NCBI GenBank assembly: GCA_963761705.1
Contig: CAVXHK010000001.1
Location: 1,925,218 to 1,989,217 of the forward strand
From: an uncultured Verrucomicrobiae bacterium
Lineage (GTDB): Bacteria > Verrucomicrobiota > Verrucomicrobiia > Chthoniobacterales > JAATET01
Length of the DNA: 64,000 nt
Direction of reading: 5' to 3'
Shown: piece by piece, positions 1 through 64,000 of the stretch
Numbering within the stretch: position 1 is the stretch's first letter
Layout of the letters: every line of letters starts with the position of its first letter
Notes under the pieces: generated by a model
What the model saw: only the letters and a program-made list of their open reading frames with translations
What the model was told of the DNA's origin: nothing
Database searches by the model: none
Position numbers and translations under genes: made by a program

Positions 1-932
1 AGAAAAAAGGCGGCGAACTCACGCTCGTTCGCAACAAACGCTACCCAAGCGCGGACTACGGCGGCCTCAACGAGATCGTCGCGAAATTCCTCGCGAAGAC
101 GGGCGACCGCGTCCTTGGAGCTTGCTTCGGCGTGCCCGGGGTGGTCCGCAACAACCGGGCGCAGCCAACCAATCTCAAATGGGAGATCGACGGCGCTTCG
201 CTGGCCGCGGATCTGAAGACGAACCACGTCGTTCTTCTCAATGATCTGGCGGCCAATGCGGCTGGGATCGCGGAGTTGTCCGACGACCATTTCGAGACTT
301 TGCAAGAGGGGTTGGCCGCGCCGGTCGGAAATCGCTGCGTCATCTCACCGGGCACGGGTCTGGGGGAAGCGGGGCTTTTTTGGGACGGCGAGCGTCATCG
401 CCCTTGGGCGTCGGAGGGCGGACACGCCAACTTCGCACCGCGCTCCGACCTGGAGATCGAGCTGCTGTCTTACCTGCAGAGTCGCTTCGGGCACGTGAGT
501 ATCGAGCGGGTCGCTTCGGGGCAGGGGATTCCGAATATCTACGCTTTTCTGCGGGACTCCGGGCACGGCAAAGAGCGGTCGGAGGTGCTCGAGGCGTTCA
601 AGAAGGGCGATCCGGGCGAGGTGATCGCGAGGGCCGCGGAAGACGGGAGCTGCAAGATGTGCGCGCAGACGGTCGAGATTTTTGCTCACACGCTGGCGAA
701 CGAGGCCGCCAACTTGGCGTTGAAGACGATGGCGACGGGCGGCGTGTATTTCGGCGGGGGGATCCCGGCGAAAATGCTGTGGAAGCTGCGCAATCCGGCG
801 TTCATCGCGGACTTCAACGCGAAGGGTCGCTTGGAATCGCTGATGGAGTCCATGCCGGTGAAAGTGATCCTCGACGACGAGGCCGCGCTGCTGGGCGCTG
901 CGCGGATCGCGGCGGATTCTCTCATCAACTGA
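1..932 (+). CDS. glk: Glucokinase, 5' end cut by window edge
   Basis: The frame of listed ORF 132..932 stays open back to base 3 (KKGGELTLVRNKRYPSADYGGLNEIVAKFLAKTGDRVLGACFGVPG...). Glucokinase-like motifs are present: LLNDLAANA, ISPGTGLGEA, GGHANFAP, VYFGGGI. Confidence 0.85.
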   Translation, partial: KKGGELTLVRNKRYPSADYGGLNEIVAKFLAKTGDRVLGACFGVPGVVRNNRAQPTNLKWEIDGASLAADLKTNHVVLLNDLAANAAGIAELSDDHFETLQEGLAAPVGNRCVISPGTGLGEAGLFWDGERHRPWASEGGHANFAPRSDLEIELLSYLQSRFGHVSIERVASGQGIPNIYAFLRDSGHGKERSEVLEAFKKGDPGEVIARAAEDGSCKMCAQTVEIFAHTLANEAANLALKTMATGGVYFGGGIPAKMLWKLRNPAFIADFNAKGRLESLMESMPVKVILDDEAALLGAARIAADSLIN

Positions 933-1188
933 CCCGCGGAACCGCACTCACGGTCGAAGGCCGGGCACCGATCTGTCAGCGGTGCTTTCGGGTGCGATGA
1001 CCGCGGACGCGCTGGTGACGCTTGCGATTCTCATGGGTCTCGAGATCAACACGGTCGAAGACAATTGCATCTCGCCGCGCCTTGAAATAACCCTCGCTGG
1101 ATGAAAACTGCTTTTTACTTCGTTGCTGGTTTGGTGGCTCTCGGGTTCGTGACGGGCTGCTGCTGCATTTAACGAGCGCGCCGTTGCG

Positions 1189-1665
1189 ATGAATGCCTCC
1201 TTCCCCGAGGTCACCGGGATCTTCGTTTCGCCGGGGCATAATTTTTATGGTCACGAGAAGGGCGGGCCTCCCGGGGAACATCCCCTATTCGAGGTGGACC
1301 GGGTCGAGTGCGTGGCGGGCAAGGGATTGGTCGGGGATCGTTTTTTCGACTACAAGCCGGACTACAAGGGGCAGGTGACCTTCTTCGCCGATGAAGTGTT
1401 CGCGGTGCTCTGCGAGCAGTTTGACGTTCGCGATCGCTCGGTGGGCGTGCTGCGGCGGAACGTGATCACGCGGGGGGTCGACCTGAATTCGCTGGTTGGG
1501 CGGGAGTTTGAAGTGCAGGGGGTGCGGTTCGTGGGGAGCGAGGAAGCGGCGCCTTGCCTGTGGATGAACTCGGCGTTTGCGCCGGGGGCGCACGATGCGA
1601 TGCGGGGGCGGGGCGGGTTGCGGGCGCGAATCCTGAGCGACGGGGAGCTGCGCGTCGGTGCGTGA
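1189..1665 (+). CDS. MOSC domain-containing protein
   Basis: 158-aa ORF. By recall it has a MOSC-like pattern: GLVGDRF, a conserved Cys in EEAAPCLWM, and GGLRARIL. Confidence 0.7.
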   Translation: MNASFPEVTGIFVSPGHNFYGHEKGGPPGEHPLFEVDRVECVAGKGLVGDRFFDYKPDYKGQVTFFADEVFAVLCEQFDVRDRSVGVLRRNVITRGVDLNSLVGREFEVQGVRFVGSEEAAPCLWMNSAFAPGAHDAMRGRGGLRARILSDGELRVGA

Positions 1666-1680
1666 GCCATTGCGTTCGGA

Positions 1681-2556
1681 ATGAGCCGGGATTCCCGGTG
1701 GGTAGCGTGGGCTCTGTTGGCTCCGGCTTTGTTGCTGGTGGCTGCGGTGGCGGTGTATCCGGTGGTGCGGACGGTGACGCTGAGCTTCTTTTCGCAAAAT
1801 CTGGGGACTGAGTTGCAGCCGGTTTTCGCCGGGTTATTGAACTACGAGCGCTTGTGGTCGGATGCGCATTTTTGGGAGACGGTCGGTCGGACGTTGGTTT
1901 TTACCGCGCTGGCCGTGGGGGCGGAGGTTGTGCTGGGGTTGGGGGTCGCACTGGCCGTGCACCATTCGCCGTTTGGGCGGGGTCTGGCGCGGACGGCGGC
2001 TCTGGTGCCTTGGGTGTTGCCGACTTCGGCGCTGGCGCTGGGTTGGATCTGGATTTTCAACGATCAATTCGGGGTCGTGAACGATCTGTTGCGGGGGAGC
2101 GGGGTGATTGAGCAGCCGGTGGTGTGGTTGGGACAGCCGGGGACGGCCTTTGCGGCGCTGGTGTTGGCGGACGTCTGGAAGACCACGCCGTTCATCGCGA
2201 TCCTGGTGCTGGCGGGCTTGCAGACGATTCCGGGACAGCTTTACGAGGCAGCGGCGATCGATGGGGCGGGACGGGTGGGGCAGTTTCTGCGGATCACGTT
2301 GCCGATGTTGCGGCCGACGATCTTCGTCGCAGTGCTGTTCCGGGCGCTCCAGTCGTTCGGGATTTTCGACCTGGTTTACGTGATGACGGGGGGTGGGCCC
2401 GGGGGAGCGACGGAGACGGTGGCGGTCTACACCTACCGGAACTTTATGCGGTATCTGGACTTTGGGTACGGGTCGGCGCTGCTGGTGGTTGGAGCGGCGG
2501 TGATGGCGGCGATGACGTTGGGGATCTGGCTTGTTTTGGGGAGGGAGCGGGAGTGA
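1681..2556 (+). CDS. Sugar ABC transporter permease (MalF/UgpA type)
   Basis: 291-aa multi-TM ORF with the EAA-loop motif LYEAAAIDGAGRVGQFLRITLPMLRP. Confidence 0.85.
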   Translation: MSRDSRWVAWALLAPALLLVAAVAVYPVVRTVTLSFFSQNLGTELQPVFAGLLNYERLWSDAHFWETVGRTLVFTALAVGAEVVLGLGVALAVHHSPFGRGLARTAALVPWVLPTSALALGWIWIFNDQFGVVNDLLRGSGVIEQPVVWLGQPGTAFAALVLADVWKTTPFIAILVLAGLQTIPGQLYEAAAIDGAGRVGQFLRITLPMLRPTIFVAVLFRALQSFGIFDLVYVMTGGGPGGATETVAVYTYRNFMRYLDFGYGSALLVVGAAVMAAMTLGIWLVLGRERE

Positions 2557-3434
2557 GGGACGCTTCGCGTTTGGGAACGAAGCCGAGCTGGGGACGCCTC
2601 GGTTCGTACGCGGGGACGCGTGCTCTCCCCTTGCTTGGCTTGGCTGGGTTGCTCGTTTGGTGTCTCGGGCCTTTGTGGTGGCAGTTTGTGACCGCCGTTA
2701 AAACCAATGCGGAAATCACGGCCCTGCCGGTGACTTACTTTCCGCGCGACTGGACGTTTGAGCATTTCGCCGATCTTTTTGCTCGGCGACCGTTTGCGCG
2801 GTTTCTTTGGAACAGCTTTTTCATTAGCTCGTGTGCGACATTCCTGTGCTTGGTGGTGAGCGTGCCCGCGGCTTACTCGTTTGCGCGTCTGAGGCCGCGG
2901 GGTGGTCCGGTGATTGTGGGGTTGCTCATCGCGATCTCGTTTTTCCCGATGATCGCGTTCTTTTTTCCGCTGTATGAGGTGGTGCGGTGGGCGGGGCTGA
3001 CTAACAATCCGCTTTCGCTCATTGTTCCTTACGCCGCTTTTAATCTGCCAATTGGGATCCTGTTTCTAACCGCGTTCTTTCGAACGATTCCGAAAGAGAT
3101 CGACGAGGCTGGCGTGATGGATGGTTTGGGGCGCGTGCGGACGTTGTGGTATCTCATTCTGCCCTTGTCGACACCGGGCTTGGTGACGTCTGGGCTACTG
3201 GTGTTCATCGCGTCGTGGAACGAGTTCCTGCTCGCGCTGACTTTCTTGCCCCGGGCGGAGGCGCAGACGGTGACAGTGGCGATCGCGGGTCTGAGCGGAG
3301 GAAGTCTGTTTGAGTTGCCGTGGGGACTCATCGGCGCGGCGATCGTCGTGAGCGTCGCGCCGTTATTGGTGCTGGTGGCGTTTTTCCAGCGGCGGATCGT
3401 CGAGGGGTTGACGACGGGGACGACGGCGAACTGA
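2553..3434 (+). CDS. Sugar ABC transporter permease (MalG/UgpE type)
   Basis: C-terminal 293 codons of listed ORF 2124..3434. Start placed at the in-frame GTG 2553, which overlaps the upstream stop (GTGA). EAA-loop motif IDEAGVMDGLGRVRTLWYLILPLSTP. Confidence 0.85.
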   Translation: MRDASRLGTKPSWGRLGSYAGTRALPLLGLAGLLVWCLGPLWWQFVTAVKTNAEITALPVTYFPRDWTFEHFADLFARRPFARFLWNSFFISSCATFLCLVVSVPAAYSFARLRPRGGPVIVGLLIAISFFPMIAFFFPLYEVVRWAGLTNNPLSLIVPYAAFNLPIGILFLTAFFRTIPKEIDEAGVMDGLGRVRTLWYLILPLSTPGLVTSGLLVFIASWNEFLLALTFLPRAEAQTVTVAIAGLSGGSLFELPWGLIGAAIVVSVAPLLVLVAFFQRRIVEGLTTGTTAN

Positions 3435-3558
3435 TGCCCCGGAGTCGGCCCGGACCGGCGCGGGGTGTGGCCGTGGACTGGCTCGAAGGGCGATGATTCT
3501 TTCGACCCACCCGGAAGGCAAGCGGCGTGCGAAGCAGTTTTGAAACGTTCTTTTCCAC

Positions 3559-4065
3559 GTGCAGATTGAAACCCTCCACCCACCTTCGTCCGACTGGATT
3601 CCGAACCACCCGCGCTTTCCGACGATCATTTACCGGGGGGCTTTCGCCCCGGCGGAGGGAGAGAATCCCGAGGCCATCGAGCTGGAATTATCGAAGCACG
3701 GATGGAAGCCAGCGTGGAGGTTCGGCCTCCACCCATACCCTCATTTTCACAGCACGACGCACGAGGTCATCGCGGCCTACCGGGGTCGCGCGAGGGTACG
3801 GCTGGGGCACGCCGCGGGTGGGGAGTTTGAACTTCAGGCGGGAGACGTGGTCCTGATCCCGGCCGGGGTTGGGCACGAATGCGTGGATTCGAGCGGGAGA
3901 TTCGCAGCCGTCGGAGCCTATCCGTACGGATTCTCGCCGGATGTGGTCACCGGACGGCCGGCGGACCCGAGGGCGGTGAAGCGACGGGTGGCTAGTGTGG
4001 CCCGCCCGGAGTGCGATCCGGTCTCCGGGCGCCGGGGACCGATGCTGAGCGAGTGGGCGGATTGA
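3559..4065 (+). CDS. Cupin domain protein
   Basis: 168-aa ORF with cupin motifs: HFHSTTHEV...G, then GDVVLIPAGVGH. Confidence 0.6.
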   Translation: MQIETLHPPSSDWIPNHPRFPTIIYRGAFAPAEGENPEAIELELSKHGWKPAWRFGLHPYPHFHSTTHEVIAAYRGRARVRLGHAAGGEFELQAGDVVLIPAGVGHECVDSSGRFAAVGAYPYGFSPDVVTGRPADPRAVKRRVASVARPECDPVSGRRGPMLSEWAD

Positions 4066-4868
4066 ACCGCGGAGCGGGCGGCGCTCTGCAGCGCGAGCGG
4101 GGGCTTGATGGCAAAATGGACGCCGCTGGCTGATCAACGGCGACGGGGTCTTCGTTCCGGGCGGTCGTCCGGCAGGTGGGGCTCGGCTGTCAGCTCGGGG
4201 GTGCGCACGGGTCTGCGCCGGACCGTCATTCCGAATCGGAAGGCGGCGGGTTTCCGGGCTGACCGCTCTGGATCGCGGGGATGACAAGACGTTTGAGATA
4301 GATCCGCGTGGCGGCTGCGAGGAGGGCCCCCATCACGCCGTAGAGGGTGGCACCGGCGATGACGGCGACGATCGTGAAGAACGGGGGGAGCTCCACGCTG
4401 TGCCGCATGACTTTCGGGACGATGAAGTTACCCTCGACGACGGAGAGAACCACGAAGAAGACGGTCGTCGTGATGGCCACCCAAAGGGGTTGGGTGGCGA
4501 AAGCCAGCGGGATGGCGATGAAGGCCGCCGCGAACGGACCCACCAAGGGGATGAGTTCACCGACGGCGCCGACCACGCCGATGAGAAACGGGCTGGGAAG
4601 TCCGAGGAGGAGCATGGCGAGCGAGATGACCGTGAGCATGGACAAGACGAGGATGGTCTGTCCGCGGAGCCAGCCGCCCATCGTCTGGAGGGCTTCGCTC
4701 GTCGTCGCCGCCAGCGCCGCTTGATGCCCGGGCGGGATCAGAGCGAGGAATGCGGCGCGAAGTTTTTCCTCTTCCAGCAAGAGGTAGAAGGTGAGGGCGA
4801 GCACGGTGAGCGCAGACCCGAGTCCACCGAGGACTCCGAGGAGGGCGGAGGTCGTTTGCAGAAGGTAG

Positions 4869-6332
4869 TGTCGGGGCCGGAGCAAAACCGGACAGAGACG
4901 GAGCAAAACCGGAATAGGAGACGGAGCAAAACCGGACAGGGGGGTGGAAGCAGCGCGGGAAGCGCCTCGGAGGCGGCCGGAGCGGAGCGGAGGCCGCCGG
5001 AGAGGCGCTTCCCGCGCTGGCGCGCTTGGTGGGGGCGGCTTGGAAATGCCTTTCCCAAGCAGATGGCCACTTTGCTTTGGCTCGGCTTCCGGCGTGGACG
5101 ATGATCCTGCGATGAAAAAAAGCAGTTAGCACACCGCCATCCCGCCGGGTTCGTCCGACGCACGCTTGCAGACTTCAACGCAGGAACCCTCGACGCGGCC
5201 ACGGCAGCTGCGCATCTGGGAGTGAGCCGCTCCCGGCTCTACGAACTGCGCGGAGTCTTCCTGCGGGAACGCGCCGACTACGGACCGAAGGCCAGCGGGG
5301 GAGACCGGTCCGAGGACTGGCCTGCCAAGACGCGATGCCTGCTCGAGGAGTTCCTTCCCCTTCAAAATCCGCCCAACTACCAGCTCGTCGCCGATGAACT
5401 CGAACGCCTCTGCGGATTTCGCCGGGCGCGCTCCACGGTCGAGGCCCACGTCAAAGCGCACTACGCGCATCTGGTGCCCTCTGCGGCCCGCAAGCCCCGG
5501 GTTTACCGACGCTTCCGCCGCGAGCACATCGGAGAAGCTCTGGCAACACGACAGTTCCATCCACCAGTGGTGGCCAGCCAACTCCAAGCAGACCCTCCTG
5601 CTCACCGTGGACGACGCATCCGGACTCAATCTCGCGGGCCGTTTCGTCGGGTCGGACACCACTTGGAACCACTTCGAGCACTTCCGCGAAGCCTTCACCC
5701 GCTGGGGGCTTCCCGAGATCCTCTACACCGATGGTCTGAGCCTCTTCGGACCGAGTTCTACCGACGACCATCGCGATCCCCAAAGCGAGTTCCAGCGCGC
5801 CATGCTGGGGCTGGGCTCCGCCCACCTCGTGGCTCCCACCCCGCAGGCCAAGGGCAAGATCGAGCGGCGCTTCGGCACCTTCCAGCGACGCCTGGTCACC
5901 TTGCTCGCACACGCCCACGCCACAACTTGGCCGCAAGCCGACGCCATCCTCCAGATGGAGATCGAGCGACAGAACCTCAAGCTCAACCGCTCGTCCGGCA
6001 AAATCCCCCTCGAAGTCTGGGAGATCCAGTCCCTCCGTGGCCACACTCGCCTGCGTCCTCCTCCGTCTCCTGCCCTCCTCGATCTCCACCTCTCACTCCG
6101 CCTCTCCCGACGCGTGAACAACGACCACACCGTCGATTTTGAAGGCCGTAACTACGAGATCTCGTCCACCCTTCGCAAGCGCATCACCATCGTGCATCAC
6201 CCCGCTCGCCAATTTTGGGTTGTCGAGCATCCGCCAAAACACGTTTGGCCTCCTATTTTAGCCCATTACAGCCTCTGAATACCTGTCCGGTTTTGCTCCG
6301 GCAAGAAATCCGGTTTTGCTCCGTCGCCGACA
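4869..6332 (+). mobile_element. IS481-like insertion sequence (copy A, degenerate)
   Basis: A 16-bp direct repeat CGTTTGCAGAAGGTAG occurs at 4853-4868 and 6333-6348. The terminal inverted repeats are TGTCGGGGCCGGAGCAAAACCGGA and TGTCGGCGACGGAGCAAAACCGGA (second one read as reverse complement). The subterminal motif GGAGCAAAACCGGA occurs 3x at the left end (4879, 4900, 4923) and 2x inverted at the right end (6286, 6309). The element encodes an rve-type DDE transposase. Confidence 0.75.
5165..6278 (+). pseudogene. IS481-family DDE (rve) transposase, frameshifted and lacking a canonical start
   Basis: N-terminal homology (...LADFNAGTLDAATAAAHLGVSRSRLYEL...RRFRREHIGE) lies in the frame of ORF 5222..6142. 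The catalytic part (LWQHDSSIHQWW...VDDASG...YTDG...TPQAKGKIERRF) lies in ORF 5394..6278. The frames switch near 5528-5536. The intact paralogue at 39068..40210 reads through the same junction (RRWQVQQIGQLWQYDASPHRWF). The position aligned with the paralogue's Met is CTT. Confidence 0.7.
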
Positions 6333-6945
6333 CGTTTGCAGAAGGTAGTCGCCGATCCGGCTCAATTGCTCTTGGATCGAAGTGAGCACGCCCTCGGCGT
6401 TCGGCAGTTGCGGGAGACGTTCGTGGAGCTGTTGCAGCCAAGCCGTCAGGCTGTCGGTGTACTCTTGAAAGTGGCTCCACGCCTGGTTGCTCTCGCTCCA
6501 GAGCGAGGCGCCAATGAACCAAAAGATGCCGCCGGCGAGGAAGGCAATCGCCAGGAGGACGGCGAAGATCGCCGGACCGCGGGGCAGGGAATGGGATTGA
6601 AGCCACCGGACCAAGGGGTGAATGCCCGTCGCCAGAACTAGGCTGGCGAGTACGAGGGCAACGAGGGAGATCAGTTCATGCGCCAGCCAGAGGGCGGCGA
6701 CGATACCCAGGACGGAGAGCGCAACCTGGATGGCAGGAAGGCGGGGGGAGCGGGGCATACTTGTTTTTCGCGGCTGCATCCGTTCGCGGTCGGGCCGGGG
6801 TGGGGGATGGACAACCAGTCGGCACGCGGTAACCGGTATCGTTCTCCTAAGTGAGCGACGCCGGAAGTCCGGTTCCGCCGGGCCGTCCGGTCGCCGCTGG
6901 TCGTTTCGCGCGATGGCGGTTCGGCTTGCTGTCGCCTCCGCGGTC

Positions 6946-7809
6946 TCACTCGGGTGGCGCGAGGTCTTCGATGAGACGCTCGTCGCCCGGGGCGTTGTGA
7001 TTCCAGTAGTCGAGGCGGGTCGTACCGCTGAGTGTGAGGCTGCCGCCGTCGGCGCGGGTCCAGGACCGAAGGATGTAGGGTGAGGTGGGCGCGAACGTGA
7101 AGACGTCGGTGCCGCCTGCGTGTTCGACGGTCACAGTCTTCGCTTCCGTGGTCGCCGTCACCGAAAAGTTGGCTTCGGTGAACTCAAGGGCGTCGGCTTT
7201 GCTGTTGACGACTGAGCCGGTGAGGGGGGCGGTGAAGGTCGTCGCGTTTTCCCAATCGAGGAGTCGGAGCTTGAAGGGGAGTTCGTCGTAAAAGAGGGCA
7301 CCGGGAGGGAGTTCGGAGTCGCGTTGGACGTCGCTCATGCCTTCCCAGTAGGTGTGGGCTCGGTAGGCGAGGGTGTCGTCGGCAACGCGTCCTTCCTTGT
7401 AGCTGTTCCCGCAGCTGTCCATGCTGGCGAGGGAGAATTTCTCGAGGTCGCCGGTCCCCGCGTTCCAGAAGCTGGAGTGCATTTGGTCGTAATGGTAGAC
7501 GCCGGTCGGGACGCGGATGATCTGATTGAGTTTGATCACCGGATACGCTCCCTGGGTTTTCCAGTCGTTTGCTTTGACTTTGTCGTTCGGGAGGAAATTT
7601 TCTCGGACGAGGATCTGACGAACCTCCGTCTCGCGCGGAACGCCGTAGCGGACTTCGAGCGCGTCGTAGAAGCTGTATTCCGCTTTGCCGTCACCCCAGA
7701 GGGTTTCGTCTTGGAGGAGGGCGGTTGTGAAGGGCGATACCGCGTGAGCATCGAGAGTCAAGGCAGCCAGGAGGCAAAAAACGGGTCGGAGCATCCGATC
7801 ATCTACCAC
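6946..7809 (-). CDS. Hypothetical secreted protein
   Basis: 287-aa ORF with an N-terminal signal-like segment (MLRPVFCLLAALTLDAHA). I recognise no family. The start may be Met at 7794. Confidence 0.55.
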   Translation of the reverse strand: MVDDRMLRPVFCLLAALTLDAHAVSPFTTALLQDETLWGDGKAEYSFYDALEVRYGVPRETEVRQILVRENFLPNDKVKANDWKTQGAYPVIKLNQIIRVPTGVYHYDQMHSSFWNAGTGDLEKFSLASMDSCGNSYKEGRVADDTLAYRAHTYWEGMSDVQRDSELPPGALFYDELPFKLRLLDWENATTFTAPLTGSVVNSKADALEFTEANFSVTATTEAKTVTVEHAGGTDVFTFAPTSPYILRSWTRADGGSLTLSGTTRLDYWNHNAPGDERLIEDLAPPE

Positions 7810-7928
7810 TGAATTACGGAACTCGCAAAGGTGAGACCGCCGTCGAAGACGACGAGAAGGATGTAGTCACCGACCTTGAAGCGCCCGGAGCGATTCGCTT
7901 CGTCGAGGGCGGTTGCCACGGCGGCGGA
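7803..7928 (-). pseudogene. Orphan fabH (KAS III) 3'-terminal fragment
   Basis: The minus strand reads ...[41 protein letters not shown]. This parallels the C-terminus of the real FabH at 19364.. (...[42 protein letters not shown]). Nucleotide identity is roughly three quarters by eye. Confidence 0.7.
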
Positions 7929-8046
7929 CTCACCTTCGCCAGCAGCGTCATCCAATGGTGACACCGTGCGAGCGCAAAACCAACCCCGGAGGGCGAGGCT
8001 CCCGCCGACCCGTAGTTAAGAAGAACCATCGTTAATCGGTAGCGGC
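7920..8046 (+). repeat. Left arm of an inverted repeat: last 13 codons of fabH plus ~85 bp of its downstream region
   Basis: The plus strand reads [13 protein letters not shown] (7920-7961). It then continues CCAACCCCGGAGGGCGAGGCTCCCGCCGACCCGTAGTTAAGAAGAACCATCGTTAATCGGTAGCGG, which matches the reverse complement of 19282-19405 with few mismatches. Confidence 0.7.
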
Positions 8047-8855
8047 TCGCCCGATAAGCACGACACGGCCCGACGGCACCAGGCAATGGCCGCCGCCCGA
8101 GTAGATCGACCGGTTACCTCCTCCAATACCCAGGACGCCGCCCGGCCTGCCTGACTTTTTGACCGGTCCGCTTGCACGGGGCGTGACAGGCCCCGGCTCC
8201 GCGGGACTGGCGCGAGTCGTGCGCGTCCGCTCGGGGGTGAGAGCACCCGCGCGATAGCGCATTCCCTACAACTGGGAAGGTCGAGCGTGCAGCCTGGGAA
8301 GGCAACATCGGCCCTGCGATCACCGGAACCGCCAGAGCGGCTGGCTTGCACTCGGGAGCGGACCTCGCGGGGGCGCGTCCGCTCTGAGCGCGGCCCGGCG
8401 GGGGCTGTAGGGTTCGTCAACCGGGCATTGCCGGAGGCATTCTATCACCCTACTCGCGGCAACGGATTAGCTGAGCGAGCGCTCTGGCGAGCGGTGCCGC
8501 GGAGGGCCCCTTCAGGGAGGCGCCGCGTCAGGCACGGCTATACGGTGGCGCTTTTGGGTGATGTGATGCCGCGCAGGTCCCGTGATCAGGCCGCAGTCGA
8601 AACCTTCCAGAAGCGAAGCGAAGGGTGGCGTTGGTCACCCGTCCGAACGCGCTCTGGCGGAGGGTCACTTCTGCAGGACGGACGTTGCCGAAAAAATGAG
8701 CGTTCGAGTTACGAAAATCCAGCGTCGGCGCGACGGACGCCGGGTGACAGGGCCATTCGCATCTGGCGTGACTGCGCGGTCGGTCGCGGAGACTGGCGTG
8801 GATTTTGGGGTCGATTGCCGTTAGCAAGCGGTTGTAAGGAGGGGATTTTTGAACC

Positions 8856-9051
8856 AATGAACGGACTGACCCCATCGACCATCGATGACCCCATCGACAA
8901 TGAACGGACTGACCCCTTCGAAATGAACGGACTGACCCCTTCGAAATGAACGGACTGACCCCTTCGACCCCTTCGACAATGAACGGACTGACCCCTTCGA
9001 CTGACCCCTTCGACAATGAACGGACTGACCCCTTCGACTGACCCCTTCGAC
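8856..9051 (+). repeat. Tandem array of six 23-bp units AATGAACGGACTGACCCCTTCGA with interspersed partial sub-repeats
   Basis: Units start at 8856, 8899, 8922, 8945, 8978 and 9015. Extra (CTGA)CCCCTTCGAC pieces follow units 1, 4, 5 and 6. The first unit variant is ...CCCCATCGA. Confidence 0.9.
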
Positions 9052-9795
9052 GTCCGGACGTACGTGCCGCAGAATGAACCGAATGGCGACCTCTACATTG
9101 GCTACTTTGGCGGGCACTGGCCTCCGGGATTGCTCCTCACGCCGGGTGCGCTCGAAGAGGCGACGAAGGTCGCCGTGGCCATGTATCGCGAGGCGGCGGA
9201 GATCATTCGCGACATCCGGCCGGACGCGATCGTGATGGGGATTTATTCCATCCCGAATTGGCGGCGCAACTTCCGACAGGATCCCACGGCTTTTGTCTAC
9301 AACATGATGCAGCGGCAGAATTTCGATCATCTCGATCAGGTGGCAGATGTCACCGACGTGATCGGCGTGAACTATTATTATTCGCAGGACGCTTCGGTGA
9401 CCCGGTTCATCCGGCGTCCCGAGGGTGAGTTGGCGTCCAATTACACGCAGAACGGCTGGGAGATTGACCCCGAGGGGCTCTATGCGGTGCTCAAACAGGT
9501 GGATGCCCGCTACGGCAAGCCGATCGTGATCACGGAAAATGGCATCGGCACCCAGAGCGAACAGAAAAAGATCCGGTATTTCCGCGAGCACGTGAACCAG
9601 ATGCGCCGAGCGATGAACGACGGCGTGGACGTGCGGGGTTACATGCCTTGGACGCTGATCGACAACTACGAATGGGCCGAGGGGTATGCCGCGAATTTCG
9701 GACTGACGAGCCTCAATCGGGAGACCCGCGAGCTGACGCTCGAACCAGCCGGCCAGTGGTATCGCGAGTTTATCAGCAAAAACCCGGAGCCCTAG
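9016..9795 (+). pseudogene. Glycoside hydrolase family 1 (beta-glucosidase-like), N-terminally truncated
   Basis: Homology starts at the acid/base motif (YVPQNEPNG). It includes the nucleophile motif (VITENGIG) and WTLIDNYEWAEGY. About 150 N-terminal residues of a normal GH1 are absent. The ORF's ATG comes from the last tandem-repeat unit. Confidence 0.75.
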
Positions 9796-9911
9796 GGCGG
9801 ATGGGGCCGAGCCATCGGTCTCCGACTGGCCGCCCGCGCGTCTCAGTAACCACCAAACGGGAAGGACGGAAGACGATTCCTGGTGTTTTTTCGCGCTGAC
9901 CGCTTGTTTCC

Positions 9912-10472
9912 CTAGTCGGTCGTCATCGACTCGAAAGTTTGCGTCAAACCGCGACGATCGAGCTCCGACAAGAGAAGCGAGCGATCAATGGCGTCTCCGG
10001 AAACTTCGAGCATGCTGCGGATGTCGCGGATGTGCTTCTCGCCGCCGCCCTCGGCGAAGAAGACGACTTTCCAGACGATAATGTATTCGGCTGGAGCGAA
10101 GGTGGCTTCTCCTTGAGAGTGGAGGATCGTTTTGCGGTTGCGCCACGCCCAGAGGAAAAATGGCTCTCGCTGGGAGGGATAGAAGTCGGCCTTCAGTCCG
10201 GAGGGCACGTGGATGACGTTGAACTGAGCGTTGGAATCGCGGTCATTTTCAGCCGCAATAACCTCCAACGGCGGCGTGTAATAATCCGGCTGGGGAAATA
10301 TCCGCGAGAGCGCGGGAAGATCGGAATCGGAGAGGGCGACAGCGAGATCGATGTCGAGAGTCAGTCTGGGCTCGCTGTAGAGCATCGCGCCGAGCGACCC
10401 GACGACGAGGTAGCGAATGCCGGCATCGTTCAGCGGATGTCCGAAAAGAGCGAGGAGGTCAGGTTCGTGCAC
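9912..10472 (-). CDS. Nucleotidyltransferase-fold protein (paralogue 1)
   Basis: 186 aa with a pol-beta NTase signature (VVGSLGAMLYSEPRLTLDIDLAV). Paralogous to 17194..17733. Confidence 0.7.
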   Translation of the reverse strand: MHEPDLLALFGHPLNDAGIRYLVVGSLGAMLYSEPRLTLDIDLAVALSDSDLPALSRIFPQPDYYTPPLEVIAAENDRDSNAQFNVIHVPSGLKADFYPSQREPFFLWAWRNRKTILHSQGEATFAPAEYIIVWKVVFFAEGGGEKHIRDIRSMLEVSGDAIDRSLLLSELDRRGLTQTFESMTTD

Positions 10473-10659
10473 GAGAGGTTTCGCGGGCGAGTTCGCGTTC
10501 GACTTCTTCAGCTGACCAGTCTGGGTGGGCGTGGGCGATAGCGCAGCGGCGAACCCGGCGAGCGGTGTTCAACAGGCCCTGAGCGACGGTGAACTTCTCA
10601 GCGGGCGACATGGCTCGGAAACGCTCGACCTGAATGGCGTGGAGCGGTTCGTATCGCAT
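10459..10659 (-). CDS. Small helical partner protein of the NTase (paralogue 1)
   Basis: These are the last 66 codons of listed ORF 10459..10953, starting at ATG 10659 (MRYEPLHAIQVERFRAMSPAEKF...). It overlaps the NTase start by 14 nt. Homologous to 16934..17215 (ERF..MS..E.F core). Confidence 0.5.
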   Translation of the reverse strand: MRYEPLHAIQVERFRAMSPAEKFTVAQGLLNTARRVRRCAIAHAHPDWSAEEVERELARETSRART

Positions 10660-10723
10660 AGCGCTAGTTCTAACACTTGCGCCAACAATCTCAACGCTGG
10701 AAAGTTCTAGGTGAAAGCACCGA

Positions 10724-11143
10724 TTGGAGAGAAGCGCAGAAAAGCGGGTGTCGCAGAGACTGGCCCACGACATGGAGCGGGCTGAGGATCTGGCGAATGA
10801 GGGGTTGCGGGTTGCAGGGCTAGAGGAGAAGGAGCACGCGGGGCTAAAAGGAAGCGATCCACGGAAGGTGGAGGTGGCGCGGGTGATTCGCCGAAATACA
10901 ACGGCGTCGCTGGGATGGATTTCGCAACGTCTGGAGATGAAGAGTTCGGCCAACGTCAGTCAGCAGCTACGGACGACCAATGCAGCGAGCTTGCGGCGCA
11001 GACTTCCGATTGAATTCGCAGCATGGCTCGAACGAATCGATGCAGGGGTAAAAGAATTGCTTTTTGCACACTTCTCTGAAAAGGAAGCGAAGTGGGTGTC
11101 AAGGGAGGAAATTACGGTGGATGAGCGCAAAGATCGTCGCTAG
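10724..11143 (+). CDS. Hypothetical protein; possible remnant carrying an HTH tail
   Basis: 139-aa ORF. From memory, the segment DPRKVEVARVIRRNTTASLGWISQRLEMKSSANVSQQL resembles the C-terminal HTH tail found on some transposase-like proteins. No catalytic domain is present. This call is weak. Confidence 0.3.
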   Translation: MERSAEKRVSQRLAHDMERAEDLANEGLRVAGLEEKEHAGLKGSDPRKVEVARVIRRNTTASLGWISQRLEMKSSANVSQQLRTTNAASLRRRLPIEFAAWLERIDAGVKELLFAHFSEKEAKWVSREEITVDERKDRR

Positions 11144-11356
11144 ATAAGGGATTGGGAGGGGTGTTTGCAGGCTATCGGGCACGGGCGGAGCGACGCCTTT
11201 GCTGCAGGCAAAAGCTGTAAACTTGGGTGAACGAACGATGCTGGAATCACACTTCTCTGCGGGGCGGGCATGATATTCAGAGACCCCCATCCATTGCGAC
11301 GATCAGATCCCCAGCCCTCCATCCTGACCCAAGGTGCGCCGACTAAGTGCTAGGAC

Positions 11357-12574
11357 TTAGCGACCAACCAGTCGTGCATTGGAGCGGCTGGGGAAATTGT
11401 TCGAAGAGGATTTTCGCAAAGAGGCTCGGGCTTTCTTTTGAGCTGGTTGATCAACCCTTTCCTTTGCCGGACCGCGTCGGGGAAGGACTCCCGCGTCGCG
11501 GCCCTGGCATCGGAGTTTTTGGGTCACTGGAAAGTTCGTGTAGGTTCGCTCCTGGGTCAAGAGGCTCCAGGTGATGCGAGCCATCCGGCGGGCGGTGGCC
11601 AGGATGGCGGTGTTGGCTTTTTTACCATGGGCGCGTTTGGCTTTGTAATAGTCGCCGAAGTAGGGCGAGCAGCCGACGGCCACCCAGGCGGCTTCGACGA
11701 AGGCCCAGCGCAGCCACTTGTTGCATTGGGTCAGCAGTCGGCCCTGATGGGTCTTTCCGCCACTGCTGCTCGTCGAGGGACAGAGTCCGGCGTAACCGCA
11801 GAGCTTCTGCGCGGAGGGGAAACGGCCAATCCCGTCGATCTCGGCGACAACGACAGCCGCCAGAATGGGTCCCATGCCGGGAATGCTCCGCACGCGCTTT
11901 AACTCTGGGCTGTCATCGAGCATGCCAGCGAGCGCTCGTTCGTCCTCGCGGATGCGGGCGACCAGTTCCTTGAGTAGGGCGAGCTGCTGGGTGAGCAGCA
12001 GACCGGCGGGATCGGGAAGCTCGAGCTTCTCCAAGAAGCTCAAGCCCTTCTTGCCGAAGAGATCACTGCATTGTGGCAATTTGAGATCGTGTTGGCCGCC
12101 GAGTAGTCGATGGATCCGATTGCGCAGCATCGTGCGCTGACGCACGAAAAAACAGCGCTGTCGCAGGACCTCTTTGATTTGGCGGGTCTGGCGGCAGGGA
12201 ACGTGAACGCTCGAGACCAAATTGGCTCGTAACAGATTGGCCAGCGCCCGGGCGTCGATCTTATCGGTCTTGATCTGGGCCTCGGCGATGATCCTTGTCT
12301 TGAACAGGTTGGCCAAGACGATGTCCTCACTCGGAAGGACGGCTTCGAGAATCTCGTAGAGCCAATGCCAGTTCATCGTGGCCTCGAAGACGACCTTGCA
12401 ACCGGGCCAGCATTCGACAAGCCGCCTGAAGTCCTCCGGAATGGCGTGATCGATGCGGCCTTGGCCGAGTATCGTGCCTTGGGAATCCAGCGCACAATAA
12501 ACGCTGTATCTCTTGTGGTAATCGATGCCAATGAAGGTTGGATCGACGGCGATTGGGGTAGGACGGGTTTTCAT
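11357..12574 (-). CDS. IS110-family transposase
   Basis: 405-aa ORF. N-terminal DEDD-type motifs (IGIDYHKRYSV, VVFEATMNWHW) and a C-terminal IS110 domain (SIPGMGPILAAVVVAEIDGIGRFPSAQKLCGYAGLCPS..SSGGK). Element ends were not determined. Confidence 0.9.
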   Translation of the reverse strand: MKTRPTPIAVDPTFIGIDYHKRYSVYCALDSQGTILGQGRIDHAIPEDFRRLVECWPGCKVVFEATMNWHWLYEILEAVLPSEDIVLANLFKTRIIAEAQIKTDKIDARALANLLRANLVSSVHVPCRQTRQIKEVLRQRCFFVRQRTMLRNRIHRLLGGQHDLKLPQCSDLFGKKGLSFLEKLELPDPAGLLLTQQLALLKELVARIREDERALAGMLDDSPELKRVRSIPGMGPILAAVVVAEIDGIGRFPSAQKLCGYAGLCPSTSSSGGKTHQGRLLTQCNKWLRWAFVEAAWVAVGCSPYFGDYYKAKRAHGKKANTAILATARRMARITWSLLTQERTYTNFPVTQKLRCQGRDAGVLPRRGPAKERVDQPAQKKARASLRKSSSNNFPSRSNARLVGR

Positions 12575-12687
12575 CCTACAATTTACACCATTGGATTTAT
12601 CAGGCTCTCCTGACGTTGACTCTCGCAGACCTTGCGTTTATCGGCCTTTCATGTCGCCTGACCCCTATTTCCCCTGTGTTCCTCTTG

Positions 12688-13797
12688 TCAGTCCTTTTCC
12701 TTGGCATTCTGAGCAATTCGGAGAGCTTCCATAAATTTCTTTTCCCAAGCCACGACTAGACCGCTTCTAGAATGAAAATACGAAGTCGCTTCAACGCAAC
12801 TTGCAAGTGTGCCTCCCTCCCTTAATCGGTCCGCTACTTGATCAAGTTCTTCAGGATTACTATTCCTATACGCGCCAGAGTTGAAGTATCCTAAGAGCGT
12901 GGCGTAAAGGATTCGCGCATTTACGGCCTCGGTCAATTCCTTCCCTACAAATAGATCACGATAGAGAGTTTTGTATTTTGAACCCTCTCTTGTCACAACC
13001 TGCCTGTTCTTTAGAATGCCTAAGTAAAGCACCCAGGATTCGATATTCACACGGAGCGGCATTGCTTTATCCCATCTAGGGGCGTCATTACCTAACCAAA
13101 ACTTAATGTTTGCAGGAAGCGGAAGTAATCCCCTTTCGCCTTCGGAATGTGTGTGATCGGGGTCCAACATTCCCGAGCTGCTCAGGCCCATCGCCATGTA
13201 GATGCTGCAGAGGGCATCTTCCAGGGAGACCGGGATAGCATTGTCATAGGATGCGGCAATATGCTGGTTGACTGCCTCGACAATCTGTGAAATTGCTTCT
13301 GCGTTCGTTTCGATGAATTCACTGGGATTCAAGTCATTAGAAATCAGATTGATCCTATTTGGTATTACCAGAGGTGGAGTCAGGGGATCTGGTTCGCGAG
13401 ATCCAGAAATAATGACAGGTGTTAGACTGGGAACGGACACTTCGATTTGCTTTTCCAATTTCGCCTTTGTCTCTGTCACTAAGCCCGTATCCAACAGAAA
13501 CCGGAGTGCATTCCCGCGCGCACTTTCATCACTCTCTTCCATCGCTCTAACGATCAGAGTTGATTCGAATTCTAGCCTCTGGGTTTTCTCAGCTTGGAGG
13601 CCCTGCAGGAAGTGAGAGAGAATGGCAAGTATTGCGGTAGATATTGCGCCGGCAATCGCCAACCCAATGGGAGATCCCAAGAGTGGAATAATTCCTCTCT
13701 GTTCTACGTCGGGCCTCTTGAGGGCTTGCAGTTGGAGAGTCGCAACCTCAAATCGGATTTCGTCCAATTTGCTCTTTAGCTCTAAATTTTCTTGCAT
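12688..13797 (-). CDS. Membrane-anchored protein of unknown function (cassette gene 4)
   Basis: 369-aa ORF in the AT-richer block. It has an N-terminal coiled-coil-like segment, one hydrophobic helix (IIPLLGSPIGLAIAGAISTAILAILSHFL) and a ~300-aa C-terminal domain I cannot assign. Confidence 0.65.
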   Translation of the reverse strand: MQENLELKSKLDEIRFEVATLQLQALKRPDVEQRGIIPLLGSPIGLAIAGAISTAILAILSHFLQGLQAEKTQRLEFESTLIVRAMEESDESARGNALRFLLDTGLVTETKAKLEKQIEVSVPSLTPVIISGSREPDPLTPPLVIPNRINLISNDLNPSEFIETNAEAISQIVEAVNQHIAASYDNAIPVSLEDALCSIYMAMGLSSSGMLDPDHTHSEGERGLLPLPANIKFWLGNDAPRWDKAMPLRVNIESWVLYLGILKNRQVVTREGSKYKTLYRDLFVGKELTEAVNARILYATLLGYFNSGAYRNSNPEELDQVADRLREGGTLASCVEATSYFHSRSGLVVAWEKKFMEALRIAQNAKEKD

Positions 13798-13811
13798 TGC
13801 TTGTTTGGACT

Positions 13812-13930
13812 AACGTCGAAGTCCTCCTGCGCCTGGCATGGAGTGAGCCTTCGACAGCGGCTTGGCGGGGTTGTATCGTTCATGACGGCTGAACTCGCGG
13901 CGAGTCAGGCGTTAGGAGCGACGCCTTGTT
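13812..13930. repeat. Leader element copy 1 (~118 nt, self-complementary)
   Basis: Aligns end to end with 15637-15753. Shared termini are AACGTCGAAGTCCT... and ...GAGYGACGCCTTGTT. The internal CTTCGAC is complementary to GTCGAAG. It ends 14 nt upstream of the 369-aa gene start on the coding strand. Confidence 0.55.
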
Positions 13931-14175
13931 CGGGTTCTTCTAATCTTGGTGGACTCTTTCTTAGGTGCCCCAGCAAAGATAGCCTGTTGAATCTGAGTCT
14001 TGGTCTTATGATCTTTAAAGTAGCGGTTAGTTGTAAACGTCTCATCAGCGGCCATCTCTTCCTTGACTAGTGTCCTGACAATATTAATTGCGTCAGGGAT
14101 CAGTCTGCGAGCTTCTGTTAGATCGTAGGGGGACTTGCCTCGCGCTTCGCAAAGCTGATACACAGCAAAAAGCAC
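13912..14175 (-). CDS. Small hypothetical protein (cassette gene 3)
   Basis: 87-aa ORF with a GTG start, 18 nt after the AIPR stop. Its basic C-terminal tail (RRTRTRRRS) is encoded inside leader element copy 1, so the true extent is uncertain. Confidence 0.35.
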   Translation of the reverse strand: MLFAVYQLCEARGKSPYDLTEARRLIPDAINIVRTLVKEEMAADETFTTNRYFKDHKTKTQIQQAIFAGAPKKESTKIRRTRTRRRS

Positions 14176-14192
14176 GTGATAACCGCCATCGA

Positions 14193-15617
14193 TTAAGAAC
14201 AGAAGCGATAAATCAACATTCTCTTTCTTACGTATTTTTTTTGTATTTCTAGCTTCCTTATTTGGATCTGCTCATACAATCGCAAAGAAACCAAGAGCTG
14301 CTGGGTAGTAACCTCACTATTGAACACTGTGGCGTATAGATCTCGGAACACTCGCGCTCTGTCTTTTTTAGCAACCTCAGGCAATCCATGCGAATATGCC
14401 AGATGTGACTGTCCGGCTGACAACGCATCGATGCGCTTGTCTCTAGCTTCATTTGAATGCTGGCGGGCCTTGCGTTCGTAAAATATTCCTAGATCTCTAA
14501 ACGATTCTTCGAGTTTCTTCTGAATGTCATCATTCGAATGAAGGTCTCGTGTGTTAATCGGAGTCTGGCTATTGGTTGCCTCTGCGATCTTAGATGTGAT
14601 ATCCCGACTCCGAGTTTCGTAAATTCGTCTGAGCACAAGTACATCCTCAAGCTTCGCTGGTTCTTTTAAGTGGGCTTCAAAAAGTGCATTTGAAGTCTGC
14701 CCCCCGTTTACAATTTGGACGTTCGTAAGTGCTATTTTTGGGCTCCGACGAGCGGGTTGATAGGAGAATGAGTCACATGTCATCGTGATGCCATTGTTCA
14801 GATACCAAAATTCGGAGTTCTCATCTGAAAGTGCCGTCTCGTAGATCTTCTTATTTACAGCATTTCTTTTTGTTAGGTAGATGCGGACGTTGTCGTTGAA
14901 CGCATCGTATCGAACCTTTTTATCGTCCTCTGGATCCGTAATGAGCTTGACGATTTCGTTTGCTTCAAAAGTGCATATCATTCCTCGAATATTTCCGTCG
15001 CTTCGTTCGAAGTAGTTCTTATCAACTGCTCTGAGCTCAGCATCGATCTTTGGTTTTTTTCGATCGAGAAACATTTGCACGATCGAGTCTAGCGAATGGT
15101 GATGCACTTCAAAGGAGGTGTAGTCTTCAAGGGACTCCGCAACTCGTGCTTGATGTGTTTTTACCATTGCCTTCGTATTTCCACAAAAATGCACATGAAA
15201 CGTTGGGTTGGGTCTTTCGAGAGCAGTCCAGATTTCCTGAACCTTGGTCCAGAGTATCGGGTTGCACGTTCGCTCCATTCCGTTGCTTTCGTTTAGTAGA
15301 TCGGCGCAGAAGGATAGGATTTTATCAATTTCGTTCGAAGGGAAGTTGTTCTTAGCTTTGTCAAATATTGCTACATGTTTGAATTGGAAAAGGTGGATGT
15401 CATTACAATCCTCTCGATCATCGACAAACACCGCATCTACACCGCGGTCATCGCTCCCGTCCGTGATGCTGTCGGTGATCTCCTCGGGAGAGAGAGCAAG
15501 CAGATATTCCAGAGCTATATGCGAGAAAGCCTTCTTTTCCGTTGTGGCATAGTCGGATTCACCGACGTAGGCTTTGCATTTTTGCACGAGAGCATTCCAA
15601 TCGATGAGTGTTGTCAT
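14193..15617 (-). CDS. AIPR (abortive infection phage resistance) family protein (cassette gene 2)
   Basis: 474-aa ORF. It has an N-terminal DGSDDRGVDAVFVDD motif and a C-terminal IVNGGQTSN motif, both recalled as typical of the AIPR family (PF10592). Confidence 0.75.
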   Translation of the reverse strand: MTTLIDWNALVQKCKAYVGESDYATTEKKAFSHIALEYLLALSPEEITDSITDGSDDRGVDAVFVDDREDCNDIHLFQFKHVAIFDKAKNNFPSNEIDKILSFCADLLNESNGMERTCNPILWTKVQEIWTALERPNPTFHVHFCGNTKAMVKTHQARVAESLEDYTSFEVHHHSLDSIVQMFLDRKKPKIDAELRAVDKNYFERSDGNIRGMICTFEANEIVKLITDPEDDKKVRYDAFNDNVRIYLTKRNAVNKKIYETALSDENSEFWYLNNGITMTCDSFSYQPARRSPKIALTNVQIVNGGQTSNALFEAHLKEPAKLEDVLVLRRIYETRSRDITSKIAEATNSQTPINTRDLHSNDDIQKKLEESFRDLGIFYERKARQHSNEARDKRIDALSAGQSHLAYSHGLPEVAKKDRARVFRDLYATVFNSEVTTQQLLVSLRLYEQIQIRKLEIQKKYVRKRMLIYRFCS

Positions 15618-15636
15618 GGTTGTATTTTTTTTCCCG

Positions 15637-15753
15637 AACGTCGAAGTCCTTCTACACCTGCCAAGGGGCGAGGCTTCGACCGTGGGTTGAAGGTTGAATG
15701 GTCATAACGAACTGAATTCACCTTGGTGTAGGACTTAAGAGTGACGCCTTGTT
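15637..15753. repeat. Leader element copy 2 (~118 nt, self-complementary)
   Basis: Occupies the 147-bp gap between the nuclease gene stop (15765) and the AIPR start (15617). It ends 19 nt upstream of the AIPR start on the coding strand. See copy 1. Confidence 0.55.
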
Positions 15754-15764
15754 ATGCATTTGTC

Positions 15765-16811
15765 TCATCTTGGGAGAGACATGAGGAATTCGTCAACCCA
15801 TTCGAAAAGACGGTCTGAAGGATCATCGCCCTGCTCCCTCATATGAAGCATTTCGCAGATCTTCTCGTCGTCCAAGACAAGGAGAAGTTTCCCACTTTCC
15901 CTCATAGCTCCCTGAGCCATCTTGATCGCATTTGCGTGGGCGCCCTTACGTGAAAAGATTATCGCCACACGACGCAACGCCCTCTCAAGCAAATACTTCT
16001 CCGTTGTCAGTATCTGCCCCTGCTTGATGAAACCGACGTAGTTCTTGAATTCGAATAAAACATATCGACTATCGAGATCCTCAATAAGAAATCTCCAGAA
16101 TTCGGTGGCCGGCTTAATCCTGCAGATATAGTCGAACCGATTCAGTCCATCATCCGTTCGTTTCTGCGTATGCCAGCCATGAAGATCGCCAGGAAAGAGA
16201 TAGCGGAGAATGTTATCGCAAAGTTCTTCATAAGCGCTCCATGCCTTCTTCCCCTTCTTCAGTACTTTCAGTTCGTTGCATAAGTCCGTCCCCCGAGTAT
16301 CAACCGCTGGCTGCGCTGGACGATTTGGATCGGGGCTCGGCAGTTGCGCAACGCTTCGCCCTCCAGTCTTTTCCTCGCCGGCTGGGGGTTCTTCAAGGAG
16401 AGCCGACAGCCTGTCTTGAAGTTCTGGAGCATTTGCGCACCAAACGAACAAATCCGTTCGATCAACAAAAACGATGCCATATTCCTGCTCAAGACGCAGT
16501 CGTTGTTCAGGGAGCAGGTCTGAGGATACAATCAGCATGCCTCTCTTGAGGTTGGATGATTGTTCGATCGCTTGAATGAGCTTTGCCGCGGCCGATCGAA
16601 GGAGTGATATCTGCGCTTTTCTTGTGCGGTAGAACTTTAATTCCACTGCCCAATCTTGGTCGGCAAGTGAGATCCAGAAGTCGAATCCGCGATCTGGTCC
16701 CGAGGTACGCTCCCGATCTACTCCGAAGCCGTTCGCTTTGAGCAATGCGACTACTAGATCCTCGAACTCAAAGGCTATTCGGATGAAGTGGGACATCGGC
16801 TCTTTCTGCAT
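15765..16811 (-). CDS. Protein with two restriction-endonuclease-like PD-(D/E)xK domains (cassette gene 1)
   Basis: 348 aa. The N-terminal Mrr-like core is FEFEDLVVALL...GFDFWI...AVELKFYR...MLIVSS. The C-terminal second core is YEELCDNILRYL...RFDYICRI...VLFEFKNY..KQGQ. The two are joined by a Pro/Ala-rich linker. Confidence 0.7.
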   Translation of the reverse strand: MQKEPMSHFIRIAFEFEDLVVALLKANGFGVDRERTSGPDRGFDFWISLADQDWAVELKFYRTRKAQISLLRSAAAKLIQAIEQSSNLKRGMLIVSSDLLPEQRLRLEQEYGIVFVDRTDLFVWCANAPELQDRLSALLEEPPAGEEKTGGRSVAQLPSPDPNRPAQPAVDTRGTDLCNELKVLKKGKKAWSAYEELCDNILRYLFPGDLHGWHTQKRTDDGLNRFDYICRIKPATEFWRFLIEDLDSRYVLFEFKNYVGFIKQGQILTTEKYLLERALRRVAIIFSRKGAHANAIKMAQGAMRESGKLLLVLDDEKICEMLHMREQGDDPSDRLFEWVDEFLMSLPR

Positions 16812-16933
16812 AAGTTTAGAAGTTTGGCGCGGCGGGTGAATGGCGTCCAGAGAGAAGCGAACTAGAGGCGTTGTTCGCTGTTGCCGCCACTGACTTGTTA
16901 GCTATCTTCGATTCCTTCAAAAGGGTCTGTCCT

Positions 16934-17215
16934 TTATATTGACACATTCTGCCGGTTGCTTTGGCTGTCGGCGTCGGCAACGTGATTCGCCACCGGTGGG
17001 TTCCACGCGGTCCCGTAGATGCGCTCGAAGAGGAGTTTTCGACGGCGCTCTTCGGAAAGGTCTTTCGGAAAGGATGCGCAGATCATCTCTCGCGCCGCGT
17101 CGAACATGCGGGAGCCCATTTCGAACCGCTCGGCTCCGGAGCGGGCCATCAATCGTTCGCGGACCATGGCGGCGATCTCGGGCGGGGTGTCGCTCAGCTC
17201 TGGCATGATCGCCAC
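16934..17215 (-). CDS. Small helical partner protein of the NTase (paralogue 2)
   Basis: 93-aa ORF overlapping the 3' end of the NTase gene by 22 nt. Homologous to 10459..10659 (AERFEMGSRMFDAAREMI versus ERFRAMSPAEKFTVAQGLL). Confidence 0.5.
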   Translation of the reverse strand: MAIMPELSDTPPEIAAMVRERLMARSGAERFEMGSRMFDAAREMICASFPKDLSEERRRKLLFERIYGTAWNPPVANHVADADSQSNRQNVSI

Positions 17216-17733
17216 AGGCTATCGACACCGAGCGGTTGCGCCCAGCGTTTGATGATTGAGTCATCGTATCCGCTGGCGATGAGGTTGCGGACGTCCTGAA
17301 GCTGGCGGTCGGATTCTGAATCTTTAGCCCAGACGAGTTTGGAAAGGATGAGGTCCTCTTTGCTGACGATCCACGTTTCGAAATCGGTAACCGTGATTTG
17401 TTGGCGTCGCTGGAATTCTTCGCGGCGGTAGGGTGTCGATTTCCGGACGATGCAGTCCACTTTGATCACGCTTTCATTGTGGATCAGATTGAACATCCAC
17501 TCGTCGCGGATGGATTCGGCGACGGCGTCGGGTGAGACGTAGTAGTCTGGATCGAACAAACGAACGATGGTTTCTGCGTTCGACGGAACGAGCGCGACAA
17601 CGATGTCGATGTCACGGGTCATGCGCGGTTCGGCGTAGTAGTTCATCGCCATTGAGCCGGTGAGCATGTAGGCGATGCCGGCCGCGCTGAGTTTCTGGGA
17701 AACGTCGCGGACGATATCGAGCTCGGATAGCAT
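17194..17733 (-). CDS. Nucleotidyltransferase-fold protein (paralogue 2)
   Basis: 179 aa with the NTase signature LTGSMAMNYYAEPRMTRDIDIVV. Paralogous to 9912..10472. Confidence 0.7.
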   Translation of the reverse strand: MLSELDIVRDVSQKLSAAGIAYMLTGSMAMNYYAEPRMTRDIDIVVALVPSNAETIVRLFDPDYYVSPDAVAESIRDEWMFNLIHNESVIKVDCIVRKSTPYRREEFQRRQQITVTDFETWIVSKEDLILSKLVWAKDSESDRQLQDVRNLIASGYDDSIIKRWAQPLGVDSLWRSCQS

Positions 17734-17743
17734 GGTGCGTCGC

Positions 17744-19186
17744 TTACGCGTGGTACTCCTGTAGGCTCTTCACTTCGAGCGTCTTCTCTTTCAGTGACCG
17801 GATGGCGGCGACGCTGGCTTGGGCGCCGCGGACGGTGGTCATGGTGGCGATGCGATTTGCTACGGCGAGGGAGCGGATTTTCATCTCGTCGATCCGGGGT
17901 TGGGTGCCGGAGGGGGTGTTGATGATGAACTGGATCTCGCCGTTTTTGATCATGTCCAGGCAGTTCGGGCGGCCTTCGTTGAGGCGGAAGAGGTTTTCGG
18001 CTTTCACGCCGGCTGCGGCGAGGGCGGCTTGGGTGCCGGCGGTCGCGTAGAGCGTGAAGCCGAGTTCGGCGAACTCCTTGGCGACCGGGATGATGGCGGG
18101 TTTGTCGCTGTCGCGGACGCTGAGGAAGACGTTGCCGCTCTCGGGGAGGGCGGGCTGGGCGGACATCTGGGCTTTCGCGTAGGCGAGGCCGAAGTCGGCG
18201 TCGATGCCCATGACTTCGCCGGTGGATCGCATTTCCGGTCCGAGGGTGATGTCGGTGCCGGGGAATTTGATGAACGGGAAGACGGCTTCCTTCACGCTGA
18301 AGTGGGTCGGGATGATTTCTTCGAGGAAGCGGTCGATGAGGACGGGGCGCTCGGGTGAGGCTTCGACGGCGGTGTTGAGGTATTGGCGGAGATTGGACTC
18401 GGTGTAGACGATTTCCATGGCGCGGCCGCCGAGGACGAAGGAGGGGCGGACGAGGACGGGGTAGCCGACGCGGTTGGCGACGGCGACGGCTTCGTCTTCG
18501 TTCGTGGCGGTGGCGCCGATGGTTTGTTGAAGGCCGAGCTTGTCCAGCATGGCGGCGAAGAATTTGCGGTCCTCGGCTTTTTCGATGCTGGCGGGCTGGG
18601 TGCCGATGATGGTGCAGCCGTTGGTCTGGAGGTCGGCGGCGAGGTTGAGCGGGGTCTGGCCGCCGAACTGGACGATGACGGCGTCGCACGCTTCGGCCTC
18701 GTAGATGTTGAGGACGTCTTCGAGGGTGAGGGGTTCGAAGAAGAGCTTGTCCGAGGTGTCGTAGTCGGTGGAGACGGTCTCGGGGTTGCTGTTGACCATG
18801 ATGGTCTCCCAGCCTTCGTCCTTGAGCGCGAAGGCGGCGTGGACGCAGCAGTAGTCGAACTCGATACCCTGGCCGATGCGGTTGGGGCCGCCGCCGAGGA
18901 TCATGACCTTCTTTTTATCCGAGGCGCGGATTTCGTTTTCGTCGCCGTAGGTGCTGTAGAAGTAGGGCGTGTAGGCCTCGAACTCGGCGGCGCAGGTGTC
19001 GACGAGGCGGTAGGTGGGGAGGAGGCCTTCGGACTTCCGGCGGGCGCGCATTTCGGCCTCCGGCTGATCGTTGCACATGAAGGCGAGCTGGCGGTCGGAG
19101 AAGCCGAGCTTCTTGAACTTCCGCAGGGGCAGGCCGCTGGTGGTGACCAGTCGGGAGGTGCTGCGGGATCCGGGCTTGCCGGGAGT
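17744..19186 (-). pseudogene. carB: carB (carbamoyl-phosphate synthase large subunit) fragment: C-terminal half with an internal in-frame deletion
   Basis: Homology begins at ...LPLRKFKKLGFSDRQLAF, about residue 480 of a ~1070-aa CarB, after an in-frame TAA at 19187-19189. It contains VMILGGGPNRIGQGIEFDYCCVH and GPEMRSTGEVMG. The sequence jumps from VLIDRFLEE directly to IIPTHFSVKEAVFPF, which by recall of E. coli CarB skips about 120-130 residues. Confidence 0.8.
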
Positions 19187-19281
19187 TTATTTGCGGCTTC
19201 CGGACTGGGCGTCGGAGGAAGTGCATTGAGGCCGGGGCCTTGCTTCGATCTGGTGTTGCCGGGGGGTGGTTTTCTGGAGGG

Positions 19282-19405
19282 CCGTTACCGGTTAGCGTCG
19301 GTTCTTCTTAACTACGGCTCGGGGTGAGCCTCGCCCTCCGGGGTTGGCGGGTTGCAGCGAGGGTCACCACTGGATGACGGAGCTGGCGAACGTGAGACCG
19401 CCGCC
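19282..19405 (-). repeat. Right arm of the inverted repeat (fabH 3' tip plus downstream region)
   Basis: This is the reverse complement of 7920-8046 with few mismatches. It covers the last 13 codons and stop of the intact fabH plus about 82 bp downstream. Confidence 0.7.
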
Positions 19406-20380
19406 GAAGACGACGAGGAGGATGTAGTCACCTTCAACGAAACGGCCGGAGCGGTTGGCTTCGTCGAGGGCAATGGCGACGGCTGCGGCGGAGGTGTTGC
19501 CGTAGCGGTCGAGGTTGACCATGAACTTCTCGATGGGAATTTTCATCCGTTCGGAAAGCGCTTCGATGATGCGCATGTTCGCTTGGTGCGGGATGATGCA
19601 GGTGAGGTCGTCGATGGTGAGGTCGGCGGCATCGAGGGCGTGCCGGGCGGAGTGACTCATCGAGAGAACGGCTTGCTTGAAGGTCTCGCGTCCGTTCATG
19701 TGGAGCGTGTTGAGGCGCTCGTCCACGTTGTCTTTGGTGACCGGGATGGCGCAGCCGCCGCCGGGCATGTGGAGGATGTCGCCGTAGTTGCCGTCGCTGC
19801 CCATGTAGGTCGTGATGACGCCGTGGGAACCGGCGCGGTAGCGGAGGATGGCGGCACCGGCTCCGTCACCGAAGAGGACGCAGGTGTTGCGGTCGGTCCA
19901 ATTCATGATGGAGGAGAGTTTGTCGGCTCCAATCACGAGGATCGTCTCGTAGGTGTGGTTGGCGATGAATTGCTGGGCAATCTCGACGCCATAGAGGAAG
20001 CCGGAGCAGGCGGCGGAGACGTCGAAGCAGGCGGCTTCCTTCGCGCCGAGGTGACGCTGAACGTGGCAGGCGGTGGAAGGGAAAAAGGTGTCGGGGGTGA
20101 CGGTGGCGACAAGGATGAGGTCGATCTCGTGAGCCGTGATCCCGGCTTGTTCCATGGCACGCTCGGCGGCCTTGGCGGCCAGGTGGCTGGTGTGTTCGCC
20201 TTCGGCGGCGATGCGGCGCTCTTTGATGCCGGTGCGGGAGGTGATCCATTCGTCGTTGGTGTCGACGAGTTTTTCGAGTTCGGCGTTGGTGAGGATGCGT
20301 TCGGGGACGTAACTGCCGGTGCCGATGATGGAGACCGTGCGGTTAGGCTGCTGGGTCCGGGTCCGAGGAGACTTTTTCAT
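19364..20380 (-). CDS. fabH: 3-oxoacyl-ACP synthase III
   Basis: 338 aa with FabH motifs: [10 protein letters not shown], ACSGF active-site Cys, HQAN, GNTSAA. Confidence 0.9.
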   Translation of the reverse strand: [338 protein letters not shown]

Positions 20381-21374
20381 TAAACTGCTTGATCGCCTCG
20401 ACGATGCGAGGATTGACCTTTCGGTCGACGAACTCGCAGCCTACCCGAATGGCGTTTTTAATGGCAAGGGCGGTGCTGGACCCGTGGGCGATGATGGCGA
20501 CGCCGTTGACCCCAACGAGCGGGCTGCCACCGTAGGTCTCGTAGTTCGTCTTGTCGCGGATGGCCATGAAGGCGTCCTTCGCGAGGACGGCGCCCAGCTT
20601 CCGCTTGGGGTTGGCCATGAGTTCGTGCTTGAGCCAGCGGAACACGGCGGACGCGGTGGCCTCGCAGGTCTTGAGGACAACGTTGCCGGTGAATCCGTCG
20701 CAAAGGACGACTTCGACGGGATTCTGGAAGAGGTCGTGGCCCTCCACGTTACCGCGGAAGTTGAGGGAGCTTTTCCGGAGGAGTTTGAAGATTTCTTTGG
20801 TGAACTCGCTGCCTTTGGCGTCCTCGCTGCCGATGGACATGAGGCCAACGGAGGGGTTTTCGAAGCCGAGGACGTGCTTCGAGAGGACGGTGCCCATGAT
20901 GGCGTATTGCAGCATGTGGATGGGGCGGGCGTCGACGTTGGCTCCGGCGTCGATGAGGATGCAGACGTTGGATTCCGTTGGGAGGTAGGAACCGATGCCG
21001 GGGCGTTCCACGCCTTCGAGGGTCCGAAGCTTGATCGTGGTGGCGGCGACCATCGCGCCGGTGTTGCCGGCGGAGACAACGGCATCGGCGTCGCCGGATT
21101 TGACGAGGTCGACGGCGCGGGAGAGGGAGCTGTCTTTTTTGCGGCGGACCGCTTCGACCGGGTGGTCGGACATTTCCACGACCTGCGTGGTGTGGACGAT
21201 CTTCAGCCGGGGGTCGGTGCAGCCGGTGCGGGTGATCTCCGCGCGGAGGGCGGTTTCATCGCCGGTGAGGAAGAGGGTCTTGAGCTTCGGGAACTCGCGG
21301 AGGGCCATGCAGGCTCCTTCGACGGTGTTGCGCGGGGCGTGGTCGCCGCCCATTGCATCGAGGGCAACGTTCAT
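20343..21374 (-). CDS. plsX: Phosphate acyltransferase
   Basis: 343 aa (DAMGGDHAP, GNTGA motifs). Sits in the rpmF-plsX-fabH order. Confidence 0.9.
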   Translation of the reverse strand: MNVALDAMGGDHAPRNTVEGACMALREFPKLKTLFLTGDETALRAEITRTGCTDPRLKIVHTTQVVEMSDHPVEAVRRKKDSSLSRAVDLVKSGDADAVVSAGNTGAMVAATTIKLRTLEGVERPGIGSYLPTESNVCILIDAGANVDARPIHMLQYAIMGTVLSKHVLGFENPSVGLMSIGSEDAKGSEFTKEIFKLLRKSSLNFRGNVEGHDLFQNPVEVVLCDGFTGNVVLKTCEATASAVFRWLKHELMANPKRKLGAVLAKDAFMAIRDKTNYETYGGSPLVGVNGVAIIAHGSSTALAIKNAIRVGCEFVDRKVNPRIVEAIKQFNEKVSSDPDPAA

Positions 21375-21495
21375 TGGGCGGGGCTCAATGCTTGGGAAGT
21401 GGCGCTTCGCGCGTGGGTTGGACCGGCGATCACCATTCGCCGATCCCTGAGAAGTTCATTCGGACGTCGGCGGCAGGCAGCGGCCGCTCCTTGGA

Positions 21496-21678
21496 TTACA
21501 AAGCGTCGATGGTGAGGACTTGGCGTCCCTTGTAGTAACCGCAGCTTGGGCAGGCGATGTGGGACAGGACTGGAGCGGCACACTGGGTGCATTTGCTCAA
21601 CTGGGGGGCGTGCCAGCGGTTCGCGGCCTTGCGGCTGCGGAGCTTCATTTTGGAGACTTTGCGTTTCGGAACTGCCAT
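21496..21678 (-). CDS. rpmF: 50S ribosomal protein L32
   Basis: 60 aa starting MAVPKRKVSKMK, with a Cys cluster CTQC...CPSCG. Confidence 0.9.
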   Translation of the reverse strand: MAVPKRKVSKMKLRSRKAANRWHAPQLSKCTQCAAPVLSHIACPSCGYYKGRQVLTIDAL

Positions 21679-21708
21679 GGGATCGGGCTTGGTGGGCCGA
21701 GTTGATTA

Positions 21709-22182
21709 TTACTTCGATTTGAATTGGTCAAGGACGTTCCACGCGTCGGACCGATCGACCGGCTCGTCGGCGAGCGGGGCCTGCGGTGCGGTGCGGAACG
21801 TCGCGGAACATTCGCGGTTTCCATCGACGTCGCATCGGGGATGCGACGGCAAGAGGAGGAGAATATCCTCGCGAAGTTCGTCGGTCAAGTCCACGAGTTC
21901 GCGTCCGTCCGCTTCTTTGTGAATCGCCAGATCGGGGATTTCGAGGCTGGAGGAGAAGTCTTCGAGGCACTTGACGCACTTGGAGACCAGATCGATGGCG
22001 GCGTAGCCGAGGCCGTAGATGTCGCCGCCCGAGAGGGAAATCTCGACGGAGAATCGGATTGGCGACGTGGAGGACCATTCCGTCTGTTCCAGGTTGAGGA
22101 TGGCGGGATCAAGATCGCCAGAGACTTGGGTCGAGCCGTCGTGAGGGATGTGGGCGCGGTGGGCCTGGAGGCGAGTCAGCAT
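21709..22182 (-). CDS. DUF177 (YceD-like) protein
   Basis: 157-aa acidic ORF with CxxC (CVKCLEDF), in the conserved position upstream of rpmF. Confidence 0.7.
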   Translation of the reverse strand: MLTRLQAHRAHIPHDGSTQVSGDLDPAILNLEQTEWSSTSPIRFSVEISLSGGDIYGLGYAAIDLVSKCVKCLEDFSSSLEIPDLAIHKEADGRELVDLTDELREDILLLLPSHPRCDVDGNRECSATFRTAPQAPLADEPVDRSDAWNVLDQFKSK

Positions 22183-22185
22183 GCT

Positions 22186-22668
22186 CTAAATATTGCGGGC
22201 TTGGAGGGACTGCGCAACCGCTGCGGGAACGAATGCGCTGACGTCGCCCCCTAGCCGGGCGACTTCTTTGACGATGCGGGAGCTGATGAAGGTGCAGTCT
22301 TCCTTGGGGGTGAGGAAGACGGTCTCGAGACGCGCATCGAGGCGGCGGTTCATGAGCGCCATTTGAAATTCGAACTCGAAATCGGAGACGGCGCGGAGGC
22401 CACGAATGACGGTGAAAGTGTTTTCGCGCTGGGCGAGGTTGATGAGAAGATCGTCGAACGGGAGGACGGTCACGTTGGCGGTGGCGGGGACGGAGTCACG
22501 GATCATGGCCGCGCGCTCCTCCACGCTGAAGAGGGGGGCTTTCGAATCGCTGGCAGCGACGGCGACGATCAGGTGGTCGAACATTGCAAGGGCTCGCTCG
22601 ATGATGTCGAGGTGCCCGAAGGTGATGGGGTCGAAGCTGCCGGGATAGATGGCTCGATCGACACTCAT
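22186..22668 (-). CDS. coaD: Phosphopantetheine adenylyltransferase
   Basis: An internal Met of listed ORF 22186..22752 gives a 160-aa protein, MSVDRAIYPGSFDPITFGHLDII... Confidence 0.85.
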   Translation of the reverse strand: MSVDRAIYPGSFDPITFGHLDIIERALAMFDHLIVAVAASDSKAPLFSVEERAAMIRDSVPATANVTVLPFDDLLINLAQRENTFTVIRGLRAVSDFEFEFQMALMNRRLDARLETVFLTPKEDCTFISSRIVKEVARLGGDVSAFVPAAVAQSLQARNI

Positions 22669-22793
22669 CGGGTAAGTGCTAGCAGACGCTGCGAGCTTTT
22701 GGAATTTGGTTTTTTCTGGGGGCCGCCGGCGCGGGGGCGAGTGGTTTGGCAAAATTCAGGAGCAGCCGGTCAGGTCGCGGCTCCCGGGTGCCA

Positions 22794-24380
22794 CTATTCC
22801 CACTCGATGGTGGCAGGGGGTTTGCTGGAGATGTCGTAGCAGACTCGGTTGACGCCGTTGACTTCGTTGATGACGCGGGTCGAGATCTTGCCGAGGAGTT
22901 CGTAGGGGAGGCGGACCCAGTTGGCGGTCATTCCGTCCTGACTGTCCACGACGCGGAGAGCGACGGTGTAGTCGTAGGTGCGTTCGTCGCCCATGACGCC
23001 GACGCTGCGGACGGGGAGGAGGACGGCGAAGGATTGCCAGACTTTACCGTACCAACCGGATGATTTCATTTCTTCGAGAACGATGGTGTCGGATTCGCGG
23101 ACGATGCGCAGGCGCTCGGGGGTGATCTCGCCGAGGATTCGGACCGCGAGTCCCGGCCCGGGAAAGGGTTGGCGGCCGACGAGGGACTCGGGGAGACCGA
23201 GTTCGCGGCCTACCTGACGCACCTCGTCCTTGAAGAGCTGGCGCAGCGGCTCGACGAGTTGGAACTTCATGCGTTCGGGGAGTCCGCCGACGTTGTGGTG
23301 GGATTTGATGAGCGCGGCGGGGTTGCCCGCGATGGCGACGGATTCGATGACGTCGGGATAGAGGGTGCCTTGGCCGAGGAATTTGTAGCCGTGTTTGCCC
23401 TTCACGCTTTTTTTGAGATCGCGGGCGGCCTGCTCGAAGACCTTGATGAATTCGTTGCCGATGATTTTGCGTTTACGCTCGGGGTCGGTGACGCCCTTGA
23501 GTTTGGTGAGAAAGCGGCGGGAGGCGTCGATGACCTCGAGGTTGATCTTGAAGTGGCCGGCGAAGAGTTTTCTGACCGCTTCGGTTTCCCGGGCACGGAC
23601 GAGACCATTGTCGACGAAGATGCAGGTGAGCTGATCGCCGATGGCCTGGTGGAGGAGGGCGGCGGCGACAGACGAATCGACGCCGCCACTGAGGCCGAGA
23701 ATGACCCGGTCTGCGCCTACCTGGGCGCGGATTTGTTCGCAGGTGGTCTCGATGAACGAACCCATTGTCCAGTCGGACGGACAGCCGCAGACGCGGTTGA
23801 CGAAGTTGGCGACAATCTCCTTGCCCCGCGGGGTGTGGACGACTTCGGGGTGAAACTGAAGGCCGAAGATCTTGCGCTTGGTGTCCCCGATGACGGCGTG
23901 GGGAGAGTTCTCGGTGCGCCCGAGGGGTTTGAATCCTGCGGGCAGGGTGGTGAGACGGTCGCCGTGGGAGTTCCAGACCTCGAGTTCGCGCGGGAGTTCC
24001 GCGAAGAGTTTGGTCTGAGAAGTGATTCGGAGGGTTCCCGGGCCGTATTCGCGATGGGTGGAGCGTTCGACCTTGCCGCCAAGGTTGTGGGCGATGAGCT
24101 GCATGCCGTAGCAGATCCCGAGAACGGGAAGACCGAGGTCGAAAATTTTCTTATCAACCTTGGGCGCGTTCTTCGCGTAGACGCTGGCGGGTCCGCCGGA
24201 GAGAATGATTCCCCGGGCCTCGAGTTTGGCGATGGCGGAGGCCTTGGTGTCGTGGGGCAGAATCTCGGAGTAGACGGAGCACTCGCGAACGCGGCGTGCG
24301 ATCACCTGGGTGTATTGTGACCCGAAGTCGAGGATGACGATCCCGCTGACTCGGGGAGCGGACGGAGTGGGATCGGACAC
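22794..24380 (-). CDS. guaA: GMP synthase (glutamine-hydrolysing)
   Basis: 528 aa. GATase motif (GICYGMQL), ATP-PPase motif ([10 protein letters not shown]) and a C-terminal PPATIEWE. Confidence 0.95.
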
Positions 24381-24386
24381 GTGTCG

Positions 24387-24563
24387 TTAGTTGTATTCGT
24401 TGCCGAATCCGTCGTTCGTGGGGTCGTTTGGAACGATCTGGCCGCGGCCCTGGATGCCCTCCTGGAATTGGTCGCCGACTTCGTCGGTCGACGTCTCCGT
24501 GAAGGCGCAACCGGTGAGGATGATCGCGGCTGAAACCGCGCAAAGAAGAGAGACAATTTTCAC
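24387..24563 (-). CDS. Small putative lipoprotein
   Basis: A GTG start at 24563 gives VKIVSLLCAVSAAIILTGC..., with lipobox LTGC. It forms the tail of listed ORF 24387..25079. Confidence 0.4.
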   Translation of the reverse strand: MKIVSLLCAVSAAIILTGCAFTETSTDEVGDQFQEGIQGRGQIVPNDPTNDGFGNEYN

Positions 24564-24575
24564 CGCGGCAGCATA

Positions 24576-25205
24576 GTGATCGCGAACTTGATGGCAATGC
24601 TGATTCCAACCGAGACCTTGTTGCTCGCATACCGGTCGGGCATTTTTCCGATGGCGATCGGGCCGGGGGACATTCGCTGGTTTGCTCCGGATCCGCGGGG
24701 GATTTTGCCTTTGGATGGATTTCGGGTGCCTCACGGGTCGCGGAAGACGCTCCGGGATCCGGCCTGGGAGGTGCGGGTGGACACGGATTTCGAGGGAGTG
24801 ATGCGGGCCTGCGGGGAGCGGGACGAGACGTGGATCGACGAGGTGATCGTGGGGAGCTACGGGCGACTCTTCGCGGCGGGGTTCGCGCATTCCGTGGAAG
24901 TGTGGCGGGACGGGGCGCTGGCCGGGGGACTCTACGGGGTGGCGATCGGCGGCGTGTTCTTTGGTGAGTCGATGTTCTCGCGGGTCGGCGGCGCGTCGAA
25001 GGTGGGGTTGGTGGCGTTGGTGCAGATTCTCCAGGCGGGCGGGTTCGAGCTGCTGGACATCCAGTGGACGACGCCGCATTTGGTGGGTTTTGGGGCGGTG
25101 GAGATCCCGCGGGCGGAGTATGAACGGCGGCTCGGAGCCGGTCTGATGCAGAGGACTTTTTTTCGGTGGCCGATTGAGGAATCAGAAGCCGTTCGCGAAC
25201 AATAG
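24576..25205 (+). CDS. aat: Leucyl/phenylalanyl-tRNA--protein transferase
   Basis: 209 aa with motifs LLLAYRSGIFPM, GGLYGVAIGGVFFGESMFS, DIQWTTPHL. Confidence 0.85.
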   Translation: MIANLMAMLIPTETLLLAYRSGIFPMAIGPGDIRWFAPDPRGILPLDGFRVPHGSRKTLRDPAWEVRVDTDFEGVMRACGERDETWIDEVIVGSYGRLFAAGFAHSVEVWRDGALAGGLYGVAIGGVFFGESMFSRVGGASKVGLVALVQILQAGGFELLDIQWTTPHLVGFGAVEIPRAEYERRLGAGLMQRTFFRWPIEESEAVREQ

Positions 25206-25259
25206 GTGTTATGCCCCAATAGGCTTTACGGTCTGGGATCTTCGTCGCAGGGTAGGGGG

Positions 25260-25601
25260 ATGGAAACAGTGGTGGATTTCGATCAACTCGACATGATCGC
25301 AGACGGTTACACGGAGGATTTCGTGGAAATTTATCGGGACTTTGAGCAGGACCTTCCGCGGATTCTCGGGGAGGTGCAGGCGGGGATCGATGCGGGTGAC
25401 GCGGGCGCCGCGTCGCGGGCGGCGCATCAGGCCAAGGGGAGCGCAGCGAACTTCGGATTTATCGGGTTTACCTCGCTGATGGCGACGCTGGAGAGCGACG
25501 CACGGGATGGCTCGGTGACGGGCGCGGGCGATCTGCTGGACCGGGCGCGGGTGATCTTCGGGCAGTCGGTCGCGCTGGTGAAGGCCGAGCGGGGGATGTG
25601 A
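25260..25601 (+). CDS. Hpt (histidine phosphotransfer) domain protein
   Basis: Internal Met of ORF 25206..25601. Carries the phospho-His motif AAHQAKGSAANFG. Confidence 0.65.
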   Translation: METVVDFDQLDMIADGYTEDFVEIYRDFEQDLPRILGEVQAGIDAGDAGAASRAAHQAKGSAANFGFIGFTSLMATLESDARDGSVTGAGDLLDRARVIFGQSVALVKAERGM

Positions 25602-25696
25602 GGATGCGGTCGGAAGGTCGCAGGTCTTCACCTCGGGTTGGAATCGCTGGGGCGATGATCGAGAGACTTTGGACCTTTGGACGGTCCGACCTTCGA

Positions 25697-26395
25697 CTAC
25701 CAACTGTAGCGATCGCGGTTGCCGTCGCGGTCTAGAAATTGGCCTGAGTCCTCGGGGGTGAGGTTGGTGATCGTCTGGAAGATGGAGGCGGCGGATTCCT
25801 CGGGGGTGAGTTGGGCATTCTCGCCGCCCATGTCCGTCTTGACCCAGCCGGGGCTGATCGGAGTGACGATGATCTTCTCCGGCCTGAACTCCGCGGCCAT
25901 GGCTCGGGTGAGCATGTTGAGGGCGGCTTTGGAGACGGCGTAGGGGTAGTAGGAGTTGTCTTCCTTCTCGCCGATGCAGGCGGCTCCGGAGGAGACGTTG
26001 ACGATGCGGGCGTTGGTGGCGCGGCGGAGATGAGGGAGAAAAGCGCGGGTGACGCGGGCGACGCCGGCGACGTTGGTTTCAACGGCTTCAGCGAACCAGC
26101 TCGGGTCGAGAGTCTCGAGCGTTTCGTTGCCTTCGCCCGGGAAGATGGCGGCGTTATTGACGAGGGCGTCGAGCGGACCTTCGCCGAGGCTGGCGGCGGC
26201 GCGGGCGAGGGTGGCGGTGTCGTTGACGTCGATCTGGACGGGGTGGAAGTTGGGGTGTTGGGCGGCGGCGGTGGTGAGAGACGGAGCTTCGGGATTGCGG
26301 GCGGCGGCGTGGACGGTCCAGTCGGCGCGGGCGAAGGCTAGCGCCAGGGCGTGGCCGATGCCGCGGTTGGCTCCGGTGATGAGGATGGTGGGCAT
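25697..26395 (-). CDS. Short-chain dehydrogenase/reductase
   Basis: 232 aa with TGANRGIG, NNAA and YxxxK (YAVSKAAL). Confidence 0.85.
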   Translation of the reverse strand: MPTILITGANRGIGHALALAFARADWTVHAAARNPEAPSLTTAAAQHPNFHPVQIDVNDTATLARAAASLGEGPLDALVNNAAIFPGEGNETLETLDPSWFAEAVETNVAGVARVTRAFLPHLRRATNARIVNVSSGAACIGEKEDNSYYPYAVSKAALNMLTRAMAAEFRPEKIIVTPISPGWVKTDMGGENAQLTPEESAASIFQTITNLTPEDSGQFLDRDGNRDRYSW

Positions 26396-26471
26396 GAGGG
26401 GGTTGCTCTTAGATCGTTGATTTTCGCTGCTTGGCGTGGTGCCGGGCTGGAAGCCCGAGCTCCCCGGCTCG

Positions 26472-27293
26472 TCAGTCGAGGGTTTTGGCGGTTTTTGGTT
26501 TGGTGAAGTCGACTTTTTCGTCGCCGAGGAATTTGATTTCGGTGACTTCGGCGGTGCGCATTTTGTCGCCGATGGCGTCGCCGTTCATTTCGTAGGTGAG
26601 GTGGGATGTCGGGAGGAGGACACCTTCGACTTCCTTCAAGTTTTCGTGGGTGAGGAATTTCTCGGGGCCGGGGCCGGTGCGGCCGAGGACGGGACTGGTG
26701 ACGACGTAACGGACGCCACGCAGTCGCTTGGTGGCGGGGTCGATCGCGGCGATGTAATAATCGTCGGGAGAGTCGCCGGTGCCGGCGTCGTAGGTGACTT
26801 TGACTTGGCGATAGGCCTGACCTTCGAAATCGATGTCGGGGAGGAGTTCAAAGTTTGTGCCGGGATCGGCGAGGACGAAGGGGAGGCCGACGAAGTAATA
26901 GGGCGTGAGGGCCCAGAACGCGGGCGGAGTGTCGAACTCGGCGTTGGCGGGATCGATCCACGAATTCTCGCCGTCCCAACCAAAGGAGACGCCGGGTTGG
27001 GCGGGCACGGTGTGAACGACTTTCGACGACCACGGGTCGACGGTCTCGACGGTGTCGACAACGGAATCGGGTCCTTGGTCCGCGCGGTGGTAGATCCACC
27101 GGAAGTGAAGCGGGCCGTTGCTGAACCAGCGTTTCAGGCCGCCGTGGGCGTCAATGGAATCGAGGATGAGCTGGCCGCCATCGGTCTTCGCGAGGCGGGT
27201 GGTGGATGCCGCGACGCGGGCGTCGATGGTGCTCTCGGATTGACCGAAGAGCGGAAGGGCGGTGGTGAGGAGGAGCGTGGTGAGGATTCTCAT
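26472..27293 (-). CDS. Hypothetical secreted protein
   Basis: 273-aa ORF with a signal peptide (MRILTTLLLTTALPLFGQS). Family not recognised. Confidence 0.55.
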   Translation of the reverse strand: MRILTTLLLTTALPLFGQSESTIDARVAASTTRLAKTDGGQLILDSIDAHGGLKRWFSNGPLHFRWIYHRADQGPDSVVDTVETVDPWSSKVVHTVPAQPGVSFGWDGENSWIDPANAEFDTPPAFWALTPYYFVGLPFVLADPGTNFELLPDIDFEGQAYRQVKVTYDAGTGDSPDDYYIAAIDPATKRLRGVRYVVTSPVLGRTGPGPEKFLTHENLKEVEGVLLPTSHLTYEMNGDAIGDKMRTAEVTEIKFLGDEKVDFTKPKTAKTLD

Positions 27294-27294
27294 G

Positions 27295-28320
27295 TCAGTC
27301 GGTGGGTTCGTCCCCGAGGCGGGCGTGGGGTTGGAGGTAATTTTTGACGTAATCGGCGATCGCGCGTTCGAGCGAGGTGGTCTCGTCTTCGTAGCCGGTG
27401 GCTCGGATCTTTCCGATGTCGGCGCAGGTGTAATATTGATACTGGTCGCGGATCGATTCCGGCATGTCGATGAAGTCGATCGCGGGCTTGCGGCCGAGGG
27501 CTTTGAAGAGGGCGCGGGCGAGGTCGAGCCAAGTGCGGGCGACGCCGGAGCCGACGTTGTAGAGACCGCCCGCGTCCTGGCTGTCGGCGAGGTGGAGGGT
27601 CATCGAGACGGCATCTTTCACGTAGACGAAATCACGCATCTGCTCGCCGTCGGCGTAGTCGTCGCGGTGGCTCTTGAAAAGTTTGATCCGGCCGGTGTCC
27701 TGGATCTGGTCGTAGGCCTTGCAGACGAGGCTGCGCATGTCGCCTTTGTGATATTCGTTGGATCCGTAGACGTTGAAATATTTGACGCCGACGATGTCGT
27801 TGAGATACCCGCGGCGCTGGGCGTGGAGGTCGAAGAGTTGCTTCGAGTAGCCGTAGAGGTTGAGCGGGCGGAGGCGGTGGAGATCGTCGCTGGTGTCGTC
27901 CATTCCCCGCTCGCCGTCGCCGTAGGTGGCGGCGGAGGAGGCGTAGACGAAGCGGGCGTTGCGGGCGAGAGCCCACTCGGCGAGCGTCTGGGTGTAGCGG
28001 TAATTGTTCGCGATGAGGTAGTCGCCGTCGGTCTCGGTGGTGGCGGAGCAGGCGCCGAGGTGGAAGACGCGATCGATGCGCCCGAAGGCGTCGGGGTCGG
28101 CTTCGATGCGGGCAAGGAGTTCGTCGGCCTGGAGGTAATCGTCGAAACGAAGCGGGGCGAGATTTCGCCACTTTTCGTCGTGCCCGAGGACGTCGGTAAC
28201 GAGGATGTCGTCGTGGCCGTCGACGTTGAGGGCGTTGACGATGGCGCTACCGATGAAGCCGGCGGCTCCCGTGACGAGGGTGCGGGGGCGCTTGTGCGAA
28301 TGCTTTTTCTTTTTACCCAT
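27295..28320 (-). CDS. hldD: ADP-L-glycero-D-manno-heptose 6-epimerase
   Basis: 341 aa with motifs VTGAAGFIGS, ASSAATYG, YGYSK, VGVKYFNVYG. Confidence 0.8.
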   Translation of the reverse strand: MGKKKKHSHKRPRTLVTGAAGFIGSAIVNALNVDGHDDILVTDVLGHDEKWRNLAPLRFDDYLQADELLARIEADPDAFGRIDRVFHLGACSATTETDGDYLIANNYRYTQTLAEWALARNARFVYASSAATYGDGERGMDDTSDDLHRLRPLNLYGYSKQLFDLHAQRRGYLNDIVGVKYFNVYGSNEYHKGDMRSLVCKAYDQIQDTGRIKLFKSHRDDYADGEQMRDFVYVKDAVSMTLHLADSQDAGGLYNVGSGVARTWLDLARALFKALGRKPAIDFIDMPESIRDQYQYYTCADIGKIRATGYEDETTSLERAIADYVKNYLQPHARLGDEPTD

Positions 28321-28335
28321 GGAGATGGAGGCGGA

Positions 28336-29022
28336 TCAGGGCAGGAGCCCGGATTCTTCGAGGGACTCAACGTAGGAGTTGGCTTGGTCAGCGTGAAGCT
28401 TGGTGCCGGACTTCGCGAGGTCCCGCGCTTTTTCCTTCTCGCCGCGACTGGCTTCCAGAGCCGCCCGGGAGAAATACCAAGCCGGCCCGTCGAGCGGGAA
28501 ACGGATGTTGCGAAGGGCGTAGTCGGCGCTGCTGCCTTCCCCCGCGAGGAGGTAGGAGAGGTAGAGCTTAAACTTGAGCAATGAGTTGCCGCCCGCGTCA
28601 TTCATCATCGCTCGAAAATGCGCGGCGGCTTCGGCGTATTTTTCTTGCTGGAAAAGAATCTCGCCGACGTTGAAACGAGCCGGGAAAAACGTGGGTTCGA
28701 TCTGGAGGACCTGGTTGAAGGTCGCAGACGCTTCGTCGATGCGGTCGAGCTGGACGAGGGCGGCCCCGCGGGCGTTGAGCAGGGCGGGATCGGAGTCGCG
28801 CACGTCGGCGGGGATCGCGTCGATGCGAGCGAGGGCGGCTTCGAAACGCTTCGCCTCGAGCTCGTCGGAAGCTCGCTCGAGGACTTCGCGGGAGCTGGCT
28901 TCAGCCTGGATCTTCGCGAAGGCCTCGTTGCGGGTCAGGCTGGGAGCGGTCACGGGTTGCGCGTCGAGCGAAGCAGTTGCGGCGAGTGCGCAGAGCAGAT
29001 GGAGGCGGCGGGAGCGTTTCAT
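28336..29022 (-). CDS. TPR-repeat secreted protein
   Basis: Internal Met (MKRSRRLHLLCALAATASLDA) of ORF 28336..29205. Has TPR-like helical repeats. Confidence 0.6.
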   Translation of the reverse strand: MKRSRRLHLLCALAATASLDAQPVTAPSLTRNEAFAKIQAEASSREVLERASDELEAKRFEAALARIDAIPADVRDSDPALLNARGAALVQLDRIDEASATFNQVLQIEPTFFPARFNVGEILFQQEKYAEAAAHFRAMMNDAGGNSLLKFKLYLSYLLAGEGSSADYALRNIRFPLDGPAWYFSRAALEASRGEKEKARDLAKSGTKLHADQANSYVESLEESGLLP

Positions 29023-29353
29023 TCCGGGACCCGGAAGGTAGTTCGGACGGCGGGGAGCGGGCAAACGAATCTTTGGCTCGCGGCCCGGAGTTACGTGGGG
29101 CCGCGGAACCGGGGAGGATCTTTCCCGGTGAGTTGGATCGCGAATTTGTGGGTCGCGGCTGGAGCCGATGGTGAGTTGGGTGGTCGTCGATTGAGCGAAC
29201 TGCAAAAGTTGCCGGGGGTCGGTCCATCACCATTTCACAGACGGTCGTTTCGGGCTACGCATTGGCTGGCACGTCCGACGCGTTGCCACGATGCACGGGA
29301 GGCTGCGGGCGGTGATCGATTTTCGATCCGCGCAAAAAGGGCGGTCGAGAGGG

Positions 29354-30763
29354 ATGATTTTTGCTACCTCGGTGGCCATGCGTCTCGCTGGCATCCGTCT
29401 GACCGTCCTTTTCTTTTTCGGTTTTGGGTTGCTCGTCGGTTCGTCCGCGTGGGCCGCGCTCCCGGAGGCGCTCACGGCGGAATTTGGCACGCCGCCCTCC
29501 CTGGGAGAGGCTCCGGACACCGCCGACGCCATTGGCTCGGGTGAGCCCGCGGCGACCGAGAACGAACTCAAGTTGCCCGTGAACGTGCTCGCGGATCTTC
29601 GGCGGGATTTTTTGCATGAAGAAAGCGCCTTGACCCGGAGGTTCACGTTCACGCTCGCCCCACGTTGGTACTACCGAAACGCTCTCAATGACGATGGTTC
29701 GCGGTCGGTGGCGGCAGCCTACGGTGGATCGTTTGGATTGGAGACGCCGTGGTTCTGGGATTTTCTCAGGCTCGGGTTCATCGGTTTCACGTCGCAACGG
29801 CTTTACGGACCAGCCGACGAAGACGGGTCCGGGCTGCTGGCCGCCGGGCAGCGGGGTTACACGGTGCTCGGGGCCGCGTTCCTCGATCTGCGAATTCGTC
29901 AGACGACGCTACGCGTCGGTCGGCAGCGAATCGATCTGCCTTACATCAACGGAAACGATTCCCGGATGACGCCGAACACTTTTGAAGCTCTCGCTTTGCG
30001 GTCGAAGGATTGGGACAAGCTTCGCGTGGGTTTGGCCCACATCTCGGGAATCAAACCTCGGACGAGCACGAGCTTCGAATCGATGTCTTCGGCGGCGGGC
30101 GCGCCCGGGACCGACGACGGGGTCACGGTCGTCGGGGCGCGCTACGAGTTTGCCAAGGAAACCTACCTCAGCTTCGTGAACCAAACGGGTTGGAACACGT
30201 TCAACACCTTCTACGCGGAGGGCGCTTATTTTCACCCGATCACCGATGACACGAGTGTGGAGGTCGGTGGGCAATTCACCGATCAACGCAGTCTGGGGCG
30301 GCAGCTCGGTGGAGATTTCGAAGTACAATCCGCGGGAGCCATCACTTCGTTTGGTTTCCGTTCGCTCATTGCCTCGGTGTCGGGGACGTGGACCTCGAAC
30401 ACGTCTGGAATCCAGAAGCCGTGGGGCGGGTCACCCAGCTACAACTCGGTCCTGATCGCGGACTTCGACCGAGCTGGGGAAACGTCTCTCCGGGTCGGGT
30501 GCTCGTATGATTTCACCGACGTCGGCCTTCAGGGTGTCGCCGCATCGACGAGCTGGACCTACGGCGTGACTCCAAATTCTGGTGAGACCGCGTCGCCGGA
30601 TCAGGGGGAGTACGACGTGAACTTTGACTACCGCCCGGAGTTTGCCCACCTCGATGGCGTCTGGTTGCGCGTGCGGTACGGAGTCCTCTACGCGGCGGGA
30701 TCGGGGCCGGGGCCGACCAGCGAAGACTTCCGCGTCATCTTGAACTATTCCGTGGAATTCTGA
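29354..30763 (+). CDS. OprD-family outer-membrane porin
   Basis: Start at MIFATSVAMRLAG... Contains the OprD-like motif IDLPYINGNDSRMTPNTFEA, and the terminal residue is aromatic (F). Confidence 0.65.
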   Translation: MIFATSVAMRLAGIRLTVLFFFGFGLLVGSSAWAALPEALTAEFGTPPSLGEAPDTADAIGSGEPAATENELKLPVNVLADLRRDFLHEESALTRRFTFTLAPRWYYRNALNDDGSRSVAAAYGGSFGLETPWFWDFLRLGFIGFTSQRLYGPADEDGSGLLAAGQRGYTVLGAAFLDLRIRQTTLRVGRQRIDLPYINGNDSRMTPNTFEALALRSKDWDKLRVGLAHISGIKPRTSTSFESMSSAAGAPGTDDGVTVVGARYEFAKETYLSFVNQTGWNTFNTFYAEGAYFHPITDDTSVEVGGQFTDQRSLGRQLGGDFEVQSAGAITSFGFRSLIASVSGTWTSNTSGIQKPWGGSPSYNSVLIADFDRAGETSLRVGCSYDFTDVGLQGVAASTSWTYGVTPNSGETASPDQGEYDVNFDYRPEFAHLDGVWLRVRYGVLYAAGSGPGPTSEDFRVILNYSVEF

Positions 30764-31002
30764 GCGACCGCCTGGTCCGAAGGCGGGTGAAATGGACCGT
30801 TGTTCGATGAAGCGTGGTCGGCGGCTTTGGTCGATCTCGCGGGGTGGGAACACGCGGTAATCTCCGGAAACCCAGATTTCTTGGGTCGGGTCCCTTCGGC
30901 GTCCAGGCGACGGTCGAGGCGCTTCGGAGCGCCGCCGTTCCTTGACTGGGGGGTGGGGGGCGGGTGATGGTCGCGGGGTCAGTTTGCTGCTGACTTTCCC
31001 CG

Positions 31003-32580
31003 ATGCCCGTTGGTTCTCTTGCCCTCATTTTGCACGCTCATCTGCCGTTTGTGCGGCACCCGGAGCACGAGGATTTTTTGGAAGAAGATTGGCTCTACGA
31101 GGCCATCGCGGAGACGTATTTGCCGCTCCTTCGGATGATGCGGCGGTTGAAGTCGGAGGGAGTGGGGGCGCGGCTGACGTTCACGATGACGCCGACGCTC
31201 TGCGAAATGCTGCGGGATCCGCTGTTGCAAGTCCGGGCGGAGCGGTATCTGGCCCGGGGCGCCGCATTGGCGCAAGCGGAGATCGAGCGCACGGAAGGAG
31301 ACGCGGAGGTCAACGAACTCGCTCGGTTTTATCTGCGGCGTTTCGAGGAGGGACTGGCTTTCTACGTGAAGGATCTGGGGCGGGACATCGTGGCGGCGTT
31401 CGCGGAACTGCAGAACGACGGGGTGATCGAAATCATCACGTGCGCGGCGACGCACGGGTTCCTGCCGTTGATGGAGCAATACCCGGAGGCGATGCGGGCG
31501 CAGATTCTCATCGGTCGCGATTCGTATCGGGAGTGCTTCGGACGTGACCCGCGGGGGATCTGGCTGCCGGAGTGCGCCTACGTGCAGGGGGTGGGCAATT
31601 TGTTGCGGGAGGCGGGGATCCGGTGGTTCGTGGTGGACGCGCATGGGCTGATGTTCGGGCAACCGAAGCCGCGGTTCGCGATTTACTCGCCTTATTTCTT
31701 GCCGGAGGGACCGGCGGTTTTTGGACGGGACCGGGATTCGAGCCGCCAAGTGTGGAGCGCAAAGGAGGGGTATCCGGGCGATCCGGCGTATCGAGAATTT
31801 TACCGCGATATCGGGCAGGATCTGCCGGAGGAATACTTGAGCCGATTCTTGAAGACGGATCACCGACGGTTTACGGGGATCAAATATCATCGGATCACCG
31901 GCGGGCCGGAGAAGGAACTTTACAACCGGGGCTGGGCGGAAGCGGCGGCGGACTCTCACGCGGGGCATTTCGTGGACAGTCGCGTGGGACAGATCCGGGC
32001 GCTTGCCCAGCAGTTGCCGGTGGAGCCGATGGTGGTGAGTCCATTTGACGCGGAGTTGTTCGGGCATTGGTGGTTCGAGGGACCGGAGTTTTTGGAGATG
32101 TTTTTGCGGAAGGCGGCGTTCGATCAAGACACGTTTCGACTGGCGACGCCGGAGGATTATTTGCAGCGGCACCCGACCCTGCAGCTCGTGTCGCCATCGC
32201 CGTCGAGTTGGGGGAACAAGGGGTATTGGGAGGTCTGGCTGGATCGGTGCAATTCGTGGATCTACCCGCACCTCCACGCGGCGGCGGCTCGGATGACCCG
32301 GTGCGCACGGGCGAACGAGGAGGCTCCCACGCCGGGGACGGAGCGAATCTTGCGGCAAATGGCGCGGGAGCTTCTGCTGGCGCAGGCGAGCGATTGGGCG
32401 TTTCTCATGAAGACGGGGACGGCGGTGGACTACGCGACCAAGCGAACGAAGGACCACGTGCTGAGATTCAACCGGCTTTACGAGGCGTTGGTGGCGGGGC
32501 GGGACGACACGGAGTTCCTTGCGTTCTGCGAGGGGCGGGACAATCTTTTCGCGGAAATCGATTGGCGGCATTACTTGTGA
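31003..32580 (+). CDS. GH57-family 1,4-alpha-glucan branching enzyme-like protein
   Basis: 525 aa. The N-terminal LALILHAHLPFVRHPE and WLPECAY motifs are recalled as GH57/DUF1957. Confidence 0.75.
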   Translation: MPVGSLALILHAHLPFVRHPEHEDFLEEDWLYEAIAETYLPLLRMMRRLKSEGVGARLTFTMTPTLCEMLRDPLLQVRAERYLARGAALAQAEIERTEGDAEVNELARFYLRRFEEGLAFYVKDLGRDIVAAFAELQNDGVIEIITCAATHGFLPLMEQYPEAMRAQILIGRDSYRECFGRDPRGIWLPECAYVQGVGNLLREAGIRWFVVDAHGLMFGQPKPRFAIYSPYFLPEGPAVFGRDRDSSRQVWSAKEGYPGDPAYREFYRDIGQDLPEEYLSRFLKTDHRRFTGIKYHRITGGPEKELYNRGWAEAAADSHAGHFVDSRVGQIRALAQQLPVEPMVVSPFDAELFGHWWFEGPEFLEMFLRKAAFDQDTFRLATPEDYLQRHPTLQLVSPSPSSWGNKGYWEVWLDRCNSWIYPHLHAAAARMTRCARANEEAPTPGTERILRQMARELLLAQASDWAFLMKTGTAVDYATKRTKDHVLRFNRLYEALVAGRDDTEFLAFCEGRDNLFAEIDWRHYL

Positions 32581-33932
32581 GAAAATTTTCAACGGTTCTC
32601 GTAATTTTCGCGGTGGTGGTGGGGGTGCGGGCGCAGTTGATCCCGGCCCCGGATGCGGTCGAGGTTGTTTCGGCGGATGGGGTGCCACCGATCCGGCTGA
32701 TGTTTACTCCGCCGGATTTGGCGGGTCGGTTCGTCCTCGGGATCTTCGACGCCGGGGGATCCTTGGTGCGGCGATTGGTGACGGATCGGGACGCCGCGGC
32801 GTTTGACAAGGGACTCAACGGCTACATCACCACTTGGGACGGCTTGGATGACGCCGGTCAGCCCTGTCCGCTTGGAAAATACTCGGCGCGTGGGTTTGTG
32901 ATCGGTGACGAGGTGGTGGTCCGGGGCGAGGCGTTCCATTTCAACGACTGGATCGACGAGGCCAGCGACGCGGCGGTGACACGGGTGGTCGACGTCGAGT
33001 TGGCCGATCAGTCGAATCTAATCGTCCTTTTCGAAGGCAAGACGGGACCGGTGCTCGAACGAGTGCCGGTGGCCGAGGGCGGGGCGGGCTGGACCGTGGC
33101 GGTGCCGGGAGCCACGAGTTTGGAGGGGTTGGCGGGGAGTTCGGTGCGGGTGCGGACAAAGGCCGGGGACCGAGCTTACACGCTGGACGACGGGGCGGCG
33201 GTCGCGTCGGACGTTCAGTCTGGTGCCGGCGGGTTGGCCCCGCAGATCGCGGGTGGGCGGGTGACCGATTGGTCGGCAGGCTTCGGCGAGACGCGGTGGG
33301 CGGTTGCGGAAACGGGTGCCCTAACGGCGGTGGTCCAAATCGGGCAGGACGGGGAGATCCTCCGGACTTTGCCGCTGGACGATGCGGGATTTGTGCCCGT
33401 AAGGATCAGTGCCTCGCCGGGCGTGGAGGCGATCGCCGTCGTGGAGATGCGTGGGGAGGAGCAGCGGGTGCGGGTGATGGTGCTGGAAACAACCGAGCCG
33501 ACCGAGATCGTCGACGGCCGACCGGTGTCGGACTGGCGAATCCTTCTGGAACGAATGATCACGCCGAACGAAAATTTTGGAGTTGTCGACGGCGAGGCGG
33601 TCGCGTCGAGCGGAGCGGCCTCCCGACCCCTGACGGCCGAGATCGCCTTGAATCCGAATGACCTGGACGTCGATGGGCAGGTGCTCCGGCTTTTGGCGGC
33701 GTTCGACGCTCAGGGGAGCTATCTGGCCACGGAGGCTGGTCTGCTTCTCGTGCGGGTCAGTGATCGAGCTGGCCTGACGGGAGTTGCGGCGGTGCCGGGG
33801 CTGGAGGCTGGGAGCGTGCGGATGTTTCAGGGGAATGGATCGGTCGTCGAAGAGTTTTCGATATTGAACCTTTCGGACATCGCCGCGTTCGATTGTGGGG
33901 ACTTTCAACTCGCGGGCTTCGGGGCGGAGTGA
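32577..33932 (+). CDS. Hypothetical secreted protein
   Basis: In-frame GTG 32577 overlaps the upstream stop (GTGA). Signal-like segment VRKFSTVLVIFAVVVGVRAQ. The upstream part of listed ORF 32067..33932 overlaps the GH57 gene. Confidence 0.5.
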   Translation: MRKFSTVLVIFAVVVGVRAQLIPAPDAVEVVSADGVPPIRLMFTPPDLAGRFVLGIFDAGGSLVRRLVTDRDAAAFDKGLNGYITTWDGLDDAGQPCPLGKYSARGFVIGDEVVVRGEAFHFNDWIDEASDAAVTRVVDVELADQSNLIVLFEGKTGPVLERVPVAEGGAGWTVAVPGATSLEGLAGSSVRVRTKAGDRAYTLDDGAAVASDVQSGAGGLAPQIAGGRVTDWSAGFGETRWAVAETGALTAVVQIGQDGEILRTLPLDDAGFVPVRISASPGVEAIAVVEMRGEEQRVRVMVLETTEPTEIVDGRPVSDWRILLERMITPNENFGVVDGEAVASSGAASRPLTAEIALNPNDLDVDGQVLRLLAAFDAQGSYLATEAGLLLVRVSDRAGLTGVAAVPGLEAGSVRMFQGNGSVVEEFSILNLSDIAAFDCGDFQLAGFGAE

Positions 33933-34450
33933 AGCGGACGAGTTATTCGTTTCTCGCCGTCGTTCTCGCAGCGACGGTGGCGGCCCGAGCGGCGGAGGAC
34001 ATCAAGGTGCCCTTCAACTTTCGGTGGGGAGATCCGCCCGCTTTGGTCGAGAGCACGGTGACGAAGGCGAAAGCGGAGGTCGTGAACGAGAAGGAGATCG
34101 ACGGTCGTCGGGCCATCATCGTCGAGGGACACCCCGATCCGCGGCTGAAGCGGTCGATTTTTTATTTCATGAACGACGCGCTGGCGGAGGTGGAACTGCA
34201 ATACGCCGACCCCTCGTGGGACACGTCGAAGTTGAACGCCATCTTCGAGCAGACGCGACGCAATCTGGATCGCAAATACGGGACCAGTCGCAACATCTCG
34301 CGATCGAAGACGCGCGAGGACGGCGTCGTGCAGACGGTGCTCGGCTACCAGTGGGCGCAGTCCTACACGTCGCTCCGACTGTTTCTCTACTTGGCTGAGA
34401 AGGACGCGGACAGCTTCCGGATGCTGAGCTACCACTACCGGGGGTTTTAG
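33929..34450 (+). CDS. Hypothetical secreted protein
   Basis: GTG 33929 overlaps the upstream stop. Signal-like segment VKRTSYSFLAVVLAATVAARA. Confidence 0.45.
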   Translation: MKRTSYSFLAVVLAATVAARAAEDIKVPFNFRWGDPPALVESTVTKAKAEVVNEKEIDGRRAIIVEGHPDPRLKRSIFYFMNDALAEVELQYADPSWDTSKLNAIFEQTRRNLDRKYGTSRNISRSKTREDGVVQTVLGYQWAQSYTSLRLFLYLAEKDADSFRMLSYHYRGF

Positions 34451-34576
34451 GGAAGGCGCGACCCGACGGGGAATTTTTGAAGCGGCGCTCCCGTGACGCG
34501 CTCGGGTCGTGTCTCGCAAGGCGAGCCGAGCGAGCTTCACGGGAGCTCGACGGTAGCGGCTTTGTCTGCCCGATCG

Positions 34577-35233
34577 CTAGTTGATGGACGTGGGGCGCGG
34601 CGGGGGTTCGGAGGGAATCGGGAATGGAGCGCTCGAAGCCGCGGTGAGCCGCTGACTGGCTGAGCTGCGCGGGAAACGGCGGGCCTCGAGTTCGTAGTAA
34701 GCCTGGAGGAGGTCGGGTTCGAGGCCGATGCGGCGGCGGGTCTCGGCGAGTGGGAGATCAAGGAGCGGAGTGAAGTCGATGGTTTCGATCGGTTCGCACG
34801 CCGAGACGTAGCCGAGGTGGACGGCATCGCGAAAGACTCGCGTACCCTCTTCGGAAAAACGGTAGGGCTTCGGATAGACCTTTGACGCCAGGAAGGCGAA
34901 GAGACGCTCCTCCGTGGTGGTGACTCTGTCGCTGGAGCCCATGGTGAAGCCGATGACAAACGCTTCGTCCATGAGCGTCAGGCCGCGACCGAGGATGATG
35001 TGGGCGTAGTCGTGTTGCTCGAGCGTGATGCGGCCCTTGAAGAATCCGAACCCGCCGTAGTGATATTTCGGATTCTCGCAGATCCGGATGATGAGCGGGA
35101 CGTCGGTCGGTGGGTTGCCGACGTCCATGAGCCGGGCGTAAGCTTCGCGCAGGGTGGTCTCGGTCTCGCTGAGCGGGACGAGAAAACTGGCGAGTCCCTT
35201 GGCGTTGAATTTCTTGGTTTCGCTTTTGGTCAT
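34577..35233 (-). CDS. Coq4-like protein
   Basis: 218 aa containing HDYAH followed 11 residues later by E (HDYAHIILGRGLTLMDE). This matches the HDxxH(x11)E zinc motif recalled for the Coq4 family. Confidence 0.5.
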   Translation of the reverse strand: MTKSETKKFNAKGLASFLVPLSETETTLREAYARLMDVGNPPTDVPLIIRICENPKYHYGGFGFFKGRITLEQHDYAHIILGRGLTLMDEAFVIGFTMGSSDRVTTTEERLFAFLASKVYPKPYRFSEEGTRVFRDAVHLGYVSACEPIETIDFTPLLDLPLAETRRRIGLEPDLLQAYYELEARRFPRSSASQRLTAASSAPFPIPSEPPPRPTSIN

Positions 35234-35964
35234 TGCGGGACGGGTGGATTGGCTTGGATGGTCTCGGTGTCGCTGGGTGCGAGATCGCGGACGAGGCGGT
35301 CACGAATCTGCCTGGCCTCGGCGAGACGGTTTTCGAGACGGCTGGCTTGCTCGGCGGCGGCGCTTTCGACCGCAGGATCCAGGCCCGCGGACGGACGAAT
35401 GAGAAGATCGATGTCCGCGCGGGTCTTTCTCATGGCGGCAACTCCTTTCTCGACGGAAGCAACGAGACGTTTGGTCTCGTTGTCCCCGAGGGCTCCGTTG
35501 GCGAGCCGGTCGAGGTCGGCCAGCCAGGCCTGGGCGAGGTTCGCGATCATGGTCGCGATCTCGGCTTCGATGGGCGTGACGTGGTCGTCTTCGATGATGG
35601 CGGCGTCGACGTGGCGTTTGTTGGCGAGAAAGTTGGGGAGGCTGAGGCGAAAAGCGGTGCCACAAGCGACCGGCAGTCTCGGCGTGAGTTCGGCGAGGAG
35701 GCGTTCGATGCGGGCGTTGGCGTCGCGGACTTGCTCTTTGCGCAACCCGATTTCCTGAGCTTGCCGGAGACCGCTCCAATGCCGCCGCCACCACGCGACG
35801 ACGCCCGTGCCGGCGAGGGTCGCACCGGTCGCGCAAATCCACCAGGGTGCCCCGAGGAACGAATAGGCGGCGGCGAAGGGCAGGAACGGGAGCCAGGTAA
35901 CTGGGTCCGTGAGAACGCGGGTGAGCGTGCGGGAGGTGGCTTGGACCTGAATTTCCCCGGACAT
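35230..35964 (-). CDS. Hypothetical membrane protein
   Basis: 244 aa with two N-terminal hydrophobic helices and then a helical soluble part. There is a 4-nt overlap with the downstream gene. Confidence 0.5.
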   Translation of the reverse strand: MSGEIQVQATSRTLTRVLTDPVTWLPFLPFAAAYSFLGAPWWICATGATLAGTGVVAWWRRHWSGLRQAQEIGLRKEQVRDANARIERLLAELTPRLPVACGTAFRLSLPNFLANKRHVDAAIIEDDHVTPIEAEIATMIANLAQAWLADLDRLANGALGDNETKRLVASVEKGVAAMRKTRADIDLLIRPSAGLDPAVESAAAEQASRLENRLAEARQIRDRLVRDLAPSDTETIQANPPVPQ

Positions 35965-36059
35965 GCTCGGAAACGATAGCGTGGTCGGCGAGGAGTGCGA
36001 AACGTGGAATCCGCCTTTCGACTCCGCCTTTCGGGTAGTGTCCTAGTTTGAGTTACCCG

Positions 36060-36917
36060 TCAGGGAGTGTTGAAAGGTGGTTGATTGGTGCCATCGGCAA
36101 AATCGAGGGCAATTTTGAGCGGTGGTTGAACCTGATCTGAGTCCAATACTGCTGATTTTGGCGTGCGGGCCAATTTTCGCTCAAACTGTCTCTTGAACAA
36201 TTCGACGTACTCAATCAACGCGTCAAAGTCATCCGGCAGGAGTTCTTCACCCGAGAAGATCAGCTGTGCAGAGTTTCCCCCGAGTGGAATTGAATATTGA
36301 GCAAGCATCTTTTGATCAGTTGGTAATGCAGGAATCGCGGTTACTGATGGGGCCTTAATTCGGGTTTCCTGCTGTTTTTCAATCCCGCCATCGCCTCCGC
36401 GTTCTTCATCTTGGGTATCGTCGGTGCGGGAGTCATCCGAAACGATACTAGGACGATCAAGTTTGGCAAACTCTCGATTTTCAATAAAGACATCCGCTAC
36501 TTTCCTTGCTCTATCAGGAGTGAATCCACTCTGGATCAGCTGGCTTTTGATGATCTCGATCCCGCAGTCATCAAATCCCTGTAAGGCATCGGTGAAAACT
36601 TTCGGCGTCAATGCAGCTTCTCTCACCGCCTGAATTTTCTGAGCCTCGCCAACGGGGTGGAGGGCCTTGATCGCAAGCTGCGTGATCGCCACCTTACTCT
36701 TCGGGCGGTCGATCAGCCCGTATTGTGACAAACTGCCGAGAGCTGACAGCGCAGACCCGTTCAGTCCGGAATATCCCAATGCCTTCACTGCTGATTCTGG
36801 AGGAACTGCGGTTCCTCTAATCTGCAGGTAAAGTTTTCCCGCGAGATCGAGAGCTGATTCAAGAGTAATTCCTGGTGCCCTCGGGCTCCTGTCTTTCGAT
36901 TGGGTCTCTCCACTCAT
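36060..36917 (-). CDS. Hypothetical protein (cargo of the IS1-like element)
   Basis: 285-aa ORF. The N-terminal ~100 aa look winged-helix-like, followed by an acidic linker (DDSRTDDTQDEERGGDGG). Family not recognised. Confidence 0.5.
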   Translation of the reverse strand: MSGETQSKDRSPRAPGITLESALDLAGKLYLQIRGTAVPPESAVKALGYSGLNGSALSALGSLSQYGLIDRPKSKVAITQLAIKALHPVGEAQKIQAVREAALTPKVFTDALQGFDDCGIEIIKSQLIQSGFTPDRARKVADVFIENREFAKLDRPSIVSDDSRTDDTQDEERGGDGGIEKQQETRIKAPSVTAIPALPTDQKMLAQYSIPLGGNSAQLIFSGEELLPDDFDALIEYVELFKRQFERKLARTPKSAVLDSDQVQPPLKIALDFADGTNQPPFNTP

Positions 36918-37022
36918 GCGGGGAACCGTATGGAGTATACGAGATCGATCAAGAATAAAAACGCATAGAACGAAGAGAAAACGCTTGCGCCATATCTCGT
37001 GATGACGTAATTCAATCTGTGT

Positions 37023-37178
37023 CCTGAGGAATCAGGGCAAACAGAACCCCGGTCGTGCTCGAAACACGCCGGGGCTGAAACAAGACCTTATGACCGAAGG
37101 GGATCGCCCCAGCCTGCCCTCCAAAAGCAGGAAGACGAGAACCGGGAGAGGTCCAAACTCTCCGACCAGGTCATAGGG
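37023..37178 (+). ncRNA. Candidate structured non-coding RNA (hand-folded helices)
   Basis: There is no ORF here. Helices: CCTGA/GGAA/TCAGG (37023-36); CCCCGG-CGTG/ctcgaaa/CACG-CCGGGG (37047-74). A 10-bp closing stem, 37086-95 paired with 37169-78, encloses three hairpins (37099-110, 37113-131, 37146-162). Confidence 0.4.
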
Positions 37179-37190
37179 CACCTCATAAAT

Positions 37191-37263
37191 GGGGGCGTAG
37201 GTTAATCGGTAAACCGGCCGGCTCTACACCTTGCAATTGCGGGTCCGAATCCCGTCGCCTCCA
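37191..37263 (+). ncRNA. tRNA-shaped element (Ala-type acceptor, defective anticodon arm); tRNA-like module or tRNA pseudogene
   Basis: 73 nt. Acceptor GGGGGCG/CGCCTCC with G3:U70 and discriminator A. D arm GGTT-AATCGGTA-AACC. T arm GCGGG-TCCGAAT-CCCGT. The anticodon-arm position GCCGG-CTCTACA-CCTTG pairs only 2 bp. No encoded CCA. Confidence 0.4.
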
Positions 37264-37283
37264 TCAATTTGAATAAAGTATGA

Positions 37284-37493
37284 CTATGAAATGTAGGATA
37301 GCAAGAGCTTTTCGAAGAGGGGAGATGCTTTTCCTCCCCATTTCTTGATGGCGCGATCAAGTGTCTCGCCATCTACCGAGATGGAAATTTTGCGCTTTGT
37401 TTGTCCCGCCGGACGACCTGCGCCCTCTCTGGCTCCACCACGGTTTGATTGTTCCCCTACTTTTTTCATTGACCTTTTATTGAAATAGGTCAT
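37284..37493 (-). CDS. Small basic protein, possible DNA-binding regulator (cargo)
   Basis: Internal Met of ORF 37284..37616 (MTYFNKRSMKKVGEQSNRGGAREGAGRPAGQTKRKISISVDGETL...). Divergent from the transposase gene with a ~25-bp spacer. Confidence 0.4.
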   Translation of the reverse strand: MTYFNKRSMKKVGEQSNRGGAREGAGRPAGQTKRKISISVDGETLDRAIKKWGGKASPLFEKLLLSYIS

Positions 37494-37517
37494 ACTTTTA
37501 TCAACTTCAAGCGAAAT

Positions 37518-38345
37518 ATGGCAAACATCCTTTCCACCGAAAAGCAGGCAACAGTCATCGGAGCACTCGCCGAGGGCAACAGCATCCGTTCCATTGAACG
37601 GATGACGGGAATTCACCGAGATACGATCATGCGCCTTGGCGTGCGAGTCGGCCAGTCGTGCGCTACCGTCTTGGACGAGAAGATGCGGAATCTCGATTGC
37701 ACACGGGTTGAGGTTGACGAGATTTGGGGATTTATCGGTAAGAAGCAGGCGAACGTCGGTAAAACCGACAATCGTTCGGAGGTTGGCGACGTTTGGACGT
37801 TCCTAGCCATCGATCCAGACACGAAGCTGATGCCAGCATTCGTGGTCGGGAAGCGCGACAAGTATCACACCCAAGTTTTTATGGATGATCTCGCCTCCCG
37901 TCTCAAAAATCGCATTCAACTTTCCAGCGATGCGATGGGAGCCTATGCCGATGCCGTCGAGCGTTCCTTTGGGGCGGATGTCGACTACTCGCAGATCGTA
38001 AAGCAATACGCATCCCCGGTTGCCGAGGAGCGCCGTAAGTATAGCCCCGCCAAGCTCTCTGCGGTTTTCAAAACCTCTGTTACTGGCGATCCGGTTCCGG
38101 CCCTCGCCTCAACCTCAATGATTGAGCGGGCTAACCTAACCGTTCGGACGCATTGCAAGCGGCTCGCGCGCCTCACGCTGTCATTCTCCAAGAAGAAGGA
38201 GAACTTCGAGGCTGCGATTGCTCTTCATCTGGCGTATTACAACCTCGTGAAGTTCCACGGCACCCTCCGCATGACTCCCGCAATGAAGGCGGGCGTTGAG
38301 GGTTCGGCATGGACCGTGGCCGATCTTGTCGATGCAGCGAAATAA
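37518..38345 (+). CDS. IS1-family transposase
   Basis: 275 aa. N-terminal HTH (GNSIRSIERMTGIHRDTI), then DDE-type blocks VDEIWGFIGKK, VWTFLAIDPDTKL, QLSSDAMGAY, MIERANLTVR. Confidence 0.8.
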   Translation: MANILSTEKQATVIGALAEGNSIRSIERMTGIHRDTIMRLGVRVGQSCATVLDEKMRNLDCTRVEVDEIWGFIGKKQANVGKTDNRSEVGDVWTFLAIDPDTKLMPAFVVGKRDKYHTQVFMDDLASRLKNRIQLSSDAMGAYADAVERSFGADVDYSQIVKQYASPVAEERRKYSPAKLSAVFKTSVTGDPVPALASTSMIERANLTVRTHCKRLARLTLSFSKKKENFEAAIALHLAYYNLVKFHGTLRMTPAMKAGVEGSAWTVADLVDAAK

Positions 38346-38631
38346 TTACATCCGCCAGCTTCAAGACGCGATCCGCTCCGTTCACGGCTGCGAGTCGCGC
38401 CACGCCACTACGAGCCGCGTAGTCTCCCGATTTGAAGGGCAGACGGCTTGGGACGGAGAGGTCGAGACATTTGATCTGGACGGGCATCCAAGGGCCGCAC
38501 GCTGCCATGCGTGGGGCTTCGTTGAGGACGGGCAGCTTCGCTCTACCGCAGTGCTAGAACTCCCCCCGGTCGATTCGCCCTCGACCGCCGTTGACGCTGC
38601 GATTGCGAGCATCGCAAAGGGTAGGAAATGA
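38332..38631 (+). CDS. Hypothetical small protein (cargo)
   Basis: ATG 38332 within listed ORF 38296..38631. Overlaps the transposase stop. No recognisable motif. Confidence 0.3.
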   Translation: MQRNNYIRQLQDAIRSVHGCESRHATTSRVVSRFEGQTAWDGEVETFDLDGHPRAARCHAWGFVEDGQLRSTAVLELPPVDSPSTAVDAAIASIAKGRK

Positions 38632-38834
38632 CGAACGATTGGCTTAACCAGAAGCTGCGTTGCGCTTTCCGAGAACTTCGGAATGTCAAAGATAAGCTGG
38701 AGACGCTTCGCGATGCAGAAACCGACCATCGTGTTCGCAGTATTCCCAAGCAAGCTCTCGAAGATTTGTCGTCCGCGATGGCCGATTTAGAACTAATCGC
38801 CGAGAAAGTGAAAAATTCAACGAATTCAAAATAG
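38628..38834 (+). CDS. Hypothetical small coiled-coil protein (cargo)
   Basis: 68-aa ORF whose ATG overlaps the previous stop (ATGA). It ends at the right inverted repeat. Confidence 0.3.
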   Translation: MTNDWLNQKLRCAFRELRNVKDKLETLRDAETDHRVRSIPKQALEDLSSAMADLELIAEKVKNSTNSK

Positions 38835-38858
38835 GACACTACCGCCTTTCGACTCGAC

Positions 38859-40247
38859 TGTCGCGGTGCGATCAAACCAGGACAGCGTGCGGTCAAAGTA
38901 GGACTGTGTGCGATCAAACCAGGACAGCGCAGATTTTGCGGAGCTGGAGCGGAGCGGAAGCGGAGTAAAATCTGCGCTCGCGCCCATGGAATGGGGTATT
39001 TCGGGGACTTGAAAAAAACTACCAGCAACTCATCGGCCGTCATGCCGCGCCATATATCCGCGATGTCATGGCCCGTTTTCGCAAGGATTCGATCTCGGCA
39101 CATGACGCCCAAGGCGAACTCGGTCTGAGTCGAAGTCGATTTTACGTTCTCTACAGCGACTATTTGAAGGCATGTGCCGGGCGCACCCAGCGTTCATGGG
39201 CCCCTGGGCAGTCCGGCGGCAATCATCACCGAGCGTGGCCCGAGGAGGTTTGCCAGCTCCTCACCAAGCTTCTGCAAGCGCGCCCGCCAGCCTCGTATGC
39301 CTTCGCCGCGGACGAAGTTCATCGCCGCCACCAGCTCAAGATTGATCGTGCCAGTGTGCGGCGCTGGGCGCTGTCCCGTGGACTCGGACCGGACACCCGA
39401 TACAAGGCAGCACGCAAACCCGTGCGGCGTTGGCAGGTCCAGCAAATCGGCCAGCTCTGGCAGTATGACGCTTCTCCGCACCGCTGGTTTGGCCCCGCCC
39501 ATCAACCCGCTCATTTGCTGGAAATCATCGACGATCACAGCCGGGTTGTTCCCGGTGCGCAGATCTACGCGCGCGAGTCTCTGCTCGCTCATCTCGACTT
39601 TCTTTCGGGCGCGTTCCGCGCCTACGGACTACCTCTGGCCCTCTACGTCGATTACCACTCCTTCTTTTTTACCAACACTCCCGAAGCCTTCACTCAACTT
39701 GGGGCCGCTCTTCGTTTTTACGACGTCTCGCTGCGCTTTGCACCCACTCCCCAAGCCAAGGGCAAGATCGAACGCCTCCACGACTATTGGCAGAAGCGGC
39801 TGCCTGCCGTCTTCGCGGCCGAGGCGATCACCACCCTGCCCGCCGCCAACGCTCTGTTGGCCCGACTCCTGGACCACCGCAACCAGCACGAAAAACACCG
39901 CGAAATTGCTTCAACTCCCGACGCCGCGTGGAAGCTGGCTCTGCGCGAGAAACGCTCGGCCCTACGTCCCGTTCCCGCCTGTCCGTGGTGGCCTTACGTC
40001 TGGAGCCAACGATCCAACGCCCGCGTCGAGCCTGATGGTCGAATCTCCCTCCCGGGACAACGTCTGCGAATCGACAAACCGCCCGGTTCCAAGGTCATTC
40101 GCTGCCTCCATCCCAACGGCGACTTCTCTATCCTCGACGCGGCTCCAGCCAAGAAATCCAAACCCCTCGTCCTTCTCCATTGCCCGGCTTCCAAACCTGT
40201 CCTGCTTTGATCGCACGCTTTTGTCCTGGTTTGAAATCCTCACCACA
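38859..40247 (+). mobile_element. IS481-like insertion sequence (copy B, apparently intact)
   Basis: A 16-bp direct repeat CGCCTTTCGACTCGAC occurs at 38843-38858 and 40248-40263. The ends are TGTCGCGGTGCGATCAAACCAGGACA and TGTGGTGAGGATTTCAAACCAGGACA (second as reverse complement). Subterminal CAAACCAGGACA-type motifs are repeated at both ends. Confidence 0.8.
39068..40210 (+). CDS. IS481-family DDE (rve) transposase
   Basis: 380-aa uninterrupted ORF with motifs LWQYDASPHRWF, IIDDHSR, YVDYHS, TPQAKGKIERLH. Confidence 0.85.
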   Translation: MARFRKDSISAHDAQGELGLSRSRFYVLYSDYLKACAGRTQRSWAPGQSGGNHHRAWPEEVCQLLTKLLQARPPASYAFAADEVHRRHQLKIDRASVRRWALSRGLGPDTRYKAARKPVRRWQVQQIGQLWQYDASPHRWFGPAHQPAHLLEIIDDHSRVVPGAQIYARESLLAHLDFLSGAFRAYGLPLALYVDYHSFFFTNTPEAFTQLGAALRFYDVSLRFAPTPQAKGKIERLHDYWQKRLPAVFAAEAITTLPAANALLARLLDHRNQHEKHREIASTPDAAWKLALREKRSALRPVPACPWWPYVWSQRSNARVEPDGRISLPGQRLRIDKPPGSKVIRCLHPNGDFSILDAAPAKKSKPLVLLHCPASKPVLL

Positions 40248-40321
40248 CGCCTTTCGACTCGACTTGCGGTGCATGGGTGGGGACGTTACCTGGCGTCGCC
40301 AACTTGGGGTAAAATTAACTT

Positions 40322-41092
40322 ATGTTCAGACGTCTTGGTAATCTCGTGCGGGGCTTTGTCAGCCTATTCATCGGAGGCTTGGAAAAGCAAAACCCGGAGG
40401 CGCTGCTCGAAGTCGAGAAGGAGAACTTGCGGGCGCAGGTCTCGCGTTACAACGAAGGACTCGCCGCTCACGCGGGGTTGTGTGAGCGGCTGATTTCGCA
40501 GGTGAAAAAGCTCGAGACTGAGGAGCGTGAGTTGCGGGCTCGGACGACCGCTCTTTTGCGGGCAGGGAACCGGGATCTGGCGGCGCAGAATGCTTTGCGC
40601 CTGCAGACGATCACGCGGGAATTGACGGAGAACCGGACCCAGGTTGGCGAGGCGGAGAAGACTTACCAAGAATTGCTGCGGGCACGAGACGTGTCGATCA
40701 AGGAAGCGAAGTCGAAGATCGAGGCCCTCAAGTTCGGTCTCAACGATCTGAAGATGAAAAAAGCGCAGGCCGAGCTAACCGAGATGGCGTCCGGGATGAT
40801 CGGGCAGCTGGGTGGCTCGGGTGACACGTTGGATCGCCTGCACTCGATGGTGGAAGAGGAGCGGGAGAAGGCGTCGGGCCGGGCGCGGGTGGCGCGGGAT
40901 AGCGTGATGACGCCGGAGATCCAGATGAAGGAGGCCGAGCAGACGGCACTCGCGGACCTGGCTTTGGCGGATTTCGCGGCGGCGGAGGGAATTGCGATGG
41001 AGGACGCGGGTGGCGTCTCCTCGGGAAGTGATGGCGGCGGGGGATCGACCGAGACGACAAAGTCAATGGGGCCCGACGCGCAGGCGCAGTGA
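40322..41092 (+). CDS. pspA: PspA/IM30 (phage shock protein A) family protein
   Basis: 256 aa, long coiled coil. Begins MFRRLGNLVRGFVSLFIGGLEKQNPEALLE..., typical of PspA/Vipp1. Confidence 0.8.
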   Translation: MFRRLGNLVRGFVSLFIGGLEKQNPEALLEVEKENLRAQVSRYNEGLAAHAGLCERLISQVKKLETEERELRARTTALLRAGNRDLAAQNALRLQTITRELTENRTQVGEAEKTYQELLRARDVSIKEAKSKIEALKFGLNDLKMKKAQAELTEMASGMIGQLGGSGDTLDRLHSMVEEEREKASGRARVARDSVMTPEIQMKEAEQTALADLALADFAAAEGIAMEDAGGVSSGSDGGGGSTETTKSMGPDAQAQ

Positions 41093-41168
41093 GGATGAGA
41101 GATGTGATCCGCTTCGCGGATTTTGGCCGGTTCGGCGATGGGACGTCGCCGCTCTTTGAGGGGGCAGC

Positions 41169-42812
41169 GTGAATCAAGCGTTACCGGAATGGGCTGGGGA
41201 GGTGGTGTCGGCTTACGAGAGTGGCGCGGCGAGTCAGTTTATCCTGTATGGGAATATCCATGATCGCTTTTTTCTCGGGGCGGAGCGGACGCCCGCGATG
41301 GGGAGTTTACGGGATTTTTTTCTGTCGATTCTGCTGCCGAAGTTTGACGTCGTTTTGAGCTACGACCTCGGAAACGGGATCCGGGTCGAGCGGGGCGGGG
41401 ACGAGTTTGCGAAGTGGCCGCCGATCGGGGATGCGCCGAGCCTGCCGAAGGCACCGCGGGCGGCGGTCGAGACGCTGACGCATTATTTTCGCTATTGCTC
41501 GAATCTGACGGCGCTGGGGCGGCCCGCCCCGCAGGTTGCGTTGATCGTGAGCGCGGCGAGTCTGGTCGCTCCGGCGGTGCCGGGTGCTCTCAACTACGAT
41601 TTGAGCGCGATTGCATTGCTGATGCGGGAGTGGAGCCAGGATGCGCGGCTGACTTCGCACGCGCTGGCGACGTTTCTGCTGTCGGAGAATCTCAATGATC
41701 TGCATCCGCTTTTGGTGAGCAATCCGGCGGCGGTGTCGGTGAAGATTCCGCTGCCCGCGCCGAGTGAGCTGGCGGGGGCTTTCGCGTACCTGGCCCCGAG
41801 TTACCCGGTGGCGCTGGGGGGATATTCCGGGGAATTGGACGCGTTGTCGGTTCAGCTGCGGGGGGCCTCCTTCAACGCGATTGAGAGCCGGTTGCGGCGG
41901 TGGGAGCACGCGGGTGAGGAGCTGGGGACGAAGGATTTGGTCGCGATGCGGCGGAAGATCGTGGAGCGCGAGTGCGACGGTTTGATCGAGTTTATCGAGC
42001 CGACGCGCTCGCTGGACGACGTGTACGGTCAGCCGAAATTGAAGGAGGTGCTGCGGCAGGATTTTGCGCTGTGGCGGACAAACGACTTGCGAGCGCTGCC
42101 GATGGGTTATCTCGTTTGCGGGCCGGTGGGGACGGGGAAGACTTATCTCGTTGAGTGTTTGGCCGGAGAGGCGGGGGTGCCGGTGGTGAAGCTTAAAAAT
42201 TTCCGCGACAAGTGGGTGGGGAGCACGGAGGGGAACTTGGAGAAAATTTTTCGGCTGTTGCAAGCTTTGGGGCGGTGTTTTGTCTTCGTAGACGAGGCGG
42301 ATCAGGTGCTTGGTCGGCGTGATGCGTCGGGAAACGACGGGGGACTATCGGGGCGAATCTATTCGATGTTCGCAACCGAGATGAGCAATTCGGCGAACCG
42401 GGGGAAGGTCGTGTGGGTGCTGGCGACGAGTCGGCCGGATCTGGTCGAGGTGGATCTCAAACGACCCGGGCGGATCGACGTGAAGGTGCCGATCTTTCCG
42501 ACGACAACGGCGCGGGAGGCGTTTGACCTGTTGCGGGCTCTGTGTCGGCGGCGGGAAGTCGAGATTGCGGAAGAAAATTTTGCGGAAATCGAGCCGCTGC
42601 TGCCGGGGTTGTTGACGCCGGGAGCGGCCGATGCGCTGGCGGTGAAGATCTACCGGGTGGCGAAGTTGGGGGGACTCGAGCCAGTCGAGGCGGTGAAGCG
42701 CTGTCTCGACGGGTATCAGCACCCGGTGCCGGTGGAGGTGCTGGAAGCGCAGATCCGGCTGGCGGTCGCGGAGGCAAGCGACATGGAGTTTGTGCCGGAG
42801 ATTTTTCGGTAG
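41169..42812 (+). CDS. AAA+ ATPase (classic AAA clade) with a degenerate N-terminal domain
   Basis: 547 aa. Walker A GPVGTGKT, Walker B FVFVDEAD, second region of homology ATSRPDLVEVDLKRPGRID. The N-terminal ~290 aa have no P-loop (FILYGNIHDRF). Confidence 0.8.
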   Translation: MNQALPEWAGEVVSAYESGAASQFILYGNIHDRFFLGAERTPAMGSLRDFFLSILLPKFDVVLSYDLGNGIRVERGGDEFAKWPPIGDAPSLPKAPRAAVETLTHYFRYCSNLTALGRPAPQVALIVSAASLVAPAVPGALNYDLSAIALLMREWSQDARLTSHALATFLLSENLNDLHPLLVSNPAAVSVKIPLPAPSELAGAFAYLAPSYPVALGGYSGELDALSVQLRGASFNAIESRLRRWEHAGEELGTKDLVAMRRKIVERECDGLIEFIEPTRSLDDVYGQPKLKEVLRQDFALWRTNDLRALPMGYLVCGPVGTGKTYLVECLAGEAGVPVVKLKNFRDKWVGSTEGNLEKIFRLLQALGRCFVFVDEADQVLGRRDASGNDGGLSGRIYSMFATEMSNSANRGKVVWVLATSRPDLVEVDLKRPGRIDVKVPIFPTTTAREAFDLLRALCRRREVEIAEENFAEIEPLLPGLLTPGAADALAVKIYRVAKLGGLEPVEAVKRCLDGYQHPVPVEVLEAQIRLAVAEASDMEFVPEIFR

Positions 42813-42938
42813 TTGCTACCGCGGCTGACCCGGGTGGGACTTCGGGTCCGCGCGGAGAAGCGCAGGTCACGACGGTCTCAGCACCGCCACGTCGACGAGT
42901 CTCCTGACGTCGACTTCGACGGTGAGCAGTCGGACGGA

Positions 42939-44459
42939 TTATTCGCCGACGAGCGTGATCCGGGCGCGGCGAGCGCGGCGTTCCCAAGCGCGTTGGCTTT
43001 GGCCGGAGATGCGCTCCGGTGGGTTGGTGCCGCCGACTCCCACCGTGTGGATGCGCTCGCCGGGGATGGCGCACTCCCAGCGGAGAAATTGCTTCACGGC
43101 GTCAGCACGCTGCTCGGAGAGGGCGCGGTCGGCGTCGGGGTCGTCGCTCGGGGAGACGTGGGCCTCGACGACGACGCGGTAGTCGGGGTAGTGCGCGAGC
43201 TTGGGGGCGGCACGCCGGACGGCGTCCTGAAAGTCGTCGGGGATCTGAATCGAGCCGGGGCGGAAGGTGATGGGTTCGTCGAGGAGGGTGCCTTTAACCT
43301 TGGAGGTAATCTGTTCCCATTCGGCGTCGGAGAGAGCGGGGTAGGAAGCCGTCGCCGCCGGTTGGGCGACGATGAGCGGAGCGATGGCTTGGCGGTCGGT
43401 GGCGACGTCCGCGATGGTGCCGCGGTAGAGGAGGCTTAGTGGGTCGTTGCGCGGGATCGTGACGCGCTGGCCGCCGTCGGCGAGGATGCTGCCGATGGAT
43501 TCGATGCTCTCGACGAGCGTGGGGGCGGACGTCGAGCTGAGCCAGTCGGTGGCGTTTTCGTCGAGGGAAGTGAAGCGGATGCCGGCAAGCATGAGGTCGG
43601 CTTCTTCGGGGGATTTGCCGGAATCTTTGGCGGCGACGGCGCGGAGCTTGTCGGGTTGATTGAGGAGGTCGTGAAGGGTCGCGAAGTAGGTGAGGGTGAA
43701 GGTTTCGGCGAGGTCGGGGTCGTCCGCGAGAACGCGGCGGGAAGCGAGGCAGAGGTCGACGATGAGGCCGCGGGCCTGCTTGGTGTCGACGAGGATGTGC
43801 GCGCCGTCGACGCCGGCGAGGGTCTGGGAGACGAAGGGTTCCCAGAGGACGGCAAAGTCGACTTCGCCCTTCGCGAAGGCCTGGCTGGCGGCCTCGGCGG
43901 TGGGGACACGCATGCCAGCGAGACGAGGTCGGAGGGCGTCAAGTTGGAAGTGGGAGGTCTGGGATTTGAGGAGAAACTCGGATGGTGAATCGCCGACGAA
44001 GGCACCGCGAACCTCGGGTTGGTTGAGGGTGTCGATGTTCGTGAGATCGGCGTCGCCGATGACGGCGTCGCCGCCGAAGGATTCGTCGATCACGAAGATG
44101 GCGGAGCCGGGCCAGTCGCTGGCCGCCCCGCTCACGAGATAGCTGTCGAGAGTCAGGACAATGAACTCGGCGGTGCCGTCGCGGAGGGCGCGAATGCGTT
44201 TTTCAAAGTCGGGTTCGACCTCGAATCTGACGCGGATTCCCGCTCGGGCCATGCGGTTCTGGAAGTCGCCGGAGCGGATGACGAGGTAGCCGAGCCAGTC
44301 GTCGCCGAGAACGGTGATGGTGCGGGTGGTGGGGATGGCGTCACTCGTGCGTTCGACGAGGTCGTCCCACTGGTTGCGCTCCCGCCACGGCTCCGAAACG
44401 CCCCAGAGCACCATCCCGAGGGTGGCGATAATGATGAGGGCAGTGAGCCATTTTTTCAT
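42939..44459 (-). CDS. Membrane-anchored periplasmic-binding-like protein with a C-terminal OmpA-like domain
   Basis: 506 aa. N-terminal TM, SBP-like middle and a C-terminal OmpA_C-like segment (VVEAHVSPSDDPDADRALSEQRADAVKQFL). Assigned from memory of the motifs. Confidence 0.55.
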   Translation of the reverse strand: MKKWLTALIIIATLGMVLWGVSEPWRERNQWDDLVERTSDAIPTTRTITVLGDDWLGYLVIRSGDFQNRMARAGIRVRFEVEPDFEKRIRALRDGTAEFIVLTLDSYLVSGAASDWPGSAIFVIDESFGGDAVIGDADLTNIDTLNQPEVRGAFVGDSPSEFLLKSQTSHFQLDALRPRLAGMRVPTAEAASQAFAKGEVDFAVLWEPFVSQTLAGVDGAHILVDTKQARGLIVDLCLASRRVLADDPDLAETFTLTYFATLHDLLNQPDKLRAVAAKDSGKSPEEADLMLAGIRFTSLDENATDWLSSTSAPTLVESIESIGSILADGGQRVTIPRNDPLSLLYRGTIADVATDRQAIAPLIVAQPAATASYPALSDAEWEQITSKVKGTLLDEPITFRPGSIQIPDDFQDAVRRAAPKLAHYPDYRVVVEAHVSPSDDPDADRALSEQRADAVKQFLRWECAIPGERIHTVGVGGTNPPERISGQSQRAWERRARRARITLVGE

Positions 44460-44465
44460 CCGAGG

Positions 44466-45308
44466 TCAGCGCTTCTTCTTCTTCTTGCGAAGGACGAAGC
44501 GAATGATGCCGTAGACGATTACGGCGAAAATGATCCACGTGAACGACGGGCCTTCGCTCTCGGTGGTCGATTCATTCGATCGGGCGGAGGTCGGCTCCGG
44601 GTCGGCGGGGGCGATGTCGGTGGTCGAGACCGTCTTCATGGCCTCGGCGATCTCGGGGGAGATGACGATGTCGCTGGTGTCGCCGATTTCGGAATCGACC
44701 GTTGCGAGTCCGGCGCGGAGTTCGTCGGTGTTGGCCGCGTCGAAGTAGCGGGTCGAGGAGCGCTTCAAATAATCGCCCTGGCCGTGGAAACCGATGCCAA
44801 CGGCTTCGATCCCGGAGCTGGTCGCCGCGGACACTTCCTCTTCGACGCCCTTGGCGCCGCGGGACGTGCTGTCCTCGCCGTCGGTGAAGACAAGAAGGAC
44901 GTGGCGCTCAAAGGGGCGGTCGGCTTTGCGCTCGGCGATGGTGCGGCGGGCGAGCTCGATGGTGTTGGCGAGCGGGGTGCCGCCGGTGGCCGGGATGCGG
45001 GCAACCGCGTCGGCGACCTCGCTCTTGTTGTTGCGCTGCCAGTCGACGAGTTGACCGGCGTTGAGGCCGATGAGGCCGATGCGGTGATTGTCGGGGACGG
45101 TGGTGAGCCAATCCCGGAACGCGCGTTTGGCTTGGTCAAGCTTGTCGCCGCGCATGGAGCCGGAGTCGTCGAAGAGGATCGTGATGACGGTGCCACTCTG
45201 CTCGAGGCGCTCGGCTTCGAGGGCGTCCGGAACGGCTTTGGGAGTTGATTGACCGACGAGATTTGGGAGCGCGGCGGCGAAAGCGAGAGCGAGGATCGGG
45301 ATACGCAT
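44466..45308 (-). CDS. von Willebrand factor A domain protein with a C-terminal TM anchor
   Basis: 280 aa. Signal peptide, MIDAS motif ILFDDSGSM with ...TGGTPL...FTDGED, a C-terminal hydrophobic helix and a KKKKKR tail. Confidence 0.8.
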   Translation of the reverse strand: MRIPILALAFAAALPNLVGQSTPKAVPDALEAERLEQSGTVITILFDDSGSMRGDKLDQAKRAFRDWLTTVPDNHRIGLIGLNAGQLVDWQRNNKSEVADAVARIPATGGTPLANTIELARRTIAERKADRPFERHVLLVFTDGEDSTSRGAKGVEEEVSAATSSGIEAVGIGFHGQGDYLKRSSTRYFDAANTDELRAGLATVDSEIGDTSDIVISPEIAEAMKTVSTTDIAPADPEPTSARSNESTTESEGPSFTWIIFAVIVYGIIRFVLRKKKKKR

Positions 45309-45316
45309 GGGAGAAA

Positions 45317-47155
45317 TTAGCGAAGGTCGTCGGCTCCGAAGTCGGCGGGGATCTCGGACTCGGCGGCGATGATGACCATTTCGCCGCGCATGTTCTGGGC
45401 GCGTTCTTCCGGGGTGGCTGGATTGGCGATGACGGGTTCACCGATGCCCATGCCGCGAACGTCGAAGCGGGAGAGGTCGATCTCGTTGGGCGAGAGTCGG
45501 AGGGACTCGCGGACGTAGGCCGCGTAGGCCCTTTTCACGGCGAAGGCGCGGGAATAGGAGAGCGTGTTTGCGTCGTTGAGGAGCTCTTCGTATTTCGGGA
45601 GGGGGAGTTTGTCGAAGGAGCCGGTTGAGCGGTTTCGCCGCTCGTAGGTGGTCTCGCCGGCTTTGCGTTTGGCGGCGACGAAGTTCGCGAAGAAGTTGTC
45701 GGCGTGGCCCTGGAGCTGAACGATCGCGCCGCCGTAGCGGGCGACGGTCTCGTGGATCTTGGCGAAGACGTCGGGGTAGTCCTGCCAGCTCATGTCGCTC
45801 ATCGCGGCGGGAAATTGGAAGGTGTAACGGTAGAGCGTGCTGGCGTCCTGGCTCTCGGCGGCGGCCCGGACGGCTTGGGCGTTGGCGAAGCTCTGCTTGG
45901 CGGCTTTCGCGGGAGCGGGGGCGGAGGTTGGCGCGATGAAGGCGATCTGGGTCGGCGAGGCGATGAGGCCGATCTCGGCGAGGAAACTCTGGATTCGGTC
46001 GGTGGTGGCGCGGAGGCCGACGGAGTTTTTCTCGTCGAAGAATCTCGCGTTTCCGGCGTCGCCGGCGAGCCGTGAGTCGACGCCCACCCAGAGGATGAAG
46101 TCGTTCACCGCGCCTTCGTCCTGCAGGAAGATCTTGGCGAGCGGGCGGGACGCCGCCTTGAAGGCGTCGACTTGGCGGCGATTCGCGTCGTTCTTTTTGG
46201 CGACGTTCGCGAGTTCGGCGAGGAATTTTTCCTGATTTGCCAGCTGGGCTTGGCGGAAGCCTTCGACGATCTCGGGATGCTCGGTGAGGAAGTCGCGGCG
46301 GACAGCGTAGACGTCGAAGATGACGTTGTCGGCGGTCTTGGTGGTGAAGACGGGGCGGGCTCCTTTCACCGTGCCTTCCTGGCCGGTGCCCGTGCCGCCG
46401 CCGGTCGTGGCGAGGATGTCGGGAAAAATCATGGCCGCGCCAGCGAGGGACGGGTCGCGGCGGAGGGCGTTAGCGGGGTCCTGGGCGGGGTCGTCGGAGT
46501 CCCAGCCGGGTGGGGCCGTGATCTCGCGGACGAATTTGAGCGTCACGTCCGACGGGGCGAGGTCGGCGTCTTTGATGAGATTGCCAACGAGGGAAAGATG
46601 GGGGCCGTTGAGCTGGAGCGCGATGGATTTGCCCTTCAGGTCAGCCAGCTGATCGATGTCGACGCCGACGAAGCCATCGGCTCCGGTGGAGGTTGAAAGT
46701 TGCAGGAAAACGACGGGTTCGAGGGCCGGGTCCTTGGATTTGAGGGCCTGGCTGACGAGGGCGATCATGTCGGCGGTGCCGCGGAGGAAGGGCGATTTGC
46801 CGGTGACGTAGTTGGCGACCTGCTTGTCGAAATCGTCGATGACCTCCAACTGGACGGCCCCGCCCATCGCGCGGGCGAGGGGAGAGTTCGGATCGGGATC
46901 GAGGCCGCCGTTTGCGCTGACGGTGACGCCGTCGGCTGCCCACGTGATGAGGGGTACGAGGAGGGTGCGGGTGGGGTCGACCTCGCCTTTGGTTGTGTCG
47001 TTAATCGCCGGGGATTCGCCGAAGGGCCGGTAGGGCTCCACGTATTCGACCTTCTGCGCGAAGAGCGGAAGCGCGGTGGCGAGGAGGAGCGTAAGGGAGC
47101 GGGAGAGATGGTTCATAATCATGGGCGCGAGGCGCAGAAGTCGGCTGGAACGCAA
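45317..47155 (-). CDS. Secreted periplasmic-binding-like protein with a C-terminal OmpA-like domain
   Basis: 612 aa, same architecture as 42939..44459. C-terminal LSYSRAFAVKRAY...VRGMGIGEP. Confidence 0.55.
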   Translation of the reverse strand: MRSSRLLRLAPMIMNHLSRSLTLLLATALPLFAQKVEYVEPYRPFGESPAINDTTKGEVDPTRTLLVPLITWAADGVTVSANGGLDPDPNSPLARAMGGAVQLEVIDDFDKQVANYVTGKSPFLRGTADMIALVSQALKSKDPALEPVVFLQLSTSTGADGFVGVDIDQLADLKGKSIALQLNGPHLSLVGNLIKDADLAPSDVTLKFVREITAPPGWDSDDPAQDPANALRRDPSLAGAAMIFPDILATTGGGTGTGQEGTVKGARPVFTTKTADNVIFDVYAVRRDFLTEHPEIVEGFRQAQLANQEKFLAELANVAKKNDANRRQVDAFKAASRPLAKIFLQDEGAVNDFILWVGVDSRLAGDAGNARFFDEKNSVGLRATTDRIQSFLAEIGLIASPTQIAFIAPTSAPAPAKAAKQSFANAQAVRAAAESQDASTLYRYTFQFPAAMSDMSWQDYPDVFAKIHETVARYGGAIVQLQGHADNFFANFVAAKRKAGETTYERRNRSTGSFDKLPLPKYEELLNDANTLSYSRAFAVKRAYAAYVRESLRLSPNEIDLSRFDVRGMGIGEPVIANPATPEERAQNMRGEMVIIAAESEIPADFGADDLR

Positions 47156-47575
47156 ACCGACCTTCCTTGGAGATATTCGATGCCCGCGGGAGAGTCAAAG
47201 CCGCGATCAAGCGGTGGACTTTTTCGGTGGAATCGGGGGGATTGAGCACAGCGATCGCGGCGGAGTGAGGTCGGTCAAGGCATCGGTCGACTCGATGATC
47301 AATTGATCGCCATACCGACGGATGAAATCCTCGCGGCCGACCAACTCGGATTCCCCCGGAATACGAATTCGGTTATTGCAAGCGCAGCGACGGGCGGGGA
47401 TTCGTTGGACAGTGGTCGTTGCCAGCGGATTGACGGGAATCCTCCCGAGGCAAGCCTGAGCCGGAGGGGCTGGGTGAGGCGAAGCGGTGCGGCCCGGAGA
47501 GAGAGGATCGTAATGGGGCGAGGGGTTCGGTCAGTGCCGAATGAGGCGGACTCGAATCACCGGGCGAGAGGGTGA

Positions 47576-48282
47576 TCTCCGCGCCTTTGGCGATCTGGCT
47601 TTCTCCCTTGGGGCCGGATGAGATGGTCCTATCCGCGGCAAAGCGGACCCGGCCGAACGGGATTCTTTCTCTCGGAGGCGGCGCACCCTTGGGAGGTTTT
47701 TACCGAGGCGGGTTTCGAGGTGGTGGTGGCGAGTCCGGCGGGGGGATTTGCCCCGGTGGATCCGAAGAGTCTGGATCGGGAGGATCCGGCGAATGCGGCA
47801 TTTTGGAAGAAATTCGGCGGCGAGGTTGATGCGGTGAAAGGCGTCGAAGGCACCAATGAATTGGGAGCGGTGACGCCGTGATCTTTTTCGCGGGTGGGCA
47901 CGGGACGATGTGGGATTTACCCGATTCCGAAGCAGTGCAGGGGGCGACGGCCAGCGGTTACGAATCAGGGGGCGTGGTTGCGGCGGTTTGTCACGGCCCG
48001 GCGGCGCTGGTAAATGTGAAATTGGCTGGTGGCGAGCCGCTGGTGAAGGGGCGGAAAGTTGCGGCGTTTACGAACGCCGAAGAGGCAGCGGTGCAACTGA
48101 CGGATACCATGCCTTTTCTCCTCGAATCCCGGCTCGAGGAGGCGGGTGCGGAGGTCCAGACAGCTGCGGATTTTTCGGAGAACGTCGTGGTGGATGGTCG
48201 ATTGATCACGGGGCAAAACCCGGCTTCGGCGCGGCTGACCGCGCAGAAAGTGGTCGCGGAGATTCTGACCCGGCAGGAGTAG
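47576..48282 (+). pseudogene. DJ-1/PfpI (class I glutamine amidotransferase-like) gene with at least two frameshifts
   Basis: The family sequence is spread over three frames. These are ...EMVLSAAKRT (frame of ORF 47572), TGFFLSEAAHPWEVFTEAGFEVVVASPAGG...AVTP* (ORF 47618..47881) and VIFFAGGHGTMWD...AAVCHGPAAL... (ORF 47878..48282). Confidence 0.7.
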
Positions 48283-48305
48283 AGTTGGGGGGATCGAGGG
48301 GGTGG

Positions 48306-48977
48306 TTACCCGAGGGCTTGGATGCCGAAGCGGAGGAGGGGGGAGACGATTTTGGCGAAGGAGGTGACTTCGTCCGCGACGTTTCCGTTGATCCAGGTCT
48401 TCTTGGTTAATGGGCGTTGAACGACGAGGGTTTTTAGCCGGACGATGTCGGCGAATTTCGCGTCCGCACAGTCTTCGAAGCCGCGGGGCATTCGTTTGAG
48501 CGAGTCCTCGGTGGAGAAGGAGAGATTGGCATTTTCCAGAGTCTTCAGAACGTTTGCGAAGGTGGCTTCCCCGTCGATCAGTTGCTCGCGGATTTTGTTC
48601 AGGCGCGGGGTTGGGAGTTGGTGGAACCCGGCGGCGACGAAGCCCCCGTCGCGGGCGAGGTGGAGGTAGACGAGGCCGGCGTCTTCGTTCTTCCGACCGC
48701 TCGGGGTGAGGAGGCCGCTGATGTTTTCCTTGTAAGGGAGTTTATCGGCGGAGAAGCGGACGTCGCGGTTCAGGCGGAACATCGTTTTCTGGTCTCCGGA
48801 GAGGGGTGGGAAGTTCTTCCGAAGGGCGGCGCTGACGGTGAGGAGGACGTGCGCGAAGGGTTCCTGGAGATCGGCGCGAACGTCGGCGCGGTGGGCGTCG
48901 AACCACTCCTTGGTGTTGTTCGCGTGGAGTTCGTCGAGGAGGTCGAAGGATCTGCGGGTGAAGGTGGGATTAGGCAT
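48306..48977 (-). CDS. DUF2461 (TIGR02453) family protein
   Basis: 223 aa with LHANNTKEWF and RLNRDVRFSADKLPYK motifs, recalled for this family. Confidence 0.7.
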   Translation of the reverse strand: MPNPTFTRRSFDLLDELHANNTKEWFDAHRADVRADLQEPFAHVLLTVSAALRKNFPPLSGDQKTMFRLNRDVRFSADKLPYKENISGLLTPSGRKNEDAGLVYLHLARDGGFVAAGFHQLPTPRLNKIREQLIDGEATFANVLKTLENANLSFSTEDSLKRMPRGFEDCADAKFADIVRLKTLVVQRPLTKKTWINGNVADEVTSFAKIVSPLLRFGIQALG

Positions 48978-49304
48978 GGGTGGTGGGAAGCGGGCCTACC
49001 GAATAGGGGAGGCCGTTCTGCAGGAGGAAGACACCTCTGAAGCAATGCGGACGATTGGCGCAAGGTCAATCACTACATTCGCGGGATGAGTGGGACGACC
49101 GAGGGCCTTGGAGAACTTCCGATCTCTTCCCCGAGGGTTCGCTTAAAAACAGCAATCGGCGAACAATCTGCCCCAATTAGGTCCTCGTGCGCGAAGACCT
49201 GACGGTGCTCTGCGATGAAAATCGTCAGCCTGCGAAAATAGCCACCGCTCGTGAAAAACTTCTGCGACATCAAGGAAATCGCCGAGGCAACACCGAGGCT
49301 ACCG

Positions 49305-49748
49305 CTAGTCATTTGCCTTGGGATAACCCGCGGACACGTTCCAGAAATTTCCCGAAAGCCTCTCCAGCGGACGCTCGTTTTCAGCGCCCGGCTTCCGCCC
49401 GTCCCGCAGGAGCAGGATCAAATCCGAACTCACTTCCGGTCGTTTCTGGAAATTGGAGTGCCCGAGAGAATTCCCGCTCAATCGCGAATGGACGATCGAA
49501 AGCCCCGGCATTCGGCCCATGATCTCCAAGGCTTCCAGCGCGAAATCGTTTGGCGAGATTCGACCGATCCTCACCGTGCTCTCAAGCAGAAATTCGGAAA
49601 TCCGAATCGCCTGATCGTCGGCCGACGAATAGATCGAAAAACTGTCGACGGCGTTGTGGAGTTGCTTCGCCGCGATCCGCTGGGCGAAAACCTCGTTGTC
49701 TAGGTCCGGCGAGAGGAGCACGACGTCGCCGAGTTTCAATTCGTCCAA
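49305..49748 (-). pseudogene. DUF900-type alpha/beta hydrolase, C-terminal fragment only
   Basis: The 147-aa ORF matches only the C-terminal half of the family (VVLLSPDLDNEVF, SIYSSADDQAIRIS). The upstream frame has a stop and no nucleophile-elbow region before the divergent channel gene. Confidence 0.45.
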
Positions 49749-50020
49749 TCCCGTCGGTGACGACCGCCGTTCCCGGGCGACCGGGCCTCGACTGGAACTT
49801 GACGAGTCCAGCCGCCTGGTGGAAGAAGGCCGGCGTCGCCCTCGTCGGCATTTTCATGACCCGCGTTTTCACGTCTTCATCCGCGGATTCGGGACTTGCT
49901 CGGTCCTCCGGGATCAGCCGTCGGCGTATCCGTAACCTTTGAGGTTGTATTCTAATGCGCATACTTCCTTACCTTCTTCCCGGAATCCCCGAGTATTCGG
50001 AGGTCACTCTTGGTGGAGGA

Positions 50021-53000
50021 ATGACCGCGGGAGTGCGGAGCGTAGGTGGGTTCAAATTAGTCACCGTCCTCGGACTGATCATCGCATGGTTTGACGTTGG
50101 CCTGGCAACAGTCCGCGCTCAGGAGGGACTCGCGGGAGGAACGACCGCCGGGGAAGTCGCTGGAATCGAGACCGCAGCCGCAGTGCCGTCCGCCGAGGAG
50201 TTGGCGGCTCTGCGGGCGGCGATTGCGGACGACTCGGAAATCCCGAACGCGCTGAAGCCATTTCTCGACGATCAGTATCAGCGGGCGATCGAGTTACTCG
50301 CCGACGCGGCGAATTCCCGCGAAACGGAGGCTTCCTACCGCGCAGCGCTCGAATCCGCCCCGTCGAAGTTGCGCGAGATCCATTCGGCTCTGGCCGCGCC
50401 ATCAATGGATCAACCCCCGCTGCCCGCCACCCTCGAAAAGGTTGACCAGGCCATCGCCTCAGCCCAGGCCGGGAGTGCGGAGGCAACCGCGGAGTTGGCG
50501 GACGTCGCGGCGCAGCTCGAGGGGGCGGCGGATTTGCCGCTGACCGACGGCCCGCGACTGCGGGCCGCTCGGGCGGATTTGACGGGTGCGAACGCCGATG
50601 TCGCCGGGCTCGCCGAAGATCCGAATCCGAGCTTGGGCGAGGCGGCTGCCCTCACTCTGGCGCTGACCCGACGCGAGGCCCTTGCCGCGGAGATCGCGAT
50701 GATCGAGATGGAGCGGACGAGTCGGGAGGCCCGGCTGGCCGCCCTCGACGCCCGGAGCAAACTCCTCGCGCGAGATGCGACCGCCCTGAAGCAAAGGCTC
50801 CGACGCTTGGAGGATCACCGGATCGAGATCGCCGCTCAGAACGCGGCGGACGCGATCGAACGCGCCCGGGAAGTCGCGCGGGACGACGCGAGCGTCCTTC
50901 CGCGGCGTCGCGAGGAGGCTGGCCGGATTCTTGCCCTTGCCCGGCAAAACGAAGAGACCGCCCGCCGGGTCGCGGCGGTCACCGCGGGCGTCCGGGAATC
51001 GCGGCAGCGTCGCGATCAACTGCAAGCGACTGCGGCTAGCATTCGTGAGCAATTCGAACTGGGCGGCCTGCGGGGTAATTTCGTCGACCTGCTCCGAAAT
51101 CGTCAGGCCGCCATGATCGCCCCGGACGCGTTGACCAGTTTGCTCCGGAGTCTCCGCAACACTCTTGCCACCGCCCAACTCGAAGAATTTGCCCTGCGAC
51201 GGGAGCTGGATTCCCTGCAAACGGAGACGTCGGATGGAGCCGACGAGCTTCAAATAACGAAACGGGATCTGCTCGAAGCAACCCTCGAAAACTACCGGGA
51301 CCTGATCCGCGGACAGACCGCCTTCATCGCGCTGGAGCAGGACACCAACGACATTGATGCCGCCCTGCGCGATTTCCTGCTGGAGAAACTCTTTTGGGTG
51401 CGGAGTCTGCCGCCCCTCGGCATCGCGGCGTTTGCCCAAATCCCCGGGGCCTGGCAGCGCTTCCTCACCGCGAACGACGGCAGCGAACCCACCCGCGTCC
51501 TCGCATTTTTCCCGCGCACCCGCCCCGTCACCACCGGGATCATCGCGCTGGCGCTCATCATCCCGCTCGCCTTCCGGTCGCGGCTCCTCGCCGCGTTGAA
51601 GGACTCGGGCCAACAAACTCGCCGGATCGCCTCCGACACCTACCGGCAAACCGTGCGGGCTCTCGTGATCACGCTGGTCCTCGCGTCGCCGATTCCGATC
51701 GTCCTCACGAGTCTGTCCGTTGTCCTGGGAAGCGATCCCACCGCCGCGAGTTGGATTCAGGGCCTCGCTGAGGGTTTGCACGTCTCCGCAATTCAATCCT
51801 TGGGGGTCTTCTTCCTTCACGCCGTCTGCCGTCCCGGCGGACTTGGCGAACTGCACTTTCTCTGGGACCCGAGTGCCCTCCGGCAAATCCAGCGGACCGT
51901 TTTGGTGCTCTTTGCGATCGTTCTCCCCAGCAATCTCTTCATCTGGACCACGCTCTTTGCCTCGCCCGATTTCGTCGAAGGTCTTGGCCGCCTCACCTTC
52001 ATTGCCAGCCAGCTCGCCATCGCGGCGATCCTTTACCACGCGTTTCGTCCGGAGGGCGGAATCGCCTCGGGTATTGTCCGCAAACGCCCGAACGGTTTAG
52101 TCGCCCGGACGCGGCGACTGTGGCTTGGCATCCTGGTGGGTTCGCCGCTCATCCTCGCGGCATTGGCCTGGCTGGGCTATTTCATCACGGCAACGTCGCT
52201 CAGCGACACGACGATCGCGACCCACGCGTGGATCGCGGGAGCCTTCGTGATCCACGCGTTGATCCTGCGCTGGTTCCTGATTCGAGAACGTCGGCTCGCC
52301 TTGCAGGAGGCCGTCGAAACCCGACGGGCGCGGGCGCGGGAGACCAGGGAAAGCGAAACGAAACCCGACGGGTTGACCGACGACATCGAGGTGGATGCTG
52401 CCGAGGCCGACCTCGACGTCGAAGCCATCGGGGCCCAGACGCGCCGACTCGTGAACGTCCTCGTCATCGTCTCGCTGCTTGTCGCGCTCTACTACCTCTG
52501 GACCACCCAACTCCCCGGCCTTCGGGTCATCGAGACGATCCGGATCAGCGGGGCGCTCACGCTTTCCGGATTGCTCCAGGCGGTCATCGCCGGATTTGTC
52601 ACCGTCGTCGTCGCGCGAAACCTTCCCGGTCTGCTCGACATCGCGTTGCTGCGGGGGCTCCAAGTCGAATCGGGAACGCGCAAGGCCGTCGCCACCCTCT
52701 GCCAATATGCCGTGATCCTCATCGGGCTGGGGTTTGCCCTCCAGTTCCTGCATTTGGACTGGTCCCGGTTCGCGTGGATCGCCGCCGCGCTCAGCGTCGG
52801 GATCGGCTTCGGACTTCAGGAAGTCGTGGCCAACTTCATCTGCGGAATCATCATCCTCTTCGAACGCCCCATCCGCATCGGCGACACCGTGACCATCCAG
52901 GAAATCGAGGGCGTCGTGACCCGCGTGCAAATGCGCGCCACGACGATCACGAACTGGGAAAGGAAGGACTTCCTCGTGCCGAACAAGGAAATCGTGAACG

Positions 53001-53389
53001 GCACGCTGATGAACTGGACGCTCACCACGGCGATCAACCGCGTGACGATTCCAGTCGGCGTCGCCTACGGAACCGACATCGAGCGCGCCTGCGCCATCCT
53101 CCAGGAAATCGCGGAGGCCCACCCCGAGGTCCTCGACGACCCGGCCCCGTTCACCAGCTTTCAAGATTTCGGCGACAGCGCGCTCATCATTGACGTCCGC
53201 GTTTACATCACGGATGTCAATCGGCGCATCGGCATCTACTCGGCGATCCGCAAATCGATCGCCCGCCGGTTCGCCGAGGCGGAGATTGAAATCGCTTTTC
53301 CGCAGCGCGACCTCAACCTCAAGAGCATCTCTCCGGAGGTCCGCGAGGCATTGGGGCTTCGACGTCCCGACGATCCCCGCGGACTCTAA
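50021..53389 (+). CDS. MscK/KefA-like mechanosensitive channel (MscS family)
   Basis: Long periplasmic coiled-coil N-terminus, multiple TMs and a C-terminal MscS core (FGLQEVVANFICGIIILFERPIRIGDTV). Start ambiguous between 49955 and 50021. Confidence 0.85.
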   Translation: MTAGVRSVGGFKLVTVLGLIIAWFDVGLATVRAQEGLAGGTTAGEVAGIETAAAVPSAEELAALRAAIADDSEIPNALKPFLDDQYQRAIELLADAANSRETEASYRAALESAPSKLREIHSALAAPSMDQPPLPATLEKVDQAIASAQAGSAEATAELADVAAQLEGAADLPLTDGPRLRAARADLTGANADVAGLAEDPNPSLGEAAALTLALTRREALAAEIAMIEMERTSREARLAALDARSKLLARDATALKQRLRRLEDHRIEIAAQNAADAIERAREVARDDASVLPRRREEAGRILALARQNEETARRVAAVTAGVRESRQRRDQLQATAASIREQFELGGLRGNFVDLLRNRQAAMIAPDALTSLLRSLRNTLATAQLEEFALRRELDSLQTETSDGADELQITKRDLLEATLENYRDLIRGQTAFIALEQDTNDIDAALRDFLLEKLFWVRSLPPLGIAAFAQIPGAWQRFLTANDGSEPTRVLAFFPRTRPVTTGIIALALIIPLAFRSRLLAALKDSGQQTRRIASDTYRQTVRALVITLVLASPIPIVLTSLSVVLGSDPTAASWIQGLAEGLHVSAIQSLGVFFLHAVCRPGGLGELHFLWDPSALRQIQRTVLVLFAIVLPSNLFIWTTLFASPDFVEGLGRLTFIASQLAIAAILYHAFRPEGGIASGIVRKRPNGLVARTRRLWLGILVGSPLILAALAWLGYFITATSLSDTTIATHAWIAGAFVIHALILRWFLIRERRLALQEAVETRRARARETRESETKPDGLTDDIEVDAAEADLDVEAIGAQTRRLVNVLVIVSLLVALYYLWTTQLPGLRVIETIRISGALTLSGLLQAVIAGFVTVVVARNLPGLLDIALLRGLQVESGTRKAVATLCQYAVILIGLGFALQFLHLDWSRFAWIAAALSVGIGFGLQEVVANFICGIIILFERPIRIGDTVTIQEIEGVVTRVQMRATTITNWERKDFLVPNKEIVNGTLMNWTLTTAINRVTIPVGVAYGTDIERACAILQEIAEAHPEVLDDPAPFTSFQDFGDSALIIDVRVYITDVNRRIGIYSAIRKSIARRFAEAEIEIAFPQRDLNLKSISPEVREALGLRRPDDPRGL

Positions 53390-53459
53390 TGCAGACCGCG
53401 CACACCGAGTCGGCCCCCTCATGCCGCCCACCTCGTCGGGGATTGACTATGTAACCGTA

Positions 53460-53942
53460 ATGGTTACAAAATGCGTTATGAAATCATCATCGGTTGTCTT
53501 GCTTCGCATGTCCGCAGTTCTCTGGATCCTTTGGGGGTTGGTTCACTTTTTAGCGGGCGTCTTGATCATGAGCGGCGAAACCACGGTCGGCTTTCAATCC
53601 ATCGCCGATGGGGTTCCGGCCGAGGCGCTCGAGATGGAATACCCCGCCGCGGTTGGGGCCGTGCTCAATCAGCACGCCTGGAATCTCGCGTGGGGCGGCT
53701 TGGTCACCATCATTGGCGCGGTATTTATCTGGCGAAAAAACCGCACGGCGATCTGGGTCACCGCGATGATCGGCGGGCTTCTGGACGTCGGCTATTTTGT
53801 CTTCGTCGACCTGGGAGGCTACGCTCGCTTCGTGCCGGGGACGGTGATTACCATCATTTCCTCCCTCGCCATTATTTTGAGCTTCATCGTTTTTTTCCAA
53901 AACACCCGGCGCTCCCGAGATCATTCCCCGATCAAAGCCTGA
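53460..53942 (+). CDS. Hypothetical membrane protein
   Basis: Four predicted hydrophobic helices. In-frame ATGs at 53460 and 53478 within listed ORF 53190..53942. Confidence 0.5.
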   Translation: MVTKCVMKSSSVVLLRMSAVLWILWGLVHFLAGVLIMSGETTVGFQSIADGVPAEALEMEYPAAVGAVLNQHAWNLAWGGLVTIIGAVFIWRKNRTAIWVTAMIGGLLDVGYFVFVDLGGYARFVPGTVITIISSLAIILSFIVFFQNTRRSRDHSPIKA

Positions 53943-53954
53943 CTCCTTCCTTTC

Positions 53955-54491
53955 TTGATGAAAAATATCTTAGTCGTTCCCGGCAGCAACAGCACATCCT
54001 CCATCAACCGGGAGCTTGCCCTTCACGCCGCGGCGCAGATCGAAAACTCCCAAACGTCGATTCTGGATTTATCCCGCGTCGTCCTTCCGCTCTACGGACC
54101 CGACTTGGAGGCCGAGTCTGGCATTCCAGCGGAGGTCCACGAACTGGATTCCTTGATCGAGTCCGCCGACGGACTGATCGTTTCCCTCGCGGAATACAAC
54201 GGGTCCTACGCCGCCGCTTTCAAGAACGCCTTCGACTGGCTCTCGCGGATCGACATGAAAGTGTGGAAAAATAAGCCGATGCTTCTGATGGCCACCTCAC
54301 CGGGAGGCGGCGGGGGTGCTCACGTGTTGGCGTCGGCTCGGAATGACTTCCCCCATTTTGGCGGGAACATCGCGGCTGACTTTTCCTTACCGCTTTTTCA
54401 CGAGAATTTTGGGGATCGAAAAATCCTGAGCGAAGAACTCCGCAGCGACTTTTTGGGGAAAGTGGAACTGTTCCGTCAGGCACTCAATTGA
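53955..54491 (+). CDS. NAD(P)H-dependent FMN reductase family protein
   Basis: 178 aa with ILVVPGSNSTSSINREL and SLAEYNGSY motifs. Confidence 0.75.
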   Translation: MMKNILVVPGSNSTSSINRELALHAAAQIENSQTSILDLSRVVLPLYGPDLEAESGIPAEVHELDSLIESADGLIVSLAEYNGSYAAAFKNAFDWLSRIDMKVWKNKPMLLMATSPGGGGGAHVLASARNDFPHFGGNIAADFSLPLFHENFGDRKILSEELRSDFLGKVELFRQALN

Positions 54492-54553
54492 GTTGCCGAT
54501 CGGTCGAGGATCAACCCCGGGCCGAATCATTGGTTTTCAGCGGGATGGACGAG

Positions 54554-54997
54554 TCAGGTCCTTGAGCTCGATTGCTTGAACGCCCGGCAAATCCGGGGGC
54601 CGACCTGCCGATCCACTGCGGCCAGAGTGATGGACTCGAATTGACTGAGGAGCGCCTCTTCGGCGGTTTCGAAAAGGTCGTTGATGTAGCCCCCCAGAAC
54701 TCGGGGAACAACGCGACGGTCCGCCGGATAGCGCCGCAGCAGTTCGGGATCCTCCGTCGCGGCCTCATAGACCTCGCGGAGATTGATCTCGTTGGGATCC
54801 TTCGCGAGCACGCTCCCACCGCCGACGCCCCGCGCGCTCTCGACCAAACCGCTTTGATTCAAACGGGACAAGACCCGGCGGAGCACGACGGGACTGGTCC
54901 CATACAACTCCGCCAGACACTCCGAAGTCGCTGGTCGGCCCCCCTGCGAGGCGAGGAACCCAACGATGTGCAATCCTATGGCAAAATCCTGATTCAT
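54554..54997 (-). CDS. Rrf2-family transcriptional regulator
   Basis: 147 aa with a wHTH pattern (YGTSPVVLRRVLSRLNQSGLVESARGVGGG). Confidence 0.8.
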   Translation of the reverse strand: MNQDFAIGLHIVGFLASQGGRPATSECLAELYGTSPVVLRRVLSRLNQSGLVESARGVGGGSVLAKDPNEINLREVYEAATEDPELLRRYPADRRVVPRVLGGYINDLFETAEEALLSQFESITLAAVDRQVGPRICRAFKQSSSRT

Positions 54998-55090
54998 TCG
55001 CTGACGATCCGAGGCATGATCGAAGTCCTGGTCAATCTGACGAGAAGTTATTTAGTGACGCATGGTAAATAAATAACTGACAGTTAACAA

Positions 55091-55822
55091 ATGGTGGCGA
55101 GTCGAAAGGAGCGGGCGTTTGCGGAGCGGGAGAGGTTGGTCGTGGAGACGGCGGACGGGATGCTCCGTCGGACGGGGTATTTGGGGCTGAATTTGGACGA
55201 TTTGGCGGAGCGGGTGGAGTATTCGAAGGCGACGCTCTATCACCATTTTGCGAGCAAGGAGGATCTGGTACTGGCGGTGGTGACGTGGCAGATGGCGAGG
55301 CGGGTGGATTTTTTTGAGCGGGCGGCTCGATACGCCGGGACGACGCGGGAGCGGATATTCGGCTTTGGGATTGGGGATCTATTGTTGAGCCGGCTGGCTC
55401 CGCACGGGTTTCCGCTGGCGGAGCTGGTGAGGTCGGATTCGATTTGGAAGAAGTGTTCGGATGAGCGTCGGGCGGGGATGCACGCGATCAATTGGCGGTG
55501 TTTTCAGCTGGGTGTGGAGGTCGTTGACGCGGCGCGGGTTGCGGGGGATTTGGAGGAGTGGGCTCCGCCGTCGGCGGAGGTGGTGTGGGGATTGGTGAGT
55601 CTGTCCAAGGGGGCGCATCTGCTGGCGGCGGATGAGATTTTTCGGGGGCCGGCGGTGATCGGGGGGAGTCCGATGGATTGTCTGCTGGAGAATTACCACC
55701 GGTATTTGGATGGGTGCGGGTGGCGGGCGTATCGGCGGGATTTTGACTACGACGCGAGTCGGCGGGAGATCGAGTCGTTGCTTTTTGCGGAAGAATTGCG
55801 GGGTCTGGAGGTGGTGAAATGA
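55091..55822 (+). CDS. TetR-family transcriptional regulator
   Basis: 243 aa with an N-terminal TetR HTH (LNLDDLAERVEYSKATLYHHFASKEDL). Confidence 0.8.
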   Translation: MVASRKERAFAERERLVVETADGMLRRTGYLGLNLDDLAERVEYSKATLYHHFASKEDLVLAVVTWQMARRVDFFERAARYAGTTRERIFGFGIGDLLLSRLAPHGFPLAELVRSDSIWKKCSDERRAGMHAINWRCFQLGVEVVDAARVAGDLEEWAPPSAEVVWGLVSLSKGAHLLAADEIFRGPAVIGGSPMDCLLENYHRYLDGCGWRAYRRDFDYDASRREIESLLFAEELRGLEVVK

Positions 55823-56961
55823 GGGGTTCTCGCGCGGAGGCGCGCAGTCGCGGAGGATTTTTGATGGGTTTGCTGCTTCCCGCCGTTTGTCTCGTGGGAT
55901 GTGGGAAAAGTGGGCCGGGCACCGAATCGGAGGTGACGCTGACGCCGGTGGAGGTGGTGGTGCTGGAGGCGGCGGGGAGCTATCCGGTGCGGGAGGAGTT
56001 TGTCGGGGTTGTGGAGGCGCGGCGGCGGGCGAATCTGGCGTTTGAGGTGGCGGGGACGGTGACGGGAGTGCGGGTAGACGAGGGCGATGCGGTGGAGGCC
56101 GGGGAGGAATTGGCGGCGATCGACACGGCGCGGCTCAAGTCGCAGCGGGCGGAATTGGCGGCGGGTATCGGGGAGGCGCGGGCGACGCTCAAGCGGGCGG
56201 CGGCGGACTTCGAGCGGAATCAGAAATTGCGGGCGTCGCGGGTGATCGAGGCGCAGCAGATGGATCAGATCGAGGAGGGGTTTCGGACGGCTGAGGCCAA
56301 CGTGCGCCGGACGGAGGCTCGGCTGGAGAGCTTGGAGGTGGATCTGGCGAAGAGTGCGGTGTTGGCGCCGTTTGCGGGGACGATTGCGCGGCGGATGATT
56401 GATGAGGGGGCGGTGGTGTCACCGAATCAGGTCGTCTTCGAATTACTGGAATCGGGGGTGCTCGAGGTGAGGGCGGCGTTGGCTGGGGAGGCGCTGACGG
56501 GGTTGCGGGTCGGCGATGCGGTCACCGTCGCGGTCGGCGGCGAGGTGCGGGAATTTCCGGTGGAGCGGATCCTTCCGCAGCGGGATGCGCGGACGCGGAC
56601 GGTCGATGTGATCCTCGCGGTGCCGGGGGAGTTGGAGGTGCGCGATGGGGATCTGGTGACGGTGCGGCGGGACCGGGACGTGGCGGCGGACGGATTTTTT
56701 CTGCCGCGGGACAGTTTGACGGAGAGTTCGCGGGGGTTGTGGGCGTGTTTTGTGGCGGAGCCGAATGGCGGGTCGGGTGAGTTGACGCTGGATCGGCGGG
56801 ACGTGGAGGTTCTCCACGAATACGGGGATTACGTATTTGCCCGGGGGGCGATCGCGGAGGGTGATCAGGTGGTGGCGGGGGGGCTGCAGAAGGTGGCGCC
56901 GGGTCAGAGGGTGAAGGTCATGAAGAGTGAATCGCTGGGTGGGTTGCCTTCGGGGTCATGA
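55819..56961 (+). CDS. Efflux RND periplasmic adaptor (MFP)
   Basis: 380 aa. Lipoprotein-like start (LLLPAVCLVGCG), then coiled-coil hairpin and beta-barrel regions. 4-nt overlaps with both neighbours. Confidence 0.8.
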   Translation: MRGSRAEARSRGGFLMGLLLPAVCLVGCGKSGPGTESEVTLTPVEVVVLEAAGSYPVREEFVGVVEARRRANLAFEVAGTVTGVRVDEGDAVEAGEELAAIDTARLKSQRAELAAGIGEARATLKRAAADFERNQKLRASRVIEAQQMDQIEEGFRTAEANVRRTEARLESLEVDLAKSAVLAPFAGTIARRMIDEGAVVSPNQVVFELLESGVLEVRAALAGEALTGLRVGDAVTVAVGGEVREFPVERILPQRDARTRTVDVILAVPGELEVRDGDLVTVRRDRDVAADGFFLPRDSLTESSRGLWACFVAEPNGGSGELTLDRRDVEVLHEYGDYVFARGAIAEGDQVVAGGLQKVAPGQRVKVMKSESLGGLPSGS

Positions 56962-59900
56962 ATAAGTCGGGGAAGCCGGAGGATTTCCGTTGGCTGGGGA
57001 TCTTCTTCGATAACAAGTATCTGCTGGCGCTGACGATCGTGGTGACGTTGGTGGCGGGGGTTTCGGCGTTGTCAGGGTTGCCGCGGCTGGAGGATCCGGT
57101 GATCACGAACCGGAATCCGCTGATTTTGACGGTGTTTCCGGGGGCTTCGGCGGATCGGGTGGAGGCATTGGTGACGGAGAAAATCGAGACCGAGTTGGAC
57201 GACATCGACTCAATCAAGAACGTGACGAGCACGTCGCGGGCGGGGATTTCGATCGTGAGCGTGGAGTTGCTCGACGCGGTGACGAAGGCCGGTACGGACG
57301 CGATCTCGTCGGAGATCCGGGATGCGCTGGCGGATGCAGCGCGGACGTTTCCGCCGGAGGTGCCGGCCCCGTTCTTTGACGATAAGCGGAACCCGGTGGC
57401 TTACACGCTGATCGCGGCGGTGCGGTGGTCGGGCGCTGAACGGGGGGCGGAGAGTCTGGGGATCCTGTCGCGGCGGGCGGAGGATCTGGCGGACGGGCTG
57501 CGGAACGTGAGTGGGACGGAGCTGGTGCGGATCTACGGGGAGCCGGCCGAGGAGGTGACGGTGACGGTGGATGCGGAGGCATTGGCTCAGCGGGGGTTGA
57601 CGCCGACGGCCGTGGCGGAGGCGCTGCGGCGCGCGGATGCGAAGGTGCCGGCCGGGCAGATGCGCGGGGCGGACGCGACGCTGCTGGTCGAGGTGGCGGG
57701 GAAGATCGATTCGCTGGATCGCGTGCGGGAGGTGATCGTGCAGCAGGGGGACGGGGGGCGGACGGTTCGGGTCGGGGACGTGGCAGTCGTCGAGCGGGCG
57801 TGGCGGGATCCGCCGAGTCAGATTGCGTTCACCGATCGGCAGCGAACGGTGCTGGTCGCGGCTCGGGTGGCGGAGTCGCAGCGGGTGGACGTGTGGGACG
57901 GCGACGCGGGCCGGGTGCTGGACGAGTTCCGGCGGGCGACTGGCGGGGCGATCACGACGGACGTGGTGTTTCGGCAGAACGATTACACGGCGGCGCGGCT
58001 GGCGGAACTGGCGGGGAATCTGGCTCTCGGTGCGGCGGTGGTGCTGGCGGTGATTTTGTTCACGATGGGGTGGCGGCGGGCGCTGATCGTGCAGCTCGGC
58101 TTTGCCACTGACGGCGGCGGCGACGTTGTTCGTGATCTCGCTGCAGGGCGGGAAGCTCCACCAGATGTCGATCTTCGGGATGATCATCGCGATGGGGCTT
58201 CTCATCGATACGGCGATCGTGATCACGGATGAGATTCGGATCTACCTCGAGCGGGGGATGGGGCGGCGGGAGGCGGTGGTGGGCGCGCTGCGGCATTTGT
58301 TCGTTCCGCTGTTGTCCTCGACGCTCACGTCGGTGCTGGCGTTCCTGCCGATCCTGCTCCTGCCGGGGGGCGCGGGGGATTTTGTGGGTTCGATCGGCGG
58401 GAGTGTGATCGTGGCGATCACGGCTTCGTTCGTGCTTTCGGTGACGGTGATCGCGGCGCTGGCGGGGCTGTTTGCGGAGTTGCCGGGGGCGGAGCGGAAA
58501 CGGCGGACGCCGCGGTGGATGCGGGAAGGCGTGGAGGCGCGGTGGTTTGCCGGGCCGATGAGCCGGGTGATCCGGCTGGGGGTGCGGCGTCCGTGGATGG
58601 GGCTCGCGATGGGGGCGGCGCTGCCGATCGTGGGGTTTGTGGTGGCGCCGACGTTGGGAAGTCAATTTTTTCCGCGCACGGACCGGGACATGTTCACGGT
58701 GGAGGTGACGCTGCCGTCGGTGACTTCCATCGGGGAGACGACGCGGGTGATCGGGGAGGTCGAGGCGGCGATTCGCTCGTACGAGGGAGTCGAGCGGGTG
58801 CACTGGTTGGCGGGGGCGAGTTTCCCGCCGGTGTATTACAATCTGACTGAGAATCGGGACAACTCCTCAGAATACGCGATGGGGGTGATCGAGGTGGACG
58901 ACTTCGGGACGACGAGTGACTTGGTGCCGGAGCTGCAGCGGAGGTTGTCGGCGGAGATTCCGCGGGCGCGGGTGCTGGTGAAAAAGTTTGCCCAGGGGCC
59001 GCCGGCGAACGCGGACGTTGAGATCCGGCTACGGGGGCCGAGTGTGGGGGAACTGCAACGACTCGGGGATGAGGTGCAGCGGCGGCTGGCGGAACAGCCC
59101 GGGATCACGAACGCGGAGTCCACGCTGACGCGAGGGGAGCCGAAATTGTGGTTTCGGCCGGACGAGGCCGCGGCGCGGGCGGCGGGGTTGGAACCGACGG
59201 AGATCGCGGCCCAGCTCGAGGCGCACCTCGAGGGGATCGCGGGCGGGAGTTTGCTGGAGGCGGTCGAGGAATTGCCCGTGCGGGTGCGGTTGCCGAACGG
59301 TCGGCGGGAAACGGTCGCTGATATCGAAAACCTGCGGTTGGTTGGCGGCAACGGGGCGCTGGTGCCGCTGCGGGCGCTGGGTGGCTTCGAGCTGCGACCG
59401 GAGACCGGGGCGATCACGCGGCGAAACAGCGAGCGGGTGAACAACGTGCGGGGATACGCCGAGGCGGGGGCGCTGGCGATCGACATCACGGAGGAGGTGC
59501 TGGCCGATCTGGACGCTTCCGGGTTCCGGCTGCCGCCGGGCTATGAGCTGCAGGTCGGCGGGGAGTCGGAGAACCAGGCGGACGCAGTGGGGAATTTGCT
59601 GCTGTATCTGCCGGTGATCGTGACGTTGACGATCGCGACGCTGGTGTTGTCGTTCAACAGCGTGCGGATGGCGTTGATCCTGATCGCGGCGGCGGGATTG
59701 GCGGTGGGCTACGGACTGCTGGCGACGGGGGTGATGGGATTCCCGGTGAGCTTCAACACGATCCTCGGGTGCATCGGGTTGGTGGGGTTGGCGTTCAACG
59801 ACAACATCGTCGTGCTGGCGGCGATCCACGCGAATCCGAAGGCGCGCCGCGGGGATTGGGAGGAGATTGTGGCGGAGGTCAAGGGGTGCGGGCGGCATTT

Positions 59901-60129
59901 GATCAGCACGACGCTGACGACGATCGGGAGCTTTTTGCCGCTGTTGATTTTGGTGGGCGGGCAGTTCTGGCCGCCGTTGGCGATCGTGCTGGCGGGTGGG
60001 GTCGGTGGGGCGACGTTTCTGGCGGCGGTTTTCACGCCGGCGGCTTATCGGCTGATCGCGGCGCGGAAGTATCGCCGGGCGGTCGTCGAGGAACGGGTGG
60101 AACCAGCGGGTGCGTGTCCGGCGGGCTAA
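56958..60129 (+). pseudogene. Efflux RND permease (AcrB-like) interrupted by a +1 frameshift
   Basis: ORF 56958..58232 carries the N-terminal third up to ...FTMGWRRALIV. The conserved continuation LPLTAAATLFVISLQGGKLHQMSIFGMIIAMGLLIDTAIV is in ORF 58102..60129. The switch lies at about 58088-58104, at the run GGCTTTGCC. Confidence 0.8.
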
Positions 60130-60241
60130 TGAGCGGTGAGTCGGTGAGGGGGGCGGGGATTTCCTGATGGGCGCGGGAACGGACCGCACTGGTTTGGATT
60201 TCGCTTGAGGGTTGGAGCGGGGGGGGATGGGATGCCGGGCC

Positions 60242-60991
60242 ATGAAGGATTTGGCTTTTGGGGAGACGCGGACTCGGGTGGGATTACGCCACGCGTTGAT
60301 CGCGCCGGATGGACTGGTGCCGAGCGTGGTGCCGGGAATCGTGGGGGCGGTGGTGAACGTGGTGATCTCGCCGGCGATGGGGGCTGGGTTGACGCAGTTG
60401 CTGGTGACGTTCGAAAGCGGGGGGCGGGGGGAGTTTGATTCCGAGGAGGTCGAGTCGGCGCTTTACGTGATGGAGGGTGGATGCACGGTGCGGATCGGGG
60501 ATGGTTCAGACGTGTTGGGGGCGGGGGGATTTGCGTTCGTGCCGGCGGGGGTGCCTTGGGAACTGAGTGGCGCGGAGGCGGGGACGCGGGTGACGATTTT
60601 TCAGAAGGATTTTGAGGAGATCGAGGGGGTGGCGCGACCGGGCGTGGTGGTGGGTGACGCGGCGGACGTCGAGGCGGTGCCGTTTCTGGGTGACGAGGAT
60701 GCGATGTTGAAGGTGCTGTTGCCGGAGGGTGCGGAGTTCGATTTTGCGATGAACGTCTTCACGTATCGGTCGGGGGCGCGGCTGCCTTTCGTCGAGACTC
60801 ACGTGATGGAGCATGGGCTCGTGATGCTGGAGGGCGAGGGCGTTTACCGGCTGGAGGATTCGTGGTATCCGGTGCGGGCCGGGGATGCGATCTGGATGGC
60901 GCCGTATTGCCCGCAGTGGTTTGTGGCGATGGGGAAGGGGCCGGCGAGTTATCTTTACTGCAAGGACGTGAATCGAAACCCGATGGGGTGA
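60242..60991 (+). CDS. allE: (S)-ureidoglycine aminohydrolase-like bicupin
   Basis: Internal Met (MKDLAFGETRTRV...) of ORF 60212..60991. About 250-aa bicupin located next to allC-like and xdh genes. Assignment rests partly on context. Confidence 0.6.
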   Translation: MKDLAFGETRTRVGLRHALIAPDGLVPSVVPGIVGAVVNVVISPAMGAGLTQLLVTFESGGRGEFDSEEVESALYVMEGGCTVRIGDGSDVLGAGGFAFVPAGVPWELSGAEAGTRVTIFQKDFEEIEGVARPGVVVGDAADVEAVPFLGDEDAMLKVLLPEGAEFDFAMNVFTYRSGARLPFVETHVMEHGLVMLEGEGVYRLEDSWYPVRAGDAIWMAPYCPQWFVAMGKGPASYLYCKDVNRNPMG

Positions 60992-61009
60992 GCGGGAGGG
61001 GAGAGCGGA

Positions 61010-62233
61010 ATGAACAGATTGGACGACGAGATCGAGGAATTGGCGGGAATTTCTTCGTGGGAGGTGCCCGCGATCACGCGGGTGCTTTTTTCGCCGGAGG
61101 ATTTGCGGGCGCGGGAGTGGTTGGTGGGGAAATTCGAGGCTGCCGGTTTGGTGGTTCGTCGGGATGGGGTGGGGAACATTTTTGCCCGGTGGACGGGGAG
61201 TGAACCGGAGCTTCCGGCGGTGGCGACCGGGTCTCACATCGACGCGATCCCGAACGCGGGACGGTTCGACGGGGTGGTCGGGGTGTTGGGGGGACTGGAG
61301 GCGGTGAGGCGCTTGCAGGCCGAGGGATTTGCGCCGCGGCGCTCGATCGAGATCGTGATGTTCACGGCGGAAGAGCCGACGCGGTTTGGGTTGGGGTGCC
61401 TGGGGAGCCGGTTGCTAGCGGGCGCGCTGGACGTGGATCGGGCGGCTGGGTTGAAGGACGAGGAGGGAGCGACGCTCGAGGATCTGCGGGCGGCGGTCGG
61501 GTGTGAAGGGAGCCTGGAGGAGGTTCGGCTCGGGGCGGGATTTTACGAGGCGTTCGTGGAATTGCACATCGAGCAGGGGCCGATGCTGGAGCGGGAGGGG
61601 GTGGCGATCGGCGCGGTTGAAAAGATCGCGGCTCCGGCGGCATTTCGGGTTCGGATCGAGGGTGAGGGCGGGCACGCGGGGGCGGTGCTGATGCCGGTGC
61701 GCAAAGACGCGGGGTGCGCGGCGGCGGAGATGGTGCTGGCGGTGGAGCGGGCGGCGAGGGAGTCGGGGAGTCCGGACACGGTCGGGACGACGGGCGTGTT
61801 GCGGCTGGAGCCGGGGGCCATCAACAGCGTTCCGGTGCGGGCGACGTTGGAGATTGATCTGCGGGACACGAGTCTGGAGACGCGGGACGGGGCGGAGCGG
61901 GTGATCCGGACGGCGGCGGAGGAGGTCGCGACGAGGCGGGGAGTGCGGGTGGAGATTGAAACGATCAATTCGGATCCGCCGGCGATTTGTGACGGGGATC
62001 TGGTGGAATCAATTCTGGCCGTGGCCGACGGTGAGGGGCTGAGCGCGATGAGGATGATCAGTCGGGCGTATCACGATTCGCTGTTCATGGCGCAGATCTG
62101 TCCGACGGCGATGGTGTTCATTCCCTGCCGGAACGGATGGAGTCACCGACCGGATGAGTTCGCGAGTTCCGAGGCGATCGACGCCGGGGTGAGGGTTTTG
62201 GCGGGAGTGTTGCGGAAGTCGAGCGCGGCTTGA
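61010..62233 (+). CDS. allC: Allantoate amidohydrolase / N-carbamoyl-amino-acid hydrolase (M20 family)
   Basis: 407 aa with motifs GSHIDAIPNAGRFDGVVGV, FTAEEPTRFG, ELHIEQGP. The exact substrate cannot be told from the sequence. Confidence 0.7.
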   Translation: MNRLDDEIEELAGISSWEVPAITRVLFSPEDLRAREWLVGKFEAAGLVVRRDGVGNIFARWTGSEPELPAVATGSHIDAIPNAGRFDGVVGVLGGLEAVRRLQAEGFAPRRSIEIVMFTAEEPTRFGLGCLGSRLLAGALDVDRAAGLKDEEGATLEDLRAAVGCEGSLEEVRLGAGFYEAFVELHIEQGPMLEREGVAIGAVEKIAAPAAFRVRIEGEGGHAGAVLMPVRKDAGCAAAEMVLAVERAARESGSPDTVGTTGVLRLEPGAINSVPVRATLEIDLRDTSLETRDGAERVIRTAAEEVATRRGVRVEIETINSDPPAICDGDLVESILAVADGEGLSAMRMISRAYHDSLFMAQICPTAMVFIPCRNGWSHRPDEFASSEAIDAGVRVLAGVLRKSSAA

Positions 62234-62285
62234 GTTTTTGCTGATCCGGGGTTGGCATTGGGGGTGCTGCGGTTAGTTTCTGGAA

Positions 62286-64000
62286 ATGGAGGTAGATGAG
62301 TCGTTAGAGATCACCGTGAACGGGGCGGTTTGCCGCGTGGACGGGTGTTCGCCGGAGACGACTTTGCTGGAGTGGCTGCGGGAGTCGCGGGGATTGACGG
62401 GGACGAAGATGGGGTGCGCGGAGGGGGATTGCGGGGCTTGCACGGTGGCGCTGATCGAGCGGGGAGATGACGGCGGTCGGGTGGTGCGGTCGATTAATTC
62501 GTGCATTGCGCTGGTGCGGACGTTGGCGGGTCGGGAGATTCTGACGGTCGAGGGGTTGGCGCGGGGTGGGGAGCTGCACTCGGTGCAGCGGGCGATGGTG
62601 GAGTGCAATGGGTCGCAGTGTGGGTTCTGCACGCCGGGGTTCGTGATGTCGCTTTACGAGGGTTATGAGCGGGGGGTGCTGGGGGACGCTGCGAAGGTGG
62701 CGGATCAGATCGGCGGGAATCTCTGTCGATGCACGGGGTATCGGGCGATCGCGGAGGCGGCGGGGAATGCATTCTCGCGCGGAGACGCAGAGGCGCAGAG
62801 GAATGAGGGGGTCTCACGCGAGGGCGCGAAGGAGCGAAAGGATGGAATTCCGCTGGCGCGGTTGTTGGAGATTCGGGCGGAGCATCCTGAGGCGGTGCTG
62901 GTGGCGGGAGCGACAGAGGTCGGGGTGGAGGTGACGAAGCGGTTCCGGCGGTTGCCGATGGTGGTGTCGTTGGACGATGTGCCGGAGCTGAAGCGGTGTG
63001 AGCGGACGGCGGACGGGTGGCGGCTCGGGGCGGGGGCGACGTTGACGGAATTGGAGGATTTTCTTGGGGGGGAGTTGCCGATTTTCGACGAGATGCTGCG
63101 GTGGTTTGCTTCGCGGCAGATTCGGAACCGGGCGACGTTGGGGGGGAATCTGGTGACGGGTTCGCCGATCGGGGATTCGGCTCCGGTGTTGCTGGCGCTC
63201 GGGGCGTCGGTGGAGTTGGCGAGTGGGCGGGGGACGCGGATGATGGAGCTGGCGGAGTTTTTTCTGGGTTACCGGAAGACCGCGCTGGCGGTGGATGAGG
63301 TGATGACGGCGGTGTGGGTGCCGCGGGTGGGGGACGGAGCGCGGGCGGAGTTTTTCAAAGTTTCGAAGCGGCGGGAGATGGATATTTCGATCGTCTCGGC
63401 GGCTTTTGTGAGGGTTGGGGATGAGGTGCGTTGCGCGTTTGGCGGGGTGGCGGCGACTCCCGCTTTGGTGGTGGTGTCGCGGGCTGAAGGTGAGGATGAG
63501 GGAGAATTTGTGGAGCGGGTGGCGGGGGAATTGGCGGTGCGGTTCGAGCCGTTGACGGATGCGCGGGGGTCGGCGGCTTACCGGCGCGGACTGGTGGGGG
63601 ATCTGTGGAGGAAATTTGTTCTCACGCCGGGACGCCGGGACGGGGAGGATGAACGGGTCTCGATGCATCGATCTTCGCTGGGTGAAGAGCAGCCGCCCCA
63701 CGAGTCGGCGGTGGGGCACGTGACGGGGGCGGCGAAATACGTGGACGACATCGCGCTGTCGCGGGGGACGTTGACGATGTGGCCGGTCTGCTCGGAGCAC
63801 GCGCACGCCCGGATTCTGTCACTGGACGTCGAGGCGGCTCGCGCGATGCCGGGAGTGGCGGTGGTGCTGACGGCGGGGGACGTGCCGGGGGTGAATGACG
63901 TGGGGTGCTCGCGGCCGGATGAATCGCTTTTTGCTTCTGAGATCGTGGAGTTTCACGGTCACCTCCTCGCGATGGTGGTCGGCGAGTCGGAGGCGGCTTG
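62286..64000 (+). CDS. xdh: Xanthine dehydrogenase with Fe-S, FAD and the start of the molybdopterin domain in one ORF; 3' end beyond the window
   Basis: This ORF is not in the track because no stop falls inside the window. My own translation from ATG 62286 gives 2Fe-2S motifs (GCAEGDCGACTV, CNGSQCGFCTPGF, NLCRCTGY). It then gives the FAD domain (VAGATEVGVEV, LGGNLVTGSPIGDS). It continues without a stop into the XdhB-type N-terminus (PPHESAVGHVTGAAKYVDDI). Confidence 0.8.
   Translation, partial: MEVDESLEITVNGAVCRVDGCSPETTLLEWLRESRGLTGTKMGCAEGDCGACTVALIERGDDGGRVVRSINSCIALVRTLAGREILTVEGLARGGELHSVQRAMVECNGSQCGFCTPGFVMSLYEGYERGVLGDAAKVADQIGGNLCRCTGYRAIAEAAGNAFSRGDAEAQRNEGVSREGAKERKDGIPLARLLEIRAEHPEAVLVAGATEVGVEVTKRFRRLPMVVSLDDVPELKRCERTADGWRLGAGATLTELEDFLGGELPIFDEMLRWFASRQIRNRATLGGNLVTGSPIGDSAPVLLALGASVELASGRGTRMMELAEFFLGYRKTALAVDEVMTAVWVPRVGDGARAEFFKVSKRREMDISIVSAAFVRVGDEVRCAFGGVAATPALVVVSRAEGEDEGEFVERVAGELAVRFEPLTDARGSAAYRRGLVGDLWRKFVLTPGRRDGEDERVSMHRSSLGEEQPPHESAVGHVTGAAKYVDDIALSRGTLTMWPVCSEHAHARILSLDVEAARAMPGVAVVLTAGDVPGVNDVGCSRPDESLFASEIVEFHGHLLAMVVGESEAA

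What the first reader, a model, noticed from the sequence alone, without database searches (positions are those of the whole stretch)
7803..19492. An 11.6-kb plasticity zone bounded by three copies of the fabH 3' terminus, including a head-to-head junction at a GGCGGCGG microhomology
Seen in sequence:
- (i) The intact fabH ends at 19364 and is followed downstream by an ~82-bp segment (19282-19363).
- (ii) 7920-8046 is an inverted copy of that tip plus the downstream segment. Its plus strand reads [13 protein letters not shown] and then the same downstream sequence with few mismatches.
- (iii) 7803-7928 is a more diverged direct-orientation copy of the last ~41 codons (...[34 protein letters not shown]).
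- Copies (ii) and (iii) abut head to head and share GGCGGCGGA (7920-7928).
- Everything between these repeats is accessory or decayed: an ORF-poor 0.8 kb, the tandem array, truncated GH1, NTase modules, IS110, the AT-richer cassette and a carB fragment.

Established knowledge:
- Islands that integrate into the 3' end of a gene leave a displaced 3' fragment as a direct repeat.
- Fold-back or template-switch events create inverted junctions at microhomology.

Inference: fabH's 3' end has served as an integration or recombination site, and at least one inversion or fold-back followed. No integrase gene remains in the window.
Basis: partly seen in the sequence, partly recalled or inferred. Interest (0 to 1): 0.6.

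Follow-up and report, generated by a model that had tools for sequence, protein, structure and literature searches.

The report
Accessory-gene island inside fabH's 3' end
An 11.6-kb block of defence genes, gene fragments and an insertion sequence lies inside the last ~45 codons of the fatty-acid gene fabH of an uncultured soil verrucomicrobium. It carries a replacement gene end and leaves the original end as a relic, which is an ordinary kind of gene-exchange hotspot with an unusually legible recombination scar.

Summary
**Observation.** All three fabH 3' copies are real.
- i: 19364-19488.
- iii: 7803-7928, direct, 82% identical to i.
- ii plus downstream segment: 7920-8070, inverted, about 82-88% identical to i.

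**Empty site.** Two related Chthoniobacterales contigs (L081, L083) have fabH, then 9 nt, then the 287-aa gene that follows iii in the window. So 11,561 bp were inserted within fabH's last ~45 codons.

**Which copy is what.**
- iii is the native end, now decaying: three substitutions and one codon deletion at otherwise invariant positions.
- The last ~300 nt of the intact fabH is a mosaic tract of a different allele, found by a post-hoc window test.
- ii is a third allele.
- An in-situ fold-back is therefore not supported.

**Context.**
- Nine relatives show at least six different neighbours after fabH.
- One relative (contig_8207) has an island with the same two non-coding ends (dsA, and dsB inverted), different cargo and no relic.
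- No integrase was found in either island as far as it could be read, or among 20 further ORFs elsewhere in the window.

**Best reading.** This is a gene-exchange hotspot at the end of the plsX-fabH operon. It turns over by homologous recombination anchored in fabH, and the far junction is sealed illegitimately at an 8-9-nt GGCGGCGG inverted microhomology.

**Verdict.** Known kind, modest interest. The conserved ~67-nt core of the inverted ends is unexplained.

The parts
6946..7809 (-). 287-aa secreted protein of unknown function (p287); the native downstream neighbour of fabH
   Evidence: It has no Pfam hit. Homologues lie 9 nt after fabH in L081 and L083. Window 6961-7927 is colinear with them.
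7803..7928 (-). Copy iii: the displaced native fabH 3' end (codons ~292-338 plus stop), now a decaying relic
   Evidence: It is 82% identical to 19366-19488. It carries I->T, E->K, G->D and one Ala-codon deletion at positions invariant in 10 functional FabH. It groups with the L083/L081 allele.
7920..7928 (.). Head-to-head junction: GGCGGCGGA. It is the sense of codons 326-328 and also the antisense of codons 292-294.
   Evidence: This is read directly from the sequence. The same inverted 7-9-mer pair occurs in every functional fabH tail examined.
7920..7961 (+). Copy ii: an inverted fabH tip ([13 protein letters not shown]), a third allele
   Evidence: It has 5 nt differences from i and no amino-acid change, including TCC->AGC. 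It shares AGC-AGC with L085 and L086.
7962..8144 (+). dsB: the non-coding distal island end, inverted relative to dsA. The conserved core is 7980-8069.
   Evidence: It is 86% identical to L084 2048-1862, which is the distal end of the contig_8207 island. The core is 82% complementary to 19258-19347.
8145..8843 (.). ORF-poor non-coding stretch; 8432-8808 is conserved with the contig_8207 island
   Evidence: It is 79-80% identical to L084 227-588 and 1573-1749. Its indels are not multiples of three. It has no Rfam or Pfam hit.
8844..9039 (+). Tandem array of 23-37-nt units containing ATGAACGGACTGACCCC
   Evidence: family D1.
9016..9795 (+). GH1 beta-glucosidase, C-terminal fragment
   Evidence: Pfam PF00232, profile positions 251-451 of 453.
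9912..10953 (-). Nucleotidyltransferase-like ORF (9912-10472) with an overlapping upstream Rv0078B-like antitoxin ORF (10459-10953)
   Evidence: Pfam PF18993 at E=4e-6. Homology to the NTase at 17194-17733 was judged by eye from the translations and was not aligned with a tool.
11357..12574 (-). IS110-family transposase
   Evidence: Pfam PF01548 and PF02371.
12688..16811 (-). AT-richer cassette (45-50% GC): an unknown 369-aa protein, AbiU/AIPR (14193-15617) and an Mrr-like nuclease (15765-16811)
   Evidence: Composition; Pfam AIPR and Mrr_cat; PADLOC AbiU at 1.5e-68 and PDC-M36A.
17194..17733 (-). AbiEii/DUF6036-like nucleotidyltransferase
17744..19150 (-). carB pseudogene fragment: the N-terminal ~480 aa are missing and the second ATP-grasp domain is cut
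   Evidence: Pfam domains. The frame extends to about 19150, where dsA homology ends.
19135..19363 (-). dsA: the non-coding proximal island end directly after the fabH stop. The conserved core is 19258-19347.
   Evidence: It is 91% identical to L082 11018-11179 (blastn, 163 nt). The continuous window/L082 alignment runs on to L082 11246, equivalent to window 19135.
19364..19670 (-). Replacement 3' part of the intact fabH. This includes copy i (19364-19488). It is a mosaic tract of foreign allele.
   Evidence: Between -304 and -70, 9 of 13 informative sites match L085. Elsewhere in plsX-fabH, 11 of 80 do (Fisher p about 7e-5, post-hoc window). The VE motif is shared only with L085.
19364..20380 (-). 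Intact fabH (KAS III, 338 aa), the last gene of the conserved coaD-yceD-rpmF-plsX-fabH block
   Evidence: synteny.

Best explanation
**What it is.** The end of the conserved coaD-yceD-rpmF-plsX-fabH block is a gene-exchange hotspot in this group of Chthoniobacterales.

**What happened in the window's lineage.**
- The ancestral order was fabH, 9 nt, p287.
- An 11,561-bp piece of foreign or accessory DNA entered within the last ~45 codons of fabH.
- On the proximal side it joined by homologous recombination inside fabH. The crossover was about 300 nt before the stop.
- As a result, the working gene now ends in an imported 3' part (copy i) followed by the island's proximal non-coding end (dsA).
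- On the distal side the incoming DNA ended in an inverted fabH tip plus dsB (copy ii).
- That end was joined illegitimately to the recipient's own fabH at an 8-9-nt GC-rich inverted microhomology: GGCGGCGG, codons 326-328 sense, equal to codons 292-294 antisense.
- This left the recipient's own last ~46 codons (copy iii) as a non-functional relic in front of p287.

**Formal equivalents.** The event could be a homology-facilitated illegitimate recombination. It could equally be a single Campbell-type crossover of a circular intermediate closed at that junction.

**After entry.** Cargo (defence genes, IS110, gene fragments) turned over between the two conserved non-coding ends.

**Shown.**
- The empty site.
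- The relic status of iii.
- The mosaic 3' part of fabH.
- The allelic distinctness of the three tails.
- The shared island ends in a second genome.
- The absence of a recombinase.

**Inferred.**
- The order of events.
- The one-sided-homology mechanism.
- That the donor already carried the inverted tip.
For: **Empty sites.** L081 and L083 have fabH followed after 9 nt by the p287 homologue. Window 6961-7927 aligns colinearly to them at 80-82% over about 980 nt.

**iii is a decaying native end.**
- It has 3 substitutions and 1 codon deletion at positions invariant in 10 functional FabH.
- iii matches L083 against i at 17 sites, versus 5 and 5 for the other two patterns.
- The last-25-nt allele type (TTTGCGAGTTC..ATTCA) is linked to a p287 neighbour in 3 of 3 cases.

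**The intact fabH's 3' part is imported.**
- L085-like sites cluster between -304 and -70: 9 of 13, versus 11 of 80 elsewhere (p about 7e-5, post hoc).
- pS between i and iii is 0.52, above the i-orthologue values compared of 0.35-0.42.

**The tails are reticulate.** The observed combinations of upstream motif and last-25-nt type are EV+1, EV+2, VE+2, VE+3, EI+2 and EI+3. This implies crossovers near the GGCGGNGG site.

**Hotspot behaviour.** Nine relatives with 93-96% identical FabH show at least 6 different neighbours after fabH, while the upstream block is constant.

**No recombinase.** None was found in the window island or in the read part of the contig_8207 island.

**Literature.**
- Many hotspots lack mobile-element genes and show raised homologous recombination in flanking core genes (PMC5635113).
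- Homology-facilitated illegitimate recombination joins the non-homologous end at 3-10-bp microhomologies (PMC6382021, citing de Vries and Wackernagel 2002).
Against: - The model needs a donor, or an earlier state, that already had an inverted fabH tip next to dsB. No such genome was found. In contig_8207, dsB abuts a TonB-dependent receptor gene instead.
- Two genomes share both non-coding ends as inverted repeats with a very conserved ~67-nt core. That looks like a feature with a function of its own, such as a recombination or binding site, and plain homologous exchange does not explain it.
- The tail analyses rest on 117-126 sites, and the mosaic-tract window was chosen after seeing the data.
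- Natural transformation is unknown for this lineage.
- The source appears to be a metagenome assembly, so the junction itself lacks read-level confirmation.
Confidence: 0.55

Rival explanations
1. This is a classical integrative island or integrative element. A site-specific recombinase integrated a circular element whose attP carries the fabH 3' end. Copies i and iii are attL and attR, and the integrase gene has since been lost.
For: - There is a direct repeat of the target gene's 3' end, the gene is reconstituted, and an empty site exists in relatives.
- The cargo is defence-rich.
- A second genome has an island starting at the same place, with the same proximal end.
Against: - No integrase or recombinase was found in either island or among 20 other ORFs of the window.
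- The repeat has no identical core longer than 14 nt.
- Crossover positions differ between genomes. In L082 the tail is L083-like over -126 to -43 (96%) and window-i-like over the last 42 nt (93%). By eye, the switch lies near -25. In the window the imported tract starts near -304.
- The contig_8207 island has inverted ends, not direct ones, and no fabH relic.
Confidence: 0.15
2. The island is a non-autonomous transposon-like element whose ~110-150-bp terminal inverted repeats are dsA and dsB. In the window each end would be extended by a fabH tip, so that either orientation restores the gene. It would be mobilised in trans and would target the 3' end of fabH, by analogy with Tn7-like elements that insert next to conserved genes.
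For: - Inverted ends with an almost invariant ~67-nt core occur in two species, with unrelated cargo between them.
- In contig_8207 the element sits exactly in the short gap between the convergent fabH and TonB-dependent receptor genes. That gap is 22-42 nt and empty in L087 and L086.
Against: - There is no transposase other than an internal IS110 or IS5-like copy.
- No target-site duplication could be identified.
- The ds core occurs only twice in 64 kb and nowhere else in about 200 fetched loci. It has no match in plasmid or phage collections and no exact match to a 32-nt core pattern in viral contigs.
- The first ~40 nt after the fabH stop in L085 resemble the start of dsA although no island is there (read from the sequences printed). 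This suggests that dsA is partly native 3' flank.
- The window genome and contig_8207 may be sister species (guaA 94%), so the shared ends may simply be inherited.
Confidence: 0.12
3. This is an in-situ fold-back, or tandem inversion duplication. A template switch at the quasi-palindrome TCCGCCGC...GGCGGCGG in fabH produced a direct-inverted-direct triplication of the gene end, which later diverged and was filled with cargo.
For: - The topology is direct-inverted-direct.
- The head-to-head junction lies exactly at a short inverted repeat intrinsic to fabH.
Against: - The copies are not derived from one parent. iii is closer to L083 (90%) and L081 (87%) than to i (80%).
- ii is a third allele, with a different downstream sequence.
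- i and iii have different downstream DNA (dsA versus p287). A tandem inversion duplication does not predict this.
Confidence: 0.05
4. This is an assembly artefact. The head-to-head junction, or the whole insert, is a chimera made by a metagenome assembler from several co-occurring congeneric populations.
For: - At least six related contigs with 93-96% identical FabH come from one sample, ERZ25039505.
- The window's own proteins occur only once, on a 2.14-Mb contig, in NCBI/ENA.
- The three tails look like three alleles.
Against: - Both flanks are the two halves of one syntenic neighbourhood seen intact in L081 and L083.
- Per-gene divergence to relatives is similar on both flanks.
- An independent contig shows the same dsA and inverted-dsB architecture.
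- A 9-nt overlap is not what overlap-based assemblers join on.
- iii shows relic-type decay rather than a functional allele.
Confidence: 0.07

Closest known systems
Horizontal-transfer hotspots flanked by core genes and diversified by homologous recombination (Oliveira et al. 2017, PMC5635113)
   Same: - One interval next to a conserved core gene holds different accessory genes in related genomes.
- There is no integrase.
- There are recombination signals in the flanking core gene.
- Defence genes and an IS are present as cargo.
   Different: - The crossover zone lies inside the coding 3' end.
- One event left a duplicated, displaced gene end plus an inverted tip.
- The distal boundary is not a conserved core-gene crossover but a microhomology junction.
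[quoted passage not shown] 2002; summarised in PMC6382021)
   Same: - There is a one-sided homologous anchor: about 300 nt of the fabH 3' part.
- Several kb of foreign DNA were carried in.
- The far end is joined at a GC-rich 8-9-bp microhomology close to the anchor.
   Different: - It is known from laboratory transformation of Acinetobacter, Pseudomonas stutzeri and pneumococcus. It usually deletes recipient DNA rather than duplicating about 130 nt of it.
- Competence is unknown here.
- The joined strand is inverted relative to the recipient gene.
Genomic islands and integrative elements that integrate into the 3' end of a gene and carry a replacement end (tRNA genes; protein genes such as guaA and fda - from general knowledge, not tested here)
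   Same: - The target gene stays intact thanks to an element-borne 3' end.
- The displaced native end remains as a direct repeat.
- An empty site exists in relatives.
   Different: - There is no site-specific recombinase.
- There is no identical att core.
- Crossover positions are variable.
- The island ends are inverted.
Tandem inversion duplications formed at quasi-palindromes (Salmonella work of the Roth laboratory - from general knowledge)
   Same: - The order of copies is direct-inverted-direct.
- The head-to-head junction lies at a short inverted repeat.
   Different: - The three copies are different alleles.
- They have different flanks.

Membership tests
Integrase-mediated integrative island in a gene's 3' end | Direct repeats (attL/attR) made of the target gene's 3' end flank the insert | tested here: met
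   A 123-nt direct repeat, 82% identical, spaced 11,561 nt apart.
Integrase-mediated integrative island in a gene's 3' end | A tyrosine or serine recombinase gene lies inside the island, usually at one end | tested here: not met
   Pfam scans of the island ORFs examined gave only an IS110 DEDD transposase. None was called or found in the contig_8207 island.
Integrase-mediated integrative island in a gene's 3' end | An identical core sequence is shared by the two repeats, at a fixed position in all occupied sites | tested here: not met
   The longest identical run is 14 nt. Allele switch points differ between the window (about -304) and L082 (about -25). contig_8207 has no second fabH copy.
Integrase-mediated integrative island in a gene's 3' end | An unoccupied site exists in related genomes | tested here: met
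   L081 and L083 have fabH, then 9 nt, then p287.
Core-gene-flanked HGT hotspot with homologous-recombination turnover | The same interval holds different gene content in related genomes | tested here: met
   At least six different neighbours follow fabH in nine relatives: p287, a TonB-dependent receptor cluster, a DinG-like helicase, HhH-GPD, a 150-aa ORF with an RND pump, and a ds-bounded island.
Core-gene-flanked HGT hotspot with homologous-recombination turnover | There is a recombination signal in the flanking core gene | tested here: met
   There is a clustered L085-like tract in the last 300 nt of fabH (the window was chosen post hoc). The allele combinations of the two tail segments are incompatible with a single tree.
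Core-gene-flanked HGT hotspot with homologous-recombination turnover | A second conserved flank serves as the other crossover | tested here: inconclusive
   p287 and the permeases are conserved on the far side. However, the actual distal junction in the window is a microhomology inside a fabH relic, not a crossover in p287.
Homology-facilitated illegitimate recombination | The illegitimate joint lies at a 3-10-bp, usually GC-rich, microhomology near a homologous anchor | tested here: met
   GGCGGCGGA at 7920-7928 is shared by the two abutting fragments. The anchor is the fabH 3' part.
Homology-facilitated illegitimate recombination | DNA uptake by natural transformation and dependence on RecA | not testable with these tools
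Tandem inversion duplication / fold-back | All copies derive from the same local parental sequence | tested here: not met
   i versus iii is 80% identical, while iii versus L083 is 90%. pS between i and iii is 0.52. ii is a third allele with a different 3' flank.
TIR-bounded transposon (for example Tn7-like, next to a conserved gene) | Terminal inverted repeats at both ends | tested here: met
   The dsA and dsB cores are 82% complementary over 90 nt in the window. The same pair is present in contig_8207.
TIR-bounded transposon (for example Tn7-like, next to a conserved gene) | Cognate transposition genes and a target-site duplication | tested here: not met
   No tnsABC-like or other cognate transposase was found. 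No direct duplication was recognisable at the ends in contig_8207.

The most novel reading that the evidence does not exclude
The two inverted non-coding ends (dsA and dsB, with a ~67-nt nearly invariant core) may be the working ends of an undescribed, non-autonomous cargo-carrying element that docks at the 3' end of fabH. In the window each end is prolonged by a copy of the last 13 fabH codons. Insertion, or inversion of the 11-kb segment between the arms, would then leave fabH intact in either orientation. The recombinase would be encoded elsewhere in the genome or would be a host enzyme.
Probability: 0.1. Interest if true: 0.65.

Novelty: new member of a known kind. Interest (0 to 1): 0.33.

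Why it matters
**Direct value.**
- It documents a gene-exchange hotspot with defence-gene cargo (AbiU/AIPR, an Mrr-like nuclease, AbiEii-like modules). The host is a poorly studied, uncultured soil lineage: Chthoniobacterales/Terrimicrobiaceae, Verrucomicrobiota.
- It shows unusually clearly how such a hotspot can be filled without an integrase. One junction lies in homologous coding sequence. The other lies at a short inverted microhomology, with the displaced gene end kept as a datable relic.
- It is a natural example of what has mostly been shown in laboratory transformation experiments.

**Larger if true.** If the conserved inverted ends prove to be recombination sites, the finding would matter more. 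It would then be a new docking system for accessory genes next to an essential lipid-synthesis gene.

Tried and rejected
1. **Structured RNA or known RNA family in the downstream segment.**
   - Rfam found nothing at gathering threshold or at E<=1 over 7700-9100.
   - Single-sequence folds were no better than shuffles.
   - The four-sequence alignment fold showed no covariation.
   - No tRNA or tmRNA lies at either end.
2. **Metagenome scan with the 18-mer CCCCGRAGGGCGAGGCTC.** The 120 loci returned were chance matches with no extended ds similarity.
3. **Viral, plasmid and phage searches.** An exact 32-nt ds-core pattern in viral contigs, and 7920-8840 against the plasmid and phage collections, gave no match.
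4. **p287 directly after fabH in the more distant species of the genome-contig scan (L001-L007).** It was not found there. Those genomes have pyrH or TatD after fabH. Only the closer relatives, reached through protein look-ups, were informative.
5. **Further fabH relics next to p287 in other genomes (L084, L210, L211).** None was found.
6. **A full carB or a GH1 parent in the window or the relatives' loci, to date the fragments.** None was found.
7. **Coding potential of 8145-8840 and of the ds core.** There is no conserved frame, and indels break the frame.
8. **Chimeric flanks.** Per-gene divergence is similar on both sides of the island.

Full report
**1. The observation**

The window is high-GC DNA (about 62%) from a member of Chthoniobacterales/Terrimicrobiaceae (Verrucomicrobiota), judged from the best genome matches to its FabH.

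fabH lies on the minus strand at 19364-20380. It is the last gene of a block made of coaD, yceD, rpmF, plsX and fabH.

The three copies of its 3' end are real.
- 7805-7927 aligns without gaps to 19366-19488 at 82%.
- 7920-8070 aligns to the reverse complement of 19258-19405. This match has three parts: a 42-nt coding tip (88%), a poorly conserved 18-nt spacer, and a 90-nt core at 82% (pair I1).
- A 31-nt pattern from that core occurs exactly twice in the window and never in 100 shuffles.

The two left-hand copies overlap in GGCGGCGGA (7920-7928).

The interval between the repeats holds only accessory or broken genes:
- a GH1 fragment;
- two AbiEii/DUF6036-like nucleotidyltransferases, one with an Rv0078B-like antitoxin;
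- an IS110 transposase;
- a 45-50% GC cassette with AbiU/AIPR and an Mrr-like nuclease;
- a carB fragment that is truncated and internally deleted.

**2. The empty site**

Protein searches gave FabH relatives at 93-96% identity and p287 relatives at 70-84%. Several pairs lie on the same contigs.

In L081 (a JGI contig of 6,952 nt) and L083 (ERZ25039505 contig_12398), fabH is followed after 9 nt by the homologue of the 287-aa gene. In the window that gene lies at 6946-7809. Next come two ABC permeases on the other strand, and in L083 also glucokinase, as in the window.

Window 6961-7927 is colinear with those fabH-p287 stretches: 985 nt at 82% and 978 nt at 80%. The homology stops at 7927.

Copy iii is therefore the displaced end of the orthologous fabH, still attached to its old neighbour. 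The insert measures 11,561 nt, which is the spacing of the direct repeat.

**3. Which tail is which**

*Copy iii is a relic.*
- It carries I->T, E->K, G->D and the loss of one Ala codon.
- All of these lie at positions invariant in the ten functional FabH tails compared.

*Copy iii is not a copy of i.*
- For the triple iii, i and L083, iii agrees with L083 against i at 17 sites. The other two patterns have 5 sites each.
- pS between i and iii is 0.52. Between i and the three orthologues compared it is 0.35-0.42.
- The last 25 nt occur in three allele types. Type 1 (TTTGCGAGTTC..ATTCA) is found in iii, L081 and L083, which are exactly the three tails followed by p287.

*Copy i carries a different allele.* It has a VE motif shared only with L085.

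*The working gene has an imported 3' part*.
- I took sites where L081 and L082 agree and L085 differs, along the plsX-fabH alignment.
- The window follows L081/L082 at 69 of 80 sites outside the tract.
- Between -304 and -70 it follows L085 at 9 of 13 sites (Fisher p about 7e-5).
- The interval was chosen after seeing the data.
- The working gene therefore has an imported 3' part of about 300 nt.

*Copy ii is a third allele.*
- It has five differences from i and no amino-acid change. One difference is TCC->AGC.
- It shares AGC-AGC with L085 and L086.
- It was therefore shaped as the end of a working fabH in some lineage.

*The tails are reticulate.* Across genomes the two tail segments occur as EV+1, EV+2, VE+2, VE+3, EI+2 and EI+3. 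This cannot be a single tree, and it places crossovers near the GGCGGNGG site.

**4. The surroundings in relatives**

The upstream block is constant, but the DNA after fabH differs:

| Locus | What follows fabH |
|---|---|
| L081, L083 | p287 |
| L086, L087, L088 | a convergent TonB-dependent receptor with ExbB, ExbD and TonB |
| L085 | a DinG-like helicase |
| L089 | HhH-GPD |
| L212 | a 150-aa ORF and an RND pump |
| L082 plus L084 (contig_8207) | an island |

The contig_8207 island is instructive.
- Its first 229 nt after the fabH stop match the window's 19135-19363 (dsA). The identity is 91% over the 163 nt aligned, and one search gives the full extent.
- Its far end matches the window's 7960-8144 (dsB, 86%) and 8432-8808 (79%), also inverted.
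- The cargo between these ends is unrelated: a NACHT ATPase, an endonuclease, an RHS protein and an IS.
- It sits in the gap between the convergent fabH and a TonB-dependent receptor. That receptor is split there into ORFs of 261 and 472 aa, each 77% identical to the L087 receptor.
- The same gap is 22-42 nt and empty in L087 and L086.
- It has no fabH tip at dsB and no relic.

dsA and dsB share a core of about 67 nt that is almost invariant in all four copies, while the flanks differ.
- The core has no Rfam match, no significant fold and no covariation.
- It has no conserved reading frame.
- No further copies were found in anything fetched.

**5. The mechanism**

No tyrosine or serine recombinase was found in the island ORFs scanned. 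None was called or found in the part of the contig_8207 island that was read. None was found among 20 more ORFs of the window.

The direct repeat has no identical core longer than 14 nt. The allele switch points differ between genomes. This argues against a fixed att site and for homologous crossovers in fabH.

The distal joint is a short GC-rich microhomology. Because GGCGGCGG (codons 326-328) is the reverse complement of the S-A-A codons 292-294, an inverted fabH tip can pair with the recipient gene about 100 nt upstream.

The simplest account has four parts.
- Incoming DNA carried fabH's 3' part, dsA, cargo, inverted dsB and an inverted tip.
- It recombined homologously about 300 nt before the stop.
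- Its other end was sealed at the microhomology.
- This duplicated about 130 nt and left copy iii.

This is the pattern of homology-facilitated illegitimate recombination (PMC6382021). It fits the general picture of hotspots that lack mobile-element genes and diversify by recombination in flanking core genes (PMC5635113). A single crossover of a circle closed at the same joint would give the same product.

What remains unexplained:
- where the inverted tip next to dsB came from;
- why the ds core is so conserved.

**6. Rivals**

- *Integrase-mediated island with a lost integrase.* The direct repeat and the empty site fit. The recombinase and core tests fail.
- *Transposon-like element with ds ends.* The inverted ends in two species and the precise intergenic position in contig_8207 fit. 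No transposase, target duplication or other copies were found. The two genomes may also be sisters (guaA 94%), so the ends may be inherited.
- *In-situ fold-back.* The allele analysis excludes it.
- *Assembly chimera.* The source is probably a metagenome assembly from a sample with many congeners, so this cannot be excluded for the 9-nt joint itself. Against it stand the matching synteny and divergence of both flanks, the relic-type decay of iii, and the independent contig with the same architecture.

**7. Verdict**

- The "fold-back or inversion afterwards" part is not supported as stated.
- The finding is a new member of a known kind: a core-gene-flanked hotspot or island with a displaced gene end.
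- It has an unusually readable junction and one loose end, the conserved inverted ds core.
- Interest is about 0.33.

Noticed in passing
window 3436-6960: A second accessory block lies on the other side of p287. It holds a cupin gene (3559-4065) and an AI-2E transporter gene split into 6258-6779 and 4226-4906. The split is caused by a ~1.35-kb insert with a DDE-like ORF (5394-6278) that has no Pfam hit. The whole block is absent from L081 and L083, where the permease stop abuts the p287 stop. L084 has a BrkB-like gene there instead.
   Followed up: partly
window 13801-13930 and 15626-15753: A ~150-nt homologous leader sequence (about 75% identical) lies directly upstream of two consecutive genes of the AT-richer cassette, the unknown 369-aa gene and AbiU/AIPR. 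It could be a shared promoter or 5' UTR, or a cassette boundary.
   Followed up: partly
window 8432-8808; L084 227-588 and 1573-1749: A non-coding block is conserved at about 80% between the two islands. It has highly conserved sub-blocks and frame-breaking indels. In contig_8207 it is partly duplicated around an IS (DUF4096/DDE_Tnp_1). It has no Rfam hit, and its function is unknown.
   Followed up: partly
window 8844-9039: A tandem array of 23-37-nt units each contains ATGAACGGACTGACCCC. The last unit supplies the start codon of the truncated GH1 ORF (9016-9795).
   Followed up: no
window 37190-38345: ARAGORN calls a tRNA with a four-base anticodon (ctac), and Rfam scores it as tRNA at 45 bits. 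An IS1-like transposase ORF (37518-38345) follows it.
   Followed up: no
window 22794-24380 (guaA): guaA is 94.3% identical to contig_8207, while neighbouring genes are 82-92% identical. This could reflect strong conservation or a recent recombination tract between the two lineages.
   Followed up: no
L001 3040-3340: In a more distant Terrimicrobiaceae MAG, three tandem ~120-nt repeats fill the space between fabH and pyrH. This is another sign that the DNA after fabH is unstable in this order.
   Followed up: no
L085 11018-11060: The first ~40 nt after the fabH stop in contig_12075 resemble the start of dsA (CCCTCG..GCCAA.CCCGGA.GG) and then diverge into a hairpin. No island is present there. 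Part of dsA may be ancestral 3' flank of fabH.
   Followed up: partly
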